Shown here in pieces: positions 1 to 64,000 of a DNA stretch of 64,000 nucleotides. Both the position numbers and the translations under genes were made by a program. The DNA lies in the NCBI GenBank assembly GCA_965203135.1, contig CBDBBO010000003.1, positions 266 to 64,265 of the forward strand, given 5' to 3'. Numbering within the stretch: the first letter of the stretch is position 1; each line of letters begins with the position of its first letter. The notes under the pieces were generated by a model that made no database searches, was not told the DNA's origin, and saw only the letters and a program-made list of their open reading frames with translations. The stretch comes from Dehalococcoidia bacterium. GTDB lineage: Bacteria; Chloroflexota; Dehalococcoidia; Lucifugimonadales; CATOSD01.

Positions 1-7652: not shown

Positions 7653-10241
7653 ATGAAGCGCTTGGTGGTTACGGCAGCCGTCAGGAAGGAGATGATTGAG
7701 ATAGACCAGTCGACTTTTCTTAGCCGCTGGCTCGCGGTCGTGACGGTTCTGGCCATCGCTGTCGTGCTGAGCGCCTGTAGCGACGACCCGGTTCCCACGC
7801 CGACCGATACGCCAGCCGCAACGCCTGCGACAGTGCATACGCCTACATCGACCGATTCGGCAACCCCCTCACCAATAACCACACCTACGCCAACCCCCGA
7901 ACAGACTCCCGCACCAACTCAGACCGCGACGCCGACTGCAACTCCCTCACCTGTTCCTACAGCCACACCTACGCTTACCCTCGAACCGACTCCCACGCCG
8001 ACTCCAACCCCTGAGCCGACGCCCACACCCACGCCCACTGTAGCGCCTACCACTTCCCTATCTGGTTCTTTCACCGATTCAACCGGTCGGAGGATCCGGT
8101 ATCGGGTCCACTATAATCAAGATTGGGACCTGAGCCAGCCGCGCGGGGCCGTAATCTTCTTTCATGGAAACAGCCGAGGCACCGAGGATGGCATGTTCTG
8201 GGGCCCAGACGAAGACGGGAGCGTACTTCCGCAGGGGCTGTTGTTTGTCCGGGTGGCGTCTCCAGAGTCCGGCGATGATTCTGACCATGCAGGCTCCGAG
8301 ACCAGTCTCTTTGGATACAGGCTGCACAGTGGTGGAATTAGGGGATGGCACGAAGCCGATTTTCGTCTGATCCACGAGCTATTGCAGAGCAACCTGGGAG
8401 GAAATGTCGCCCTTGACAAAGACAAGATCGTTTTTCAGGGAGGTTCTGACGGCACCGGTTTCTTGGCCAGATTCTTGGAGAGGTACTTCACCGTATATGG
8501 TGGCGGTTTTCACGCGTGGTGCGGCTATTTCTGGAACGGGTCCTATTCCCATCCTCCCCGAAAGGCCGCCTCGTGGGCGCCCACTGTTCCGTGGTCCAGG
8601 CACACAGCATCGGCAGTCGCACAACGGATGCGCGTATTCGTGGAAGCCACAACCGAAGACAAACTTCATGACGATGCCGTGGCAATGCGGGACTACTACC
8701 GGGACGTGCTGGGCCTGAACACACGATGGGACCTCGATGCTCCGGGAGGCCATTGTTGGATGGGCGCAACACCAAGACGTTCAATCGTGGAGTGGCTGTC
8801 CGAAACTCCTATCACGCAAGTTGCCGCAGGTACAGTCGCCGACCACGACGGCGACGGGCTGGCGAATGCGCTCGATCCGGACGACGACAATGACGGAGCG
8901 CCGGACATCATAGACGCCTTGCCCTTGGAACCGAGGGACTGGCTCGACACCGATTCAGACGGGACCGGAGACTTCGCCGACCGCGACGCCGACGGTGACG
9001 GCATCGAGAATGCGGCCGACCCGTTCTCCCTGGACCCGACAGAGTGGCGTGACAACGATGAAGACGGAATCGGCGACAACATCGATGTGGACGATGACAA
9101 CGACGGAGTTCCGGACAGCGCCGACCCGGATCCTCTCCGCGGCCCCCGCAACGACCAGCTGACGTTCAAATCTGTCAGTTCGGGGCAGCTTTACCTCACT
9201 TACCAACAGGTTCCATTTGCCCATGTTCACCGCAGCCAACCTGTGTCGATCAAGTACCCGGAGGCGCTCGGAAACCGCCAGTCCTGGCATTCCATCCGTT
9301 TGGGGGATGGGGCCAATCCGGTGTTCGAGATAATGATCGATTCCTACGAGCGCGATGAGTCGTGCGAAGACGTACTCCTCGCCAGGCTGTGCGACGCGCA
9401 GGCGCCCAACTTCTACTACTACGAGCGGTGGTACCACAAGATATACGTCGACAGGAACCGCAATGGGGACTTGACCGATGACGGACCGCCGCTGGTCATG
9501 GCTCGAAACGAGGAGGACCGGGACCATTCCCTTCCCTCGGCCCACGCCATCGTCAAGGTTCCCTATAGCACTGGCGAACTTCTGCCGTACGGGTTGCTCC
9601 TGTACCCGATGGGCGGACCCGAAGACATACGCCTGCGCTACGGGGGCGCAAGCGTGTGGATGGGTCTGGTGTCGGTTCCAGGCGCTGAACCGGTCCTGGT
9701 GGGAACGGTTGATATGAATGTCGACGGGGTGTTCAACACAGGGGAGTTGCGGTACAGCCCCTGGCCTCGCCAGGATGCCAGCATGTTGCAGGACTTTGTT
9801 TGTGTCGATAAGGATCGGGATGGCTGGCTGAGTGAGTGCGATCCTTACGTTGAACCGGAATCCGCCTTTCAACCCGTTTATGCGGACGAGCCGTTTACGT
9901 TAGACGGGCGAACCTACACGCTCGAAATCGCACCCACAGGTCACACGGTGCGTATCCGTGAAGCCTTCTCATCCACCACCCCTGAGCCGACGCCCACTGC
10001 TACTCCCCCACCCGTTGTCGAATCGCCATTGATTGCAACCTTCCTGGACACCCGGATACGCTGCCGCGCCTGGAACGCAGAAGCGAATGCACATAGACCC
10101 CGACACCATGCCGGTAGTCTCAACACGTGGCCCTCACGGAACGACGGCTGCTCGACGCCCAGGGCCGGACGCCGGTCATCGACTCGACGGAGCTGGCGGG
10201 CTGGTCTGCTTCGAGAAGCGGGAGTCCGCAAAGTTTCCTAA
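7653..10241 (+). CDS. Large secreted protein: Pro/Thr linker, alpha/beta-hydrolase-like domain, thrombospondin type-3 (Ca-binding) repeats, C-terminal beta-rich region
   Basis: N-terminal TM/signal LAVVTVLAIAVVLSAC. About 100 aa of PT-rich linker. AVIFFHGNS and QGGSDGTGF (GxSxG). DxDxDGxxDxxD arrays (DHDGDGLANALDPDDDNDGAPD..DTDSDGTGDFADRDADGDGIENAADP..DNDEDGIGDNIDVDDDNDGVPD). The last ~70 codons are Arg-rich and may be out of frame. Confidence 0.7.
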   Translation: MKRLVVTAAVRKEMIEIDQSTFLSRWLAVVTVLAIAVVLSACSDDPVPTPTDTPAATPATVHTPTSTDSATPSPITTPTPTPEQTPAPTQTATPTATPSPVPTATPTLTLEPTPTPTPTPEPTPTPTPTVAPTTSLSGSFTDSTGRRIRYRVHYNQDWDLSQPRGAVIFFHGNSRGTEDGMFWGPDEDGSVLPQGLLFVRVASPESGDDSDHAGSETSLFGYRLHSGGIRGWHEADFRLIHELLQSNLGGNVALDKDKIVFQGGSDGTGFLARFLERYFTVYGGGFHAWCGYFWNGSYSHPPRKAASWAPTVPWSRHTASAVAQRMRVFVEATTEDKLHDDAVAMRDYYRDVLGLNTRWDLDAPGGHCWMGATPRRSIVEWLSETPITQVAAGTVADHDGDGLANALDPDDDNDGAPDIIDALPLEPRDWLDTDSDGTGDFADRDADGDGIENAADPFSLDPTEWRDNDEDGIGDNIDVDDDNDGVPDSADPDPLRGPRNDQLTFKSVSSGQLYLTYQQVPFAHVHRSQPVSIKYPEALGNRQSWHSIRLGDGANPVFEIMIDSYERDESCEDVLLARLCDAQAPNFYYYERWYHKIYVDRNRNGDLTDDGPPLVMARNEEDRDHSLPSAHAIVKVPYSTGELLPYGLLLYPMGGPEDIRLRYGGASVWMGLVSVPGAEPVLVGTVDMNVDGVFNTGELRYSPWPRQDASMLQDFVCVDKDRDGWLSECDPYVEPESAFQPVYADEPFTLDGRTYTLEIAPTGHTVRIREAFSSTTPEPTPTATPPPVVESPLIATFLDTRIRCRAWNAEANAHRPRHHAGSLNTWPSRNDGCSTPRAGRRSSTRRSWRAGLLREAGVRKVS

Positions 10242-10313
10242 AGATCTCCTGCTACATTGACTACTACAGCAGGGCCGTGGGGCTCGGCAAGTAGTGAAGC
10301 AGGAGGTGTTGGT

Positions 10314-10847
10314 ATGAACAGGAAATGGATACCAATGGGGCTGATAGTGGGGCTGCTGGCCGCGGCCATAACCGGCGGCGCCGTGCTGGCCTCTGGCGGA
10401 GATGGGGCCGGGAACGGTGACCCCGATGCCGAGGAGGTGGTCGTGACGGATGGGGATGTCTCCGTCCTCAGCATCGAGAACACGGAGGTGGACTCGGGGG
10501 AGCCGGATGATCTGTCCGTAAGGGTCGCGGAGATTCTGGGCACGGACACCCAGGCGACGCACGATGCCATGGTGCAGGCGGACCAGGTCGATCTCGACCA
10601 TCTCGGGGTGGACGGCCAAGTGGAAGTGGGGGATGAGGATTCGGCATCTGTGGAAGCCGAAGGGATGTCGTATGCGGAGTACGGCGACAGGATCGGCGCA
10701 ATCCTCGGCGTGGACGGTGAGAGGGTCGCCCGGGCCATCGCCCAGGCTTACGAGGAGCTGTACGCGATAGAGCGGGACATCTGGGATAATGGCAGCGGAC
10801 GGGACGCGGAAGGCAAATACGAGTCCGGCAAGCATCCCGCCGGATAA
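10314..10847 (+). CDS. Membrane-anchored acidic hypothetical protein
   Basis: AGGAGG lies 7 nt before ATG 10314. One TM (WIPMGLIVGLLAAAITGGAVLA), then a D/E-rich sequence. Sits directly upstream of the two-component pair. Confidence 0.5.
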   Translation: MNRKWIPMGLIVGLLAAAITGGAVLASGGDGAGNGDPDAEEVVVTDGDVSVLSIENTEVDSGEPDDLSVRVAEILGTDTQATHDAMVQADQVDLDHLGVDGQVEVGDEDSASVEAEGMSYAEYGDRIGAILGVDGERVARAIAQAYEELYAIERDIWDNGSGRDAEGKYESGKHPAG

Positions 10848-10928
10848 CCCCGGCGTCCCGCGACGCAGGCCGAAGGCCGGGGCGGGCATCGGTCCCGCCT
10901 CGGCCCATGCCGCACAGAGGAGAGTGTC

Positions 10929-11666
10929 ATGCCCTCCAGGAACACTAACGGCGAGAAACACGGAGAGAAGCCCCTGGTGCTGGTCGTCGACGACGACCCC
11001 AACGTGGTCGCGCTGGCGCGCGGCTACCTGGAGCGGGACGGATACCGGGTGTCGGAGGCCGGCGACGGGCTCCGGGCGTTGGAGCTGGCCCGAAAGGAGC
11101 AGCCCTGCCTCGTGGTGCTGGATCTCATGCTCCCCGGCCTGGACGGGCTGGAGGTCTACCGTAGGCTGCAGGTGGAATCGATGGCGCCCGTCATCATGCT
11201 GACGGCGCGGGTGGAAGAGGCGGACCGGCTGGAGGGGCTGAACCTGGGGGCCGACGACTATATCACCAAGCCCTTCAGCCCCCGGGAACTGGCGGCCAGG
11301 GTCCGCGCCGTCCTGCGCCGCTCAGACCGGGAGAGCGCCGTTTCCGCATACCCGGAGCTTAGCTTCGACGGGATCAGGGTCAACCTGCGCACCCGGAAGG
11401 CGACGGTGGACGGCGCGGAGCTCGGCCTGACGCCAACGGAGCTCCGGCTGCTGACCCTCCTGCTCCAGGAACCCGGCAGAGTGTTCTCCCGCAACGACAT
11501 CATCGACAGGGCGCTCGGCGATGACTTCGACGGCTTCGACCGCGCCGTCGACACCCATGTGTCCGGTCTTCGCCGGAAGCTCGAAGCCGAAAGCCCGGGG
11601 AGCGCCGGGCACATCGAGACCGTGTATGGCGGCGGCTACCGGCTGCGTCATGGCGGGAGCGCCTGA
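10929..11666 (+). CDS. OmpR-family response regulator
   Basis: LVLVVDDDPN..VVLDLMLPGLDG..DDYITKPFSPREL receiver. Winged helix ..LTPTELRLLTLLL..VDTHVSGLRRKL..ETVYGGGYRL. Confidence 0.9.
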   Translation: MPSRNTNGEKHGEKPLVLVVDDDPNVVALARGYLERDGYRVSEAGDGLRALELARKEQPCLVVLDLMLPGLDGLEVYRRLQVESMAPVIMLTARVEEADRLEGLNLGADDYITKPFSPRELAARVRAVLRRSDRESAVSAYPELSFDGIRVNLRTRKATVDGAELGLTPTELRLLTLLLQEPGRVFSRNDIIDRALGDDFDGFDRAVDTHVSGLRRKLEAESPGSAGHIETVYGGGYRLRHGGSA

Positions 11667-11667
11667 C

Positions 11668-13107
11668 GTGCGTACTGGGATGCTGCACGACCTCGTTTCC
11701 AGCCTGCAATTCCGGCTGGTCGCGGGATTCGCGCTGACCATCGCCCTGACCCTCGCCGGGGCGGGAATCTTCATCAGCCTCGCCACCGAGACCCAGGTCG
11801 AACGGTTCGAGACCGATCAGGCCATGGCGCAGGCCGGGCGGGTCAGCGAGTTCATCTCCAATTACAGCATCGAGAACCCCGACCCCGCCGGACTAGGCCC
11901 CGATCTGCAATCGGTTGTCCAGCAGGCCGCCGACATCTCCGGGCTTCGCATAACCACCTACGACGCCCAGGGCAACGTCGTCGCCGACTCCAACCCTCCC
12001 TCTTCAATATCAAGCCCTCTGGAAGACCAATACGGGCCGAAGGAGGCGGAGTCCTTCTCCCTTCTATCCGACGGGGAGGTTGTGGGTTCCATCACCGCAT
12101 CCAGCGATTCTGGTCTTGAGGCGGAGCCTGGGCAGTTCGCCGTCAGCGACCCGGATGTTTCCCGCATAGCCCGCCACGTGGACCGCTACCTGCTGTGGGC
12201 CGGAATCGGCGTCGCGCTCCTGGGTACGGCGCTGGTGTGGATGCTCGCACGGCGCACGCTGGCCCCGGTGCGGAGGTTGGGAGCAACCGCCCGACAGTTG
12301 GGCCGGGGCGACCTGTCCCAACGGGCCGAGGTCGCCGGCCCCACCGAAATCCGGCATCTGGCCCACAGCTTCAACAGCATGGCCGCTGAGCTGGAAGAGG
12401 CCGAGGATCGCCGCCGCAGCCTCACCGCCGACATCGCCCACGAGCTGCGGACCCCTACCTCCAACATCCAGGGCTATATGGAGGCCATCAAGGACGGGGT
12501 GTTTCAGGCGACGCCGGAAACGGTGGACACCATCCACGAGCAGTCGCTCCTGCTGTCGCGGCTTGTCGACGACCTGCGCCTCCTCGCCCAGGTCGACGGC
12601 GGCGAGCTTCGGCTGCAACGGACGCAGACGCGCGTGGAAGAGTTGGTGCAGTCCTGCGTGGACGCCCTGCGGCCCCGGGCCGAAGCCAGCGGCGTGGCCC
12701 AGGACGTCGATGTGGCTGAAACCCTGCCGGAGCTGGACCTGGACCCGACCCGCATCTCTCAGGCGGTCGGCAACCTGCTGGACAACGCCGTCACCCACAC
12801 GCCGGAGGGCGGCAGGATAACGGTGTCTGCCCAAGCAAGTGGCAACGCTGTCGAAGTGCGGGTGGCGGACACCGGGCCGGGAATCGCTCCCGATGACCTG
12901 CCCCGCGTATTCGACCGCTTCTACCGCGCCGATCCCTCCCGTTCCCGCAGCACCGGCGGAAGCGGGCTTGGGCTAACCATAGCCCGGAGGCTCGTCGAGG
13001 CCCACGGCGGTTCCATCGAGGCCGAGAGCGTGGTGGGACAGGGCAGCCGGTTCACCATCCGCCTGCTGGCCGGACGGCGATCGAGTCGACGAAGGGCGTC
13101 CGGCTGA
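11668..13107 (+). CDS. Membrane sensor histidine kinase (TM-periplasmic-TM-HAMP-HisKA-HATPase)
   Basis: GTG sits 1 nt after the regulator stop. Two TM segments. H-box IAHELRTP. N/G boxes NLLDNAVTHTP, DTGPGI, GGSGLGLTIARRLVEAHGG. The ORF-track start 11521 overlaps the regulator and was not used. Confidence 0.85.
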   Translation: MRTGMLHDLVSSLQFRLVAGFALTIALTLAGAGIFISLATETQVERFETDQAMAQAGRVSEFISNYSIENPDPAGLGPDLQSVVQQAADISGLRITTYDAQGNVVADSNPPSSISSPLEDQYGPKEAESFSLLSDGEVVGSITASSDSGLEAEPGQFAVSDPDVSRIARHVDRYLLWAGIGVALLGTALVWMLARRTLAPVRRLGATARQLGRGDLSQRAEVAGPTEIRHLAHSFNSMAAELEEAEDRRRSLTADIAHELRTPTSNIQGYMEAIKDGVFQATPETVDTIHEQSLLLSRLVDDLRLLAQVDGGELRLQRTQTRVEELVQSCVDALRPRAEASGVAQDVDVAETLPELDLDPTRISQAVGNLLDNAVTHTPEGGRITVSAQASGNAVEVRVADTGPGIAPDDLPRVFDRFYRADPSRSRSTGGSGLGLTIARRLVEAHGGSIEAESVVGQGSRFTIRLLAGRRSSRRRASG

Positions 13108-13250
13108 GGGCGTCGAGCAGTTGTCGGTCTGAACGAGGCATGTATCAAACCTGCCCCTACAGTTGCGAGGGGCCAGAAGGCGGCCGGAGGGGGTGCAATT
13201 CCCCGCCGCCGTCCCCTAACCACTGATCACTGACCACTAACCACTCGCCC

Positions 13251-15924
13251 CTAATCGTTGTCCCTCACGGTGACCTTCACGCTCGGCCCGATCATTCCAT
13301 CGTACACCGGGTCCGGGACGCAGTCCTCCGGGTTGTCCAGCTGGCCGCACGGCACGGCGTAGATTTCGTGGTGGATCAGGGCCGCTCCGTCCTCCGAATC
13401 GTCGTCCTCCGCCGCCTCCACGGTGATGGGGACGCCCACGTTCCAGGCAAAGGCCCAGCCGTCCCACCTCCCATCCTCGGGGAGGGCGTAGCCGCTGGGC
13501 AGCAGGATCATGCCCTGGTGCCCCGCCAGGGAGTCCGAGAGTGTGTCGTCCCCGTCCCAGATGAGGGCCACCCGCACCGGCCAGGCCGGGCTGGCGCCCA
13601 GCCTCACCCGGTAGCTGGCCGAGCCGCCCTCGTTCACCGTCAGGCTCGCCGGGGTCACGATGATCCGGCCCGTGGCCGCCCGCCTCGTTCATTGCCCGCA
13701 CCCGGTAGGGCAGGAGCTGGCCGGCAGCGGCCATGTCCACCCAGATGGTCCCACCCACGTCCCTCGCCACCGTCGTCCAGGGGCTGGCCGACCGCTGCAC
13801 CTCGTAGTGGCTCACCTTATGGCCGTTCACCGTCTCTACCGGCTGCCACATGATGATGTTCGCCAGCGGCGTTTCCACCACCCTCACGCCGGCCGGCGCG
13901 TCGGGGTGTCCCTCGCCGGTTCCAGCGTGGGACGCGATGGTCGCCCTGTTGTTGTCGGGGATGTGGTCATAGTACTCCGCGGTGTGCCAGGTGTTGCCGC
14001 CGGCTTCGCAGGCGGACTCACTGGACGCGGCCACGCCCACGCCGTCGCTGTCGATGCAGACCGTGTAGTCCCGGACGCTCTCGATGGTGGCGGTGACCGG
14101 GTCTCCTTCGGCGGTGATGGTCAGGGTCGCCGACGGGCTCCGGCCCGAATAGGGGGCTATTTCCGGGGACTCCAGCTGGCCGATGGCCCAGACGCCCTCG
14201 CAGAGGCCGGCCTGGCAGGCGCCCTGGGCGTAGCTCCCCCGGCTGGGGTCGGCCACTGCCCCCTCCGGCACTCCGGTCAGCGTCACCTCGGCGGGGGTGG
14301 CGTCCGGCCCGTTGTTCACCGCCTCGATGGTGTAGGCCACCTTCCCCCTTGCGACCGCCGGGCTGGCTCCGGCGTCCCGCACCTCCAGTTCCGCCATGGG
14401 ACCGACGTGGAAGGTATAGGTGACAGTGTCGGTGTATGCGGTGCCCGACGTGGAGGCCCCGAAGGTCAGTTGAACCTTATGCGTGCCCAGCGCGCTGAAC
14501 TCGGCAATTAGGGCATATGGTGCTGATGTCGTAGATTCGGGAAGATCGAGCGGCCCGAGGGAGGTTCTTGTATCCGCGTCCAGGAAGGCGCCTCCCGCCT
14601 CGGGGCCGCCAAGAAGCGTAAACGCGCCGGGCCTTTGCTTCGGCTCCACGTCGCTGATCGCATAGGTGTACTGGGAGTAGCCGCTGGGGATGAGTTCCAT
14701 CAGGAGCCCTACTCCCGGCATCGCGTAAGAGCGAAGGTAGTGGTTACTATGGGCGCTTGTGGTGCCGGTCCGCCATTTCCCGTCATGCCGTCCCTGGGGA
14801 TCCTTGACATGGATGATCACCGATTCCGGCTGCAAGTACATATTGCCCAAATCGGTCGACGTAGGCGGGGCAGCTGTATCGTCTCGTCTTTGTTTCAGCC
14901 TCAGGAGCCGGTCGTTGAGGCTGAATTCGGCGACAAGCTCCAGCGTATCGTCCGTGCTGCAGGGGTAGGTGGTGACGCCGATGCACGGAACATATTTGAA
15001 CAGGTCGATTTCGCCGCGGTCAATCACCTCCGGCGGCCCGTCTCCCAGGCACACCGTCGCGACGTCGTCAAAACTCCAATCCTCGGAGTCGGGAGGCGTT
15101 ACTTGGACGATCTCCGCCGTCAGGCATCGCCTCTCCAGGGGAGCGCTGCCGCTCAGGTTCACGGGCATACTCAGCGTCTTGGTCCTCCTGGCATCGTTCC
15201 TCACCGCAAGTAAATCGCCGGCGCGCCAGATGGCGGTATTCCCCGAAATCGTGGTGTTCGACAGATTGGACGAGGCAAAGGACAGTCCCGGCGAAAGGGT
15301 GACCTTCACCTGCACGCCAGTCTTATCCCAGGCAGGGGTGTCGAGACGGTTAATGAAAGTAATGAAAGTGGTGTTTTTGCACTGACCTTGAAGACGGCCC
15401 GCCCGTCCGGCGCCGGGCGCAGGTCGGCCACCTCGACCTGCAGGCCCACGCCATCTCGCGAAAAACCAATATTCCCGGTGACGGCAAAAAACCATCTCTC
15501 GGCACGATTGTTGTATTCAAATCCCCGCGTCTCTTGTGGTGAGGACGAGACGATTGAGGCGCGTGCCTGAAAGAACTCAATGGCGGGGTCCCCCAGTCTC
15601 CTGGCCGAACGAGAGGGTTGCCGACCTTCCAGCTCTGATTTGCGGGATAGTCCATTTCCCATTGGCGAAACCTCCCGTGTGGGGAGTAATTTCGTCCACT
15701 ACTGGCGGGTCACTCTCGAAATTGACCACCACGTCATTAACAACTACCTCAGAGTCATTTGTCACTACTACACGAATTTTGCCGGTCTTGCCCTCCTCAA
15801 ACTCCACAGCAAGGTCTATAGGCTGGCGGTAGGACTCGTCCTGGGCCTGGACCGGCGCTGCAGCAGAGGTATAGGCCACCGCCAGGGCGATGATTGCTAC
15901 GATGAAGGTCGTTGGTCTTTTCAT
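13251..15924 (-). pseudogene. Large surface protein (signal peptide, DUF11-like repeats, FN3, Calx-like domain) split over four reading frames
   Basis: Four frame segments. 15924-15577 carries a signal peptide (IIALAVAYTSAAAPVQA-QDE). About 15600-15385 reads WFFAVTGNIGFSRDGVGLQVEVADL. About 15385-13685 has good protein-like sequence ending HYEVQRSASPWT..LPYRVRAMNEAG. 13658-13251 reads IIVTPASLTVNEGGSASYRV... Sequence downstream of each junction in the old frame turns Arg/Gly-rich. Confidence 0.6.
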
Positions 15925-16154
15925 GGCATCGAGTAGGGTGACGAGCTGTGCAGCGGCTGAAGTTGGCTGTCGTCGGGCCTGGTGAGGTCGTCGAGGAACC
16001 CGGACGAAACGACGCCATTCGAGGACGTCCCACCCAGGATTTCCGGCTTCTCAGCCAGCCTGGCGTGAACCTTGGCGGCATCCCACTTCACGCATCGAGG
16101 CAGCGCCGCCAAGACGTTGCCAGCCGATACGGGTGCAGCGCAAACACCAGTCAT
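15921..16154 (-). CDS. Hypothetical small protein (77 aa)
   Basis: Its stop overlaps the start of the downstream minus-strand gene by ATGA (15921-15924). No recognisable motif. Confidence 0.25.
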   Translation of the reverse strand: MTGVCAAPVSAGNVLAALPRCVKWDAAKVHARLAEKPEILGGTSSNGVVSSGFLDDLTRPDDSQLQPLHSSSPYSMP

Positions 16155-16532
16155 GGGCCTTCGAGCGTCTCCTTTGCGCCGATATTCATTCTTGGTCTGT
16201 TTCCGTTCGTTTCCTATCTTTGATATGTAATATTAATATATGGGCTGAGGCAGGGCCTCCAACGTAGCTCATATGCCCCGCCCCAACACCTCCCAGCTAT
16301 GTTCTACTTGATATGTAATCTCAATACAGGAGACAACGTACCACTTCGAGTACGATTACCGGGATGAACGGGTTCCACGGAACCCAGTGGTCAGAGTACC
16401 AGACGGCCTATCGCCTCCACGTGGTTTTTACCCCTTCTTTTGTGAAAAGCAGTGTATAATTCTGTGGAGACCCCCAGTGCATCCGGGGCCGGAAACGGGC
16501 TCCGCGACCCCCAACCCAGGAGGTAAGATTCG

Positions 16533-18899
16533 GTGCCTTCAGACCAACAGGACCGGGAGATCGATGCCCTGCGGGACCGGCTCTCGCGCCTGAGCGAGGC
16601 CAGCCTCCGCATCAACGAGAACCTGGACTTCGACGACCTGCTCCAGGGCGTGGTGGACGGCGCCCGCTCCCTCACCGGCGCCCGCTACGGCGCCCTGACC
16701 GTCTTCGGCGACGAGGGGGAGCTTCCCCACTTCATCGTCTCGGGGATGACCCCCCAGGAGCACCAGGGCTTCTGGGACATGCACGAAGGCATGCGGTTCT
16801 TCGAGTACGTGTCGGGCCAGGAGACGCCCCTGCGGGTGGCCGACTTCGGCGCTCACCTGGAGGCCCTGGGGATGCCCGACTTCCGTCCCCCCGTGCCCGT
16901 CACCTCGTTGCTGATTGCGCCCATCCGCCACCGGGGCGTGGCGACCGGCTCCATCTACCTGAGCGGGGGCGAGGAGGGCGGCGAGTTCACCCGGGAGGAC
17001 GAGGACTCCGTGGTGATGTTCGCCTCCCAGGCGGCGCTGGTCATCGCCAACGCCCGAACCCACCGGGAGGAGCGGCAGGCCCGGGCCGACCTGGAGACGC
17101 TGGTGAACACCTCGCCGGTGGGCGTGGTGGTCTTCGACGCCCATACCGGGCGTATGGCGTCCTTCAACCGGGAGGCGCTGCGCATCGTGGACGGCCTGCG
17201 GGACGACGACCAACCGCCGGAGGCCCTGCTGGAGGTGCTGACATGGGTGCGTTCCGACGGCCGGGAGGCCTCCCTGCGGGAGCTGCCGGCGGCCGAGGCT
17301 CTGAGGGCCGGGGAGACGGTGCGGGCCGAGGAGATCGTGCTGCGGGTCCCTGACGGGCGCAGCGTCAGCGTCCTGCTCAACGCCTCCCCCATCCACTCGG
17401 AGGACGGTCGGCTGGCGTCCTTCATCGTCACCCTGCAGGACATGACGCCCCTGGAGGAGCAGGAGCGGCTGCGGGCAGAGTTCCTGGCCATGGTGAGCCA
17501 CGAGCTGAGGACGCCCCTGGCGGCGGTCAAGGGCTCGATCACCACGCTGCTGGAGGGGGTGGGGGAGCTGGACCCCGCCGAGACGACCCAGTTCCACCGC
17601 ATCATCCGCGACCAGTCGGACCAGATGCGCTCTCTCATCGGCGACCTGCTGGACGTGGCCCGCATCGAGACGGGTTCCCTCCCGGTTGACCCCGAGCCCG
17701 CCAACCTGCGCTCGCTGGTGGATGAGGCAAGCAGCAGGTTGGTGGCCGGAGGCGCGGGGAACGCCCTGGAAGTGGAGCTGGCGGCGGACCTGCCGATGGT
17801 GCTGGCCGACCGGCTGCGCATCGTCCAGGTGCTGGGCAACCTGCTCTCCAACGCAGCCGGGTACTCCCCCGACGGGTCGCCCATCCTGGTGACCGCAGTG
17901 CGGGATGGCGTGCACGTCGCCGTCTCCGTCGCCGACCAGGGCCGGGGCATACCGGCGGAGCTTCTGCCGGGGCTGTTCCGCAAGTTCTCGCGGGCGTCGG
18001 GTGTCGACGGGTCGGGCCTGGGACTCGCGATCTGCAAGGGCATCGTGGAGGCCCACGGGGGCCGCATCTGGGCCGAGAGCGACGGCCCGGGCCTGGGGGC
18101 GCGGTTCACCTTCACCCTGCCGGCGGTGGAGGGCGCGACCTCCGCCCCCGCTCCTGCCTCTCCCGGCGCCCGTCCCGCAGCACGGGTCCGCGTCCTGGCC
18201 GTGGACGACGACCCCCAGGACCTGCGGTACGTCCGAGACGTCCTCGCCAGGGCGGGGTACGCGCCCATCGCCACCGGCGACCCCGCCGACGTGCCCCGCC
18301 TCCTATCAGAGGAGAAGCCCCACCTCGTCCTGCTGGACCTGGTGCTGCCGGGGAGCGACGGTATCGAGCTGATGAACCACATCCGCAAGTCGGCGGACGT
18401 GCCGGTCATATTCCTGTCGATGTACGGCCAGGACGAGACGGTCGCCAGGGCTCTGGACATGGGGGCGGTGGATTACCTGGTCAAGCCCTTCTCGCCGACG
18501 GAGCTTGCGGCGCGGATCAGGGCGGCGCTCAGGAAGCGGCTGGACCCCTTCCAGGCCGAGCCGTCGGGACCCTACGCGGTTGGAGGACTGGGCATCGACT
18601 ACGCGCTGCGCCGGGTGACGGTGGACGGAGAGCCGGTGGAGCTTACGGCCACGGAGTACGCGGTGCTCTACGAGCTTACGGTCCACGCCCCCAGGGTGCT
18701 GACCCACGGCGTGCTGCTCCAGCGGGTCTGGGGTCCGGAGCGCGTGGGCGACGCGTGGCTGGTGCGGGACGTGGTGAGGCGGCTGCGCCGCAAGCTGGGC
18801 GACGATGCGGACAGCCCCACGTACATCATCACCGAGCCCCGCGTCGGCTACCGGACGGCGGTGGGGGAGGCGGGGTCACAGAATCTGAAAGGTTCTTGA
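16533..18899 (+). CDS. Soluble GAF-PAS histidine kinase fused to a receiver and an OmpR-type winged-helix DNA-binding domain
   Basis: No TM segment. GAF-like N-terminus and a PAS-like region. H-box VSHELRTPL. NLLSNAAGYSP, DQGRGIP, GSGLGLAICKGIVEAHGG. Linker APAPASPGARP. REC domain RVLAVDDDPQ..LVLLDLVLPGSDG..DYLVKPFSPTEL. wHTH LTATEYAVLYEL..VRRLRRKLGDD..ITEPRVGYR. Confidence 0.85.
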   Translation: MPSDQQDREIDALRDRLSRLSEASLRINENLDFDDLLQGVVDGARSLTGARYGALTVFGDEGELPHFIVSGMTPQEHQGFWDMHEGMRFFEYVSGQETPLRVADFGAHLEALGMPDFRPPVPVTSLLIAPIRHRGVATGSIYLSGGEEGGEFTREDEDSVVMFASQAALVIANARTHREERQARADLETLVNTSPVGVVVFDAHTGRMASFNREALRIVDGLRDDDQPPEALLEVLTWVRSDGREASLRELPAAEALRAGETVRAEEIVLRVPDGRSVSVLLNASPIHSEDGRLASFIVTLQDMTPLEEQERLRAEFLAMVSHELRTPLAAVKGSITTLLEGVGELDPAETTQFHRIIRDQSDQMRSLIGDLLDVARIETGSLPVDPEPANLRSLVDEASSRLVAGGAGNALEVELAADLPMVLADRLRIVQVLGNLLSNAAGYSPDGSPILVTAVRDGVHVAVSVADQGRGIPAELLPGLFRKFSRASGVDGSGLGLAICKGIVEAHGGRIWAESDGPGLGARFTFTLPAVEGATSAPAPASPGARPAARVRVLAVDDDPQDLRYVRDVLARAGYAPIATGDPADVPRLLSEEKPHLVLLDLVLPGSDGIELMNHIRKSADVPVIFLSMYGQDETVARALDMGAVDYLVKPFSPTELAARIRAALRKRLDPFQAEPSGPYAVGGLGIDYALRRVTVDGEPVELTATEYAVLYELTVHAPRVLTHGVLLQRVWGPERVGDAWLVRDVVRRLRRKLGDDADSPTYIITEPRVGYRTAVGEAGSQNLKGS
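18767..18854 (+). repeat. Left arm of an 88-bp inverted repeat (inside the 3' end of the kinase-regulator gene)
   Basis: Its reverse complement recurs at 19043-19130 with one mismatch (gagccc/gaaccc). Confidence 0.9.
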
Positions 18900-19021
18900 T
18901 TTTATCAAGCCTGGTGGAGCTGGGGGGGACGGTAGATGGCGCCGTCTTCGAGATGTGGTTGGGTAGCGTGTTCATACAGGCTGGAGAGTAGCGCCAGCGC
19001 ACCCGAACCAACGTCTCCGCT

Positions 19022-19297
19022 TCAAGACTCTTTCTTGAGCATCCGGTAGCCGACGCGGGGTTCGGTGATGATGTACGTGGGGCTGTCCGCATCGTCGCCC
19101 AGCTTGCGGCGCAGCCGCCTCACCACGTCCAACGTCGCCTCGGTGTGCCCCGAATGTCTCCCCGCGAACCCCACCAACTCCGCATTGACTCTCCCAAGCC
19201 CCCTCAGCGCGTCGTTGGCCGCCGGTATGAACGCACCCTCAGGCCACCTCCCGGCCTCCTCGGCCTCGTCGTGGAAACTGCCCAGATACCTGAACAC
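19022..19297 (-). pseudogene. 3' remnant of a paralogous OmpR-type winged-helix regulator gene
   Basis: The C-terminal 29 codons (DVVRRLRRKLGDDADSPTYIITEPRVGYR) are nearly nt-identical to 18767-18854. There is no receiver domain. An IS element begins ~60 nt upstream. Confidence 0.55.
19043..19130 (-). repeat. Right arm of the 88-bp inverted repeat
   Basis: See 18767-18854. The arms are separated by 188 bp. Confidence 0.9.
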
Positions 19298-19357
19298 CGC
19301 CGATGGCGACGGCGCCGCTTGTAACTAGGCGGTGGATCTGGGGCCATCCCTCCGTGC

Positions 19358-20656
19358 GACCTCAAAATCAATGGTTACCGAACGAGAGTTGTGACCTCAA
19401 AATTACGGTTACCGGCGGTGTTCCAGTTTAGGGGGTCTCCACGCCTCCACGCCAGGCCTTGCAGCTTCTCGATCTCTGAGTCGATCTGACGGCTCAGCCA
19501 CAGCGGGTTGAGCGACGCGTACAGCTTCTCGAACACCACCCGCCGAGCACCCACAAGCGCCCCACTCCCGAGCATCCGCCGGTACGGGGTCATACCCTCG
19601 TCGTGCATACGCACCACCCGATCACCCTGTCGACTCTTCCCAATGAGCCGACGCACCGGCTGGAAGAAGTTCGCCTGCAGCCGCGCCAGCGAGTACACCT
19701 GTTGCATCTGCCTGAAGGCCGCGGACGTAGAGTACCGGCTGTGTCCGGTCAGCCGACGCACCACCGCGCCGTTCTTCTGCTCGACGTGCGCGCTGTCGTT
19801 CTTGCGGTACGGCCTGCTCCTTGTGAACGTGATGCCGTTGTTCTCGCAGTAGGCGTACAGACCGCGGTTGATGAACTCAGAGCCGTTGTCCGAGTCCAGC
19901 CCCAGCAGAGGCACCGGCAACCGTCTCCGCATCCTGCGTATCGCAGCACCCACACGCTCCTGCGTCTTGCCCCACACAACGTCCATGTCCACCCATCCCG
20001 TAGCTACGTCCACCGCGGTCACGGTCCACAGGTAGAACCCCTCGGTAGTCGTTCCGCAGTGCGCAACCGTGTCCACCTCCACGAAGCCGGGCCGGGCGTC
20101 GTCCCACTCCCAGTAGGTCCGCACCGGGATGCGGTTCCGAAGCAGAGTCCCTGCCTTGGTAAGGCTGGTCGCTCTCTTCCTCACCGGCGCCTGGTGCGCA
20201 GCCAGCAACCGCTCAAGCGTCGCCGCGCTTGCCCGCCCGAGCCTGGTCTCAATCCAACAGTCCAACTCCAGTTCGCCGAACTCGGCCAGCCGCGACGCCA
20301 GCTCCCCCACGAACGGGTGCAGCCTTCTGGCGCCTATCCCGCCCGCCGCCTCGTGCACCACCCGGACCGCCTCGGCCACCTCCGGACCGTACTCGACCGG
20401 TCTGCCCACGCGCCCTCCCTTACGTTCTCGCCTCCGACCCGACAGGGCTCGTATCGCCGACTTCCTGTGATAGCCGGTCACGGCTTCCACCTCGTCCAGT
20501 ATCTTCCCCTTCTCCTTCTTACCCGCCTTCAGGTACCTCTCCATCTGCCGCTCCAGGTACTCTCGGACGCTCTTTTGGTTCACGGTTACCTCCAGCTTTT
20601 GGGTAACCGTAATTTTGAGGTACATTCTCCACTTCGGTAACCATAATTTTGATGTC
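19358..20656 (-). mobile_element. ~1.3-kb IS element with an rve/DDE transposase (family uncertain, IS481- or ISNCY-like)
   Basis: Each end carries two copies of a ~20-nt motif in inverted orientation. Left end: gacctcaaaatcaatggttacc (19358) and gacctcaaaattacggttacc (19393). Right end: ggtaaccgtaattttgaggt (20602) and ggtaaccataattttgatgtc (20636). Confidence 0.7.
19375..20625 (-). CDS. DDE (integrase-core, rve) transposase
   Basis: N-terminal HTH region. Catalytic candidates FVEVDTVAH, LGLDSDNGSEF, SAHVEQKNG. The start is uncertain (20658, 20625 or 20583). Confidence 0.8.
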   Translation of the reverse strand: MYLKITVTQKLEVTVNQKSVREYLERQMERYLKAGKKEKGKILDEVEAVTGYHRKSAIRALSGRRRERKGGRVGRPVEYGPEVAEAVRVVHEAAGGIGARRLHPFVGELASRLAEFGELELDCWIETRLGRASAATLERLLAAHQAPVRKRATSLTKAGTLLRNRIPVRTYWEWDDARPGFVEVDTVAHCGTTTEGFYLWTVTAVDVATGWVDMDVVWGKTQERVGAAIRRMRRRLPVPLLGLDSDNGSEFINRGLYAYCENNGITFTRSRPYRKNDSAHVEQKNGAVVRRLTGHSRYSTSAAFRQMQQVYSLARLQANFFQPVRRLIGKSRQGDRVVRMHDEGMTPYRRMLGSGALVGARRVVFEKLYASLNPLWLSRQIDSEIEKLQGLAWRRGDPLNWNTAGNRNFEVTTLVR

Positions 20657-20793
20657 ATGCGCCCCCTTGAAGTCTCCGCACACCCGTGCTATCCTCCGTT
20701 CTGCAATGGACTGACCCTGCGACTGGCGACCTCGGACACCGGGATTGGGACCTCTCGTCGGACTGTTCTATTTCTGTCGATTTTGCGGCTTTA

Positions 20794-21607
20794 CTAGGTA
20801 GTGTTGACATTTCATCTTAGCCATATGAGAGCGCCTGTGAAATGGAGGAACCCGAGGTACCTGTTCGCCAGTTTATCGAATCGGGAGAAGATGCGGCGGA
20901 AGTGCTTGATCTTACCGATGAAACACTCGACAAGATGACGCTCTCGGTACAGGTACTCATCGTATGAGTGCGGCGCCCTTCTGTTGGAGCGAGACGGAAT
21001 CACCGGGACAGCCCCATTGTCGACGACCAACTCGCGAACGTGATCGGCGTCGTATGCCCGGTCGGCTATCACATGCTCACTCTCGGTACCGGATATGAGT
21101 TCGGCAGCTTGAGTCACATCGTGCTCTTGTCCTGCGGTCAGCGTAAATCTCAAGGGATTGCCCAGACCATCGACACTCACGTGGACCTTTGTAGAGAACC
21201 CGCCCCGACTTCGACCGAGGGCTTGGGACGCTTGCCCACCGTTTTTTTGGGTGCGCCAGCGGCAGAATGATGGGCCCGCACTACGGTGCTGTCGATGATG
21301 AGGTTCTCCATGTCGGGGTCATCGACAAAATACTGATGCATACGTTCCCATATCCCATGATCGCACCATCGGGCGAACCGTTTGTAGATGCTGTTCCAAT
21401 TGCCATATTCGGCTGGGAGCATCCTCCACTGCGCACCAGTCCGAGCAATCCACAAGACGGCCTCGATGAAACGCTTGCAATCGGCTTCCTTTCCGACGTA
21501 CAAATCGGGCTGGCTACGAAGAAACTCCAGCACCTTTGGCCACTGTTCGGGAGATAGTGTGACTGTTGACATATACCTAGTATAATGCAAATGTCAACAC
21601 TACCTAG
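20794..21607 (-). mobile_element. IS5-family (IS427/IS1031-group-like) insertion sequence, ~0.8 kb
   Basis: 19-nt perfect terminal inverted repeats: ctaggtagtgttgacattt (20794) and aaatgtcaacactacctag (21589). CTAG is present at both extremities. Confidence 0.85.
20812..21572 (-). CDS. IS5-family transposase OrfAB, made by programmed -1 frameshift
   Basis: OrfA reads ..AVLWIARTGAQWRMLP..YKRFARW... An A7 slippery run (plus-strand t7 at 21242-21248) is present. The -1 frame reads KKNGGQASQALGRSRGGFSTKVHVSVDGLGNP..ADRAYD..RHLVECFIGKIKHFRRI. Confidence 0.85.
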
Positions 21608-21731
21608 CCCAATCCATGCTTATCAGCGCCTCCAGCCGGAGCGCCCGGCGAGCTTCCCAGCTATGAGGTGGAACGGAACGCAACGAAATGCAACGAAATG
21701 CAACGAAGTTTCCGCCTGGGAGGAGAAGACG

Positions 21732-22619
21732 ATGGCCGATCCCATACTTGTAGATGCCCACATGCACATAACCGAGTCCAGGGAGAAGGGCCGGGTCCGA
21801 AAGCAGACCTACGAGATCTGGGAGTACGGCGAGAAGTCCGACGTGAAGTACAGCGCCTACGACGGGATCGTCGAGGACGCGCTGGACGCCATGAACGAGG
21901 CCGGATTCTCCAAGGCCGTGGTGGTGAACCTGTTCGGCTCGGGCAGTCCGGCCTTCGAGAGGGGCCCGGCTCTTGCCGACGAGCTGAGGGCATTCAACAG
22001 GTGGGGATGCGACACCGCGGCCCCTCACGACAGCCTCGTCCCGTACATCAACGTCGACCCTCACATCTTTTCGGGCGATGAAATGTCTGCCCACATTCTC
22101 GACATGGTGGAGAATCACGGCGCCGGAGGCGTGAAGCTGCATCCGGTGCTCCAGCGCTTCGAGCTGGGCGACCCGAGGATGACTCCGGCCTACCGAACGT
22201 GCATCGAGCTTGGGATACCCGTCCTGTCCCACTCAGGCCCGGCCAGGGACGGAAGCGCTTTCGGCACGCCAAAGGCGTTCGCTCCGCTGCTGGAGAACTT
22301 CCCGGACCTGACAGTGGTCATCGCACATCTCGGCGGTGGAGCCTGGACGGAGGCGCTGGAAGTTGCGCGGGTGTTCCCGCACGCCGCTTTCGATTGCTGC
22401 GAGATCATGGAATGGCTGGGAGGCTCCAGCGCCCCGACCTATGAGCAGCTAGGCAGGCTCATAAAGGACATAGGGCCCGAGCGGGTGGTCATGGGGTCGG
22501 ACTTCCCCTGGTACGACCTCGACCGCAGCGTCGAGATCGTAATGGGGCTGCCGCACCTGGCGCGCGAGGAAAAGGAGGCTATGCTGGGAGAAAACGCGAT
22601 CAGGATCATGGGCCTGTAG
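21732..22619 (+). CDS. Amidohydrolase-2 (TIM-barrel metal hydrolase/decarboxylase) family protein
   Basis: GGGAGGAG RBS. ILVDAHMHI, GVKLHP, VLSHSG, IAHLGGG, MGSDFPW. The ORF-track start 21585 lies inside the IS5 inverted repeat and was rejected. Confidence 0.75.
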   Translation: MADPILVDAHMHITESREKGRVRKQTYEIWEYGEKSDVKYSAYDGIVEDALDAMNEAGFSKAVVVNLFGSGSPAFERGPALADELRAFNRWGCDTAAPHDSLVPYINVDPHIFSGDEMSAHILDMVENHGAGGVKLHPVLQRFELGDPRMTPAYRTCIELGIPVLSHSGPARDGSAFGTPKAFAPLLENFPDLTVVIAHLGGGAWTEALEVARVFPHAAFDCCEIMEWLGGSSAPTYEQLGRLIKDIGPERVVMGSDFPWYDLDRSVEIVMGLPHLAREEKEAMLGENAIRIMGL

Positions 22620-22636
22620 GCGCTGAGGAGGATGCC

Positions 22637-23395
22637 ATGCCCGGAAAACTCGACGGCAAGGTGAGCATCGTAACCGGCGGCGGCTCCGGCATAGGCCGCG
22701 GCACGGCCCTGCTGTTCGCCGCTGAAGCCTCTAAGGTCGTCGTCGCCGACGTCGATGACCGGGGCGGCGAGGAGACCGTCGTGCTCATCGGCGAATCGGG
22801 CGGGGACGCCCTGTTCGTCCGCACCGACGTCTCGCAATCACCGCAGGTGCGCGACATGGTGCAGAAGACCATCGAACACTACGGAAGGCTCGACCTGCTC
22901 ATCAACGTCGCTGGCCGGCAGGCGGAGGTTCCTCACCTCATCGACGTTACCGAGGAGGAGTGGGACCTGGTCATGGACGTGAACCTGAAGGGAATCTTCC
23001 TGGCGTGCAAGTACGCTGTTCCCCACATGCTGGATCAGGGCGGCGGCGCCATAGTGAACGTCGCCTCGTCGGTGGTGCTGAGAGGGTCCTCGTTCTCGCT
23101 TCCCTACTCCGTCAGCAAGGCGGGCGTGGTGCAGCTCACCAAGACCGTCAGCAGCCAGTACGCATCCCGCGGCATCCGCTCAAACTGCGTGGTTCCCGGG
23201 CTTGTCGACACGCCGGGCTCGCAGGGTGTGGAGGGCGCGGCGGGGGTGTTCGACGAGGCGGTGGCCAGGATACCCGTGGGCCGGGCCGGTGTGCCTGAGG
23301 ACGTCGCCAGGCTCATTCTCTATCTCGCTTCGGATGATGCCGCCTACGTGAGCGGATCCGCTTACGTCATCGACGGCGGCAGGAACGTGCAATAG
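22637..23395 (+). CDS. Short-chain dehydrogenase/reductase (SDR)
   Basis: TGGGSGIGRG cofactor motif, NVAG, catalytic YSVSKAG, PGLVDTP. Confidence 0.9.
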   Translation: MPGKLDGKVSIVTGGGSGIGRGTALLFAAEASKVVVADVDDRGGEETVVLIGESGGDALFVRTDVSQSPQVRDMVQKTIEHYGRLDLLINVAGRQAEVPHLIDVTEEEWDLVMDVNLKGIFLACKYAVPHMLDQGGGAIVNVASSVVLRGSSFSLPYSVSKAGVVQLTKTVSSQYASRGIRSNCVVPGLVDTPGSQGVEGAAGVFDEAVARIPVGRAGVPEDVARLILYLASDDAAYVSGSAYVIDGGRNVQ

Positions 23396-23467
23396 TGGAG
23401 TAAGGTATACTGTACCTGTGTATCCATAACGGCGTGGAAACTACACACCTCGATAAGGCTGGGAGGG

Positions 23468-25495
23468 ATGAGCACCACCACTGACGACGTGACAAGCCGA
23501 ACGCTGAGTCTGCCGGAAGAACTCATTCTCATGCTTCTCAACGATGAGAACGGGTACTTCCACCAGGTGCCCGGCTGGAACCTGAACTGCGCCGTCGCGG
23601 GGGCAGTGTTGGCCGAGCTTTCGCTGCGAAACCGCATAGATACCGACGCCGAATCCCTGTTCCTGGTGGACTTGACTCGTACGGGCGACCCTGTTCTCGA
23701 CCCCTTCCTGGACGAAATCATCTCCGAGCCTGACGAGCGCAACGCCCAGTACTGGATCGAACGCCTGGCTCCGCGCTCCGAGTCGGTGATCGACGAGACC
23801 CTGGAGCGCATGGTCTCGCTGAACATCCTCGACGCGCACGACGGGGATTTCTGGACTGTTTCCAACAAGGCCGGGACCTCGGATATGTTCCAGACGACCG
23901 CGGGCGACGAGGAAGGCGGATTCGTCAGAAACCGCATCAGAAGCGCTATCTTCGAGGACCGCATACCGGACCCCAGGGACATCATACTGATATGCCTCAT
24001 CAACACGTGCGACGTCTTCCGCTTCATCTTTCAGCTTGACGAAGTGGCGGAGGAGAGAATCCGCTTCTATTGCAACATCGACCTGCTTGGCCGCTCGATG
24101 GCCGCCGCCGTGTCTGAGAGCCTGACCGTCCCGTTTTTGCGGTACTCGGTCCTGGCCAAGAAGATACCGAACGTCCCACTGCGCAAGCTGCTGCTCAACC
24201 ACAACCTGCGCGCCGGCAATATCCCGGCGCTGTTCGCGGACCTTACCGACGAGTACGGTCCGGTGTTTCGCGTCAAACCGCCGTTTTCTCCGGCCATGAC
24301 CTTCCTTGCGGGCCCAGAGACGAACCATTGGGTGAACCGCAACGGACGAATGTACCTGCGGGCCAAGGACTACTTTTCGGACTTCGAGCAGGTCTACGGC
24401 GCCCACGGAGTGCTGCCCTCCCTGGACGGCGGCGACCACTTCCGGCTTCGCAAGTCCCTGCAGGCGTCGTATTCGCGCGGCCGGCTACTTGCGCACCTGG
24501 AAGGGGTCTACAGCCAGGCCCGTGCGTTCATGGCCGACTGGCAGGTGGGGCATTCCTACCAGGCCACCACCTTGTGCCGGCTTATGATCAACGCGCAGAT
24601 TTCTCCTATCAAGATAGGCGTCGATTCGCAGGACCTCATCGACGACCTCATCAAGTACAAGGAACGCGCCCTCACCACGCACGTCATGAGGGCGCTCCCC
24701 AAGTTCATGCTGAAGACGCCCGGGATGCGAAGGCGGGCGAAGAAGATCGATACGCTGGTGGAACGGGTGCAGAGCGTCCACACGCCCGCCCAGCGCGCCG
24801 GGCAGCCCCGCGACCTCGCGGACGACCTGCTGAGCCTGCATGGCAGCGACCCTCAGCTGGTGCCGGAGTCGAACCTGCGCTTCGCGCTGTCGGCCGCGCT
24901 CGTCGCCAGCGTCTATCTCGGAGACGCCTTCAGCTTCGCCCTCTACGCCATGGCGTCGCAGCCCGAACTCTACGAGAAACTCCAGGCGGAGGCCGATGGC
25001 CTGTTCGGAGACGGCGACCCGGGGCGCGACGAATTTACGCTGGAGGCCATAGACGTTACGCACCGATTCCTGATGGAATGCCTGCGAGTGTACCCCATCG
25101 TACCCATGTCTATACGCAACGTCATGAATTCGTGCGTGGTGGAGGGCTACGAGCTGCCGGTTGGCGAACGGCTTTTCATAGCTCAGACCGCTACGCACTA
25201 CATGGCAGAGTGTTTCCCCGAACCGCTCAAATTCGACGTCGACCGCTACCAGCACCCGCGCAACGAGCATCGCGGCCCCGGTTACGCCCCCTACGGTCTG
25301 GGAACTCACAGGTGTCTCGGCTCGCGCTGGATGGACCTCCAACTGGCCGTTAACGTGCTGATGGTCGCCCACTACTTCGACATCAGGGTGTCGCCGAGCG
25401 ACTACAAGCTACGATACAGCCCCATACCCTCGCAGAAGCCGAACAAGAAGCTCAGGTTCCGCATTGCCGAACGGAGGCGCGAGATACCGGCCTGA
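23468..25495 (+). CDS. GPP34 (GOLPH3/VPS74-like) domain fused to a cytochrome P450
   Basis: N-terminal ~210 aa: LSLPEELILMLLNDENGYF..AVAGAVLAELSL..I (bacterial GPP34 pattern). C-terminal ~460 aa: EXXR (ECLR), haem loop YGLGTHRCLGSRW. The I-helix reads LVASVYLGDAFSF and lacks the usual AGx(D/E)T(T/S). Confidence 0.75.
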   Translation: MSTTTDDVTSRTLSLPEELILMLLNDENGYFHQVPGWNLNCAVAGAVLAELSLRNRIDTDAESLFLVDLTRTGDPVLDPFLDEIISEPDERNAQYWIERLAPRSESVIDETLERMVSLNILDAHDGDFWTVSNKAGTSDMFQTTAGDEEGGFVRNRIRSAIFEDRIPDPRDIILICLINTCDVFRFIFQLDEVAEERIRFYCNIDLLGRSMAAAVSESLTVPFLRYSVLAKKIPNVPLRKLLLNHNLRAGNIPALFADLTDEYGPVFRVKPPFSPAMTFLAGPETNHWVNRNGRMYLRAKDYFSDFEQVYGAHGVLPSLDGGDHFRLRKSLQASYSRGRLLAHLEGVYSQARAFMADWQVGHSYQATTLCRLMINAQISPIKIGVDSQDLIDDLIKYKERALTTHVMRALPKFMLKTPGMRRRAKKIDTLVERVQSVHTPAQRAGQPRDLADDLLSLHGSDPQLVPESNLRFALSAALVASVYLGDAFSFALYAMASQPELYEKLQAEADGLFGDGDPGRDEFTLEAIDVTHRFLMECLRVYPIVPMSIRNVMNSCVVEGYELPVGERLFIAQTATHYMAECFPEPLKFDVDRYQHPRNEHRGPGYAPYGLGTHRCLGSRWMDLQLAVNVLMVAHYFDIRVSPSDYKLRYSPIPSQKPNKKLRFRIAERRREIPA

Positions 25496-25510
25496 CCCGC
25501 AAGCCGGAGT

Positions 25511-35184: not shown

Positions 35185-35385
35185 ATGAAGCTGAGCGTGG
35201 ACAAGGAAGCGGACGCCCTGTACCTCCGCCTCGACGACTCTCAAATAGTCGAGTCCGAAGAGGTTTCGCCGGGTGTTGTGCTCGACTTTAATGAGGCAAA
35301 CGAAGTGGTTGGAGTGGAGATGCTGAACCTCTCGAAGCGCTCGTCCAGCCTCAATCTGTCGGCGCTGCAATTCGAGGCGGTTTGA
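35185..35385 (+). CDS. DUF2283-family small protein
   Basis: MKLSVDKEADALYLRLDD..VVLDFNEANEVVGVEMLN, the characteristic DUF2283 pattern. Alternative starts at 35167 and 35173. Confidence 0.7.
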   Translation: MKLSVDKEADALYLRLDDSQIVESEEVSPGVVLDFNEANEVVGVEMLNLSKRSSSLNLSALQFEAV

Positions 35386-35460
35386 GCGCCGGCCGGGAAA
35401 TCTTTGAACCGCTTCTCTTGTCTCGTTTTCGCGGTGGGAAAGCGGGTTGGCGAGGGTCTG

Positions 35461-36117
35461 ATGGGGATTACGATAGCCGAGATGGAGGGCAGGCGCGCCC
35501 AGGAGATCGCGGATGAGTGGCGGTCGCGGGGTTATGAGGTGGCGATTGGACCTACTCAAGAGCAGTTGCCGCCATTCCTCGCCGGGTTCAGCCCTGACCT
35601 TCTGATGAAAAAAGGGGACAGGGCAATCGTCGTCGAAGTGAGGTCAAGGCCCACTATGGAGAAGGAGGGCCGTCCGTCCGGGCTTGCGGCCGCGTTGGAA
35701 GAGAGGCCCGGATGGACCTACTGGTTGTCGCAGGTGAACGTGGGCGAGCAGCTCAGGGTGCCGAAGGGCGTTCGCGCGTTTACGCGGGAGGATGTGCTGG
35801 ATTGCGCGGCGCAATCGGAGCGGTTGCTGGAGGCGGGTTTCGCGGACGCGGCGTTCGTGCAGGCTTGCGCCGCCGCGGTTGGGGCGGTGAGGATTCTGCT
35901 GGACGAGGAGGGGGAGTTGCTGGGCAGGCCGCCGTCGGAGCACGCTATCTCCCAGGCTACGCACGAGGGCATCATATCGAGTGAGTGCTACTTTTTGCTG
36001 ACGGACGCGGTGAGCAGGCGGGACGCGCTGGTGAACGGGTTTGGGTTGGACGAGACGGACGCGGATGCGGTGCGGGAGGTGGTGGACGCGGCGCGGCGGC
36101 TGTTGGAGGAGGAGTGA
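35461..36117 (+). CDS. Hypothetical protein: PD-(D/E)xK-like N-terminal domain and HEPN-like helical C-terminal domain
   Basis: E..(helix)..SPDLLMKKGDRAIVVEVRS resembles an E/PD/ExK nuclease core. The C-terminal helices end in SRRDALVNGF, which aligns with the HEPN RNxLxHG motif with Asn in place of His. Assignment is by eye only. Confidence 0.4.
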   Translation: MGITIAEMEGRRAQEIADEWRSRGYEVAIGPTQEQLPPFLAGFSPDLLMKKGDRAIVVEVRSRPTMEKEGRPSGLAAALEERPGWTYWLSQVNVGEQLRVPKGVRAFTREDVLDCAAQSERLLEAGFADAAFVQACAAAVGAVRILLDEEGELLGRPPSEHAISQATHEGIISSECYFLLTDAVSRRDALVNGFGLDETDADAVREVVDAARRLLEEE

Positions 36118-36291
36118 CGGGTCGTAAGCGTTCGCAATGGGCAACCGAGGTAGCGCGGATGTGCGGGGGTAGATGCAAGAATCTTCCTGGAAACGGTGTG
36201 AGTCCACTAGCCTCCCTTGGCCTGAGCAACCTTCTCTGAGTCAAGTTACAGTACGTGTGGGCAAGAAAGCTGCTGATTATTAGGTGGAGAA

Positions 36292-37029
36292 TTGCTTCGA
36301 ACACTACCGCATCGAGTCAAGCAAGGGTTGAGAGGGTCATTCAGGGCCCTGTTCGGAATTGACCTCAGATTTGCTGACAACTACAACCACGATGAAATGA
36401 CTTACGAGGGAGACTCTTGGTATACGAGGCGCCTTCTTCACTTTGAACAACTGCTGAGGCGGGTAGAAGATGTCGACGGCAGAATCGTAGAGTGCGGAGT
36501 AGGCCCAGGTCGTTCCATCTTTGCATTTTCGATCCTTACCCAGACGGTCACACGCTCCCGTGAGATATGGGGTTATGACACGTTTGAAGGTATGCCGCCG
36601 CCAACAGTTGAAGACGGAGAAGTAAACGCAGGACATGAGGGCGTCTGGAGTTACTCGCGACGTAGGGTAAGCGCGCTTCTGGAATTCAATGGTGTAGACC
36701 GGTCCTTTATAGAGAACCAGATAAGGTTCAATGCTGGAAAATTGGAAGATACGCTTCCAGACTACGACGGCGAACCCATTGCGTTTCTTCACCTAGATGT
36801 CGACTTCTACAGCTCGTACAAGGTGGCCTTGGAACAGCTTTGGCCGCATGTAGCCACGGGTGGAGTCGTGGCGTTCGATGAATACAAGATGACAATATGG
36901 CCGGGAGCCACACAGGCGATCGATGAGTTCTTTTGCTCACGGCAAGAAACGTTGTCGAAGTCCGCGTTGATTGACCTCTACTACGTGGTCAAGCAGGGTT
37001 CGAATAGTGAGTCACAGTTACTGCAATAA
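36292..37029 (+). CDS. TylF/MycF-like SAM-dependent O-methyltransferase, paralogue 1
   Basis: IVECGVGPGRS..YDTFEGMPPP..FLHLDVDFYSSYK..GGVVAFDEY..WPGATQAIDEF. TTG start. Confidence 0.75.
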   Translation: MLRTLPHRVKQGLRGSFRALFGIDLRFADNYNHDEMTYEGDSWYTRRLLHFEQLLRRVEDVDGRIVECGVGPGRSIFAFSILTQTVTRSREIWGYDTFEGMPPPTVEDGEVNAGHEGVWSYSRRRVSALLEFNGVDRSFIENQIRFNAGKLEDTLPDYDGEPIAFLHLDVDFYSSYKVALEQLWPHVATGGVVAFDEYKMTIWPGATQAIDEFFCSRQETLSKSALIDLYYVVKQGSNSESQLLQ

Positions 37030-37125
37030 TGGGTACCGTATGAAAGCCTACCTTGACCTGAGCAACCTCCTCGGGGTTAAGCTACTGTGTGTAGGCGAGA
37101 AAGCTGCTGATTATCAGGTGGAGAA

Positions 37126-37866
37126 GTGCTTCGACGACTTCCTTATCGGTTCAAACAGGCGTTAAGAAGATCATTCAGGGAGCTGTTCGGCATAGACTTG
37201 CGCTTTGCCGACCTTTACGAGCTTGAGGACCTCACTTACAAAGGCGATGATTGGTACGTCAGGCGGTTGCTTCATTTCGAGCGGCTGTTGGCAAAGGTCG
37301 AGCACATTGACGGCAATATCGTCGAGTGTGGCGTCGGGCGAGGGACGTCCTTGTTCGCCTTTGGGATGCTCACTCAAACGGCTGTCCGGTCCCGCCAGAT
37401 CTTGGGCTTCGACACCTTTCGCGGGCTGCCGGAGCCATCCGTCGAGGACGGCGACTGGAACGCTAATCACGCTGGAGCGATGAGCTACTCCCAGCGCTAC
37501 GTGCGCAAGGTGCTTCAGGTAAACGGCCTGCCGCGAGAGTTCATCGACGAGTATGTGACACTAGTGCCCGGCGAATTCAAGGACACGTTGCCACTGTACT
37601 CAAGTGGCCCCATTGTGCTGATTCACATGGACATCGACTTCTATGAGTCGTACAGGGCAGTCTTCAAGCACCTTTGGTCTCACGTGGTGCGCGGTGGGGT
37701 AGTGGCATTTGACGAGTACGCCGCGCCGGACTGGCCGGGCGCAACACAGGCTGTGGACGAATTCGTCTGTACACGAGCCGAGGTAGTAGAGAAGTCGTCC
37801 GTGATCGATCGGTACTATGTCATCAAGCAATGTGAACTGAATTGCAGTGAGTGTGCCAATGAGTGA
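37126..37866 (+). CDS. TylF/MycF-like SAM-dependent O-methyltransferase, paralogue 2
   Basis: IVECGVGRGTS..FDTFRGLPEP..LIHMDIDFYESYR..GGVVAFDEY..WPGATQAVDEF. GTG start. Confidence 0.75.
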   Translation: MLRRLPYRFKQALRRSFRELFGIDLRFADLYELEDLTYKGDDWYVRRLLHFERLLAKVEHIDGNIVECGVGRGTSLFAFGMLTQTAVRSRQILGFDTFRGLPEPSVEDGDWNANHAGAMSYSQRYVRKVLQVNGLPREFIDEYVTLVPGEFKDTLPLYSSGPIVLIHMDIDFYESYRAVFKHLWSHVVRGGVVAFDEYAAPDWPGATQAVDEFVCTRAEVVEKSSVIDRYYVIKQCELNCSECANE

Positions 37867-39331
37867 TCTTTACCAGCGGCCGCCAGTTGTGTGCAAGTTA
37901 CCAGTAGTCGCGTATCCCGAGTTTCCTTACAGACCCCCGGAACGCTATCCAGAGTTCGGCACTCGCTCAATGGTGACCGACGAAGACAATGACGTGTACC
38001 GGGCGGTGCGCGAGGTCCTGGGCAGCCTCGGCTTGCACGCCACACACTACGGAACTTCGTCCTGGAATCCGTTTGGCAGCTTCCTCAGACCTGGCCAGCG
38101 TGCACTCCTAAAGCCCAACTGGGTGCTTCACGCTAACCACTTGGACGGTTCAATCAAATCGCTGTTGACTCATGCTTCCATTTTACGAGTGCTGCTAGAT
38201 TACCTTGTGCTCGCTCTGGAAGGGCGCGGCGCTGTTGACATTGCCGATGCGCCCCTTCAGGGTTGCGACTTTGAGGAGCTGAAACGCCGCACCAGAATCG
38301 AAGAACTACTGGACTTGTATCGTGAGGAGTTTCCTGGTATCAGCTTCAGTGTGATAGATCTGAGGAAAGTCACCTTTACGCCGAGAGAGCGCAGGGCGTC
38401 CAACGTGGGGACGCAGGCTGGACAGGAGGGAGACCCGCGCGGTTACACCCTAATCGACCTTGCTGAAGACAGCCTTCTCACCGACTTAGAAGACAGGTCT
38501 AAGCGGTTCAGGGTTACAATGTACGACCATCGGTTGATGAACCGCCGGCACACTCGTGGTAGGCACCAGTACCTGGTATCAAACTCTGTCTTGGACGCGG
38601 ACTTCGTTGTCAACGTGCCCAAGCTGAAGACCCACATCAAGGCGGGCATAACCGGCGCGCTCAAGAACCTTGTTGGCATCAACGGGCACAAGGAGTACCT
38701 GCCGCACCACATCAATGGGTGGCCGGGGAGTGGCGGGGACCAGTACGCGCGTCGCAGCGTGGTGAAGCCTATCTACAACGTGCTGTACGACAGGCGGTGG
38801 CGGGGCCACTCCAGCGGTGGAGTGGCGACACTCGCCCAAGCCTCGGTTCTAAGAACGCTCGCCAAGGCCTCCAGATTAGCCAGGGATGACCACATGTATG
38901 ACGGCGGATGGTCAGGAAACGACACAATACCCAGGACCACTATCGACCTTAATCATGCGCTCTATTTCTACCGCCAGGACATTCTTGGGCTTTCGACAAC
39001 CCCAGTTAGAAATGTCCTGAGCATCGTCGATGGTGTGGTTGCTGGAGAGGGCTACGGGCCGCTGTGGCCGACTGCCAAACCAGCGGGCGTTGTCATAGGC
39101 GGCTGGAATCCGCTAGCGATAGATACTCTCGGCGCGATGCTGATTGGTTATGACCCCATGAAGGTGCGGCTGCTCAAATACGGATTCGGACATCCGAAGA
39201 GTCTGCTTGCCCGCATCAGCCCAAGATTGCACGAACTTGAAATGACAGTGGACAGCGTCACCATGCCCATGGCGCGCACCGAGTCCATGTCATTCACGCT
39301 GCCAGAGGAATGGGAAGATGCTTCTGTCTGA
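37847..39331 (+). CDS. DUF362-domain protein
   Basis: ALLKPNWVL and PKLKTHIKAGITGALKNLVGING match the DUF362 signature pattern. Alternative start at 37859. Confidence 0.6.
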   Translation: MSVPMSDLYQRPPVVCKLPVVAYPEFPYRPPERYPEFGTRSMVTDEDNDVYRAVREVLGSLGLHATHYGTSSWNPFGSFLRPGQRALLKPNWVLHANHLDGSIKSLLTHASILRVLLDYLVLALEGRGAVDIADAPLQGCDFEELKRRTRIEELLDLYREEFPGISFSVIDLRKVTFTPRERRASNVGTQAGQEGDPRGYTLIDLAEDSLLTDLEDRSKRFRVTMYDHRLMNRRHTRGRHQYLVSNSVLDADFVVNVPKLKTHIKAGITGALKNLVGINGHKEYLPHHINGWPGSGGDQYARRSVVKPIYNVLYDRRWRGHSSGGVATLAQASVLRTLAKASRLARDDHMYDGGWSGNDTIPRTTIDLNHALYFYRQDILGLSTTPVRNVLSIVDGVVAGEGYGPLWPTAKPAGVVIGGWNPLAIDTLGAMLIGYDPMKVRLLKYGFGHPKSLLARISPRLHELEMTVDSVTMPMARTESMSFTLPEEWEDASV

Positions 39332-40661
39332 AAGGGCTTGGCGACACCGATTCTATCTGTTGTATCTCCTTCTCCGGTCGAACGCGTACTACAAGGACTA
39401 CGCCAAGCGCATCGACGCGATGGTTAGAGAAGACCCGATTGCCATGTCGGAGCGGCACCTTCAAGAACTTCTCAACTACACCAAGGGGCATAGTCCGTAC
39501 TATGCCGAACTGTTGGCAGATGGCGACGACTTTCGCTCTCTTCCTGTCCTGACCAAATACATCATGCGGGAGCGATTCGACGACATTCGCACGTCGCCGG
39601 AGTCGCCGACAGCTTACCGCAACAGTTCTGGTGGTTCTACAGGGCGGCCTGCAACCTTCATCCAGGACGCCCACTATGCGAGTTGGTCTAACGCCACGCA
39701 GGGCTACTACTTCCGCGAGATGCTGGGAGTGGAGATGAACACTGTTAAGAATCTCTGGTTGTGGGGCTCGGAGCGGGACTCACTCCAACTTAAGGACCGG
39801 GGATTTCGAGGCAAAGCCGCGAACTTTCTGACCAACAAGGTCTTCCTCAACACGTTTGATGTGGACGAGACGAGATGGCTGGAGTACATAGAGGTCATTC
39901 GCAGCTACCGCCCTCACTACATTGCAGGCTATGCCGGATCGCTCTACGAGATCGCCAGAGTCGCCCGCCGGCACAATATCGGAATGTACAGGCCAACCTT
40001 CGTGTATTCGGCCGCAGAGACGCTGCGAGACTTTATGCGAGCCGAGATCGAAGAGCAGTTCGGCACGAAGGTGTATGACTACTATGGGTCAAGGGAGGTC
40101 GGGGCAATCGCCGGAGAGTGTGCTAAAGGGAACAAGCACCTCTTCGTGATGAACAACCTGGTCGAGGTCCTTGATGACAATGACCGACCAGTCGAAACCG
40201 GCACTGACGGTAAGCTAGTCATTACGTGCCTGCACAACTACTCATTTCCGATGATTCGCTACGAGATTGGAGACGTTGGCGCGCTGGCAGAAGAGCCCTG
40301 CGGATGTGGATCCAGTCTTCCGCACTTGAGCAGCCTGTCAGGTAGGATAACGGATCACTTCGTTCTTGAGAGCGGCAAGCTTGTGCATGGCGAGTTTGTT
40401 ACTCACCTGTTCTATTTCAGGGACTGGGTGGACCAATTCCAGGTGGATCAGCTTGAGTACGACATGCTTAGGATCAGGGTGGTTCCACGCGATGTGGTGA
40501 ACCCCGATGACGTGGGCGAGATTAGTTCGAGTGTTCGGGCGGTGATGGGTGAGAAGTGCAAAATTGAATGGGAATACGTCGATGCAATTGAAAAGTCCGT
40601 ACAGGGCAAGTTCATCTTCACGCGCTGTCTGATTCCCGAGGAAGTGCTGGGCGGAAGCTAA
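39318..40661 (+). CDS. Phenylacetate-CoA-ligase/CapK-like adenylate-forming enzyme
   Basis: SSGGSTGRPATF (AMP-binding P-loop variant of the PaaK/CapK/F390-synthetase group). YDYYGSREVG. Overlaps the DUF362 gene by 14 nt. Confidence 0.7.
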   Translation: MLLSERAWRHRFYLLYLLLRSNAYYKDYAKRIDAMVREDPIAMSERHLQELLNYTKGHSPYYAELLADGDDFRSLPVLTKYIMRERFDDIRTSPESPTAYRNSSGGSTGRPATFIQDAHYASWSNATQGYYFREMLGVEMNTVKNLWLWGSERDSLQLKDRGFRGKAANFLTNKVFLNTFDVDETRWLEYIEVIRSYRPHYIAGYAGSLYEIARVARRHNIGMYRPTFVYSAAETLRDFMRAEIEEQFGTKVYDYYGSREVGAIAGECAKGNKHLFVMNNLVEVLDDNDRPVETGTDGKLVITCLHNYSFPMIRYEIGDVGALAEEPCGCGSSLPHLSSLSGRITDHFVLESGKLVHGEFVTHLFYFRDWVDQFQVDQLEYDMLRIRVVPRDVVNPDDVGEISSSVRAVMGEKCKIEWEYVDAIEKSVQGKFIFTRCLIPEEVLGGS

Positions 40662-40702
40662 GTTTCTGCTTGGACCCAAACAGATAGTCTTGTGAGGTTG
40701 AA

Positions 40703-41809
40703 GTGCGGGCCGCCAGATTAGCGTTGTTCACTGGGTCGATGCGGGGAGGAGGCGCAGAGCGGGCCATGCTGACTCTGGCGACGGAGTTCGCCAAACGTGA
40801 GATATGCGTTGATCTCGTGCTGGTCAAGGCAGAGGGCGAATACCTGGACATGGTGCCCGACGGTGTGCGGGTGTTCGACCTCGACTCGCACAGGACATAC
40901 GCCGCAGTTCCTAAGTTTCTTCGCTACGTGCGGCGCGAACGCCCCCCCACGCTGCTTTCTACTCTGCTGACGACAGACCTGGCGGCGCTGTTCGGCAAAC
41001 TGGTCCACCGTAAGCGGCTACGCGTGGTGGTGCGACAGGCGACGATGTTCTCGGATATGTTCGACGTAGAGAGGTTTAAGACTCGCCAATTCATGCGGCT
41101 GGCACGTCTGTTGATGCCGGCGGCGGATGCCATAGTTGCCGTGTCGGAAGGCGCGGCGGCAGACCTTCGAGGGCAGGTTCCGCGGGCCGCGGACAAGATA
41201 ACGACAATCTACAATCCGGTGGTGTCCGCCGATATCGAGGAGCAGGCGGCGGAGGCGGTGGAGCATCCGTGGTTTGGAGACGGCGAGCCGGTGGTGCTGG
41301 CAGCGGGTCGGATGTCGGCTGAGAAGGACTACCCTACCCTGTTGCGGGCCTTTGCGGAGGTGGCGCGGTCGCGGGCGGCGCGGCTGGTGATTCTGGGGCA
41401 GGGTCCGGATCGGGAGAGCCTGCTGGAACTGGCGGCGCGGCTGGGGATAGAGGATCGGTTTGACCTGCCGGGGTTCGACGTCAATCCGTTCCGGTACATG
41501 GCGAGGGCGTCGGTGTTCGTGCTGTCGTCGAGGTACGAGGGGTTTCCGAACGTGCTGGCGCAGGCGATGGCGTGCGGGGCGCCGGTGGTGAGCACGGATT
41601 GCCGGAGCGGGCCGAGCGAGATGCTGGAGGGGGGCAAGTGGGGTCGGCTGGTGCCGGTGGGGGACTGGCGGGCGATGGCGCGGGCGATCGAGGCGACGCT
41701 GGATGATCCGATGCCGGCAGAGGCGCTGAGGGCGAGGGCGTCGGTGTATTCGGTGGAGGCGTCGGTGGAGCGGTACCTGGAGGTGTTGTTGGGGGGGAGC
41801 GCGTCCTAG
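40703..41809 (+). CDS. GT4-family (GT-B) glycosyltransferase
   Basis: GGAERAML N-terminus. C-terminal SRYEGFPNVLAQAMACGAPVVSTD (E-x7-E region). Confidence 0.85.
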   Translation: MRAARLALFTGSMRGGGAERAMLTLATEFAKREICVDLVLVKAEGEYLDMVPDGVRVFDLDSHRTYAAVPKFLRYVRRERPPTLLSTLLTTDLAALFGKLVHRKRLRVVVRQATMFSDMFDVERFKTRQFMRLARLLMPAADAIVAVSEGAAADLRGQVPRAADKITTIYNPVVSADIEEQAAEAVEHPWFGDGEPVVLAAGRMSAEKDYPTLLRAFAEVARSRAARLVILGQGPDRESLLELAARLGIEDRFDLPGFDVNPFRYMARASVFVLSSRYEGFPNVLAQAMACGAPVVSTDCRSGPSEMLEGGKWGRLVPVGDWRAMARAIEATLDDPMPAEALRARASVYSVEASVERYLEVLLGGSAS

Positions 41810-41815
41810 ATTATC

Positions 41816-41850
41816 CACGAAGGGCACGAAGGGGCACGAAGGGGGAAGGG
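41816..41850. repeat. Tandem cacgaagg(g) x3 microrepeat running into gggggaaggga
   Basis: cacgaagggcacgaaggggcacgaagggggaaggga, read directly. Confidence 0.7.
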
Positions 41851-41868
41851 ATAGGGCGGCGCGTGGCG

Positions 41869-42039
41869 TTACGTTCGCAGCAGGATTGTGACGATGACGG
41901 CGAGCTGGGAGAGGGCGAACGTGACGCCAAAGGCCAGCACGGCGCGTGTGATCCGGTCGAGGCGGGCTTCGAGTGCGTCGAAGCGGGCGTCGAGTGCGTC
42001 GAAACTGGCGGCGATGGTGGCGTCGTGGGGCGAGTGCAT
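41869..42039 (-). CDS. Tail-anchored coiled-coil miniprotein (56 aa)
   Basis: FDALDARFDALEARLDRI followed by the C-terminal TM AVLAFGVTFALSQLAVIVTILLRT. Paralogue of the gene 7 nt upstream. Confidence 0.5.
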   Translation of the reverse strand: MHSPHDATIAASFDALDARFDALEARLDRITRAVLAFGVTFALSQLAVIVTILLRT

Positions 42040-42046
42040 AGTGGCG

Positions 42047-42316
42047 TTATGATCGCAGCACGACTGTGACGATGAGCGCGACCTGGGAGAGCGCGAAGGT
42101 GACGCCCAGGCCCAGCATGGCGAGTATGAGCCGGTCGATACGCGCGTTGACCGCATCGATGCGGGCGCTGAGTGTGTCGATGCGGGCGTCGACTGCGTCG
42201 AAGCGCGTGTTGACTGCGGCAAGGCCTTGCCGGAGGTCTTCTCGCAGTCCGGCGATGGTGGCGGCGTGCTCGGCGGTGCGCCCTTCGAGCACGCCGAGGC
42301 GGGATTCGGTAGTCAT
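42047..42316 (-). CDS. Tail-anchored coiled-coil miniprotein (89 aa)
   Basis: Heptad-like RFDAVDA-RIDTLSA-RIDAVNA-RIDRL, then the TM LILAMLGLGVTFALSQVALIVTVVLRS. Confidence 0.55.
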   Translation of the reverse strand: MTTESRLGVLEGRTAEHAATIAGLREDLRQGLAAVNTRFDAVDARIDTLSARIDAVNARIDRLILAMLGLGVTFALSQVALIVTVVLRS

Positions 42317-42501
42317 GGGGCGGCCCCTTTCGCCGTCAGTATAGCAGAAACGGCGTGGGGAAAGGTCGGGGCGAGTGGAGTGCAGGGGCTTTAGATTCCT
42401 CGGCTCCGCTGCGCTGCGCTCGGAATGGCGGGGAAAGCGCCGGGGGAAGGGACAAGTGGTATGCTGTGGATGGCTAATGTCACGAAAGGAGGAACTGAGG
42501 C

Positions 42502-43902
42502 GTGACGCCTGGGGATAGGTTACGGGATCGAATCGAGCGGAGGGAGGCGGTGGTGTGCGTGGTGGGCCTGGGGTACGTGGGGCTGCCGCTGGCGGTGACG
42601 TTCGCGGAGGCGGGGTTTAGCGTGGTGGGGGTGGATACGGACGCGGACCGGGTGGCGGCGGTGAACGCGGGGCGGTCGCACGTGCCGGACGTGGCGTCGG
42701 AGGCGGTGGCGCGGCTGGCCCTCGACGAGTGCAGGCTGAGCGCGGCGACAGGGTACGACGCGGTGGGCGAGGCGGACGCGGTGCTGATTTGCGTGCCGAC
42801 GCCGCTGGGGAAGACGCGGGACCCGGACGTGTCGTACATCGTGGCGGCGGCGCGCGAGGTGGCGCCGCGGCTGCGGGAGGGCGCGCTGGTGGTGTTGGAG
42901 AGCACGACGTATCCGGGGACGACGGAGGAGCTGGTGCTGCCTCGGCTGGTGGAAGGGTACCCCCATGCAGACCCTTCGACAAGCTCAGGGCAGGCTCTTT
43001 CCACTGCGAGGGGGAAGGGACAAGTGGTTGGGCAGGACTTCTTTCTGGCGTTCTCGCCGGAGCGGGTGGACCCGGGGCGGGAGGACTGGACCATCTCCAA
43101 CACGCCGAAGGTCATCGGTGGGGTGACGGAGGCGTGCACCGAGGCGGCGTCGTGCCTGTACGGGGCGGCCATTGAGCGGGTCGTGGCGGTGTCCTCGTCG
43201 CGGGCGGCGGAGATGGTGAAGCTGCTGGAGAACACGTTTCGGGCGGCGAACATCGCGCTGGCGAACGAGATGGCGATCATGTGCGCCCACCTGGGTCTGG
43301 ACGTGTGGGAGGTGATCGACGCGGCGTCCAGCAAGCCGTTCGGGTTCATGCCGTTCTACCCGGGGCCGGGACTGGGCGGGCACTGCATACCGGTGGACCC
43401 GCACTACCTGGTGTGGAAGATGCGGACGCTTGGGTACACGGCGCGGTTCATCCAGCTCGCGGACGAGATCAACTCGGCGATGCCGCAGCACGTGGTGCTG
43501 GAGGTCACGCGGGCGCTGGGGAGCGAGTCCAAGCCGCTGAACGGGGCGCGGGTGCTGGTGCTGGGCGTGGCGTACAAGCCGGACGTGGCGGACACGCGGG
43601 AGTCGCCGGCGCTGGACCTGATACACCTGTTGAGGCAGCAGGGGGCGGTGGTCGAATACCACGACCCGCTGGCGCCGTCGATACGGGAGGCGGGGTTGGA
43701 GATGGCGAGCGTGGGTACGGAGGGCGAACCGACGCTGGGGGAGGCGCTGGCGGCGGCGGACTGCGTGGTGGTGGTGACGGACCACAGCAGCTACGACTGG
43801 GAGGACGTGGTGGCGCGGAGCCGGCTGGTGGTGGACACGCGCAACGCGGTGGCGCGGGCGGGGGTGGCGGGGGGATCGGGTGCGAGGGTGTTTAAGCTGT
43901 GA
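42502..43902 (+). CDS. UDP-N-acetyl-hexosamine (ManNAc/GlcNAc) 6-dehydrogenase-family enzyme carrying an in-frame repeat insertion
   Basis: VCVVGLGYVGLPLAVTFA. PGLGGHCIPVDP. VLGVAYKPDVADTRESPA. About 24 extra codons (YPHADPSTSSGQALSTARGKGQVV) lie between LVLPRLVEG and GQDFFLAFSPERVDPG. Confidence 0.8.
   Translation: MTPGDRLRDRIERREAVVCVVGLGYVGLPLAVTFAEAGFSVVGVDTDADRVAAVNAGRSHVPDVASEAVARLALDECRLSAATGYDAVGEADAVLICVPTPLGKTRDPDVSYIVAAAREVAPRLREGALVVLESTTYPGTTEELVLPRLVEGYPHADPSTSSGQALSTARGKGQVVGQDFFLAFSPERVDPGREDWTISNTPKVIGGVTEACTEAASCLYGAAIERVVAVSSSRAAEMVKLLENTFRAANIALANEMAIMCAHLGLDVWEVIDAASSKPFGFMPFYPGPGLGGHCIPVDPHYLVWKMRTLGYTARFIQLADEINSAMPQHVVLEVTRALGSESKPLNGARVLVLGVAYKPDVADTRESPALDLIHLLRQQGAVVEYHDPLAPSIREAGLEMASVGTEGEPTLGEALAAADCVVVVTDHSSYDWEDVVARSRLVVDTRNAVARAGVAGGSGARVFKL
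42958..43028 (+). repeat. Dispersed repeat copy inserted in frame within a coding sequence
   Basis: tacccccatgcagacccttcgacaagctcagggcaggctctttccactgcgagggggaagggacaagtgg. Compare 48094-48159. Its right end (gggggaagggacaagtggt) also occurs at 42442-42460. Confidence 0.75.
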
Positions 43903-43915
43903 GGGCGCGGGCTGC

Positions 43916-45787
43916 ATGTGTGGAGTAGCAGGGGTCGTATACCGGGACGGGCGGCCTGTGGACCGCGAGGTGGTGGCGCGGATGGGGGCGTGCCTGCGGC
44001 ACCGGGGACCGGACGACGACGGCGTGTACACGGGCGCCGGCGTGGGTCTGGCGCACACGCGGCTGAGCATCATCGACCTGAGCGAGAGCGGGCGTCAGCC
44101 GATGCGGTCGGAGGACGGCAGGTACGTCGTCTCGTACAACGGCGAGGTGTACAACTTCCGGGAGCTGCAGCACAGGCTTGAGAGCATGGGCCACAAGTTC
44201 CGTGGGCGGTCGGACACGGAGGTGGTGCTGCGGGCGTTCGTGGAGTGGGGCGAGTCGTCGTTCGCGATGCTGGAGGGGATGTTCGCGCTGGCGGTGTGGG
44301 ACGAGGCGGAGCGGCGGCTGCACCTGCACCTGGCGCGGGACCGGTTCGGCATCAAGCCGCTGTACTACCACACGGACGCGGATCGGGTGGTGTTCGGGTC
44401 GGAGATCAAGGCGCTGCTGGCGTCCGGCGACGTGGGTCGCGAGCTGGACTGGGCGGGTCTGCACGAGTACCTGTACTACAACACGGCGCTGGGGGAGCGG
44501 ACGATGTTCGCGGGGGTGCGCAAGCTGCCGCCGGGGCACGCGCTGACGGTGGATGAGGACGGCGCGCGGGTGTGGGAGTACGCGTCGGTGTTCGACGTGG
44601 AGGCGGTGGAGGACGACTACGCGACGGCGGTCGAGCGGGTGCGGGAGCTGATGGAGCGGGCGGTTAAGGCGCACCTGGTGAGCGACGTGCCGGTGGGAGT
44701 GTTCCTGAGCGGGGGCATCGACTCGTCGGCCATCACCGCGTTCGCGGCGAAGCACTATGGGGGCAGGCTTAAGACGTTCTCGGCGGGGTTCGATTTCGAC
44801 CGGGGCGTCAAGGAGCTGCCCAAGGCGCGGGCGGTGGCGGAGCACTTTGGCACGGACCACCAGGAGCTGCACGTGTCCGGCGGCGACGTGGCGGGGGTGA
44901 TCGAGCGGCTGGTGCGATGCCACGACCAGCCGTTCGGGGACGCGGCGAACATCGCGCTGTACCTGCTGTGCGAGCATCTCGGCGGCGGCAACAAGGTGGT
45001 GCTCCAGGGCGATGGGGGCGACGAGGTGTTCGCCGGGTACAAACCACACTCCCTCATGGCGATGGAGCGGTGGGCCATGGCCTTCGTCTGGGCGACTTCG
45101 TGGGCGCTGCCGATTGTGCCCGGTTGGGTGCCTTACTTCCACACGGTGCAGCGCCTGAACACGCCGGACCGCTCCGTCCGATACGCCAAGGTTATTGCGG
45201 ATGGCAGGGGCGGCGAGAAACCAAGCCGCGTCTTTGTGCCGGGGGCGCAGGCGATGCTGGAGGTCAGCGACCCGTTCGCGCGCTACCGCGAGATGTACCA
45301 CAGGTTCTCGAAGCTTGATAGCGCGCAGCGAACGGTATACACGGACTCCGCCATCATACTGCCGGACCTGTTCTTCGAGAAGGTGGACAAGGCGACGATG
45401 GCGCACGGCGTCGAGGTGCGGGTGCCGCTCGTGGACACGCAGTTGGCGGCGTACGTGATGGGGTTGCCGTCGAAGTACAAGATACGGTGGGGGCACAAGA
45501 AGCGCATCCTGCGGCGGGCGCTGCGGGGCGTGGTGCCGGACGACATACTGGATATGCCGAAGGTGGGGTTCGGGGTGCCCGCGGGATACTGGCTGAGGAC
45601 CACGCTGGCGGGGTACATGAAGGACGTGCTGCTGGATGATGCGCGGCGCAGCGCGTCGCTGTTCGACGTATCAGTACTGCGGACGCTCATCGACGACCAC
45701 GTGGAGGGCCGGCGCAACTACGGTACGTTCCTGTACAGGCTGCTCAACCTGGCGCTGTGGTACGACGAGTACGGCGTGGCGGCGTGA
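43916..45787 (+). CDS. Glutamine-hydrolysing asparagine-synthase-family amidotransferase (AsnB/WbpS-like)
   Basis: MCGVAG N-terminal nucleophile Cys. SFNGEIYN-like YNGEVYNF. PP-loop FLSGGIDSS. Confidence 0.85.
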   Translation: MCGVAGVVYRDGRPVDREVVARMGACLRHRGPDDDGVYTGAGVGLAHTRLSIIDLSESGRQPMRSEDGRYVVSYNGEVYNFRELQHRLESMGHKFRGRSDTEVVLRAFVEWGESSFAMLEGMFALAVWDEAERRLHLHLARDRFGIKPLYYHTDADRVVFGSEIKALLASGDVGRELDWAGLHEYLYYNTALGERTMFAGVRKLPPGHALTVDEDGARVWEYASVFDVEAVEDDYATAVERVRELMERAVKAHLVSDVPVGVFLSGGIDSSAITAFAAKHYGGRLKTFSAGFDFDRGVKELPKARAVAEHFGTDHQELHVSGGDVAGVIERLVRCHDQPFGDAANIALYLLCEHLGGGNKVVLQGDGGDEVFAGYKPHSLMAMERWAMAFVWATSWALPIVPGWVPYFHTVQRLNTPDRSVRYAKVIADGRGGEKPSRVFVPGAQAMLEVSDPFARYREMYHRFSKLDSAQRTVYTDSAIILPDLFFEKVDKATMAHGVEVRVPLVDTQLAAYVMGLPSKYKIRWGHKKRILRRALRGVVPDDILDMPKVGFGVPAGYWLRTTLAGYMKDVLLDDARRSASLFDVSVLRTLIDDHVEGRRNYGTFLYRLLNLALWYDEYGVAA

Positions 45788-46920
45788 CGGACGGGGGTGA
45801 CTCGCGCGGCCACGCGATGTTCGTCATCAGCGGGCTGGAGCGCGGCGGAGCGGAGCGGCAGCTCGTAATCGTGGCCAACGGGCTGGCGGCGCGAGGGTGG
45901 AGGGTCACGGTGCTGTCCTACCTGACCTTCTCGGAGACGTCGCTGCGGACGGAGGTGGAGGAATCCAGAGTGCGGCTGCTGAGTCTCGACGCCACCGACG
46001 GCGCGGGCAAGCTTGTCGGGCTAGCCAGGGCAGTTGCGGTTGTGCGGAGGGAGAGGCCGGACGTGCTGGTCGGGTTCATGTTCCACGGCATCATGACGGC
46101 GCGGATGGCCGGACGGCTTTGTGGCGTGTCAGCGGTGGTGTCCGCAGTCCGCAACGAGGTCCACGGGCGGATGAGGGAACGGGTGCTGGGCGTCACGGGG
46201 CGGCTGACGGATGCGGTGACGGTCATGTCAAAGAGCCTAGCGTCGCGGCTCGCCGAGAGGAGGGTGGCCGACCGCGCGCGGCTGGTCGTCATCCCGAACG
46301 CGGTGGAGGTCGCGCGGTTCGAGGCGGGGGGCTGCCGGGTCGAGACGCGGCGATCGCTGGGGGTCGGCGAGGGTGAGTTCGTGTGGCTGGCCGTGGGTCG
46401 GCTGGCTCCCCAGAAGGACTACGCCGGGCTGCTGCGGGCGTTCGGGACGCTTGGGGAGCGGCGGGCGCGGCTGTACGTCGCGGGGGACGGGCGGCTGCGT
46501 GGAGAGTTGGCACGGCTGGTGGAGGAGCTGGGGCTGGCGGAGCGAGTCCGGCTGCTGGGATTGCGGAATGACATGCCTGAGCTGTACGGGGCGTGCGACG
46601 CGCTGGTGCTGTCGTCGGCGTGGGAGGGAATGCCGAACGTGGTGCTGGAAGCGATGGCGTCCGGGAGGCCGGTGGTGGCGACGGCGGTGGGCGCCGTGCC
46701 CGAGATGGCGGCGGACGGCGAGACGGGGTTCGTCGTGCCGGCGGGGGACCACGCCGCTCTTGCGGGCGCGATGGCGCGGGTGATGGGCCTGGCGCCGGAT
46801 GAGCGGCGGGCGATGGGCGAGGCGGGACGCCGGGTCGTGCGGGAGCGGCATTCGGTGGAGAGCGTGATCGACAGGTGGGAGGAGCTGTTCGGGCGACTGC
46901 TGGAGGGCAAGGCGCGGTGA
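45784..46920 (+). CDS. GT4-family glycosyltransferase
   Basis: GTGA overlap with the asnB-like stop (alternative ATG at 45817). GGAERQLV. SSAWEGMPNVVLEAMASGRPVVAT. Confidence 0.85.
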   Translation: MTDGGDSRGHAMFVISGLERGGAERQLVIVANGLAARGWRVTVLSYLTFSETSLRTEVEESRVRLLSLDATDGAGKLVGLARAVAVVRRERPDVLVGFMFHGIMTARMAGRLCGVSAVVSAVRNEVHGRMRERVLGVTGRLTDAVTVMSKSLASRLAERRVADRARLVVIPNAVEVARFEAGGCRVETRRSLGVGEGEFVWLAVGRLAPQKDYAGLLRAFGTLGERRARLYVAGDGRLRGELARLVEELGLAERVRLLGLRNDMPELYGACDALVLSSAWEGMPNVVLEAMASGRPVVATAVGAVPEMAADGETGFVVPAGDHAALAGAMARVMGLAPDERRAMGEAGRRVVRERHSVESVIDRWEELFGRLLEGKAR

Positions 46921-48107
46921 CGGAACTTCCGCGGTCGGTTGCCATCACCACCAACTCGGGCGAGCGGTTGTACCGCTTCCGCGCGCCGATAGTGCGGGCG
47001 CTGGTCGAGCGGGGCGTGCGGGTGTACGCGGTGGCGCCGGCCGGGGAGTCCGCGGGCGAAATCGAGGCGTTGGGCGCGGAGTTCATGCCGTGGCGGCTGA
47101 GCCGTGGCGGGGTCAACCCTTTCGCCGAGGCGGCGTCGGTGGCGTCGCTGGTGGGCATCTACCGGCGGCTGAGGCCGGACGTGGCGCAGCACTTCACGAT
47201 CAAGCCGAACGTGTACGGGGCGATTGCGGGCAGGCTGGCGGGCGTGCCGGTCGTGGTGGGCGGCGTGACCGGGCTGGGGTACGCGTTCGCGGCTGGCGGG
47301 CGCCGGCGCGGAGTGATACGGTCGGTTGCGGGGATGCTGTACCGGCTGGCGGCGGCGCTGGGCAACGGCGTGACGTTTCAGACGGCGCACGACGCGGACG
47401 TGCTCTTTGGCGCGTCCAGCAGACTCAGGCGGAAGGCGTTGGTCGTCCCCGGCGGGTCCGGCGTAGACCTTGCCGTGTTCAGCCGGGACGCGGTGAGCGC
47501 GGAGGCGCGGCGGGAGATGAGGGTCGCGCTGGGGATTCCGACGGGAGCGCCGGTCGTGACGATGGCGTCGCGGCTGCTGTACGACAAGGGGATCGCGGAG
47601 TTCGTGGAGGCGGCGCGAGCCGTGAGGGCGCGCAGGCCGGACGCGGTGTTCGTGCTGGCGGGGGAGGGGGACCCGGGCAATCGGGAGTCGGTTACGGAGC
47701 GGGACCTGGCGGCCTGGCGGGAGTCGGGTGACGTGATATTGCCGGGCCACGTGGGCGACGTGCCGCGCCTGCTGGCCATCTCGGACGTGGTCGCCCTGCC
47801 CTCCTACCACGAGGGCGTGCCGCGGTCGCTGGTCGAGGCAGCGGCGATGGGCAGGGCCATCGTGGCCACGGACATACCGGGCGCGGCGGAGGTGGTCGAC
47901 AATGGTGTGAACGGGACGCTGGTGCCGCCGCGGGACGCCGGCGCGCTGGCGGGCGCCATCGGGGCGCTGCTGGACGATGCGGAGACGCGGGACAGGTACG
48001 GCGACGCTGGGCGGCGGAAGGCCGAGCGGGAGTTCGACGAGCGGGCGGTTGCGGCACGGTACGTAGCGGAGTACGCGCGGTTGTGGGCGTCGTCACCCCC
48101 ATCCTAA
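46917..48107 (+). CDS. GT4-family glycosyltransferase
   Basis: GTGA overlap with the preceding stop. PSYHEGVPRSLVEAAAMGRAIVATDIPG. The last codons and the stop are supplied by a dispersed repeat. Confidence 0.8.
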   Translation: MTELPRSVAITTNSGERLYRFRAPIVRALVERGVRVYAVAPAGESAGEIEALGAEFMPWRLSRGGVNPFAEAASVASLVGIYRRLRPDVAQHFTIKPNVYGAIAGRLAGVPVVVGGVTGLGYAFAAGGRRRGVIRSVAGMLYRLAAALGNGVTFQTAHDADVLFGASSRLRRKALVVPGGSGVDLAVFSRDAVSAEARREMRVALGIPTGAPVVTMASRLLYDKGIAEFVEAARAVRARRPDAVFVLAGEGDPGNRESVTERDLAAWRESGDVILPGHVGDVPRLLAISDVVALPSYHEGVPRSLVEAAAMGRAIVATDIPGAAEVVDNGVNGTLVPPRDAGALAGAIGALLDDAETRDRYGDAGRRKAEREFDERAVAARYVAEYARLWASSPPS

Positions 48108-48159
48108 CCCGTTCGGCAAGCTCAGGGCAGGCTCTTCCTCCTGCGAGGGGGAAGGGACA
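48094..48159. repeat. Full-length copy of the dispersed repeat family
   Basis: cacccccatcctaacccgttcggcaagctcagggcaggctcttcctcctgcgagggggaagggacag. Confidence 0.75.
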
Positions 48160-48236
48160 GGGCGCGGCAGCGCTTGCACGTGGTGTACAATTGCCTTCGC
48201 AATCAGTCTACTCAGTCTACTAAGGGGGACGCTCTT

Positions 48237-48629
48237 ATGCAGATTTCGCAGACAGCCGCCCGCGTTGTGTATCACCGCGTCGAGGCCGGTGTTTCGCTGG
48301 TGTCCGAGTTGGAGGCGTTCGCTTTGGCGGAGGGGATCAGCCATGCCGCCATCACGTCCTGCATAGGCAGCCTGCGGCAGTTGAAGCTGAGGAACCTGTG
48401 CAGGCACGACGCCGAGGGTTCGCCGGAGTTCGAGAGGACCACGTTGGATGAGAACCTGGAGTTGGTGAGCGCGGAGGGATACGTCCAGCCGCTGCCCGAG
48501 GGCGGGATCCGGGTACACGTCCACTTGGCAGCCGCCCGTCCGTCCGGCGAGATGATCGGCGGCCACTGCGAGGACGCCACGACCTACACCGGCGCGTACC
48601 TGTATCTTAGCGTGTTGGAGGCAGATTGA
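48237..48629 (+). CDS. PPC/DUF296-domain protein
   Basis: AAGGGGGA RBS. ..SCIGSLR...(L)..A.G.V....G....H.H......G...GGH pattern typical of PPC (DUF296). Confidence 0.5.
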   Translation: MQISQTAARVVYHRVEAGVSLVSELEAFALAEGISHAAITSCIGSLRQLKLRNLCRHDAEGSPEFERTTLDENLELVSAEGYVQPLPEGGIRVHVHLAAARPSGEMIGGHCEDATTYTGAYLYLSVLEAD

Positions 48630-48648
48630 GTCCGGCTAGCGGGTTGGG

Positions 48649-49878
48649 ATGACGCGATTAGGGAACTCCGCGGTTGGCGGCGAGGGGTTGTGGAGGCTCG
48701 CCCGCGGCAGCGGCATGAGCAGGCGGCGCTTCCTGCAACTGCTTGCGGCGGGTGGCGCGACGGCGGTACTGGCGGCCTGTGCGGGCGGCGTGGCGACCGT
48801 GGTGGAAGAGACCGGTGAGGCGCAGGCGAGGGCGTGGTTCAAGGACCCATCGCCTTTCGTCCGGCGAGACGGCGGCCTGGAGTCGCGGCTGGAGAACATG
48901 CGGGGATTGATCACTCCCAACCGGCTGTTCTTCGTCCGCAACAACTCCGAGAGTATTGACCTGGACGCCTCCTCGTGGCGGCTTTCGGTCGAGGGCGACG
49001 CCGTCGGCAATTCGCTGGAGTTGTCCTATGCGGACCTACTGAACATGCGCGGCACAACGCTGGTTTCGTACCTGGAGTGCGCGGGCAACCAGCGGGCCAT
49101 GTTCGGGCTGGTGAACGGGCGGCAGGCCGAGGGCACGCAGTGGGAGCGCGGAGCGGTCGGCAACGCGGAGTGGACTGGGGTGCGGTTGCGAGACGTCTTG
49201 GAGCTTGCTGGCATAGCCGGGGACGTGGAGAGCGTCCTGTTGGTGGGACTGGACGAAAACTCGCCGGAGGGAGGCTTCCGACGGGCGATGTCTGTCGCCA
49301 AGGCGACAGACCCTGATACGCTGCTGGCATACGGCATGAACGGCGAGACTCTGCCGAGAGACCACGGATATCCCCTGCGGGCGGTTGTGCCCGGGTGGGT
49401 CGGCAGCTCCTGGATCAAGTGGCTGGGTCGCATCGAGGTCTCGTCCGAGCGGCACTGGACGCGCAACAACACCGGCTCCTACGTGCTCATTGGGGACGGC
49501 TATCCGCCGGAGGGAGAGGCGGACGGCGTAGTTGTGACCACGCAGACTGTCAAGAGCGCGCTGGCTCTTCCGTGGCCCGCTGAGATTCCGTCCTCGCGGC
49601 AGCGCATTCACGGGTACGCGCACTCCCCCAACCAGATCGGGCGGGTCGAATGGAGCTCGGACTCCGGCGCAACATGGAAGGAGGCCGAGGTGGATATTCC
49701 GGCGTCGCCGTACTCCTGGACGCGGTTCGAGTTCGAGTGGTCGGCGGATCCGGGCGAGTACACGATCATGACGCGCGCCACGGACGAGGCCGGGAACACG
49801 CAGCTGGACGCCGTGCCGTTCAACCGGAAGGGCTATTTGTTCAACCAACCGCTGCCGCATCCGGTGACGGTGGTGTGA
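48649..49878 (+). CDS. Tat-exported sulfite-oxidase-family molybdoenzyme
   Basis: Twin-arginine signal MSRRRFLQLLAAGGATAVLAACAG (a possible true start is at 48715). Moco-Cys motif YLECAGNQR. GYPLRAVVPGWVGSSWIKWL. C-terminal dimerisation-domain-like Ig fold. Confidence 0.8.
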   Translation: MTRLGNSAVGGEGLWRLARGSGMSRRRFLQLLAAGGATAVLAACAGGVATVVEETGEAQARAWFKDPSPFVRRDGGLESRLENMRGLITPNRLFFVRNNSESIDLDASSWRLSVEGDAVGNSLELSYADLLNMRGTTLVSYLECAGNQRAMFGLVNGRQAEGTQWERGAVGNAEWTGVRLRDVLELAGIAGDVESVLLVGLDENSPEGGFRRAMSVAKATDPDTLLAYGMNGETLPRDHGYPLRAVVPGWVGSSWIKWLGRIEVSSERHWTRNNTGSYVLIGDGYPPEGEADGVVVTTQTVKSALALPWPAEIPSSRQRIHGYAHSPNQIGRVEWSSDSGATWKEAEVDIPASPYSWTRFEFEWSADPGEYTIMTRATDEAGNTQLDAVPFNRKGYLFNQPLPHPVTVV

Positions 49879-49955
49879 GGTGAGGCTCGGACGTGGCGCG
49901 GCGCATGTGCGATAATATGGCCGACCGGATTCGATTCAGCCGCGCAGGATGACAG

Positions 49956-51110
49956 ATGATCACCGCCCACACAGATGTCAGTCAGCTATTGGAGACAGCG
50001 ATGGAGATTGCCGCCCGCGTGCGGGACGCCGGCGCCCGCATCGAGGCGGAGCGGCGCATACCGGTGGAGCTGTCGGATGAGCTGGCCGACAGGGGGTTCT
50101 TCAGGCTGCTGCTGCCCCGGTCGCTGGGCGGCGCAGAGCTGGAGCACCCCGACTTCCTGAAGATTGTGCGGGTGTTTGCCGAGGCGGACGCCAGCGTGGG
50201 ATGGTGCATAAACCAGAACAATGTCTTTTCCACGAACTCGGTGCGGGTGTCGCGAGAGACCGCCACGGAGATATGGGGCGTCCAGAGGAACGTGGTCACG
50301 AACGGGCCGCCGATTCCGAGCGCGAGGGCGGACGTCGTCGACGGAGGATACCGGCTGAGCGGCCGGTGGAACTTCAGCAGCGGCATACCGCACGCCACCT
50401 GGGTCGCGGCGCTGACGCCGGTGTACCGTCCTGGCGAGTCCGAGTCGTCCGAGATGCGGACGCTGCTGCTGCCAAAGAGCCAGGTCAGGGTGCTGGACGT
50501 TTGGGACGTGGGCGGGCTGCGGGGCACCGGCAGCCACAGCTTCGAGGCGGACGGCGTGTTTGTACCGGCGACACGTGCATATCCCGCGGACGCGCCCTCC
50601 AGCGAGCCGGGGCCGATCTATATCATCCCGACAACGCTGCTGTTCTGCTCGGGATTCGCCAACGTCGCGCTGGGCGCATCGCGAGCGGCGCTCGACGAGG
50701 CGATCGCGATGACGAGGGGCAGGACGCAGCACTTCCAGCAGGAGAGGATGAGCGAGCTCGCGACGACGCAGCGGATGGTTGGGCAGGCAGAGGCCAGGTG
50801 GAACGGAGCGCGGGCGTTTCTCGACGAAGCGGCGTCGGCGATGTGGGCGGGGGCGAAGGCGAATCTCTCGCTGACGATGGCGGAGCGGATGGCCGTCCGG
50901 TTGGCCAGCACGCACGCCATACGGGAGGCCGCCGAGGTGGTGGACGTGGCGTACTCGCTGTTCGGGTCGCGCGCGATATTCGCGGAGGGGCCGGTGCTGC
51001 GCCGCTTCCAGGACGTGCACACAATCACGCAGCAGGTGCAGGGGCGGTTGAGCCACTACGACACGGCGGGGCAGTACTATCTTGAAATGGAGCCTGAGGG
51101 GATTTTCTAG
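49956..51110 (+). CDS. Acyl-CoA-dehydrogenase-fold flavoprotein (group-D monooxygenase / ACAD type-2 like)
   Basis: Size and three-domain pattern: helical N-terminus, beta middle YRLSGRWNFSSG, helical C-terminus. Confidence 0.6.
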   Translation: MITAHTDVSQLLETAMEIAARVRDAGARIEAERRIPVELSDELADRGFFRLLLPRSLGGAELEHPDFLKIVRVFAEADASVGWCINQNNVFSTNSVRVSRETATEIWGVQRNVVTNGPPIPSARADVVDGGYRLSGRWNFSSGIPHATWVAALTPVYRPGESESSEMRTLLLPKSQVRVLDVWDVGGLRGTGSHSFEADGVFVPATRAYPADAPSSEPGPIYIIPTTLLFCSGFANVALGASRAALDEAIAMTRGRTQHFQQERMSELATTQRMVGQAEARWNGARAFLDEAASAMWAGAKANLSLTMAERMAVRLASTHAIREAAEVVDVAYSLFGSRAIFAEGPVLRRFQDVHTITQQVQGRLSHYDTAGQYYLEMEPEGIF

Positions 51111-51203
51111 CCGTCGGAGAGGAAGACGGACTTGCAAAACCCTGCACATACACGTATACTCTAATATAGTACACGTACACTGCAAAAGGAGCGTCAGGCC
51201 AGG

Positions 51204-51431
51204 ATGAAACAGAAGCTCACCATAACCGTTGATGCCGAATTGGTGCCCAAGGCCAAGCGGTACGCCAAGTCGAAGGGCGTGTCGTTGTCGTCGCTTGTCG
51301 AGCAGTCCCTCAAGGAGATGGCCGGCGAGTACTCCACGACGTTCTCTTCGCGCTGGCGGGGCAGGTTCCAGGCCGCGGACATCCAGGGCGATCCTCGGTA
51401 CGACAGGCTGGCAGAGAAGTATCTCAGTTGA
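51204..51431 (+). CDS. Type II antitoxin (RHH/VapB-like)
   Basis: 75 aa. KLTITVDAELVPKAKRYAKSKGVSLSSLVEQSL. ATGA overlap with the PIN gene. Confidence 0.7.
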   Translation: MKQKLTITVDAELVPKAKRYAKSKGVSLSSLVEQSLKEMAGEYSTTFSSRWRGRFQAADIQGDPRYDRLAEKYLS

Positions 51432-51835
51432 TGCTTCTGGATACAGACGTACTTATAGACCTCGCCCTGGACCGGCGGCCTCATTCGGAGCACGCCTCGG
51501 AACTGCTGGACCACATCGAGCGCGGCGGAGAGGCCGGGTCCATCGCCTGGCATTCGGTATCGAATCTCTACTACATCGTGTCGCCCACGCTCGGCGGCGC
51601 GAACGCACGCGACTTCATAATGGAGCTGACTCGCTTCGTCGGCGTGGCCGCCACCGATACCACGGGGATTCGCTACGCCGCCGAGCTTCCGATGGGGGAC
51701 TTCGAGGACGCGATGCAGGTGGCGGCTGCCCTTGCCTGCGGCGCGAGGCAGATCGTGACCAGAAACGTGCGGGACTACGAACGCTCTCCCGTCCCGGCTA
51801 TCACGCCGGGGCAGGCGCTGAGCGGGCTGTTCTGA
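51428..51835 (+). CDS. vapC: PIN-domain ribonuclease toxin
   Basis: MLLDTDVLID (first acidic residue). ..DFEDAMQ.. ..IVTRNVRDY. Confidence 0.8.
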   Translation: MMLLDTDVLIDLALDRRPHSEHASELLDHIERGGEAGSIAWHSVSNLYYIVSPTLGGANARDFIMELTRFVGVAATDTTGIRYAAELPMGDFEDAMQVAAALACGARQIVTRNVRDYERSPVPAITPGQALSGLF

Positions 51836-51838
51836 CTC

Positions 51839-53035
51839 ATGGAAACGAAGATTGGGAGTTGGAGAAGACTACTAATGCGATTGTCGACAAGGGCCTGGCC
51901 CATCGTCCTAGCGGTTCTGGCGGTCGTGATGCTGGCCGCGGCGGCCTGTGCCGGAGGCGAAGAAGACGAGCCGTTCAGGATAGGGGTCATGGAGTCGCTG
52001 ACGGGGCCGGGCGAGACCTACGGCACGGTGGCGAACCAGTCGAAGCAGATGGCGGCGGACGAAATCAACGCGGCGGGAGGTATCGACGGGCGCAGGCTGG
52101 AGCTGGTGGTGGAGGACTCGCAGTGCAGCGCCAAGGAGGCGATCGCCGCGTACAGGAAGCTGACCGACGTGGACGGCATCAAGATCATACTGGGCACTTC
52201 GTGCAGCGGGGCCATGCTCGGCGTCGCGCCGCTGGCGGAAGAGGAAGGCGTGATCCTGTTTTCAGGGCTGGCGAGCAACCCGGACATCGCCGATGCGGGC
52301 GACTACATATTCCGCACGCAGATAAGCGACATCGAGGTGGGCATAGTGACCGGCAACGTGCTGTGGGCGGACGGGGTCCGCACGCTGGCGACTATCACCG
52401 AGTCCACGGACTACGCCGAGGGCGTCCGGAGAAACTCGGTGGAGCAGTTCGAGAAGCTGGGCGGGAAAGTGGTTGCTGCGGAGAAGTTCGCGTCCGACGT
52501 CACGGACTTCAGGTCGCAGCTCCAGAAGCTGTTCGCGGAGAGTCCCGACGCGCTGCACCTGGCGCCGCAAGCCGAGTTCACGGCGGGGACGATCATCAAG
52601 CAGGCGCGCGAGGTGGGGTACGACGGCCCCATTTACGCGGAGACGGTGTCGGTGGGAACGACGGCGCTGGAGATCGCGGGAGACGCGGCGACAGGAATGA
52701 AGGCGGTCACCGCCGACCTCGACCCGAACAACGAGAAGGCGCAGGAGGTGCTGGCCAACTTCCGGGAGCGCTACAACTACGTCACGCTGCCGTGGCACCT
52801 GGGCTCCGCCTATGACGACGTGTACATCGCCGCCGAGTGCCTGAAGCGGACCGGCGACGACCAGGACGCGGACGGTTTCCGCGACTGCATGTACGCCATC
52901 ACCTGGAGCGGCGCGATCGGCAACGACTACAGCTTCGACGAGCGGGGCGAGGTAGTCGGGCTGTCCAGGGTGGTGGTGGAGGTGCTGCCGATGGCGGAGC
53001 GGACCGAGGACAATAAGTACAGGGTGCTGCCCTGA
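51839..53035 (+). CDS. Periplasmic-binding-protein type-I lipoprotein (LivJ/branched-chain-amino-acid-type ABC substrate binder)
   Basis: Lipobox MLAAAAC-AGG. IGVMESLTGPGETYG..A..EINAAGGI.GR.LELVVEDSQC. No transporter genes are adjacent. Confidence 0.75.
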   Translation: METKIGSWRRLLMRLSTRAWPIVLAVLAVVMLAAAACAGGEEDEPFRIGVMESLTGPGETYGTVANQSKQMAADEINAAGGIDGRRLELVVEDSQCSAKEAIAAYRKLTDVDGIKIILGTSCSGAMLGVAPLAEEEGVILFSGLASNPDIADAGDYIFRTQISDIEVGIVTGNVLWADGVRTLATITESTDYAEGVRRNSVEQFEKLGGKVVAAEKFASDVTDFRSQLQKLFAESPDALHLAPQAEFTAGTIIKQAREVGYDGPIYAETVSVGTTALEIAGDAATGMKAVTADLDPNNEKAQEVLANFRERYNYVTLPWHLGSAYDDVYIAAECLKRTGDDQDADGFRDCMYAITWSGAIGNDYSFDERGEVVGLSRVVVEVLPMAERTEDNKYRVLP

Positions 53036-53039
53036 ACAT

Positions 53040-53075
53040 CACTCCCATCCTGACCCATTCGGCAGGCTCAGGTTC
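53040..53075. repeat. Partial, diverged copy of the dispersed repeat family
   Basis: cactcccatcctgacccattcggcaggctcagg matches the left half of 48094-48159. Confidence 0.55.
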
Positions 53076-53168
53076 CGCATTGACGTTTGGCTCGGCTGTG
53101 AGATACATTCAGCCTCGCAGCGCAACGAGTTTCTGCCGCTCGATGGAGCGCTGTCTTTCACTTTTTGT

Positions 53169-54335
53169 ATGATGAACATACCGACTGCATACTTGCCGGG
53201 TTACGAGAAGGCCCGCCTGGTGGATGGTGAGCTTGCGGAAACCTACGTTTCCCACACCACCGTCGGCGACCCGGTAATGGACAACTTGCTGGAGGAGCTG
53301 CAAGGCATCGAGCAGAGCGACGTCCATCGTTACATACGCGCGGGTATGGAAGAGGACCGCGCGGAACTTCGAAAAGCTCCCCAGGCGGTGCGCGAGTTCT
53401 TCGTCGATGCCCCGCAGCAGGAGCCCGAGTGGCTCGATCACAGCGCCTTCGGCCCCGGCATTCGCGCCTTTCACAGAAACTCGGGGCTTGTGTTGGCCGC
53501 GTTCGTTGCGGGCGCCCTTATCGAGGGTTTTTGCACGCTGATAAGCAAGTCGTTCGTGCAGACGGGACGCATATTCGACAACGGGGTCTGGCGCCTCAAG
53601 CAGAACAACCGCCACCAATTGGAGATATTCTGGCCAGGCGGCCTTGAACGCTATGGCGAAGGGTGGAAGCTATCGGTCCGGATACGTTTCGTGCACGGGC
53701 AGGTGCGTCGGCTGCTGGGCCAATCCGAGGAGTGGGACTGGGACGCATGGGGAGCCCCGATCAGCGGGGCGCACATGGGGTACGCCGCCGCCTGCTTCGC
53801 ATCCCGTTCGGCTAAGCACTCGACCACCCTGGGGGCGCGCTACAGCGAGGAGGAGCGGGCCAGCTTTCACGCCGTGTGGCGCTATGCCGGATACCTGATG
53901 GGAGTTCCCGAGTCGATTCTGTACACCGACGAGGCCCACGCGAATCGCATATTCGATATCGGCAACTTGTGCGAGCCCGACCCGACCGAGGACGCGATCA
54001 TCATGACGAACGCGCTCATCAATTCCGCTCCGCTCGTGGCGGGAATCGAGGAACCCGAGAGCCGCAAGAAGCTGGTCCAGCGGGTGATATACCCGGTTTC
54101 GAGGGGGCTTATCGGCAGGGAGCTTGCCGACGTGCTCCGGTTTCCGAACCGGGGCGTGCCGTTTCCCATCTTCGCGTTTCGACTGGACCAATCCATAAAG
54201 CGCGTGGCGGCCAAACTAACGAATCGGCCCGCGACGGGTTTCACGGGACTTCTGGAGACGTCGGCTTACGACGACTCCGGCGTCAGTTACAGGCTACCGG
54301 ACCACGCCCACGCGGAACGCTCGGGACAGTGGTGA
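53169..54335 (+). CDS. MpaB/DUF2236-family (rubber-oxygenase-like) oxygenase
   Basis: ..RLKQNNRHQLEIF..VRIRFVHGQVRRLL..WDWDAWGAPISGAHM.., the characteristic DUF2236 core. Confidence 0.6.
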   Translation: MMNIPTAYLPGYEKARLVDGELAETYVSHTTVGDPVMDNLLEELQGIEQSDVHRYIRAGMEEDRAELRKAPQAVREFFVDAPQQEPEWLDHSAFGPGIRAFHRNSGLVLAAFVAGALIEGFCTLISKSFVQTGRIFDNGVWRLKQNNRHQLEIFWPGGLERYGEGWKLSVRIRFVHGQVRRLLGQSEEWDWDAWGAPISGAHMGYAAACFASRSAKHSTTLGARYSEEERASFHAVWRYAGYLMGVPESILYTDEAHANRIFDIGNLCEPDPTEDAIIMTNALINSAPLVAGIEEPESRKKLVQRVIYPVSRGLIGRELADVLRFPNRGVPFPIFAFRLDQSIKRVAAKLTNRPATGFTGLLETSAYDDSGVSYRLPDHAHAERSGQW

Positions 54336-54350
54336 GAGAGGGCCAGCGCG

Positions 54351-54866
54351 CTATCCGGCGAACGGGTTGTCGTACTTCTCGGAGTGGACCAGTTCGGAGA
54401 TGGGCTTGCGGGGGACGCCCCGGCCTCGGAAATCGTCGCGGCGATAGCCGAACGGAATCACCGTTACCAGGAACGGTCCCTCGGGTATGCCCAACACGTC
54501 TGCTATAGTTGCGCGCTGGTCGTCCGTCAGGGTGACGTAGCAGGTGCCCATACCCTCAGACCACGCCACGAGTTCCATCTGTTGCAGCGCGCGGCCCGCA
54601 TCCATGAGGGGCTGGTCGGCGTTCTCCATCACGATGGCGATGGCGAGAGGTGCCCGCGCGAGGAAGCCGCCGGAGCCGGCGGTCTCGCCGAGCTTGACCA
54701 AGGTGTCACGGTCTCGGATGACGATGAAGCGCCAGGGCTGCTGGTTGCGCGAGCTGGGCGACCAGCGGGCCGCGCTTAGCAGCTTGGCGAGCGAGTCGTC
54801 GGTGACTGGGTCGGGCTTGAATTCGCGAACGGTGCGGCGCGTTCTCAGGGCCTCGTAGATGTCCAT
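54351..54866 (-). CDS. Nitroreductase-family flavoprotein
   Basis: RRTVREF...AARWSPSSRNQQPWRFIV. Confidence 0.85.
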   Translation of the reverse strand: MDIYEALRTRRTVREFKPDPVTDDSLAKLLSAARWSPSSRNQQPWRFIVIRDRDTLVKLGETAGSGGFLARAPLAIAIVMENADQPLMDAGRALQQMELVAWSEGMGTCYVTLTDDQRATIADVLGIPEGPFLVTVIPFGYRRDDFRGRGVPRKPISELVHSEKYDNPFAG

Positions 54867-55009
54867 GTTCTGCCTCCTGGATATGTTGCCCTGCCATGAT
54901 ACACGTTGCCGCGCCTCGGGTCGCGTAAGAGGATCACGCGAACATCAAGAAGGCGCTCCGGCAGAGTTCTCCGGAGCGCCTTCCGATCTCGTGGTTTCCT
55001 GGACAGCAG

Positions 55010-55507
55010 TTAGCCGGCGGAGACCTCGTTCAGCTTGCCGGTCGCGCAGTCGTAGACGAATCCGCGCACGGAGTCCTTGACCGGGATGAACGGGCTGGCC
55101 TTGACGCGGGCGATGGACTGTCTCACGTCCTCATCGAGGTCGGGGAACGCCTCCATCGCGAAGGTGGGCCTGAGGCCGGTGTCGGCGTAGATGGCGTCCT
55201 TCACGTCGTCGTCCCGGAAGGTGAGCATGCCGCAGTCGGTGTGGTGAATGAGGATCACCTCTCGCGTACCGAGAAGGCGCTGCGAGATAACGAGCGAGCG
55301 AATGGCGTCGTCGGTGACTACGCCGCCGGCGTTGCGGATGACGTGGGCGTCGCCCGCTTCGATGCCCAGCAGCCTGTGCGTATCCAGCCGTGCGTCCATA
55401 CAGGCCACCACTGCCAGGCCCTTCGCGGGCGGCAGTGGGAGATCCCCCTTGTCGAAAGCCTCGGCATAGCGCGCGTTATTCTCCAGCAGTTCGTCGGTAG
55501 CCGACAC
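55010..55507 (-). CDS. Beta-class carbonic anhydrase
   Basis: Zinc ligands and dyad in VVACMDARL and IHHTDCGM. Confidence 0.85.
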   Translation of the reverse strand: MSATDELLENNARYAEAFDKGDLPLPPAKGLAVVACMDARLDTHRLLGIEAGDAHVIRNAGGVVTDDAIRSLVISQRLLGTREVILIHHTDCGMLTFRDDDVKDAIYADTGLRPTFAMEAFPDLDEDVRQSIARVKASPFIPVKDSVRGFVYDCATGKLNEVSAG

Positions 55508-55648
55508 AACAACCTCCTTGTGGTTCTATTGAGACCGTTCAGTCTCATCGAGCCTAATTTAACAGGCAAGGCGGACGGAATGTCAAGTGGGGGATCTGCG
55601 GCCGGATGGCTCAGCGGCGTTCGGAGTCACGACCGAATGAGACGGCGC

Positions 55649-56560
55649 TCAGTCGTGGGCGATTTCCTGGAGAAAGTCTCGCACTAGGGCGGCACACCTT
55701 TCCGGCTGCTCGAGCTGAAGCAGGTGGGTCGTCTCGGGGAGGAAGTCGTAGTTGACGGTGAAGACGTCGCGAAGGTCGAGCGTGGGTAGGTACGAGTACG
55801 GCAGGGTGGGGTCGGCGCCGATGACCTTGGTCGGGCACAGCATCGCGTCAAAGTCCACCAGCACGGCGTATGCGCCGGCCCACTCGATCATCTGCGCTTC
55901 ATAGTCGCGGGGGCAGCGAAGCTCGTAGCCGTCGCCGCTCGCGGCGTCGCGGAGCGTGGCCTCCGCGAACAGATCACGCACGCCTGGCTTGACGCGTTGG
56001 AAGTTAGGAATGAACCCCAGGAGCTCGGCGAACGACTCCCTGGTCGGGAATAGGGGCGTGCGAGAGCGGGTGAGCGCGGCGAGGCGCGCGGCGACCTCCT
56101 CGAACTCCTGGAGGCTGCGGCCGGCCTTGCACAGCGGAGGGTCGAAGAGGATGCGGGCGGTGAAGTCGGCCCCCAGATTGGCGGACAGGAGCGTGGTGAG
56201 CGCGGAGATGGAGTGGAACACTCCCACCCTGGGTTTGTCGCCGAAGTGGGCGTCGATAGACTCCATGATCACGTCGTGGTCGTGCACCAGCGTGGGCAGA
56301 TTGTGGTTCTGCATGGAGCTGGCGGCGTTCCAGCCGTGGTTTCGCAGGTCGTAGGCGATGATGTCGTAGTCGTCCGCGAGAAGCGACCAGAATGGATAGT
56401 AGACGTCGATCGAAAGCCCGTTTCCATGACTCATCACGAGCCGTGGCCCGGACGGGTTGCCGTGGCGGCGCAGGGTGATGACAGTCTCTTCGTCCACCCG
56501 GACGTCGTGGGTAGAGAGCGGTTCGGGCAGCTCCCAGGCGCGCTCCGGTGCGGACGTCAC
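55649..56560 (-). CDS. Alpha/beta-fold hydrolase
   Basis: LVMSHGNG oxyanion region and VFHSISA nucleophile elbow-like segment. ATGA-coupled to the PPTase gene upstream. Confidence 0.6.
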   Translation of the reverse strand: MTSAPERAWELPEPLSTHDVRVDEETVITLRRHGNPSGPRLVMSHGNGLSIDVYYPFWSLLADDYDIIAYDLRNHGWNAASSMQNHNLPTLVHDHDVIMESIDAHFGDKPRVGVFHSISALTTLLSANLGADFTARILFDPPLCKAGRSLQEFEEVAARLAALTRSRTPLFPTRESFAELLGFIPNFQRVKPGVRDLFAEATLRDAASGDGYELRCPRDYEAQMIEWAGAYAVLVDFDAMLCPTKVIGADPTLPYSYLPTLDLRDVFTVNYDFLPETTHLLQLEQPERCAALVRDFLQEIAHD

Positions 56561-57366
56561 GCGCGCTCGCCTTTCGCGCGGGCCAATGCCCGGTCGATTT
56601 CGGCGTCGGTGAGCGCGCTGAAGCGCGGCCCAGGCTCATGGGCGACAGCGGCGGCGAACTCATCGCAGCCCAGATCGTCCACGCGCCAATTCATCGTGGG
56701 AAGCTGCGGAAAGCGGTACGTCGCGGACGACGCGCCCAGGCGCATGGCCGCCGGCGCCTCGAAATCGGCCGGGTCGAATGATATGCCCGTTCCCAACGCC
56801 TTGATGAGCGCCTCCTTGATGGTCCAGAGCTTGAAGAACAGGTGGATCCTGCGGGGACCGTTCGCCCGGGTGAGAGCGCGCTGTTCGTTGGCTCCGAAGG
56901 CGGCGTCGATCAGGCGGTCGAAGTCGCGCCGCTCGGTGCGCTCCTCGACGTCTACGCCGAGCCTGCCGTCCGGTGCGAGGGCGATCAGGCCGTGGCTGCC
57001 GCCGTGGCTCACGTTGAAGCTGACGGGCACGTGCTCGCCGTCGACGAGCGTGAAGGGCTTTTCGTGAATCGCCTGGCCGAAGGCGAGTTGTTCATTGCGG
57101 CATCCCAGGTGGTCGCAGAGGATGGCGCGGAGGGCCGCTCGACACAGCGCGAACCTTCGGCGCGCTCCCAGGTGAACGAACTTTCGCCATCGCTTTCGCT
57201 CGCAGGCGTCGAGCATGGCGAAGGCGGACGCTTCATGACCAGGATGAGGGGCGAGGTCGACGTGGACCACGGCAGCGGTCCCGAATCGACCGTGTGGCTT
57301 CCACCAGCAGTCCGTGGCACGGACTGACATGGTTCTCCCTGGAACTGATGAGGTTGTCATAGGCAC
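56557..57366 (-). CDS. Sfp-type 4'-phosphopantetheinyl transferase
   Basis: FNVSHGGSHGLIAL, GVDVEE, WTIKEALIKALG. Alternative start at 57330. Confidence 0.85.
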   Translation of the reverse strand: MPMTTSSVPGRTMSVRATDCWWKPHGRFGTAAVVHVDLAPHPGHEASAFAMLDACERKRWRKFVHLGARRRFALCRAALRAILCDHLGCRNEQLAFGQAIHEKPFTLVDGEHVPVSFNVSHGGSHGLIALAPDGRLGVDVEERTERRDFDRLIDAAFGANEQRALTRANGPRRIHLFFKLWTIKEALIKALGTGISFDPADFEAPAAMRLGASSATYRFPQLPTMNWRVDDLGCDEFAAAVAHEPGPRFSALTDAEIDRALARAKGERA

Positions 57367-57473
57367 ACAAAGTTAGCAGAACCGGTACATGCCGGTCAAC
57401 GTTGCTGAGGCATGGACCTTGTCACAGCCTCTATCGGGAGACTGAGTGACGCGGCCCTTGTACAAGACTCGGT

Positions 57474-57502
57474 TTGACCCACCGCCAGCCACTTGCTACG
57501 AT
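57474..57502 (+). promoter_or_regulatory. Sigma-70-like promoter candidate for the PKS gene
   Basis: TTGACC, 17-nt spacer, TACGAT, about 60 nt upstream of GTG 57562. A perfect 10-bp palindrome CTTGTACAAG at 57458-57467 abuts the -35. Confidence 0.35.
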
Positions 57503-57561
57503 GAAATTCATATACTTTCAACGTCCGCAATTGTGGACTCGACCTTCCAGAGGAGGCCATC

Positions 57562-60500
57562 GTGGCGCTGGACGATATCGCTGGATCATCAAGTGATATA
57601 GCATCTCATTCGGGGGTTGGGAGCCCTTCCGGGCCGGCGGAGCCTATCGCCATCGTTGGCATGGCCTGCCGCTTCCCGGGCGCGAACAGTCTCGACGAAT
57701 TCTGGCAGCTGCTGGAGTCAGGTGGAAATGCTATCACCGAAGGCGTGCCGGGTTCCGGTGTTGGCCGGATCGGGCAGTTCTACCCGGAATCCGCAAATCA
57801 GTTTCCGGCCTGCCGGTATGCGGCCCTAGTCGACGATATCGACATGTTTGACGCGGAGTTTTTCAGGATTTCGCCTGTAGAGGCACAGCTTCTGGACCCC
57901 CAGCAGCGCATGGTACTGGAAACCTGCTGGAAGGCCCTCGAGGACTCGCTGGTGGACCCCGAGCAGCTCAAGGGAAGCCGCACCGGGATATACCTGGGCA
58001 TAAGCAACAATGACTACCGCGGGGTGAGCCTGGCGGCCACCCAGCAGACCGGCGCGGCCGAGAGCCTGTACACCGTTGCCGGCACGTCATTCAATACAGC
58101 CGCCGGCCGGGTTGCGTTCGCGCTCGGCCTGCAAGGACCGGCCATGGCGGTGGACACCGCCTGCTCGTCCTCACTGTTCGCACTACACCAGGCGATGGCA
58201 TCGCTTCAACGGGATGAGGCTGACCTGATACTGGTCGGGGGCGTCCAGGCCATCTTCCTGGGTCAGCTGACCCAGTTGAGGGCGAGAGCCGGGATGCTGT
58301 CTCCTGACGGCCAGTGCAAGGCCTTCGACGCTTCTGCCAACGGTTTCGTTCGCGGCGAGGGCTGCGGCATGGTCGTGCTGAAGCGGCTCGCCGACGCCGA
58401 GGCCGACGGCGACCGGATCTGGGGCGTGGTGCTGGGTTCGGCCGTGAACCAGGACGGCACCAGCGCCGGACTCACGGTGCCGAGCGGCGTCGCCCAGGAG
58501 AGGGTGATCGAGGAGGCCCTGCTTCAAGCCGGCGTCGCTCCCCAGGATGTGGACTTTTTGGAGGCCCACGGCACGGGCACCGAAGTGGGCGACCCCATCG
58601 AGTTGAACGCCGCGGCGGAAGTCTACGGCAGGGGGAGAGATCCCGGCAATCCCTTGCTGGTGGGTTCGGTGAAGACCAATGTGGGGCACCTGGAGCCGGC
58701 GGCGGGAGTGGCCGGCCTGATGAAGGTGCTTCTGTCCATGCAGCGGGGTATCGTCCCCAGGCACCTGCACTTCAACAATCCGAACCCGCGCCTTGATTGG
58801 GACAGTCTTCCCGTCAGGATCCCGACAGAGAACGTCCAGTGGCCGCGGGTTTCAGGCAGGCATCCGAGGGCCGGGATCAGCTCATACGGCTGGTCCGGGA
58901 CCAATGTCCACGTCGTGGTCGAGGGCTACCCGAGTCCTGCGGAGGCTTCCGCGGACAAGGGTGGAATGCCGCAACCCGCCGGAGCATATCGCACGGTCCC
59001 AGTTTCGCTGCCGGATTCGCCGGACGGCCCGCTTCCCGTAGTGGAAGGGGCCAGGCATGCCCGCATTCTGCCGCTTTCGGGAAAGATGGATGACGCCCTG
59101 AGAGACTCGGCGAGGTCGTACCTGTCGTGGCTGGACACGCAGAGCGGGGCCGCGTTCGCGGACGGCAGCGCCGTCGCCCCCGGCTTCTCGGACATGGCCT
59201 GGACGGCAGGAGTCGCGCGCAGCCACTTTGAGCGGCGCGCGGCTGTCGCCTTCAAGGACGCAGAGTCGCTGCGAGCCGGTCTCCGAGAGGTTGTCGAGGG
59301 CACACGCAAACCTTCCGAGGATGCCGCGACCAAGGTGGCGTTCGTCTACACGGGACAGGGAAGCCAATGGTACGGCATGGGCAGGACACTCTACGAGCGC
59401 GAGCCGGTGGTGAAGGACGTGCTGGACAGGTGCGAGCGCGTCATGCTGGAGGAGCGTGGGGCGTCGCTGCTGGACGTGATGTTCGGGGCCGGGACCGCCG
59501 CCGGCGATCTGTACGACACCACGTGGTCGCAGCCCGCCGTGTACGCGCTGGAATGCGCCCTCACGGCGCTGTGGCGGAGCATAGGCGTCGAGCCGAGCGT
59601 TGCGATCGGACACAGCCTGGGCGAGTTCGCTGCCGCGCAGGCGGCGGGCGTGTTCAGCCTGGAGGAGGGCCTGCGATTCGTGGCCAGACGGGGCGAGCTG
59701 CTGTCGTCCGTTCCTGTGAAGGGCACAATGGCGGCGATCTTCGCGTCGCCGGAGGCAGTGGCCGCCGCCGTCGATGAGCACAACGCGGCGGCGGCCACTG
59801 CAGGCGTGAGCGTCGCGGTCGACAACGGCATACACCAGGTGATCAGCGGCACGGAAGCGGCGGTCAAAGCGGTGTCCGACCGCTTCGAGGCCGACGAAAT
59901 CATGGTGAGACCGCTGAGAAACCAGGCGTTCCACAGCCCGCTGCTCGAGCCCGCGCTGGACGACCTGGAGCAGGCGTTCAACCGGGTCGAAGTCTCGCCG
60001 CCTTCACTGTCGCTGGTGAGCAACGTCACAGGCAAGGTGGTAGCACAGGACGAGTCCCTGGACGGCAGGTACTGGCGTGGTCACGCGCGCAATGCGGTAC
60101 AGTTCCGAAAGGGCATAGGCGAGATGGCCGATTTGGGCGTCGATCTGGTGGTTGAGATCGGCCCGCACGCCGTGCTCGGCCCGCTGGTGTCGCTGGTGTG
60201 GCAAAGCGTGGCTGAAGGCGCGAATGATCCCGTCGTGTTGCAGAGCATGCTGCGTCCGTCCTCGGGCGCGTTCGACGCCGAGGTGGACGACGGATTCGTC
60301 GATGCGGTCGCGGCCGCATATAACGCCGGCCTTTCGCTGGACTTTGCCGGCCTGTTCGCCGGGGAAGAGCGGCGGCGCATTTCCGTGCCCGGCTATCCCT
60401 TCCAGCGGCGCCGGTACTGGGTGGAGGGCACTCAGAGGCGCACCTCCGGCGACGCGCACCCGCTGCTGGGCGAGAGGCACGAGTCCGCGCGTGGCGAGGT

Positions 60501-63500
60501 GATGTTCGAGACGGAGATGTTCCCTTCCGAACCGTCCTGGCTGGAGGACCACCAGGTATTCGGCCGGGTGGTGATGCCCGGAGCGGTCTACGGAGCGATG
60601 GCCGCCACCGTACCATTCACCGAAGGAGCGGGCGCGTCTGTGGTCGAGGACCTCCAGCTTCATGTCCCGCTGGTCTACCCGGAGTATTCGCCAGATGGCG
60701 ACACGGAGGAGCCGGGACGCCGGATGCAGTTGGTCGTCGACGGCTCGACGGACTCGACCGCACGGACTTTCGAGGTCTTCAGCAAGGGTGAAGACGACGA
60801 ATGGCTACTCCACGCGGAGGGCCGGCTATCTCCTGATTCAGGGCAGTGGGGCATAGTTGAAACGGCGGACCTGGATGCGCTGAAGGCCGGTCTCACTCTG
60901 CAGGACCTGTCCGACTACTACCGGGCCAAAGCGGTGAGCGGAATCGACTTCGGGCCAGCGTTCAGGACCCTGGAGGCCCTATGGGGTGAAGGAAGCGAGG
61001 CGGTCGGCGAAATCGCGCTTCAGGACACAAGAGGGTCCATCTACGAGGCCATACACCCGCTGTTGCTGGACGGATGTTTCCAGGTGTTGTCGGCCGCCCG
61101 AAACCTGTCCGGTATCGGGGGCGAGGCCACCTATCTCCCGTTCGGCTGGGAGCGCCTCCGGCTGAATGGCCCCCTGCCCGACCGGCTGGTGTGCCACGCT
61201 CGGATGAGGGACGGCGTTCAGGCGCCGGACGATGATGAAGCGACCGCGCATACGCCGGAGACCCTGATCGGGGATTTGCGGCTGTACTCGCTTGAGGGCG
61301 ACGTGCTCGGCGAATTGACGGGTTTCGCCCTGAAGCGGGCCACGCGAGCCGCGTTCCTGTCGTCTACCGAGGGACTCGAGGACCTGTTGTACGAGGTCGT
61401 CTGGCGCGAGCGGCCGCTGTTGGGCGGCTTGCGGTCGGCAGATCCCCTCGTCGGTCCATCCGCAGTCGCGGCGAGCACGGGCGCCTTCGCCGAGTATCTG
61501 TCCGAGGAAGGCGTCGAGATCGACGACCGCGCGACCCTGCTTGGCGATATGGAGCGGCTGTCCCGGTCCTATGCCCTGGCGGCTCTGAATCGCTTGGGAT
61601 GGCAGCGCGATGCGGGAAAGGTCGTGCATCCGGACGCTCTCCGGGAAGGGCTGCGGGTCCTGCCCGAACACGCCCGTCTCCTGGAGAGGATGCTCCGGCT
61701 GCTGGCCGACGCGGGCGTACTGGAGCGCGGTCCGAGCGGCGGCTACGGGATCGTTGTAGGAACGGAAGACCGGCTTCCGGACGAGGCGCTGGTCGACCCG
61801 GAAGCCTTCGCGGATCGTATGGTCGAATTGCATCCTCATGGCTCCAGCGAGCTGGGCCTCCTCAGGAGGAGCGGTGGAGCCCTGGCGGAAGTGCTGCGGG
61901 GCGAGGTGGACCCACTATCAATACTATTCCCGAGAGAGGGCCCCGGCGCGGCGGACTTCTACTTCACCGCACCGGCTTCGAGGGCCTCGAACAGGATGCT
62001 GGCGGACGCGGTGGCCGCGACCGTAGCCGACTGGCCGGAGGGACGCCGGCTGCGCATTCTGGAGGTGGGCGCGGGCACCGGCTCCGGAACATCCGTGGTG
62101 CTGCCGGAACTGCCGGACGGCGGGTTCGACTACGTGTTCACCGACATCTCGGCGGGCTTCTTTGCCGAGGCCGAGATCCGTTTCAGCGATTCGGGAGCGC
62201 CCATCGAGTACCGGCCGCTGGATATCGAGCGAGACCCTGCCGACCAGGGTTTCGATCTCCATTCCTATGATCTGGTCATAGCCGTCAACGTGCTGCACGC
62301 CACGCGGGACCTGGGAGAGACCCTGACCAACTGTAAGAGTCTGCTGGCCCCGTCCGGCCAGCTGCTCGCCGTGGAGAGCCTGCGGGGGCGCGGGTGGCAG
62401 GACATGACCTTTGGGCAACTGGACGGATGGTGGCGCTACTCCGACGCCTACAGGCCGAACCACGCCGTCGCCTCGCCCGAAGTCTGGCTCCAGGCCCTGG
62501 CCGACACCGGATTCGTAGACTCGGCGGTACTGGGCGGCGAGAGCGTGGGCGACATGGGCCCCGTGGGTTCCGGCGTCATTCTGGGCCGGGGACCCGAGCA
62601 TATCACCCTGGCGGAAGGCGTCTGGGTGCTGGCCGCCCACAATGAGGCTGCGGCGGTTGATCTGGCGGGAGGCTTCGCGGCGCAAAATCAGAAGGTGGTC
62701 GTCGCGAGCAATAGCCGGAGCGATAGCTCGCCTCCCAGTGGCGCAGGTGTTTTACATGCCGCGGTCGATGCGGAACGGCGGGAGTCGTGGAGCCAACTGC
62801 TGGAGTCCCTGCCGGACGATGTCCCGTTGCACGGAGTAGTCCACTGCTCTTCGCTGGAGGGCCTGGGGACAGAGGCGACGACGGAGCAGTTGGCGCAGGA
62901 AGTGAGGAGGGTCGGTTCGAGCGCCCTTGCATTGACGCAGGCCCTGCAGGATTCGGGTGTGGTGCCGGTCAAGGGGCTGTCGTTCATCACCAGGGGAGCC
63001 CAGGCGCTGGAACGGGACTACATGCGACGCAGCGTCGAGGAACTGCCCGGCGCCACCCTCTGGGGGTTCGGCAAGGCGCTGGCGCGGGAGGTTGGCCATC
63101 TGCAACCCAGAATGATCGATCTGGACCCGGATGCGTCGCCGAACATCGACAGCCTGGTCGACGAGCTGATGTTCCCCGATTCCGAAACCCATATCGCCTA
63201 CCGGTCCGGCGACCGTTTGGCCTCACGTCTCGTGAGGAGGAGTGACGCCAGGCCTCGACTGGACTTGCCGGATGAACCGGACTGGCGGCTCGTCTCCACC
63301 GCGGGTGAGGGTCTGCAGGGACTGCACACGGTGCCCGCTACGCCGCAACCGCTCCAGAGCGGCGAGGTTCGAGTGCGGGTGGAAGCGGCAGGGCTCAACT
63401 TCTCCGACGTCCTCATAGGCATGGGGGCCGTCGAGATGGACCCGATGTTGGGCGACGAGTTCTGCGGCCGCATTGCGGAAGTCGCCGATGACGTTTCCGG

Positions 63501-64000
63501 GTTCCGAGTGGGCGATCGCGTGGTGGGGCTGGGAATCGGCACTTTCAGGCCGGACGCGGTAACGCGGGCGGAGATGGTGGCGCCGGCATCGCCGGATACC
63601 CCGGCGGCTGCTCTGGCTACCGTACCCACTTCTTTCGTTTCCGCGGAGTTGGCCTTCCAGATGTCCGGGTTGGAAAAGGGAGATCGCGTACTTGTTCATA
63701 CCGCGTCAGGCGGTGTGGGGCTGGCGGCCACCCAACTGGTTGAAGCCGCGGGAGCGGAAGTGTTCGCGACGGCCAGCGTAGCCAAGCATGACTACCTGCG
63801 GTCGCTGGGCATATCCCACGTCTACGACAGCCGGAGCACCGTTTTCGGAAGCGAGATTCTGGAGGCCACGGGAGGAGAGGGCGTCGACGTGGTGTTGAAC
63901 AGCCTCACGGGGCCGGGGTTCATCGAAGCCAGCCTCTCGTGCCTGGCCGAGGGCGGCCGCTTTGTGGAGATGGGCAGGCGCGACATCTGGAGCGCCGACG
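57562..64000 (+). CDS. Type I polyketide synthase, 3' end outside window: KS-AT-DH-cMT-psiKR-ER...
   Basis: AGGAGG lies 5 nt before the GTG. Frame 1 was checked open at all sampled points to nt 64000. KS ~57.64-58.9 kb (IAIVGMACRFPG, DTACSSSL, EAHGTGT, KTNVGHLE). AT ~59.3-60.2 kb (GHSLGEFAAA, QAFHS). DH ~60.45-61.3 kb (HPLLG; HQVFGRVVMP). cMT ~61.9-62.5 kb (LRILEVGAGTGSGT). psiKR ~62.6-63.2 kb. ER from ~63.3 kb (GEVRVRVEAAGLNFSD; LVHTASGGVGLAA). Not in the ORF track because it has no stop in the window. Confidence 0.9.
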   Translation, partial: MALDDIAGSSSDIASHSGVGSPSGPAEPIAIVGMACRFPGANSLDEFWQLLESGGNAITEGVPGSGVGRIGQFYPESANQFPACRYAALVDDIDMFDAEFFRISPVEAQLLDPQQRMVLETCWKALEDSLVDPEQLKGSRTGIYLGISNNDYRGVSLAATQQTGAAESLYTVAGTSFNTAAGRVAFALGLQGPAMAVDTACSSSLFALHQAMASLQRDEADLILVGGVQAIFLGQLTQLRARAGMLSPDGQCKAFDASANGFVRGEGCGMVVLKRLADAEADGDRIWGVVLGSAVNQDGTSAGLTVPSGVAQERVIEEALLQAGVAPQDVDFLEAHGTGTEVGDPIELNAAAEVYGRGRDPGNPLLVGSVKTNVGHLEPAAGVAGLMKVLLSMQRGIVPRHLHFNNPNPRLDWDSLPVRIPTENVQWPRVSGRHPRAGISSYGWSGTNVHVVVEGYPSPAEASADKGGMPQPAGAYRTVPVSLPDSPDGPLPVVEGARHARILPLSGKMDDALRDSARSYLSWLDTQSGAAFADGSAVAPGFSDMAWTAGVARSHFERRAAVAFKDAESLRAGLREVVEGTRKPSEDAATKVAFVYTGQGSQWYGMGRTLYEREPVVKDVLDRCERVMLEERGASLLDVMFGAGTAAGDLYDTTWSQPAVYALECALTALWRSIGVEPSVAIGHSLGEFAAAQAAGVFSLEEGLRFVARRGELLSSVPVKGTMAAIFASPEAVAAAVDEHNAAAATAGVSVAVDNGIHQVISGTEAAVKAVSDRFEADEIMVRPLRNQAFHSPLLEPALDDLEQAFNRVEVSPPSLSLVSNVTGKVVAQDESLDGRYWRGHARNAVQFRKGIGEMADLGVDLVVEIGPHAVLGPLVSLVWQSVAEGANDPVVLQSMLRPSSGAFDAEVDDGFVDAVAAAYNAGLSLDFAGLFAGEERRRISVPGYPFQRRRYWVEGTQRRTSGDAHPLLGERHESARGEVMFETEMFPSEPSWLEDHQVFGRVVMPGAVYGAMAATVPFTEGAGASVVEDLQLHVPLVYPEYSPDGDTEEPGRRMQLVVDGSTDSTARTFEVFSKGEDDEWLLHAEGRLSPDSGQWGIVETADLDALKAGLTLQDLSDYYRAKAVSGIDFGPAFRTLEALWGEGSEAVGEIALQDTRGSIYEAIHPLLLDGCFQVLSAARNLSGIGGEATYLPFGWERLRLNGPLPDRLVCHARMRDGVQAPDDDEATAHTPETLIGDLRLYSLEGDVLGELTGFALKRATRAAFLSSTEGLEDLLYEVVWRERPLLGGLRSADPLVGPSAVAASTGAFAEYLSEEGVEIDDRATLLGDMERLSRSYALAALNRLGWQRDAGKVVHPDALREGLRVLPEHARLLERMLRLLADAGVLERGPSGGYGIVVGTEDRLPDEALVDPEAFADRMVELHPHGSSELGLLRRSGGALAEVLRGEVDPLSILFPREGPGAADFYFTAPASRASNRMLADAVAATVADWPEGRRLRILEVGAGTGSGTSVVLPELPDGGFDYVFTDISAGFFAEAEIRFSDSGAPIEYRPLDIERDPADQGFDLHSYDLVIAVNVLHATRDLGETLTNCKSLLAPSGQLLAVESLRGRGWQDMTFGQLDGWWRYSDAYRPNHAVASPEVWLQALADTGFVDSAVLGGESVGDMGPVGSGVILGRGPEHITLAEGVWVLAAHNEAAAVDLAGGFAAQNQKVVVASNSRSDSSPPSGAGVLHAAVDAERRESWSQLLESLPDDVPLHGVVHCSSLEGLGTEATTEQLAQEVRRVGSSALALTQALQDSGVVPVKGLSFITRGAQALERDYMRRSVEELPGATLWGFGKALAREVGHLQPRMIDLDPDASPNIDSLVDELMFPDSETHIAYRSGDRLASRLVRRSDARPRLDLPDEPDWRLVSTAGEGLQGLHTVPATPQPLQSGEVRVRVEAAGLNFSDVLIGMGAVEMDPMLGDEFCGRIAEVADDVSGFRVGDRVVGLGIGTFRPDAVTRAEMVAPASPDTPAAALATVPTSFVSAELAFQMSGLEKGDRVLVHTASGGVGLAATQLVEAAGAEVFATASVAKHDYLRSLGISHVYDSRSTVFGSEILEATGGEGVDVVLNSLTGPGFIEASLSCLAEGGRFVEMGRRDIWSAD

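Follow-up and report, generated by a model that had tools for sequence, protein, structure and literature searches.

A probable soluble single-chain two-component system with an OmpR-type output, from a multi-copy family of sponge-associated Dehalococcoidia

The window, by which we mean the whole stretch of 64,000 nucleotides that was analysed, contains an intact gene (the query) that we consider likely to encode a functional, soluble two-component system in a single chain, belonging to a large paralogous family and working by phosphotransfer from its own kinase to its own receiver and winged helix. The same reading holds this copy to be a recent chimera, in which the chassis of one group of paralogues carries the GAF sensor of another.

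Domain content and catalytic residues

The open reading frame begins with a GTG codon preceded by AGGAGG at 16518-16523, 9 nt upstream. The first-pass annotation had described a six-domain chain lacking transmembrane segments, and this description holds, as all six domains were recovered by a Pfam search, each above its gathering score.

16533..18899, + strand: intact open reading frame of 788 aa, GAF-PAS-HisKA-HATPase_c-REC-Trans_reg_C, soluble (open reading frame list, Pfam, hydropathy)
16626..17045, + strand: GAF, residues 32-171 (42.5 bits)
17088..17444, + strand: PAS, residues 186-304 (39.1 bits)
17472..17675, + strand: HisKA/DHp, residues 314-381 (66.7 bits), with phospho-accepting H323 (SHELRTP, codon 17499-17501)
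17808..18125, + strand: HATPase_c, residues 426-531 (92.3 bits), with N440, G1 box D468-G472 and G2 box G493-L498
18126..18191, + strand: flexible Pro/Ala-rich tether between kinase and receiver, residues 532-553, containing APAPASPGARP and no stop/start pair
18192..18521, + strand: receiver (Response_reg), residues 554-663 (87.8 bits), with acceptor D602 (codon 18336-18338)
18627..18854, + strand: OmpR/PhoB-type winged helix (Trans_reg_C), residues 699-774 (64.9 bits)

Neither a membrane segment nor a signal peptide was found in the 788-aa protein by hydropathy and sequence analysis; the highest 19-residue Kyte-Doolittle mean of the whole protein is 1.23 and falls inside the HATPase fold, which argues against any membrane-spanning helix. 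In an AlphaFold2 model (mean pLDDT 79.8), the domains are confidently folded and residues 534-550 are disordered (pLDDT below 50).

The kinase half has the features of class I (HisKA-type) kinases, namely the H-box histidine in DHp and the N, G1 (DQGRG, 468-472) and G2 (GSGLGL, 493-498) boxes in HATPase_c. The regulator half carries the acidic pair (D558/D559), acceptor aspartate, serine (S629), switch tyrosine (Y648) and lysine (K651) of OmpR/PhoB-family regulators, followed by Trans_reg_C, and, instead of standing alone, it follows a complete kinase within a single reading frame, as in hundreds of relatives. Among 56 aligned relatives, H323, N440, G470/G472, G495/G497, D602 and K651 are invariant, and conservation is 90% or higher at D558, D559, S629 and Y648. 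Mean identity to the query across the family is 71-80% for HisKA, HATPase, REC and winged helix (71% for the last) and 39% for the GAF core; the tether, at 40%, is the least conserved segment bar the GAF core.

Residues 550-783 align over their full length with MtrA (2gwr, E 9e-38); the REC-winged-helix part also aligns end to end with KdpE, RegX3 and PrrA, and the kinase core with HK853. In NCBIfam, the 788-aa protein reached no equivalog cut-off, with partial matches to TorS, ArcB and others.

Upstream boxes, neighbouring genes and proposed mechanism

The following features flank the gene.

13251..15924, - strand: adhesin-type gene for a secreted DUF11/fn3/Calx-like protein, the divergent partner, broken into three reading frames
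16220..16326, + strand: TTGATATGTAAT(N)T(N)AATA, present twice at a spacing of 88 bp within the AT-rich region between the divergent genes
16441..16466, + strand: three TGT[AG] boxes (at 16441, 16453 and 16463), a candidate autoregulatory site around TATAAT at 16455-16460
19022..19297, - strand: convergent remnant open reading frame, matching Trans_reg_C positions 41-77 only
19371..20657, - strand: insertion sequence with an rve-type transposase and terminal inverted repeats at 19371-19413 and 20602-20644, adjoining the remnant

Upstream regions of family members contain TGT[AG] pairs whose distances peak at 11 nt (20 observed vs 1.3 expected), a significance that is overstated by the close relatives among the sequences tested; the reverse-complement motif has no distance peak upstream of the same family members. 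No sigma-70 -35 hexamer matches ahead of the TATAAT, and neither a canonical sigma-70 promoter nor an intrinsic terminator was found at the locus. In this copy the boxes overlap the -10 element and one box of paralogue A is missing, so that autoregulation could be repressive or impaired. Two further candidates were rejected. The 12-nt repeat TTGATATGTAAT is not the common box of the family, since a search ahead of the other paralogues did not recover it; its extended form TTGATATGTAAT(N)T(N)AATA has just three further near-exact copies in the genome. A structured 5' leader was likewise discarded, RNAalifold on seven leaders yielding -4 kcal/mol and no compensatory pairs.

Divergent secreted fn3/cadherin-like/Ig proteins adjoin four of the five other paralogues in the same genome, and about 22 of 80 foreign loci have a divergent neighbour with a signal-peptide-like start. 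Clustering of neighbour sequences found no single family common to more than 12 of 80 loci; the recurring partner is a class, that of large secreted repeat proteins, and not one family. This pairing with adhesin-like genes suggests that the regulators control the cell surface of the symbiont.

Based on these features, we propose the following route. A cytoplasmic cue would be read by the N-terminal GAF, possibly together with the PAS, and carried by long signalling helices to the HisKA/HATPase_c core, where H323 would be phosphorylated. The phosphoryl group would then pass to D602 of the receiver, held on a disordered tether of about 20 residues, either inside one chain or between the two chains of the DHp dimer. 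Once phosphorylated, the OmpR/PhoB-type receiver would free or re-orient the winged helix, which is predicted to bind the TGT[AG] direct repeats, spaced by about 11 bp, in the intergenic region shared with the divergent gene. The targets would be the regulator's own promoter and probably the divergent genes for adhesin-like secreted proteins.

This route assumes signalling insulated in cis. The chain could also be real and yet act in a single combinatorial network, the 4-7 copies per genome forming heterodimers through DHp or cross-phosphorylating receivers and sharing DNA boxes. The conservation of the four signalling and output domains relative to the GAF core fits such cross-talk, and similar TGT[AG] boxes do occur upstream of different paralogues, which may share DNA targets given that the winged helix is 71% conserved among them. 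In Bacteroides hybrid systems, moreover, tethering allows relaxed kinase-receiver specificity (PMC11253607). However, the tether gives the cognate receiver a very high local concentration and every paralogue has retained divergent partner genes of its own, and we regard a shared network as rather unlikely.

The locus itself looks degraded, with its split adhesin-like gene and, just downstream, an insertion sequence and a winged-helix remnant, and this weighs against our preferred reading. The final 29 codons of the remnant (19042-19130) repeat, inverted and with 99% identity, the stretch 18767-18855 from the terminal part of the winged helix. Conceivably, then, the family is functional and this copy is a decaying or neutral relic, a recent recombinant among insertion sequences and broken genes that regulates nothing. 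The remnant and insertion sequence lying 140-470 nt downstream, the TGT box missing relative to paralogue A and the visible decay of paralogues C (a frameshift, from an extra G at the position matching 18239 of the window) and D (a REC deletion) in the same genome would all agree with this. Against it, the query reading frame is full length with all catalytic residues and a strong ribosome-binding site, and the interruptions of the neighbour may reflect either a pseudogene or assembly errors. We judge a relic to be improbable, more so than a shared network.

The exchanged GAF sensor

The copy bears a trace of recombination that the first-pass annotation does not mention.

16567..17052, + strand: gene-conversion tract of 486 nt with 3 mismatches (99.4% DNA identity) to paralogue B (G000:C2:1061652-1064063), which lies on another contig

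The tract takes in the last part of the N-terminal helix together with the entire GAF domain. DNA identity between the query and paralogue B is 99-100% over the GAF only and 53-87% elsewhere; outside the GAF, the query resembles a different paralogue group, with an 'A-type' PAS-kinase-REC-winged-helix chassis. The nearest foreign relative of paralogue B (L028) has the same GAF type with 87% identity, while relatives of the query chassis carry GAFs merely 44-50% identical, which points to paralogue B as the donor. When the direction was examined with two same-genus loci (L100 and L101), one was equidistant and the other un-oriented. We therefore interpret the query copy as a recent chimera in which gene conversion has placed the GAF sensor of paralogue B on an A-type chassis. 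Such a natural swap shows that input modules can be exchanged in vivo.

More speculatively, the family could serve sponge symbionts as a plug-and-play platform for regulation. A near-invariant kinase-receiver-winged-helix chassis, using one type of DNA box, would drive divergent modules of adhesin-like surface proteins; its input would be re-assigned when paralogues exchange GAF cassettes, by gene conversion and tandem duplication, and entire units would pass from phylum to phylum. We offer this as a tentative possibility only. If true, the locus is a fresh sensor swap, leaving two regulators with the same input on different chassis and with different targets.

What the exchanged sensor detects was approached through its structural relatives. 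DevS and DosT of M. tuberculosis are, like the query, soluble kinases with GAF inputs, and their GAF-A domains are the sole solved structures that match the query GAF alone (PDB phmmer, E 3e-18 to 7e-15, with 3e-18 to 2y79/2w3d). A haem-based sensor of O2, NO, CO or redox state, with the whole protein then acting as a one-chain gas sensor, is suggested by this match, by the retained equivalent of DevS Y171 (GSIYLS) and by a GHPPM motif kept in the first GAF of paralogue E. The residue that aligns to the proximal haem ligand of DevS (His149, YHPPM) is however Arg118 (DFRPP), and this column holds mainly R, S, T, L or A in 56 relatives, with histidine outside the six commonest residues. Haem sensing by the query GAF was accordingly discarded for its missing histidine ligand; we see very little room for a gas sensor of the DevS type, and the ligand is probably not haem. 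DevS further differs in signalling to a separate NarL-type regulator, DevR, whereas the output of the query is OmpR-type and fused.

Family distribution and relation to known systems

Relatives are encoded at no fewer than 539 loci of species-representative genomes, and all 80 of the matches listed span nearly the whole protein. The best 120 protein matches listed are all of 779-833 aa with GAF, HisKA, HATPase_c, REC and Trans_reg_C, 119 of them with a PAS family domain as well. More than 200 proteins or loci share the six domains of the query in collinear order and are 56-79% identical to it across 98-100% of the length. The fusion was present in all eight same-genus genomes sampled, with 1-10 copies each, and in 31 of 400 sampled Chloroflexota genomes. 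Judging from these genomes, this is a large multi-copy family, mainly of sponge-associated Dehalococcoidia, abundant in sponge-associated Chloroflexota and common also to Acidimicrobiia and Latescibacterota.

In related genomes, the full-length matches read through from kinase to REC in one open frame. The concern raised at first pass, a stop codon lost between HATPase and REC, is thereby excluded, because orthologues at these loci hold an uninterrupted junction. A single base change in the GC-rich linker could in principle fuse two genes, and a 1-nt insertion in the REC of paralogue C2:852297-854754 indicates that errors or decay occur in this genome, but an error of sequencing or assembly, or a recent mutational loss of a stop/start pair between kinase and regulator genes, is effectively refuted by the same junction at hundreds of independent loci in three phyla, by the in-frame linker of paralogues A, B and E in the same genome and by a REC that has no start codon or ribosome-binding site ahead of it.

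The first-pass annotation also held a fusion to an OmpR-type output to be much less described than the AraC-type systems. As to the literature this stands, a full-text search having found nothing on an OmpR-type single-chain system, though an earlier mention may exist; by contrast, this architecture is no rarity in sequence databases.

The closest described analogue is, as had been proposed, the AraC-type hybrid system (HTCS) of Bacteroides such as B. thetaiotaomicron. Both unite kinase, receiver and DNA-binding output in one polypeptide, and both occur as many paralogues per genome, each beside genes that it presumably controls. Since their DNA-binding domains are tethered to a dimeric kinase, binding must in both be restrained when no signal is present. 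In HTCS, the S/CHIP motif of the REC alpha3-beta4 loop holds the DNA-binding domain (Gao, Wu and Stock 2024, PMC11253607); the corresponding stretch of the 788-aa protein is LMNHIRKSADVPVIFLS, with no SHIP or CHIP sequence. HTCS are moreover membrane proteins with a periplasmic sugar sensor, an AraC-type output and a place beside polysaccharide utilisation loci, whereas the query is soluble with GAF/PAS inputs, its output matches Trans_reg_C and neither AraC nor HTH_18 in Pfam, and its family is found in other phyla, beside adhesin-like genes. The family varies the hybrid two-component theme of Bacteroides but does not belong to the Bacteroides HTCS.

The kinase core and the REC-winged-helix half each align full length with the classical pairs MtrB-MtrA, PhoR-PhoB, KdpD-KdpE and WalK-WalR, and the direct repeats of about 11 bp with a promoter devoid of a -35 element resemble pho-box logic. 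Classical OmpR/PhoB pairs are however two proteins from two genes, mostly with a membrane kinase. The phosphorelay hybrids ArcB, TorS, BarA, RcsC and CckA share with the query a kinase and a C-terminal receiver in one chain, but their receivers are intermediaries to an HPt domain and a separate regulator, while that of the query is OmpR-type and probably terminal, with its own output domain; Pfam found no HPt domain within the 788-aa protein.

Accounts of two-component signalling usually centre on how a kinase and a regulator that are separate proteins come to recognise each other correctly, a problem that single-chain systems sidestep. To our knowledge, only the AraC-type membrane systems of Bacteroides have been studied among the latter. 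A soluble OmpR-type chain would solve this problem a second time and independently, in a compact form that holds sensor, switch and DNA binder in 790 residues and so lends itself to biochemical work and to the design of synthetic sensors. For the symbionts themselves, the predicted targets would place these regulators in control of the cell surface, which is central to host-microbe recognition in sponges.

Architecture of the protein and its kinase-receiver fusion

The gene Q (16533-18899, + strand) is a single open frame of 788 codons in the ORF listing of the window, with a GTG start codon 9 nt downstream of AGGAGG, in DNA of ~70% G+C that falls to 55% over the 1 kb upstream. The first-pass annotation had described it as a complete two-component pathway in one soluble ORF, a description borne out in every detail by Pfam, motifs, hydropathy and AlphaFold2. 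The six domains each exceed their own Pfam gathering score, and the full catalytic motif set was found.

Pfam domains and catalytic motifs of Q
Residues 32-171, GAF
Residues 186-304, PAS
Residues 314-381, HisKA
Residues 426-531, HATPase_c
Residues 554-663, Response_reg
Residues 699-774, Trans_reg_C
Kinase, SHELRTP with H323
Kinase, N440
Residues 468-472, DQGRG
Residues 493-498, GSGLGL
Receiver, acidic pair D558/D559
Receiver, acceptor D602 within LLDLVLPG
Receiver, S629, Y648 and K651

NCBIfam matches were partial and sub-threshold only, with the kinase families PnpS, WalK, PhoR and MtrB spanning residues ~170-540 and the OmpR-type regulators MtrA, RpaB, PhoB and KdpE spanning residues 552-775. 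Each half is a bona fide superfamily member, a HisKA kinase and an OmpR/PhoB regulator respectively. No membrane segment was found in Q: hydropathy stays at or below 1.23 in every 19-residue window, so the protein is soluble. AlphaFold2, given 56 relatives, yields a model with mean pLDDT 79.8 in which the domains are folded, long unbroken helices run from GAF to PAS (154-193) and from PAS to the DHp domain (305-341), and the kinase-receiver linker (534-550) is disordered.

The genome (three contigs totalling 3.49 Mb, 64% G+C, with the window on a 334-kb contig) contains seven related loci, Q included. C1 and C2 denote its other contigs.

Loci related to Q in the same genome
C1:1927950-1930391, paralogue A, 77% protein identity to Q
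C2:1061652-1064063, paralogue B, 67% protein identity to Q
C2:852297-854754 (-), paralogue C, frame split by one extra G within REC
C2:1050690-1052939 (-), paralogue D, most of REC deleted
C1:1905950-1909504 (+), paralogue E, open frame of 1184 codons, three GAF domains
Window 19042-19130, seventh locus, 89-nt inverted copy of the winged-helix end of Q

Paralogue C is either a true pseudogene or the product of a sequencing error; its extra G, at the position equal to window 18239, lies in a run only two G long. In paralogue D, GAF-PAS-kinase and the winged helix are retained, but only LLDLMLPG...ADVPVI is left of the receiver.

The 120 best matches listed among 5.8 billion clustered proteins measure 779-833 aa, with 70-78% identity and 97-100% query coverage; in all 120 the families GAF, HisKA, HATPase_c, REC and Trans_reg_C are listed, and in 119 of them a PAS family as well. 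At least 539 stretches encoding relatives were found when one genome per species was scanned, and 80 of the 80 listed match Q residues ~3-780. Each full-length match from the whole-genome searches reads as one open frame; stops were reported in a few cases, with matches extending to the last residues of Q. The junction is likewise uninterrupted in paralogues A, B and E. A stop codon lost between HATPase and REC, and with it an artefactual one-chain ORF, is excluded by orthologues with the same full-length chain and no intervening stop/start pair; since these run uninterrupted over the junction, the fusion is genuine.

A variable sensor on a constant chassis

We compared the segments of Q with 55 aligned relatives, using chassis for the PAS-kinase-REC-winged-helix part without the GAF.

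Mean identity to Q over 55 aligned relatives
HATPase, 80%
REC, 76%
HisKA, 75%
Winged helix, 71%
PAS, 70%
GAF, 49%
GAF core (residues 55-130), 39%

Judging from these identities, the input module diversifies on a nearly constant chassis. Searched alone against solved structures, the Q GAF has no match other than the haem-binding GAF-A of DevS and DosT from M. tuberculosis (E 3e-18 to 7e-15). However, the proximal histidine of DevS (YHPPM) aligns with Arg118 of Q (DFRPP), in a column holding mainly R/S/T/L/A among relatives and His outside its six commonest residues; a haem sensor is therefore unlikely. The first GAF of paralogue E retains a DevS-like GHPPM motif with the histidine.

Sliding DNA comparison of the paralogues, followed by base-level tract limits, shows that Q is a chimera. 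Q and B are 99-100% identical from about 16599 to 17040 and only 53-87% elsewhere, whereas A and C are 82-97% identical to Q outside the GAF tract and 52-60% within it. At base level the tract spans 16567-17052 (486 nt, three mismatches to B), that is, Q residues 12-173, the GAF module. The nearest foreign-genome relative of B, L028, has a chassis 71% identical to that of B and a GAF 87% identical to the Q/B type, while close relatives of the Q chassis (77-83% identical) have a GAF only 44-50% identical to that of Q in every case. Since L028 shares the Q/B GAF type and the Q-chassis relatives do not, the B lineage is the donor, its GAF having been copied recently into an A-type gene to give Q. 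The Q and B chassis are only 58% identical and their genomic contexts differ; the genome now holds two regulators with the same sensor on different chassis.

The second and third GAF of paralogue E are nearly identical, indicating a recent tandem duplication. The 89-nt copy forms an inverted repeat with Q (18767-18855 / 19042-19130, 99% complementary), a potential inversion substrate. On the minus strand, a remnant ORF of 91 codons closes with the last 29 winged-helix codons and is otherwise unrelated; it may be what is left of a convergent paralogue after truncation, or have arisen by conversion. The chimeric Q, the GAF duplication in E, the 89-nt copy and the decayed C and D together show that the family is in active recombinational flux.

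Upstream boxes and divergent partner genes

Features around Q
10929-13107, canonical OmpR-type regulator and HAMP kinase pair, upstream of Q
13251-15924 (-), divergent gene in three frames, signal peptide with DUF11-, fn3- and Calx-like segments
16441, 16453 and 16463, candidate TGT[AG] boxes surrounding TATAAT (16455-16460)
Downstream of Q, convergent remnant ORF that closes with the winged-helix copy
Directly beyond the remnant ORF, rve-type insertion sequence with terminal inverted repeats

Upstream regions of family members usually contain an AT-rich stretch in which TTGTGA, TTGTAA or TGTGTA boxes are repeated. It is followed by a -10-like element (GGCATAAT, GCTATAAT) and then by a GC-rich leader, roughly 50-90 nt long, in which no conserved RNA structure was found. 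Over up to 80 loci, TGT[AG] pairs 11 nt apart occur 20 times against 1.3 expected from block shuffles, a count inflated by close relatives among the loci; the spacing has shoulders at 10-13 nt and 32-33 nt, and the reverse-complement motif has no spacing peak in the same regions. This direction and period fit tandem binding by OmpR/PhoB-type winged helices. No -35 hexamer was found near the TATAAT of Q, whose upstream region has one box unit fewer than that of A and bears an exact 12-nt repeat, TTGATATGTAAT, at 16220 and 16308, specific to this locus.

The regulator and HAMP kinase pair appears unrelated to Q. Upstream of that pair, 7653-10241 (+) encodes a protein of 862 aa that carries a thrombospondin type 3 repeat and is another candidate eukaryote-like surface protein. 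The adhesin-like gene (frames 15924-15577, about 15500-13700 and 13688-13251), in DNA of lower G+C (55-60%), is either a pseudogene or split by assembly errors. A rival reading of Q itself takes this copy for a relic, its locus being in decay.

Of the other five paralogues, four (A, B, C and E) are divergent from signal-peptide protein genes. The three partners scanned have fn3, cadherin-like or He_PIG/Ig domains, and several end in Gly-Gly-Leu or Gly-Gly-Val; D faces an HlyD-like gene and a C39-peptidase ABC exporter, not adhesin-like genes. Homopolymer runs of G15, C17 and G9 (C1 about 1930700, C2 about 1064350 and C2 about 855000) sit between A, B and C, respectively, and their divergent secreted-protein genes, and are candidate slipped-strand switching sites. 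At about 22 of 80 foreign loci the ORF immediately upstream is divergent and begins like a signal-peptide protein, and in about a dozen of these it exceeds 1000 aa. No single neighbour family is conserved; it is the class of partner that is conserved, not one family. A 675-aa ORF (23468-25495, +) combines GPP34 (Golgi phosphoprotein 3-like) and cytochrome P450 domains and adjoins amidohydrolase, short-chain dehydrogenase and MMPL transporter genes; the same GPP34-like N-terminus forms a cluster among the flanking genes of family members elsewhere, in other genomes.

Distribution and proposed mechanism

The survey of this architecture called for in the first-pass annotation places it in Chloroflexota, Latescibacterota and Acidimicrobiia. 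Within the same genus, each of the eight genomes sampled carries 1-10 full-length copies, and the gene is patchy in the rest of the order; in an even sample of Chloroflexota, 31 of 400 genomes were positive, in 8 of 218 tallied genera. By record title, the carriers are Dehalococcoidia (SAR202 and Tepidiformaceae among them), Caldilineaceae, Anaerolineae, Latescibacterota and Acidimicrobiia; 'Candidatus Poriferisocius' and 'Ca. Aldehydirespirator' belong to the last of these. Several carrier names point to sponge symbionts. Because five Latescibacterota rows and two separate Actinomycetota groups nest within Chloroflexota diversity in a FastTree of 82 sequences, transfer between phyla is suggested, as a lead rather than proof from a quick unrooted tree. 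Source databases give members generic names only (e.g., 'response regulator', 'ATP-binding protein'), and no paper describing the family was found in the full-text literature searched.

The direct observations are the parts list, its conservation and the DNA periodicity alone, and their best-supported reading is that Q is a self-contained signalling pathway. A cytoplasmic cue would act on GAF/PAS and trigger autophosphorylation at H323; the phosphate would then be handed to D602 on the tethered receiver, either within one chain or between the chains of the dimer, and the activated OmpR-type output would bind direct repeats of the divergent control region. We infer this phosphotransfer route, the DNA target and the ligand from knowledge of HisKA and OmpR/PhoB proteins and from the Bacteroides precedent (PMC11253607). 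Two DNA-binding domains tethered to a dimeric kinase must be held off DNA absent a signal (PMC11253607). The same need applies to Q. The closest solved regulator to its REC-winged-helix half is MtrA, which when inactive has a closed REC-DBD interface, plausibly the off-state of Q as well. A rival reading, cross-talk among paralogues, is also plausible, because their chassis and boxes are so similar.

Q works like a hybrid two-component system, but three of four tested defining features of the Bacteroides family are absent: the membrane/periplasmic sensor, the AraC output and the S/CHIP motif. The fusion itself is moderately interesting; the sensor swap, the pairing with adhesin-like genes and the spread over sponge-associated phyla add somewhat to it.

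Follow-up and report, generated by a model that had tools for sequence, protein, structure and literature searches.

What does a bacterium do with a polypeptide that joins a GOLPH3-like domain to a cytochrome P450? A first-pass annotation of a 64,000-nucleotide stretch of Dehalococcoidia DNA (the window) had read the gene at positions 23468–25495 (+ strand) as such a fusion and had proposed that its GPP34 domain tethers an unusual P450 chemistry to a membrane or lipid head-group. To address this question, we analysed the two domains, the catalytic motifs of the P450, the relatives of the protein and the genes that accompany it.

Architecture and sponge-associated relatives of the fusion

The open reading frame encodes 675 aa, and Pfam scans placed both proposed domains on it, each above its gathering cut-off. 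GPP34 (PF05719) covers residues 15–201 (positions 23510–24070, + strand; E = 8e-30, 104.8 bits against a cut-off of 29.1), and p450 (PF00067) covers residues 247–645 (positions 24206–25402, + strand; E = 6.1e-32, 111.4 bits against a cut-off of 22.8). A search of the protein for a signal peptide and a transmembrane helix found neither, and no second GPP34 or P450 was found elsewhere in the window.

A homology search for the fused architecture returned more than 120 clusters carrying both domains at 68–89% identity. The architecture is already known. With an N-terminal GPP34 and a C-terminal P450 domain on one polypeptide, the protein belongs to the GPP34_L family (Ferreira et al., 2025, Microbiome 13:4; PMC11706023), with which it shares domain order, length (~675 aa) and, judging by its closest relatives, probably host range. 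GPP34_L comprises 656 proteins, is reported only from sponge symbionts, has been found in 16 phyla and is expressed in situ; its members were proposed to be secreted PI4P-binding effectors (Ferreira et al., 2025). That study left the flanks of the long form, the P450 catalytic motifs and the residues of the PI4P pocket unanalysed and does not mention sterols. The clade-specific loss of a threonine, the lost PI4P pocket and the sterol-type neighbourhood described below are absent from it.

The nearest relatives of the fusion come from Dehalococcoidia and other metagenome-assembled genomes (MAGs) with sponge-type bin names. A search of 241 million metagenome records gave 18 matches, all of them from sponge projects. 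Among the other products of the window are 'eukaryotic-like' proteins of the fn3, cadherin-like and TSP3 types.

The I-helix and class of the P450 domain

Two of the P450 hallmarks named in the first-pass annotation are intact. The EXXR motif reads E537-C-L-R540 (positions 25076–25087, + strand), with its E and R present in 80 of 80 sequences. The haem-binding loop Y-G-L-G-T-H-R-C616-L-G (positions 25292–25321, + strand) follows the F/Y-x-x-G-x-x-x-C-x-G pattern; C616 is found in all 79 sequences, and the form G-L-G-x-H-x-C-L-G is kept among close relatives. In the alignment of close relatives, the PERF-like motif is F-D-[IV]-D-R-Y.

The I-helix departs from the usual pattern, as had been claimed. 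We took A/G-G-x-D/E-T-T/S as the typical, though non-obligatory, oxygen-activation motif of the P450 superfamily. In the fusion, A-G-x-(D/E)-T-(T/S) is replaced by A480-S481-V482-Y483-L484-G485-D486 (positions 24905–24925, + strand), and the acid–alcohol pair is missing. Two independent alignments place this segment on the A-G-Q/H-H-T-S of CYP51, with Y483 at the His/acid position and L484 at the Thr position. The register was confirmed by the spacing to EXXR and by an intermediate relative that carries A-G-H-Y-T, ruling out a conserved Thr missed through misalignment. A one-residue gap that MAFFT opened in the I-helix was checked and judged an alignment artefact.

A-S-[VA]-Y-L-G-D is invariant in 80 of 80 close relatives, and A-[SA]-x-Y-[LMV]-G-D is retained in relatives as far as 56% identity. 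The majority of the remaining GPP34–P450 fusions still have A-G-x-D-T. Judged from these alignments, the Thr was lost in a single clade, as a derived trait, and its absence there is invariant. The altered proton-relay site would favour specialised chemistry, such as desaturation, C–C cleavage, or substrate-assisted or peroxo-type oxidation, over ordinary hydroxylation, and the invariant Tyr-Leu variant offers a target for studies of P450 mechanism.

P450s without this Thr are known, among them CYP74, CYP8A/5A, CYP152, EryF and CYP710/CYP61, all of which share with the fusion the absence of the acid–alcohol pair. To our knowledge, the A-S-x-Y-L-G-D motif fits none of them. We rejected an identity as CYP152 fatty-acid peroxygenase (NF053744, 16.6 bits against a 600-bit cut-off, reflecting the generic P450 fold only). 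CYP74 enzymes bear an insertion in the Cys loop; the fusion has no such insertion, its loop being of canonical length compared with the AGxDT relatives, and a CYP74-type identity found no support.

Of the P450s with solved structures, the sterol 14α-demethylases (CYP51) match the fusion best in both sequence and fold, at ~20% identity. The A-G-H-Y-T helix of the intermediate relative is CYP51-like, and both CYP51s and the fusion gene lie in a sterol-related genomic context. The fusion P450 is nevertheless not a CYP51: identity is ~16–21% (E ~1e-19), and the His-Thr of the I-helix has become Tyr-Leu. P450 nomenclature sets family membership at 40% identity or more, and the I-helix signature of CYP51 is A-G-Q-H-T-S. 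A CYP51 fusion exists in M. capsulatus, where the fused partner is a ferredoxin and thus a redox partner, whereas here it is a non-redox domain.

The full-length AF2 model (63 sequences) reached a pLDDT of 68.8, with residues 298–338 and 379–471 below 50, and its Foldseek matches were generic P450s. The model is too weak for the domain interface, the orientation of Tyr483 or the active-site geometry to be read from it.

The first-pass annotation had favoured an atypical P450 that works independently of redox partners (a peroxygenase, a lipid-peroxide isomerase or dehydratase, or similar) and is held at the membrane by GPP34. Such an enzyme would account for the absent acid–alcohol pair with its invariant replacement motif and for flanks that lack a conserved ferredoxin or reductase, and as regards substrate it is compatible with a role in sterol metabolism. 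We consider it rather unlikely, since the likeness to CYP152 is generic, the Cys loop has canonical length, and tethering by an anionic head-group is contradicted by the pocket residues and charge of the GPP34 domain (see below). Two facts also count against this alternative: several P450s that lack the Thr, such as EryF, work as ordinary monooxygenases that depend on O2 and NAD(P)H, and the redox partners of bacterial P450s are commonly encoded elsewhere in the genome.

Genomic neighbourhood and a proposed role in sterol tailoring

Convergent with the fusion lies a gene for an MMPL/RND transporter with a sterol-sensing-domain-like region (positions 25511–27976, − strand; Pfam MMPL E = 1.3e-42, Sterol-sensing 52.6 bits, Patched SSD 42.9 bits). 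Its NCBIfam matches (HAE3, HpnN-like and BstA-like) all fall below cut-off, with the HpnN models at 111 bits. Next comes a KshA-like Rieske non-haem-iron oxygenase (positions 28048–29103, − strand; Pfam Rieske and KshA_C) of 351 aa, counted from a refined TTG start at 29103. Its motifs C-x-H…C-x-x-H and D-x-x-H-x4-H are intact. The best PDB match is KshA (E = 1.7e-20), with the alignment confined to the N-terminal ~165 residues. We rejected an assignment of this protein as SdmA, the bacterial sterol C-4 methyl oxidase (NF052579, 33.8 bits against a 600-bit cut-off); the genuine sdmA homologues of the sponge clusters share 44–47% identity with MCA1016.

On the other side, 72 bp upstream of the fusion, a classical SDR oxidoreductase is encoded (positions 22637–23395, + strand; adh_short_C2, E = 2.4e-62), preceded by an Amidohydrolase_2-family gene (positions 21585–22619, + strand; PF04909, E = 5.1e-28). 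Closely related copies of the SDR at the same position, and the amidohydrolase, are kept in the five nearest loci only, which marks both genes as lineage-specific.

The neighbourhood was counted in relatives of the Thr-less clade, over 79 genomic loci dominated by Chloroflexota (65/79) and 18 sponge-metagenome loci. Among the 79, the MMPL pump occurs in 64, the Rieske oxygenase in 60, a sterol methyltransferase (SMT) in 59 and an FAD oxidoreductase in 42; at least one of these partners is present in 76 loci and at least three in 48. The SMT lies within two genes of the fusion in 56 loci, typically with a gap of ~40 bp. In Latescibacterota and Gemmatimonadota, RND pump, fusion and SMT follow one another in this order on the same strand, with overlaps or gaps of 5–41 bp, and in some phyla the arrangement thus looks like an operon. 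The association recurs in the 18 independent metagenome loci and, by precomputed Pfam calls, in a MAG of an alphaproteobacterium.

By its domains, the adjacent gene of the relatives is a predicted sterol methyltransferase (ERG6/SMT), with PF08498 Sterol_MT_C at 57.5 bits against a cut-off of 21.7 in addition to Methyltransf_11 and CMAS. PF08498 was found in 120 of the 120 SMT relatives listed, while a homology search with the SMT returned solely near-identical proteins with uninformative names. The FAD partner is amine-oxidase-like and resembles the phytoene-desaturase/HpnE superfamily. ERG4/ERG24 lies nearby in six loci (130 bits), and 3Beta_HSD and ERG4/24 stand beside a paralogous fusion. 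More generally, paralogues of the canonical clade adjoin sulfotransferase, acyl- and glycosyltransferase, 3β-HSD and ERG4/24 genes. A conserved ferredoxin-like small ORF or reductase was sought in 80 flanks and not found.

In the window, the site that holds the ~1.05 kb SMT gene in most relatives is a bare junction (positions 25459–25517): ~60 bp here correspond to ~1.1 kb, including the SMT, in a 91%-identical locus. No SMT, FAD oxidoreductase, MFS or LprG-like partner was found anywhere in the window. The SMT has been lost from this lineage, and the fusion, the pump and the Rieske oxygenase remain as the core.

Sterol gene clusters of sponge symbionts have been described before (Kelly et al., 2022; Brown et al., 2023). 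They come from the same microbiomes, use the same SMT family (Sterol_MT_C) and likewise show signs of horizontal transfer between phyla. However, those clusters hold OSC, true CYP51, ERG24 and sdmA/sdmB, none of which belongs to the fusion module, and the module has instead a non-SdmA Rieske protein, an RND pump and the GPP34 fusion. The true CYP51s of sponge symbionts sit in a separate OSC–CYP51–ERG24 cluster and not at the fusion locus. We considered whether the 'CYP51' of Kelly et al. or the 'ERG11' of Brown et al. might be the fusion gene and rejected this, as both belong to OSC–CYP51–ERG24 clusters with sdmA/B present and a CYP51 alignment of ~1.7 kb. Contigs of the SMTs of Brown et al. 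gave no match to the 18 metagenome contigs, and none of the SMTs neighbouring the fusion is among those assayed by Brown et al. (2023).

Of these observations, the conserved sterol-type neighbourhood is the most informative. Together with the unusual I-helix, it speaks for sterol tailoring within the bacterial cell and not for membrane targeting guided by PI4P. On balance, we narrowly favour the fusion being a cytoplasmic, probably membrane-peripheral haem-thiolate enzyme that serves as an oxygenase tailoring sterols, or sterol-like triterpenoids, in a horizontally spread module. The module would consist of the RND pump with its MMPL and sterol-sensing domains, the KshA-like Rieske oxygenase and the fusion, to which most relatives would add a sterol C-24-type methyltransferase and the FAD amine-oxidase-like oxidoreductase. 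The substrate would be a sterol, either host-derived or made by the symbiont, and the pump may move substrate or product.

Sterol_MT_C, KshA_C, the sterol-sensing domain, ERG4/ERG24 and 3Beta_HSD in the vicinity all support this reading, as do the CYP51 sterol demethylases as nearest solved P450s. In addition, in vitro assays showed methylation of desmosterol by 8 of 10 SMT homologues from sponge symbionts (Brown et al., 2023). Against it stand the ~20% identity to CYP51 with generic Foldseek matches, the missing SMT and FAD oxidoreductase in the window itself and the lack of a conserved ferredoxin or reductase near the fusion in the 80 flanks. Because the pump is also HpnN-like and scores below every NCBIfam cut-off, the lipid could be a non-sterol terpenoid.

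The source of the unusual sterols of sponges is debated, notably that of the 24-isopropyl and 26-methyl side chains that serve as the oldest animal biomarkers. The loci show that a further SMT family, common across sponge symbionts, is physically linked to the fusion, to a Rieske oxygenase of steroid type and to lipid pumps, and this linkage marks out four or five genes that can be expressed and fed sterols. A broader proposal, which we regard as tentative, is that at least seven named lineages of sponge symbionts share a sterol-remodelling toolkit by horizontal transfer, in which canonical fusions hydroxylate and Thr-less ones perform non-hydroxylating chemistry. Paralogues with a canonical I-helix would put hydroxyl groups on sterols that are then sulfated, acylated or glycosylated, and the Thr-less clade might carry out side-chain desaturation, C–C cleavage or rearrangement that feeds or follows the adjacent sterol methyltransferase. 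GPP34 would then be a new substrate- or transporter-docking module for P450s. If so, part of the unusual sterol repertoire of sponges, biomarker-relevant side chains included, would owe its form to bacteria and not to the sponge.

Two further readings were weighed. In the first, the genes tailor a non-sterol isoprenoid (a hopanoid, carotenoid or other triterpenoid), and the 'SMT' methylates a different olefinic lipid. The 111 bits of the pump on HpnN models, though below cut-off, the kinship of the FAD partner with the phytoene-desaturase/HpnE superfamily and the CMAS score of the methyltransferase would fit. We find this improbable in view of Sterol_MT_C in all 120 SMT relatives listed, ERG4/24 and 3β-HSD in the neighbourhoods, the CYP51s as closest solved P450s and the activity, mostly on sterols, of the tested SMT homologues of sponge symbionts (Brown et al., 2023).

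In the second, the module imports host sterols and starts to degrade them as a carbon source, comparable to CYP125 and KshA of actinobacteria. A KshA-like oxygenase and an MMPL pump adjoin the P450, as such a pathway would have it, and the lineage of the window adds an SDR and an amidohydrolase. Yet the most tightly linked partner is a methyltransferase of biosynthetic type, ERG4/24 reductases are nearby, the Rieske protein aligns with KshA only over its N-terminal part, and ring-cleavage or β-oxidation genes were not seen among the annotated conserved flank clusters, a non-exhaustive set. Catabolism is, in our judgement, quite improbable.

The GPP34 domain and its PI4P pocket

The AF2 model of the GPP34 domain alone (residues 1–232) has a pLDDT of 84.2 and a pTM of 0.83. 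Foldseek returned eight PDB matches with E < 1e-3, all of them GOLPH3 or Vps74 (TM 0.59–0.70; best match E = 4.5e-9, TM 0.70), in agreement with the fold proposed by the first-pass annotation. The GOLPH3/Vps74 fold is all-helical with a β-hairpin. An hhalign comparison of the GPP34 profile with GOLPH3 gave a probability of 97.6%, and two further alignments agreed with it on the pocket residues; the N-terminal part and the numbering of the GOLPH3 sequence were checked against alignments.

The PI4P pocket of human GOLPH3 we take to be formed by W81, R90, R171 and R174 (Wood et al., 2009). In the profile alignment, R90 is replaced by V/A/I, R171 by E/D and R174 by I/V in 79 of 79 family members, and basic residues are absent from all three positions throughout this set. 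The Trp at or close to the position of W81 is kept. The net charge of the domain is ~−20, compared with 0 for the GOLPH3 core. With three of the four pocket residues missing and a charge of this size, reading of PI4P by the GPP34 domain appears unlikely, and a tether through PI4P or another anionic head-group, as suggested in the first-pass annotation, is not upheld.

These results challenge the sole published functional hypothesis on bacterial GPP34 proteins, in which a secreted effector binds host PI4P on phagosomes through GPP34 and blocks their maturation, with the P450 as an accessory (Ferreira et al., 2025). The reported restriction of the family to sponge symbionts of 16 phyla, its in situ expression, the sponge origin of all metagenome matches and the true GOLPH3/Vps74 fold agree with that proposal, and the missing proton-relay pair might, in principle, allow the P450 to dispense with bacterial redox partners. 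It is very improbable for the present protein, given the replaced arginines and negative charge, the absence of a signal peptide and a set of partners (a cytoplasmic-membrane pump, a Rieske oxygenase in need of a reductase and a SAM-dependent methyltransferase) that amounts to an intracellular pathway, in flanks that the earlier study left aside along with sterols.

Within a sterol-tailoring enzyme, GPP34 would act as an adaptor, to a protein or to a lipid, and would not read phosphoinositides. It shares its fold with GOLPH3 and Vps74, but here the domain is bacterial and fused to an enzyme. The fusion suggests that enzymes which modify lipids can use the GOLPH3 fold as an accessory module.

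Domain architecture and the I-helix motif

The fusion gene (window 23468–25495, + strand) is an ORF of 675 aa with exactly the coordinates of the first-pass annotation. Pfam places both of its domains far over the gathering score: GPP34 (PF05719) at residues 15–201 (E = 8e-30) and P450 (PF00067) at residues 247–645 (E = 6.1e-32). The AlphaFold2 model of the full-length protein was weak; residues 1–232 alone, with a diverse alignment, gave a confident model (pLDDT 84.2, pTM 0.83), whose only significant PDB matches were GOLPH3 and Vps74 (best E = 4.5e-9, TM 0.70). Across 80 aligned orthologues, the Glu and Arg of EXXR and the motif F-D-[IV]-D-R-Y are invariant, and the haem Cys is kept in 79/79 aligned orthologues. 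The proposed fusion of an N-terminal GPP34 domain to a P450 with EXXR and haem Cys is thereby confirmed.

The first-pass annotation had also described the canonical oxygen-activating motif as absent. Two independent alignments place A480-S-V-Y-L-G485 on A-G-(Q/H)-H-T-S of CYP51 structures, which aligns Y483 with the acid/His residue and L484 with the Thr. A MAFFT alignment introduces a one-residue gap in the I-helix relative to canonical relatives. L484 is nevertheless assigned to the Thr position, because both the spacing from I-helix to EXXR (53–54 versus 52–53 residues) and an intermediate relative with A-G-H-Y-T show that register; no conserved Thr had been misaligned. All 80 close relatives share the motif A-S-[VA]-Y-L-G-D, and A-[SA]-x-Y-[LMV]-G-D is kept in sponge-metagenome relatives with identities as low as 56%.

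An exhaustive search of 50%-identity representatives returned about 48 full-length fused clusters at 26–59% identity, as well as stand-alone P450s at 28–38%. Most of these relatives retain canonical A-G-(L/I)-D-T and a few have the CYP51-like A-G-H-Y-T, while A-[SA]-x-Y-[LIV]-G is confined to the clade of the window's gene (Thr-less clade). This distribution argues that loss of the Thr is an innovation of one clade that was then fixed, and is not inherent to the fusion. Under the sterol-tailoring reading given below, the altered I-helix would mark a specialised chemistry.

Gene neighbourhood and candidate substrates

De novo clustering of flanking ORFs from 79 genomic loci, a sample biased towards Chloroflexota, revealed four recurrent partners. 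These are an MMPL/RND pump with sterol-sensing-domain and Patched-SSD matches (window 25511–27976, − strand; 64/79 loci), a Rieske oxygenase with a KshA_C domain and intact motifs (window 28048–29103, − strand; 60/79), a methyltransferase with a Sterol_MT_C domain (SMT; 59/79, in 56 within two genes and usually with a gap of ~40 bp) and an FAD amine-oxidase-like protein (PF01593; 42/79). At least one partner occurs in 76 of the 79 loci and at least three in 48; the association recurs in 18 independent metagenome loci and in an alphaproteobacterial MAG with Pfam calls precomputed by others. In Latescibacterota and Gemmatimonadota, genes for an AcrB-type RND pump, the fusion and the SMT follow each other in this order on one strand, with overlaps or gaps of 5–41 bp, an arrangement that looks like an operon. 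Fourteen loci (e.g. L010, L012, L016, L018 and L022) carry an MFS transporter and an LppX/LprAFG-type lipoprotein after the Rieske gene, an arrangement reminiscent of LprG–P55, which exports lipids in mycobacteria. Six loci contain an ERG4/ERG24 sterol reductase (130 bits).

The gene linkage and the motif states are shown directly, while substrate, reaction and GPP34 function are inferred. The best-supported reading, which we hold with moderate confidence, is that the fusion would be an intracellular tailoring oxygenase for sterols or sterol-like lipids, and the adjacent pump would handle its substrate or product. That 8/10 SMT homologues from sponge symbionts methylated desmosterol (Brown et al., 2023) supports the view that the fusion-adjacent methyltransferase acts on sterols; the contigs assayed in that study include no fusion locus of the present set.

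The same microbiomes harbour OSC–CYP51–ERG24(–SMT–sdmAB) clusters (Kelly et al., 2022; Brown et al., 2023), which are a different locus from the fusion module. The CYP51 of these clusters is ~31% identical to ERG11, whereas the fusion P450 is ~20% identical to CYP51s. Their sdmA products are 44–47% identical to MCA1016, whereas the window's Rieske protein scores 33.8 bits versus 600 on the SdmA model, which rules out its identification as SdmA.

Coupling to SMT, Rieske and RND genes belongs to the Thr-less clade, and canonical fusion relatives among loci L102–L106 (AGxDT) occupy different tailoring contexts. One has a Sulfotransfer_1 gene and an Inositol_P-family phosphatase (L102, on a contig of 5,747,750 bp, exactly as long as the Latescibacterota chromosome with the Thr-less copy L069 and so probably identical to it), another Acyl_transf_3 and an EryCIII-like glycosyltransferase, and a third PhyH, Acyl_transf_3 and Sulfotransfer_1. 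A further locus combines a 3Beta_HSD–sulfotransferase fusion, ERG4/ERG24, three PhyH genes and an MFS transporter. Judging from these contexts, the superfamily as a whole appears to be a radiation of lipid-tailoring enzymes of steroid type, and the L102–L106 neighbourhoods may form a sponge-symbiont pathway for steroid sulfation, acylation or glycosylation.

Among the alternatives, P450 chemistry independent of a redox partner is possible though improbable; no redox-partner gene linked to the fusion was found in the flanks, and such chemistry would be compatible with a sterol substrate. A non-sterol isoprenoid substrate is unlikely, and steroid catabolism is no more probable.

The GPP34 domain, distribution and published family

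The first-pass annotation had proposed that GPP34 tethers the P450 to a membrane or lipid head-group. The PI4P pocket was aligned in three ways (phmmer to 3kn1, hhalign with a shallow profile and hhalign with a diverse profile), the last matching GOLPH3 with 97.6% probability (E = 3.6e-12). The GOLPH3 sequence used agrees with the alignment printout over its first ~103 residues, and its numbering was verified. All three alignments map R90, R171 and R174 of GOLPH3 to fusion positions 44, 105 and 108, where 79 family members have V/A/I/T/M, E/D and I/V, respectively, and never a basic residue. W37 is conserved in 79/79; two alignments pair it with GOLPH3 W81, and the third puts it two residues away. 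The mean net charge of the domain across the family is −20 (range −24 to −14), compared with 0 for the GOLPH3 core. PI4P reading is therefore unlikely and tethering through PI4P or an anionic head-group is not supported; the domain would instead act as an adaptor. The fused P450 half has a mean net charge of +7, and this opposition of charges could mean intramolecular or partner docking.

A homology search at 68–89% identity found more than 120 clusters that have both domains and measure ~675 aa; those that are named carry only the label 'cytochrome P450'. The architecture was described as GPP34_L by Ferreira et al., 2025 (PMC11706023), who reported 656 GPP34+P450 proteins, exclusive to sponge symbionts of many phyla and expressed in situ. 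The finding is real, the architecture had been published before, and the gene joins a known, uncharacterised family; the features worth pursuing are the I-helix with its invariant Tyr-Leu, the loss of the PI4P pocket and the sterol-type module. Ferreira et al. analysed flanks for the short form only, and their text mentions neither sterol, steroid nor methyltransferase; our literature search found no further paper connecting GPP34 with a bacterial P450. Their proposal that GPP34 proteins are secreted PI4P-binding effectors blocking phagosome maturation is the least probable reading of the fusion, in which we found neither a signal peptide nor a hydrophobic segment.

A Dehalococcoidia MAG encodes a protein 91% identical to the window's fusion, and relatives at 66–70% identity come from Latescibacterota, Binatia, Acidimicrobiia, Gemmatimonadota, Opitutales, Arenicellales and Rhodospirillaceae MAGs. 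Such high identity across phyla implies both horizontal transfer and strong constraint. Among 241 million metagenome records, a scan returned only the 18 loci, all within a few projects; three of the project prefixes correspond to Petrosia, Sarcotragus and Aplysina metagenomes (Brown et al., 2023, supplement).

The window's own locus and its surroundings

The window's locus holds the fusion, the pump and the Rieske gene, and the 64-kb window contains no SMT gene. SMT lies at the fusion–pump junction in the 89–91% identical relatives (L001–L003) and in most other loci; here it is cleanly gone, with ~60 bp (25459–25517) standing for the 1.1-kb SMT segment of the 91%-identical relative and only 15 bp between the fusion and MMPL stop codons. 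The parsimonious reading is that SMT was lost from the window's lineage. An upstream SDR and amidohydrolase are common only to the window and its five nearest relatives. An ORF with an rve integrase core (transposase/IS; 19375–20658, − strand) precedes the amidohydrolase–SDR–fusion run by about 1 kb, and GC content falls to 0.59 at 20–22 kb.

Further upstream, a run of ORFs (838–6434 and 7653–10241, + strand) encodes fibronectin-III, cadherin-like and thrombospondin type-3 repeat domains, typical of the 'eukaryotic-like' proteins of sponge symbionts. A hybrid regulator (16533–18899, + strand) combines GAF, PAS, HisKA, HATPase, receiver and Trans_reg_C domains in one polypeptide; a relative with 57% identity lies near the fusion in one other locus only (L068). 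ARAGORN found no tRNA or tmRNA genes in window 1–64000.

A polysaccharide-type cluster, mainly on the + strand, coincides with a region (32000–48000) in which GC skew is strongly positive, peaking at 0.29, and GC content reaches 0.73; the cluster comprises three GT4 glycosyltransferases, two UDP-glucose/GDP-mannose dehydrogenases, an asparagine synthase and a DUF362 protein. Within this region, an 872-aa ORF (32555–35173, − strand) has UDP-glucose dehydrogenase domains at residues 445–855 only; its N-terminal ~440 residues have no Pfam match and may be either a novel domain or the product of an ORF called too long in GC-rich DNA. An AHJR-like restriction-endonuclease-fold ORF (35404–36117) precedes tandem TylF-like genes (macrocin O-methyltransferase family) of near-equal length (36292–37029 and 37126–37866, + strand), where local GC content drops to 0.55. 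An ORF with an MPAB_Lcp_cat domain (53169–54335, + strand), of the mpaB/rubber-oxygenase-type haem oxygenases acting on isoprenoid chains, offers a further candidate within the window for isoprenoid or lipid oxidation.

Follow-up and report, generated by a model that had tools for sequence, protein, structure and literature searches.

The end of the window, by which we mean the whole 64,000-nucleotide stretch of Dehalococcoidia DNA analyzed here, probably carries a lipid-synthesis cluster of the sup type ('sponge symbiont ubiquitous PKS') that makes a mid-chain methyl-branched fatty acid by the route proposed below. We give this reading a probability of about 80%. The carrier is probably a Dehalococcoidia/SAR202-like member of the Chloroflexota. 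Since 2007 PKSs of the Sup type have been recognized as the PKS genes that occur most abundantly in sponge microbiomes; the locus would be an ordinary member of this long-known family rather than a fungal-type PKS that happens to sit in a bacterial genome. The window holds a supD-like hydrolase gene, a supC-like PPTase gene and the first 2146 codons of a supA gene, with the likeness to Sup drawn from published descriptions; no 'Sup' names occur among the database matches to the PKS or the hydrolase. The features of the locus are as follows.

55649..56560, minus strand: alpha/beta-hydrolase (SupD-like), 303 aa (PF12697, E=1e-14)
56557..57330, minus strand: Sfp/HetI-type 4'-phosphopantetheinyl transferase, PPTase (SupC-like; PF01648, PF22624)
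57331..57561: divergent intergenic region with a sigma70-like match and the PKS Shine-Dalgarno sequence
57562..64000, plus strand: SupA-type PKS, 5' two-thirds (aa 1-2146 of 3211), KS1-AT1-DH-cMT-ψKR-ER in the window
57640..58773, plus strand: KS1, aa 27-404 (PF00109/PF02801)
59341..60216, plus strand: AT1, aa 594-885 (PF00698; GHSLGE and NQAFHS)
60457..61353, plus strand: DH, aa 966-1264 (PF21089/PF14765)
62032..62514, plus strand: cMT, aa 1491-1651 (PF08242 and related families)
62659..63261, plus strand: KR structural sub-domain (ψKR), approx. aa 1700-1900, boundaries approximate
63358..64000, plus strand: ER, aa 1933-2146, cut by the window end (PF08240/PF00107, Pfam aa 1933-2140)
Beyond the window: KR-ACP-KS2-linker, read from the database protein P0001

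Domain organization of the PKS

The frame 1 translation of 57562-63999 (+) comprises 2146 codons with zero stops, in line with the original prediction of a frame open from the GTG at 57562 to the window end over more than 2,100 codons. The GTG is preceded, at a distance of 5 nt, by the Shine-Dalgarno sequence GAGGAGG (57550-57556). The database protein P0001 starts at the same codon, is 100% identical over the entire PKS fragment and gives a full length of 3211 aa, with the stop at aa 3211. Pfam searches of the window fragment combined with P0001 yield the complete order KS1-AT1-DH-cMT-ψKR-ER-KR-ACP1-KS2-linker, comprising a single complete module and a KS at the C-terminus. The order of KS, AT, DH, cMT, KR structural half and ER originally read from the letters is confirmed by Pfam and structure alignment, and the catalytic KR and ACP expected just past position 64000 are found at aa 2235-2411 and aa 2517-2582 of P0001. 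The predicted lack of a loading didomain is likewise supported, with KS1 beginning at aa 27. To the question then raised of whether the ORF ends after KR-ACP, P0001 gives a negative answer: an unforeseen, intact second KS follows at aa 2616-2984 and is succeeded by a KS-AT-type linker that runs to the stop.

All catalytic motifs of the PKS are intact except that of the KR, where His occupies the Tyr position. Motif conservation was assessed in an alignment of 77 family sequences. KS1 contains the active-site Cys, His and His residues (DTACSSS, EAHGTGT, KTNVGHLE) together with the primer motifs DPQQR (LDPQQRM) and HGTGT (EAHGTGT). KS2 also retains its Cys-His-His set and averages 71% identity across the family; it carries MDPQQRM but EAHATGS in the window allele. 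The AT1 nucleophile Ser is present in 77 of 77 sequences, AT1 being the sole AT with such a Ser, and its motifs (GHSLGE, QAFHS) are of a non-methylmalonyl kind, which agrees with the earlier view of QAFHS as malonyl-type. Nine of the 77 sequences have the NQAFHS type, the other eight coming from Binatia, Thermodesulfobacteriota, Dadabacteria and one Dehalococcoidia. Most relatives possess a C-terminal AT (AT2) without a nucleophile Ser (Gly in 60 of the 77, Asp in 3, Ser in 1, position absent in 13); AT2 is deleted in the window PKS, as it is in about 15 of the 77 relatives.

The DH motifs HxxxGxxxxP and DxxxQ are present and conserved in the family. Integrity of the cMT motifs had been flagged as a point to check; the SAM motif I LEVGAGTGSGT, NVLHAT (in 75 of 77 relatives) and LLAVES are all intact and the domain averages 75% identity. 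ψKR gives no Pfam match in the window fragment, and the interval between cMT and ER aligns with the KR-structural/ER/KR stretch of the solved PKS modules 3slk and 8g7w; PF22953 is listed for many relatives. The ER, complete in P0001, carries the family-conserved NADPH motif HTASGGVGLAA.

The domain order had first been taken as that of fungal highly reducing PKSs and animal FAS rather than of bacterial enzymes, an assignment that fails. Among solved structures the nearest relatives are bacterial, with 873 bits for mycocerosic acid synthase (MAS) and 694 for CurL against 567 for LovB and ~490 for animal FAS; the MAS, CurL and DEBS modules all outscore LovB and FAS. The same cMT-ER-KR order is found in bacterial multimodular PKSs, and the protein ends in a KS. 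We therefore reject a fungal or animal identity on these scores and this terminus.

Gene neighborhood and the Sup family

The hydrolase and PPTase genes overlap by 4 bp on the minus strand and are divergent from the PKS, as had been proposed and as Pfam now confirms. The PPTase ORF is open up to 57366 with a probable start at ATG 57330, giving 257 aa, the length called for the 88.8% identical orthologue in a syntenic relative (L082); the NCBIfam HetI model matches below its cut-off. The hydrolase is a putative acyl-ACP thioesterase or release enzyme. It has 2472 homologues in the database, the best 120 of the 2472 being 64-89% identical, and an alignment of 37 sequences shows no variation at H115-S116, D249 and H278. 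Its AF2 model is poor (pLDDT 57.8), so that the best PDB fold match, the curacin thioesterase CurM (3qit, TM 0.45), is a weak hint only. The intergenic region contains a sigma70-like match (TTGACC-17-TACGAT, 57474-57502, +), a consensus match only, with 1 found versus 0.4 expected.

The idea of an orphan PKS does not hold: the protein belongs to a very large family in which the same neighborhood recurs, with at least 358 relatives in GTDB species-representative genomes, mostly MAGs. They span Chloroflexota, Actinomycetota, Binatia, Proteobacteria and others, and come mainly from Dehalococcoidia/SAR202, Acidimicrobiia, Binatia, Dadabacteria, Latescibacterota, Nitrospirales and Gammaproteobacteria MAGs. 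Among them are MAGs of the SB06xx_bin and APA_bin series, documented as symbionts of the sponges Ircinia ramosa and Aplysina aerophoba. A homologue scan of the 10 kb flanks of 81 related loci finds a free-standing ACP and the hydrolase in 68 loci each, the PPTase in 60 and a Xan_ur-type permease in 47. ACP, PPTase and hydrolase occur together in 59 of the 81, and 8 have no accessory gene within 10 kb of the PKS. The commonest layout is the PKS with a ~80-aa ACP directly after it, followed by PPTase, hydrolase and permease, and the Ser motif G-[VIL]-S-S-x-D is conserved in the free-standing ACPs. Two loci (L063 and L079) share the divergent layout of the window and show the PKS, then directly the ACP, then the permease. 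For the window PKS we infer a downstream ACP and permease gene from this synteny, since the window ends before their expected position.

Fieseler et al. (2007, AEM) reportedly gave SupA the order KS-AT-DH-MT-ER-KR-ACP-KS-AT and described SupB as an ACP, SupC as a PPTase and SupD as a hydrolase; Hochmuth et al. (2010, ChemBioChem) is said to be a further Sup PKS study. The window PKS follows this SupA order as far as KS2, and most relatives add an AT-like domain without a nucleophile Ser. Sup enzymes have been characterized as 'unusual, small monomodular' PKSs that dominate KS amplicons obtained from HMA sponges with DPQQ/HGTGT primers (PMC4245539). The window PKS is correspondingly small and essentially mono-modular, with one complete module and a terminal KS, and its KS1 has both DPQQR and HGTGT, the motifs described for Sup KS domains (PMC4245539, PMC3908369). 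Carriers of Sup genes are symbionts of high-microbial-abundance sponges from several bacterial phyla (PMC4245539, PMC9426513), and SUP clusters have been reported in Chloroflexota, Proteobacteria, Acidobacteriota and Spirochaetota MAGs independent of taxonomy (PMC9426513). The Sup clone pAPKS18 carries SupE, a permease (PMC3908369). The locus shares with Sup a small reducing type I PKS with a DPQQR/HGTGT KS, abundant and very diverse relatives in several phyla that include sponge symbionts, small accessory genes, joined in relatives by a permease, and a methyl-branched fatty acyl chain as predicted product. It differs in lacking the degenerate C-terminal AT, in having the hydrolase and PPTase genes divergent upstream instead of downstream, and in its recombinant module 1 (see below). 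The original prediction would have been contradicted by a KS lying within an already characterized lipid PKS clade with the same neighborhood. The fit of the family to the published sup cluster comes near to this, although the sup clade is a described one and is not biochemically characterized.

The Swf cluster, likewise a single-module reducing PKS/FAS system widespread in sponge symbionts (PMC3908369), is rejected as an identity. SwfA has the order KS-AT-DH-ER-KR-ACP without cMT or second KS, lacks DPQQR and carries HATGT, and is partnered by SwfB (reductase and sulfotransferase) and SwfC (radical SAM) (PMC3908369). The window PKS has cMT and KS2, its KS1 carries DPQQR/HGTGT, and its neighbors are ACP, PPTase and hydrolase; SwfB/SwfC-type partners were not noticed in the available neighbor annotations.

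Proposed route and alternatives

In the proposed route, the PPTase would prime ACP1 and the free-standing ACP, KS1 would accept a short or medium fatty-acyl starter and AT1 would load malonate. After condensation, cMT would methylate C-2 and KR, DH and ER would reduce fully to give 2-methyl-acyl-ACP1. KS2 could then condense the 2-methyl-acyl chain with a malonyl unit that AT1 or FabD would have placed on the free-standing ACP, and the resulting branched beta-ketoacyl-ACP would either be elongated by the type II FAS of the cell or be released by the hydrolase. Further FAS II elongation would place the methyl group mid-chain, so that a fatty acid with a mid-chain methyl branch would result, in agreement with the published proposal for Sup enzymes (PMC4245539); the literature searched contains no experimental demonstration of a Sup product or mechanism. 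The reduced, methyl-branched chain foreseen in the original prediction is consistent with the domains and their conserved motifs.

An unlikely alternative is a stand-alone iterative highly reducing PKS resembling fungal HR-PKSs or MAS, whose module would cycle to build a multi-methyl saturated chain for release by the hydrolase. The single complete module, the missing loading module and the one active AT would suit such an enzyme, on sequence grounds module 1 might iterate, and among solved structures the best match is iterative MAS (PDB 9d2y/9d2z, 5bp1; 873 bits over KS1-AT1-DH), itself a single fully reducing module that makes methyl-branched lipids from a fatty-acyl starter. MAS, however, has no cMT, ends after its ACP and iterates. 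Its methyl branches derive from methylmalonyl-CoA, whereas the window PKS has a SAM-dependent cMT, a malonyl-type AT motif, KS2 and, in relatives, a free-standing ACP. The protein runs past ACP1 into the conserved, intact KS2, and neither KS2 nor the free-standing ACP has a role in a purely iterative scheme, which argues against it. NCBIfam MAS/Pks2-type models all score far below their cut-offs (Pks2, 812 bits versus 2400), and the published proposal for the family is a mid-chain mono-methyl fatty acid (PMC4245539). A MAS-like identity is accordingly rejected on the cMT, the QAFHS and GHSLGE motifs of the AT and the extra KS2.

More doubtful still is a reductase-dead KR (Tyr to His) that would leave a 2-methyl-3-ketoacyl chain for KS2 to extend toward a diketo or triketide pyrone or a methyl ketone. 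His2381 does align with the catalytic Tyr of the MAS, AmphB and SpnB KRs, module 2 has no reductive domains, and the weak fold match of the hydrolase is to the decarboxylating CurM TE. Yet His stands at this position in 77 of 77 aligned family sequences, in which the Lys and Asn of the KR are invariant, Ser is kept and the Rossmann motif is intact. KR and ACP1 are the most conserved domains (mean 77% identity), indicating that the KR is under selection, and the DH and ER motifs are conserved too, whereas the unused AT2 is decayed or deleted. In KRs described as incompetent for reduction, either Asn is missing or both Ser and Tyr are (PMC7327777), a pattern from which the window KR, with Asn and Ser kept, differs. 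Outside the family, the His variant co-occurs with cMT domains in cMT-ER-KR(H)-ACP modules of multimodular PKSs, and its presence in such fully reducing modules argues for an active variant. Since the KR is without the canonical Tyr, full reduction by module 1 is something that we infer from conservation.

It is very improbable that the PKS opens an ordinary multimodular cis-AT assembly line running on past the window, with its C-terminal KS and KS-AT-type linker starting a split module. Split modules do end in this way, and among solved structures KS2 and its linker are most similar to CurL (PDB 4mz0, 694 bits), an assembly-line module. Yet the homologue scan of the 10 kb flanks of 81 loci gave small ACPs beside the PKS, with no further PKS genes noticed, and in L063 and L079, which have the window layout, ACP and then permease follow the PKS. 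The curacin system itself is a long collinear assembly line, and the window locus has no sulfotransferase.

Recombination in module 1 and significance

Within the Sup-type PKS, the AT1 segment best matches L047/L076 and not the L041 clade, indicating an ancestry different from that of its flanks. Module 1 as it stands here is an allele formed by recombination, while the slot that it occupies in the chromosome is conserved. This allele replacement is clear and could interest students of gene flow inside holobionts.

Tentatively, the His-type KR may represent not decay but a separate class of active KRs, co-evolving with cMT and specialized for 2-methyl-3-ketoacyl substrates, while Sup PKS genes diversify by module- or domain-scale recombination between alleles of different phyla in the sponge microbiome; we consider this combined proposal possible, though with less than even odds. 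The class would then be common to the Sup family and the cMT modules of multimodular PKSs, outside A/B/C typing. A cMT-linked His-type KR could interest PKS enzymologists.

The Sup family is long known and MAG surveys have already placed it in Chloroflexota and other phyla, so the locus is of small weight as a discovery. Fatty acids with a mid-chain methyl branch nevertheless serve widely as lipid markers for bacteria associated with sponges, and this complete, compact and motif-intact allele, free of a dead AT and adjoined by PPTase and hydrolase genes, is a convenient candidate for reconstitution. Among the other products encoded in the window are fn3/cadherin-like proteins and a GPP34 domain; for proteins of these types, enrichment in sponge symbionts or an association with them has been reported (PMC11706023).

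Architecture and gene neighbourhood of the PKS

The PKS frame opens at GTG 57562, preceded 5 nt upstream by the Shine-Dalgarno sequence GAGGAGG and by a sigma70-like match (TTGACC-17-TACGAT) at 57474-57502. As stated in the original prediction, no stop interrupts the frame before the window ends; it spans 2146 codons here and is absent from the ORF list solely because it runs past the window end. Through database searching, we identified a 3211 aa protein, P0001, that is 100% identical to all 2146 residues of the fragment and serves here as its full-length stand-in.

Domains of the PKS (fragment domains from Pfam)
PKS residues 27-404, + strand: KS (KS1)
PKS residues 594-885, + strand: AT (AT1)
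PKS residues 966-1264, + strand: DH
PKS residues 1491-1651, + strand: class I methyltransferase (cMT)
PKS residues 1933 to the window cut, + strand: MDR-type ER
P0001 residues 2235-2411: KR, following completion of the ER
P0001 residues 2517-2582: ACP (ACP1), motif LGMDSLMAVE
P0001 residues 2616-2984: second KS (KS2), unexpected, followed by a KS-AT-type linker

The region separating cMT and ER aligns to the KR-structural/ER/KR part of solved modules. The domain order described beforehand is accurate, and the KR and ACP placed beyond position 64000 are indeed found there in P0001. The anticipated single-module ending is not: after the ACP, the protein continues into KS2 and its linker and terminates after a conserved ...YPFQRRRHW motif. 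KS2 shares 58% identity with KS1 and retains the catalytic Cys, His and His residues (DLACASS, EAHATGS, KSNIGHTE). This C-terminus sets the protein apart from a plain KS-to-ACP iterative synthase, and it is not visibly the head of a long assembly line either.

Over 120 clusters in the database match the full PKS fragment at 56-74% identity, share its Pfam content and are approximately 3200-3500 aa long. Scanning one genome per GTDB species returned at least 358 relatives, mostly in MAGs, distributed over Dehalococcoidia/SAR202 and other Chloroflexota, Acidimicrobiia, Binatia, Dadabacteria, Latescibacterota, Nitrospirales, Thermodesulfobacteriota and Gammaproteobacteria. The loci of 79 of these relatives were retrieved from the species-representative scan, and 81 loci entered a neighbour survey in which six-frame ORFs were searched with the PPTase and hydrolase of the window and the ACP and permease of the related locus L002.

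Homologues adjoining the PKS gene
Hydrolase: 68/81 loci
ACP of about 80 aa: 68/81 loci
PPTase: 60/81 loci
Xan_ur-type permease: 47/81 loci
ACP, PPTase and hydrolase together: 59/81 loci

Most commonly, the PKS gene is followed by those for the ACP, PPTase and hydrolase, in this order, and then by the permease on the opposite strand. The free-standing ACPs keep a conserved serine motif (G-[VIL]-S-S-x-D). No second PKS gene was seen in the flanks, either in the homologue scan of the 81 loci or in the gene tables inspected. Two relatives, L063 and L079, show exactly the layout of the window, with divergent hydrolase and PPTase genes upstream and the PKS followed directly by an ACP and then the permease. 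Because of this shared layout, an ACP gene is expected just past the window end, and we infer the downstream gene content of the window from these and the other loci.

The predicted PPTase (PF01648/PF22624) and alpha/beta-hydrolase (PF12697) are both present on the strand opposite to the PKS, divergent from it and overlapping each other by 4 bp. The hydrolase carries an invariant His-Ser ... Asp ... His set. Its AF2 model, built from 37 close homologues, is poor (pLDDT 57.8) and its profile gives only marginal matches to PDB sequences; the best Foldseek match of the model, the CurM thioesterase 3qit (TM 0.45), is no more than a weak hint. Genes further upstream (48.6-55.5 kb), encoding a Mo-oxidoreductase, an acyl-CoA dehydrogenase, a solute-binding protein, an MpaB-like protein, a nitroreductase and a carbonic anhydrase, recur only in the syntenic locus L082 (GCA_964386475.1) and are absent from the gene annotations around L001 and L002. 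They were therefore not counted as cluster members and are unrelated housekeeping-type genes.

Probable assignment to the Sup family

In the 2007 description by Fieseler and colleagues, the sponge symbiont ubiquitous PKS SupA reportedly has the domain order KS-AT-DH-MT-ER-KR-ACP-KS-AT and is said to be accompanied by an ACP (SupB), a PPTase (SupC) and a hydrolase (SupD). The window protein agrees with Sup in KS1 motifs, architecture, neighbours and phyletic spread and, judged by these features, very likely belongs to this family, an assignment that is not formally closed. No match bearing the name Sup was found in the protein searches with the PKS fragment, the hydrolase or the KS amplicon region, or in the cluster look-up; matches to the amplicon region were mostly short unnamed fragments. 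Some relatives carry isolate names of the SB06xx_bin and APA_bin type, which are used in MAG series of symbionts from Ircinia ramosa and Aplysina aerophoba.

When DPQQ/HGTGT primers were used, over 99% of the KS amplicons were sup genes, a single specimen yielding 123 variants, and mid-chain-branched fatty acids were proposed as the product (PMC4245539). Clone pAPKS18 encodes a permease, SupE (PMC3908369). SUP clusters have been described in MAGs of Chloroflexota, Spirochaetota, Proteobacteria and Acidobacteriota, 'independent of bacterial taxonomy' (PMC9426513), and type I PKS clusters of SAR202 sponge symbionts are homologous to earlier sponge-symbiont PKS (PMC6306507). The locus very probably adds a member with minor structural variations to a known but biochemically uncharacterised family, and the original claim of a fungal-like system unusual for bacteria fails. 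Besides the fungal-like HR-PKS, we rejected readings of the gene as an MAS orthologue, a Swf cluster, a multimodular assembly line or a pseudogene.

Proposed pathway and unusual domains

The catalytic motifs of KS1, AT1, DH, cMT, ER, ACP1 and KS2 are kept across 77 aligned family members, including those of the cMT, whose integrity had been raised beforehand as a point to check. Among AT domains, only AT1 possesses the nucleophilic serine (77/77). AT1 carries GHSLGE together with QAFHS in the window allele and SPAYHS in most relatives, neither being of the methylmalonyl YASH type, and the methyl branch should therefore come from SAM. Two specificity-motif types can be distinguished in the family, xAFHS-like (here QAFHS, window ~59920-59940) and SPAYHS/SPGYHS (55/77), and neither corresponds to canonical HAFH or YASH. 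In relatives, KS2 is followed by an AT-like domain, AT2 (e.g. L001 residues ~3180-3340), which is absent from P0001. Its nucleophile position is occupied by Gly in 60, Asp in 3 and Ser in 1 of the 77 members, the domain being missing in the other 13, and adjoining residues are very variable. AT2 was deleted in several separate lineages, that of the window allele included, and is a decaying relic.

In the pathway we propose, the PPTase would prime ACP1 and the free-standing ACP. Module 1 would extend a fatty-acyl starter with one malonate, methylate it at C-2 and reduce it fully, and KS2 would condense the resulting 2-methylacyl chain with malonyl carried on the free-standing ACP. The condensed product could then enter type II FAS elongation, which would shift the branch to mid-chain, or be set free by the hydrolase. 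Of the original prediction, the accessory genes hold up, and so does the reduced, methyl-branched product, the latter as a prediction from domain content.

The KR reads GQGN-H-AAAN, with His2381 of P0001 (~7.1 kb into the PKS gene and beyond the window end) located opposite the catalytic Tyr of MAS, the AmphB KR and SpnB in HMMER alignments. This His is present in 77/77 family members (pattern GQxN-H-AAAN), together with Lys (77/77), Asn (77/77) and Ser (76/77), and the His motif occurs in 121 of 135 large database relatives while the Tyr version occurs in none. KR and ACP1 are the most conserved domains (mean KR identity 77%). As the unused AT2 of the same family demonstrably decays, we infer an active His-KR. 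A KR search against 1.84 billion cluster representatives revealed the variant outside the Sup-like family as well, among the best 150 matches. These yielded 251 KR motifs whose module could be scored; an HMM-based test detected a cMT in the same module for 11 His-type KRs and none for 3, as opposed to 1 and 236, respectively, for Tyr-type KRs (Fisher p ~9e-16, a value that overstates independence since similarity guided the sampling and the sequences are related to one another). A limited literature search found no description of the His-KR variant.

A mosaic allele and other features of the window

L082 is syntenic with the window over 46.3-57.9 kb at 86-89% DNA identity, and the encoded proteins are closely similar (carbonic anhydrase 97.6%, nitroreductase 95.3%, hydrolase 90.3%, PPTase 88.8% identity). 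Its PKS shares only ~55% identity with that of the window, against 97.5% with the L063 enzyme. In sliding-window comparisons, P0001 residues 2701-3000 (KS2) are 95-98% identical to L063 while residues 101-2600 show 37-78% identity to it and mostly 57-92% identity to another Dehalococcoidia clade (L041, L001, L003, L004 and L030). The AT1 segment (601-900) is an exception, with only 47-70% identity to that clade and best matches in L047/L076; its NQAFHS motif is otherwise found in Binatia, Thermodesulfobacteriota, Dadabacteria and one Dehalococcoidia. The same segment (window ~59.3-60.3 kb) resembles alleles of other phyla. The flanks and KS2 side with the L063/L082 lineage (~89-98% protein identity), and module 1 (only ~55% identical to it) resembles another clade. 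These identity profiles indicate that module 1 was replaced by recombination inside a conserved chromosomal slot, in keeping with the extreme diversity described for sup genes and their independence of taxon.

No tRNA genes were found in the 64-kb window. Its other features include the following.

124-6434 and 7653-10241, +: run of ORFs with fibronectin type III and cadherin-like domains, including an 862-aa protein with a thrombospondin type 3 repeat
19375-20658, -: rve-family integrase ORF
23468-25495, +: 675-aa ORF, N-terminal GPP34 (Golgi phosphoprotein 3) domain fused to a cytochrome P450
25511-27976, -: MMPL transporter
28048-29328, -: KshA-like Rieske oxygenase
32555-48107: polysaccharide-type gene block
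32555-35173, -: 872-aa ORF

Fibronectin type III/cadherin-like proteins belong to the 'eukaryotic-like' types described as being enriched among sponge symbionts. They and, recently, the GPP34 family have been tied to sponge symbiosis (PMC11706023), and their presence here is consistent with a sponge-symbiont genome. The GPP34-P450, MMPL and KshA-like genes suggest a lipid or steroid-related group. In the 872-aa ORF, UDP-glucose dehydrogenase domains occupy only residues 445-855 and no Pfam family matches the N-terminal 440-aa extension; the ORF may have been called too long in GC-rich DNA. The polysaccharide-type block encodes two UDP-glucose/GDP-mannose dehydrogenases, two tandem TylF-like methyltransferases, a DUF362 protein, three GT4 glycosyltransferases and an asparagine synthase. 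Beyond ~32 kb the GC skew is strongly positive, and at 36-40 kb the GC content falls to 0.55-0.57. The integrase ORF lies beside another region of lower GC (0.59 at 20-22 kb), and together they probably represent an insertion element.
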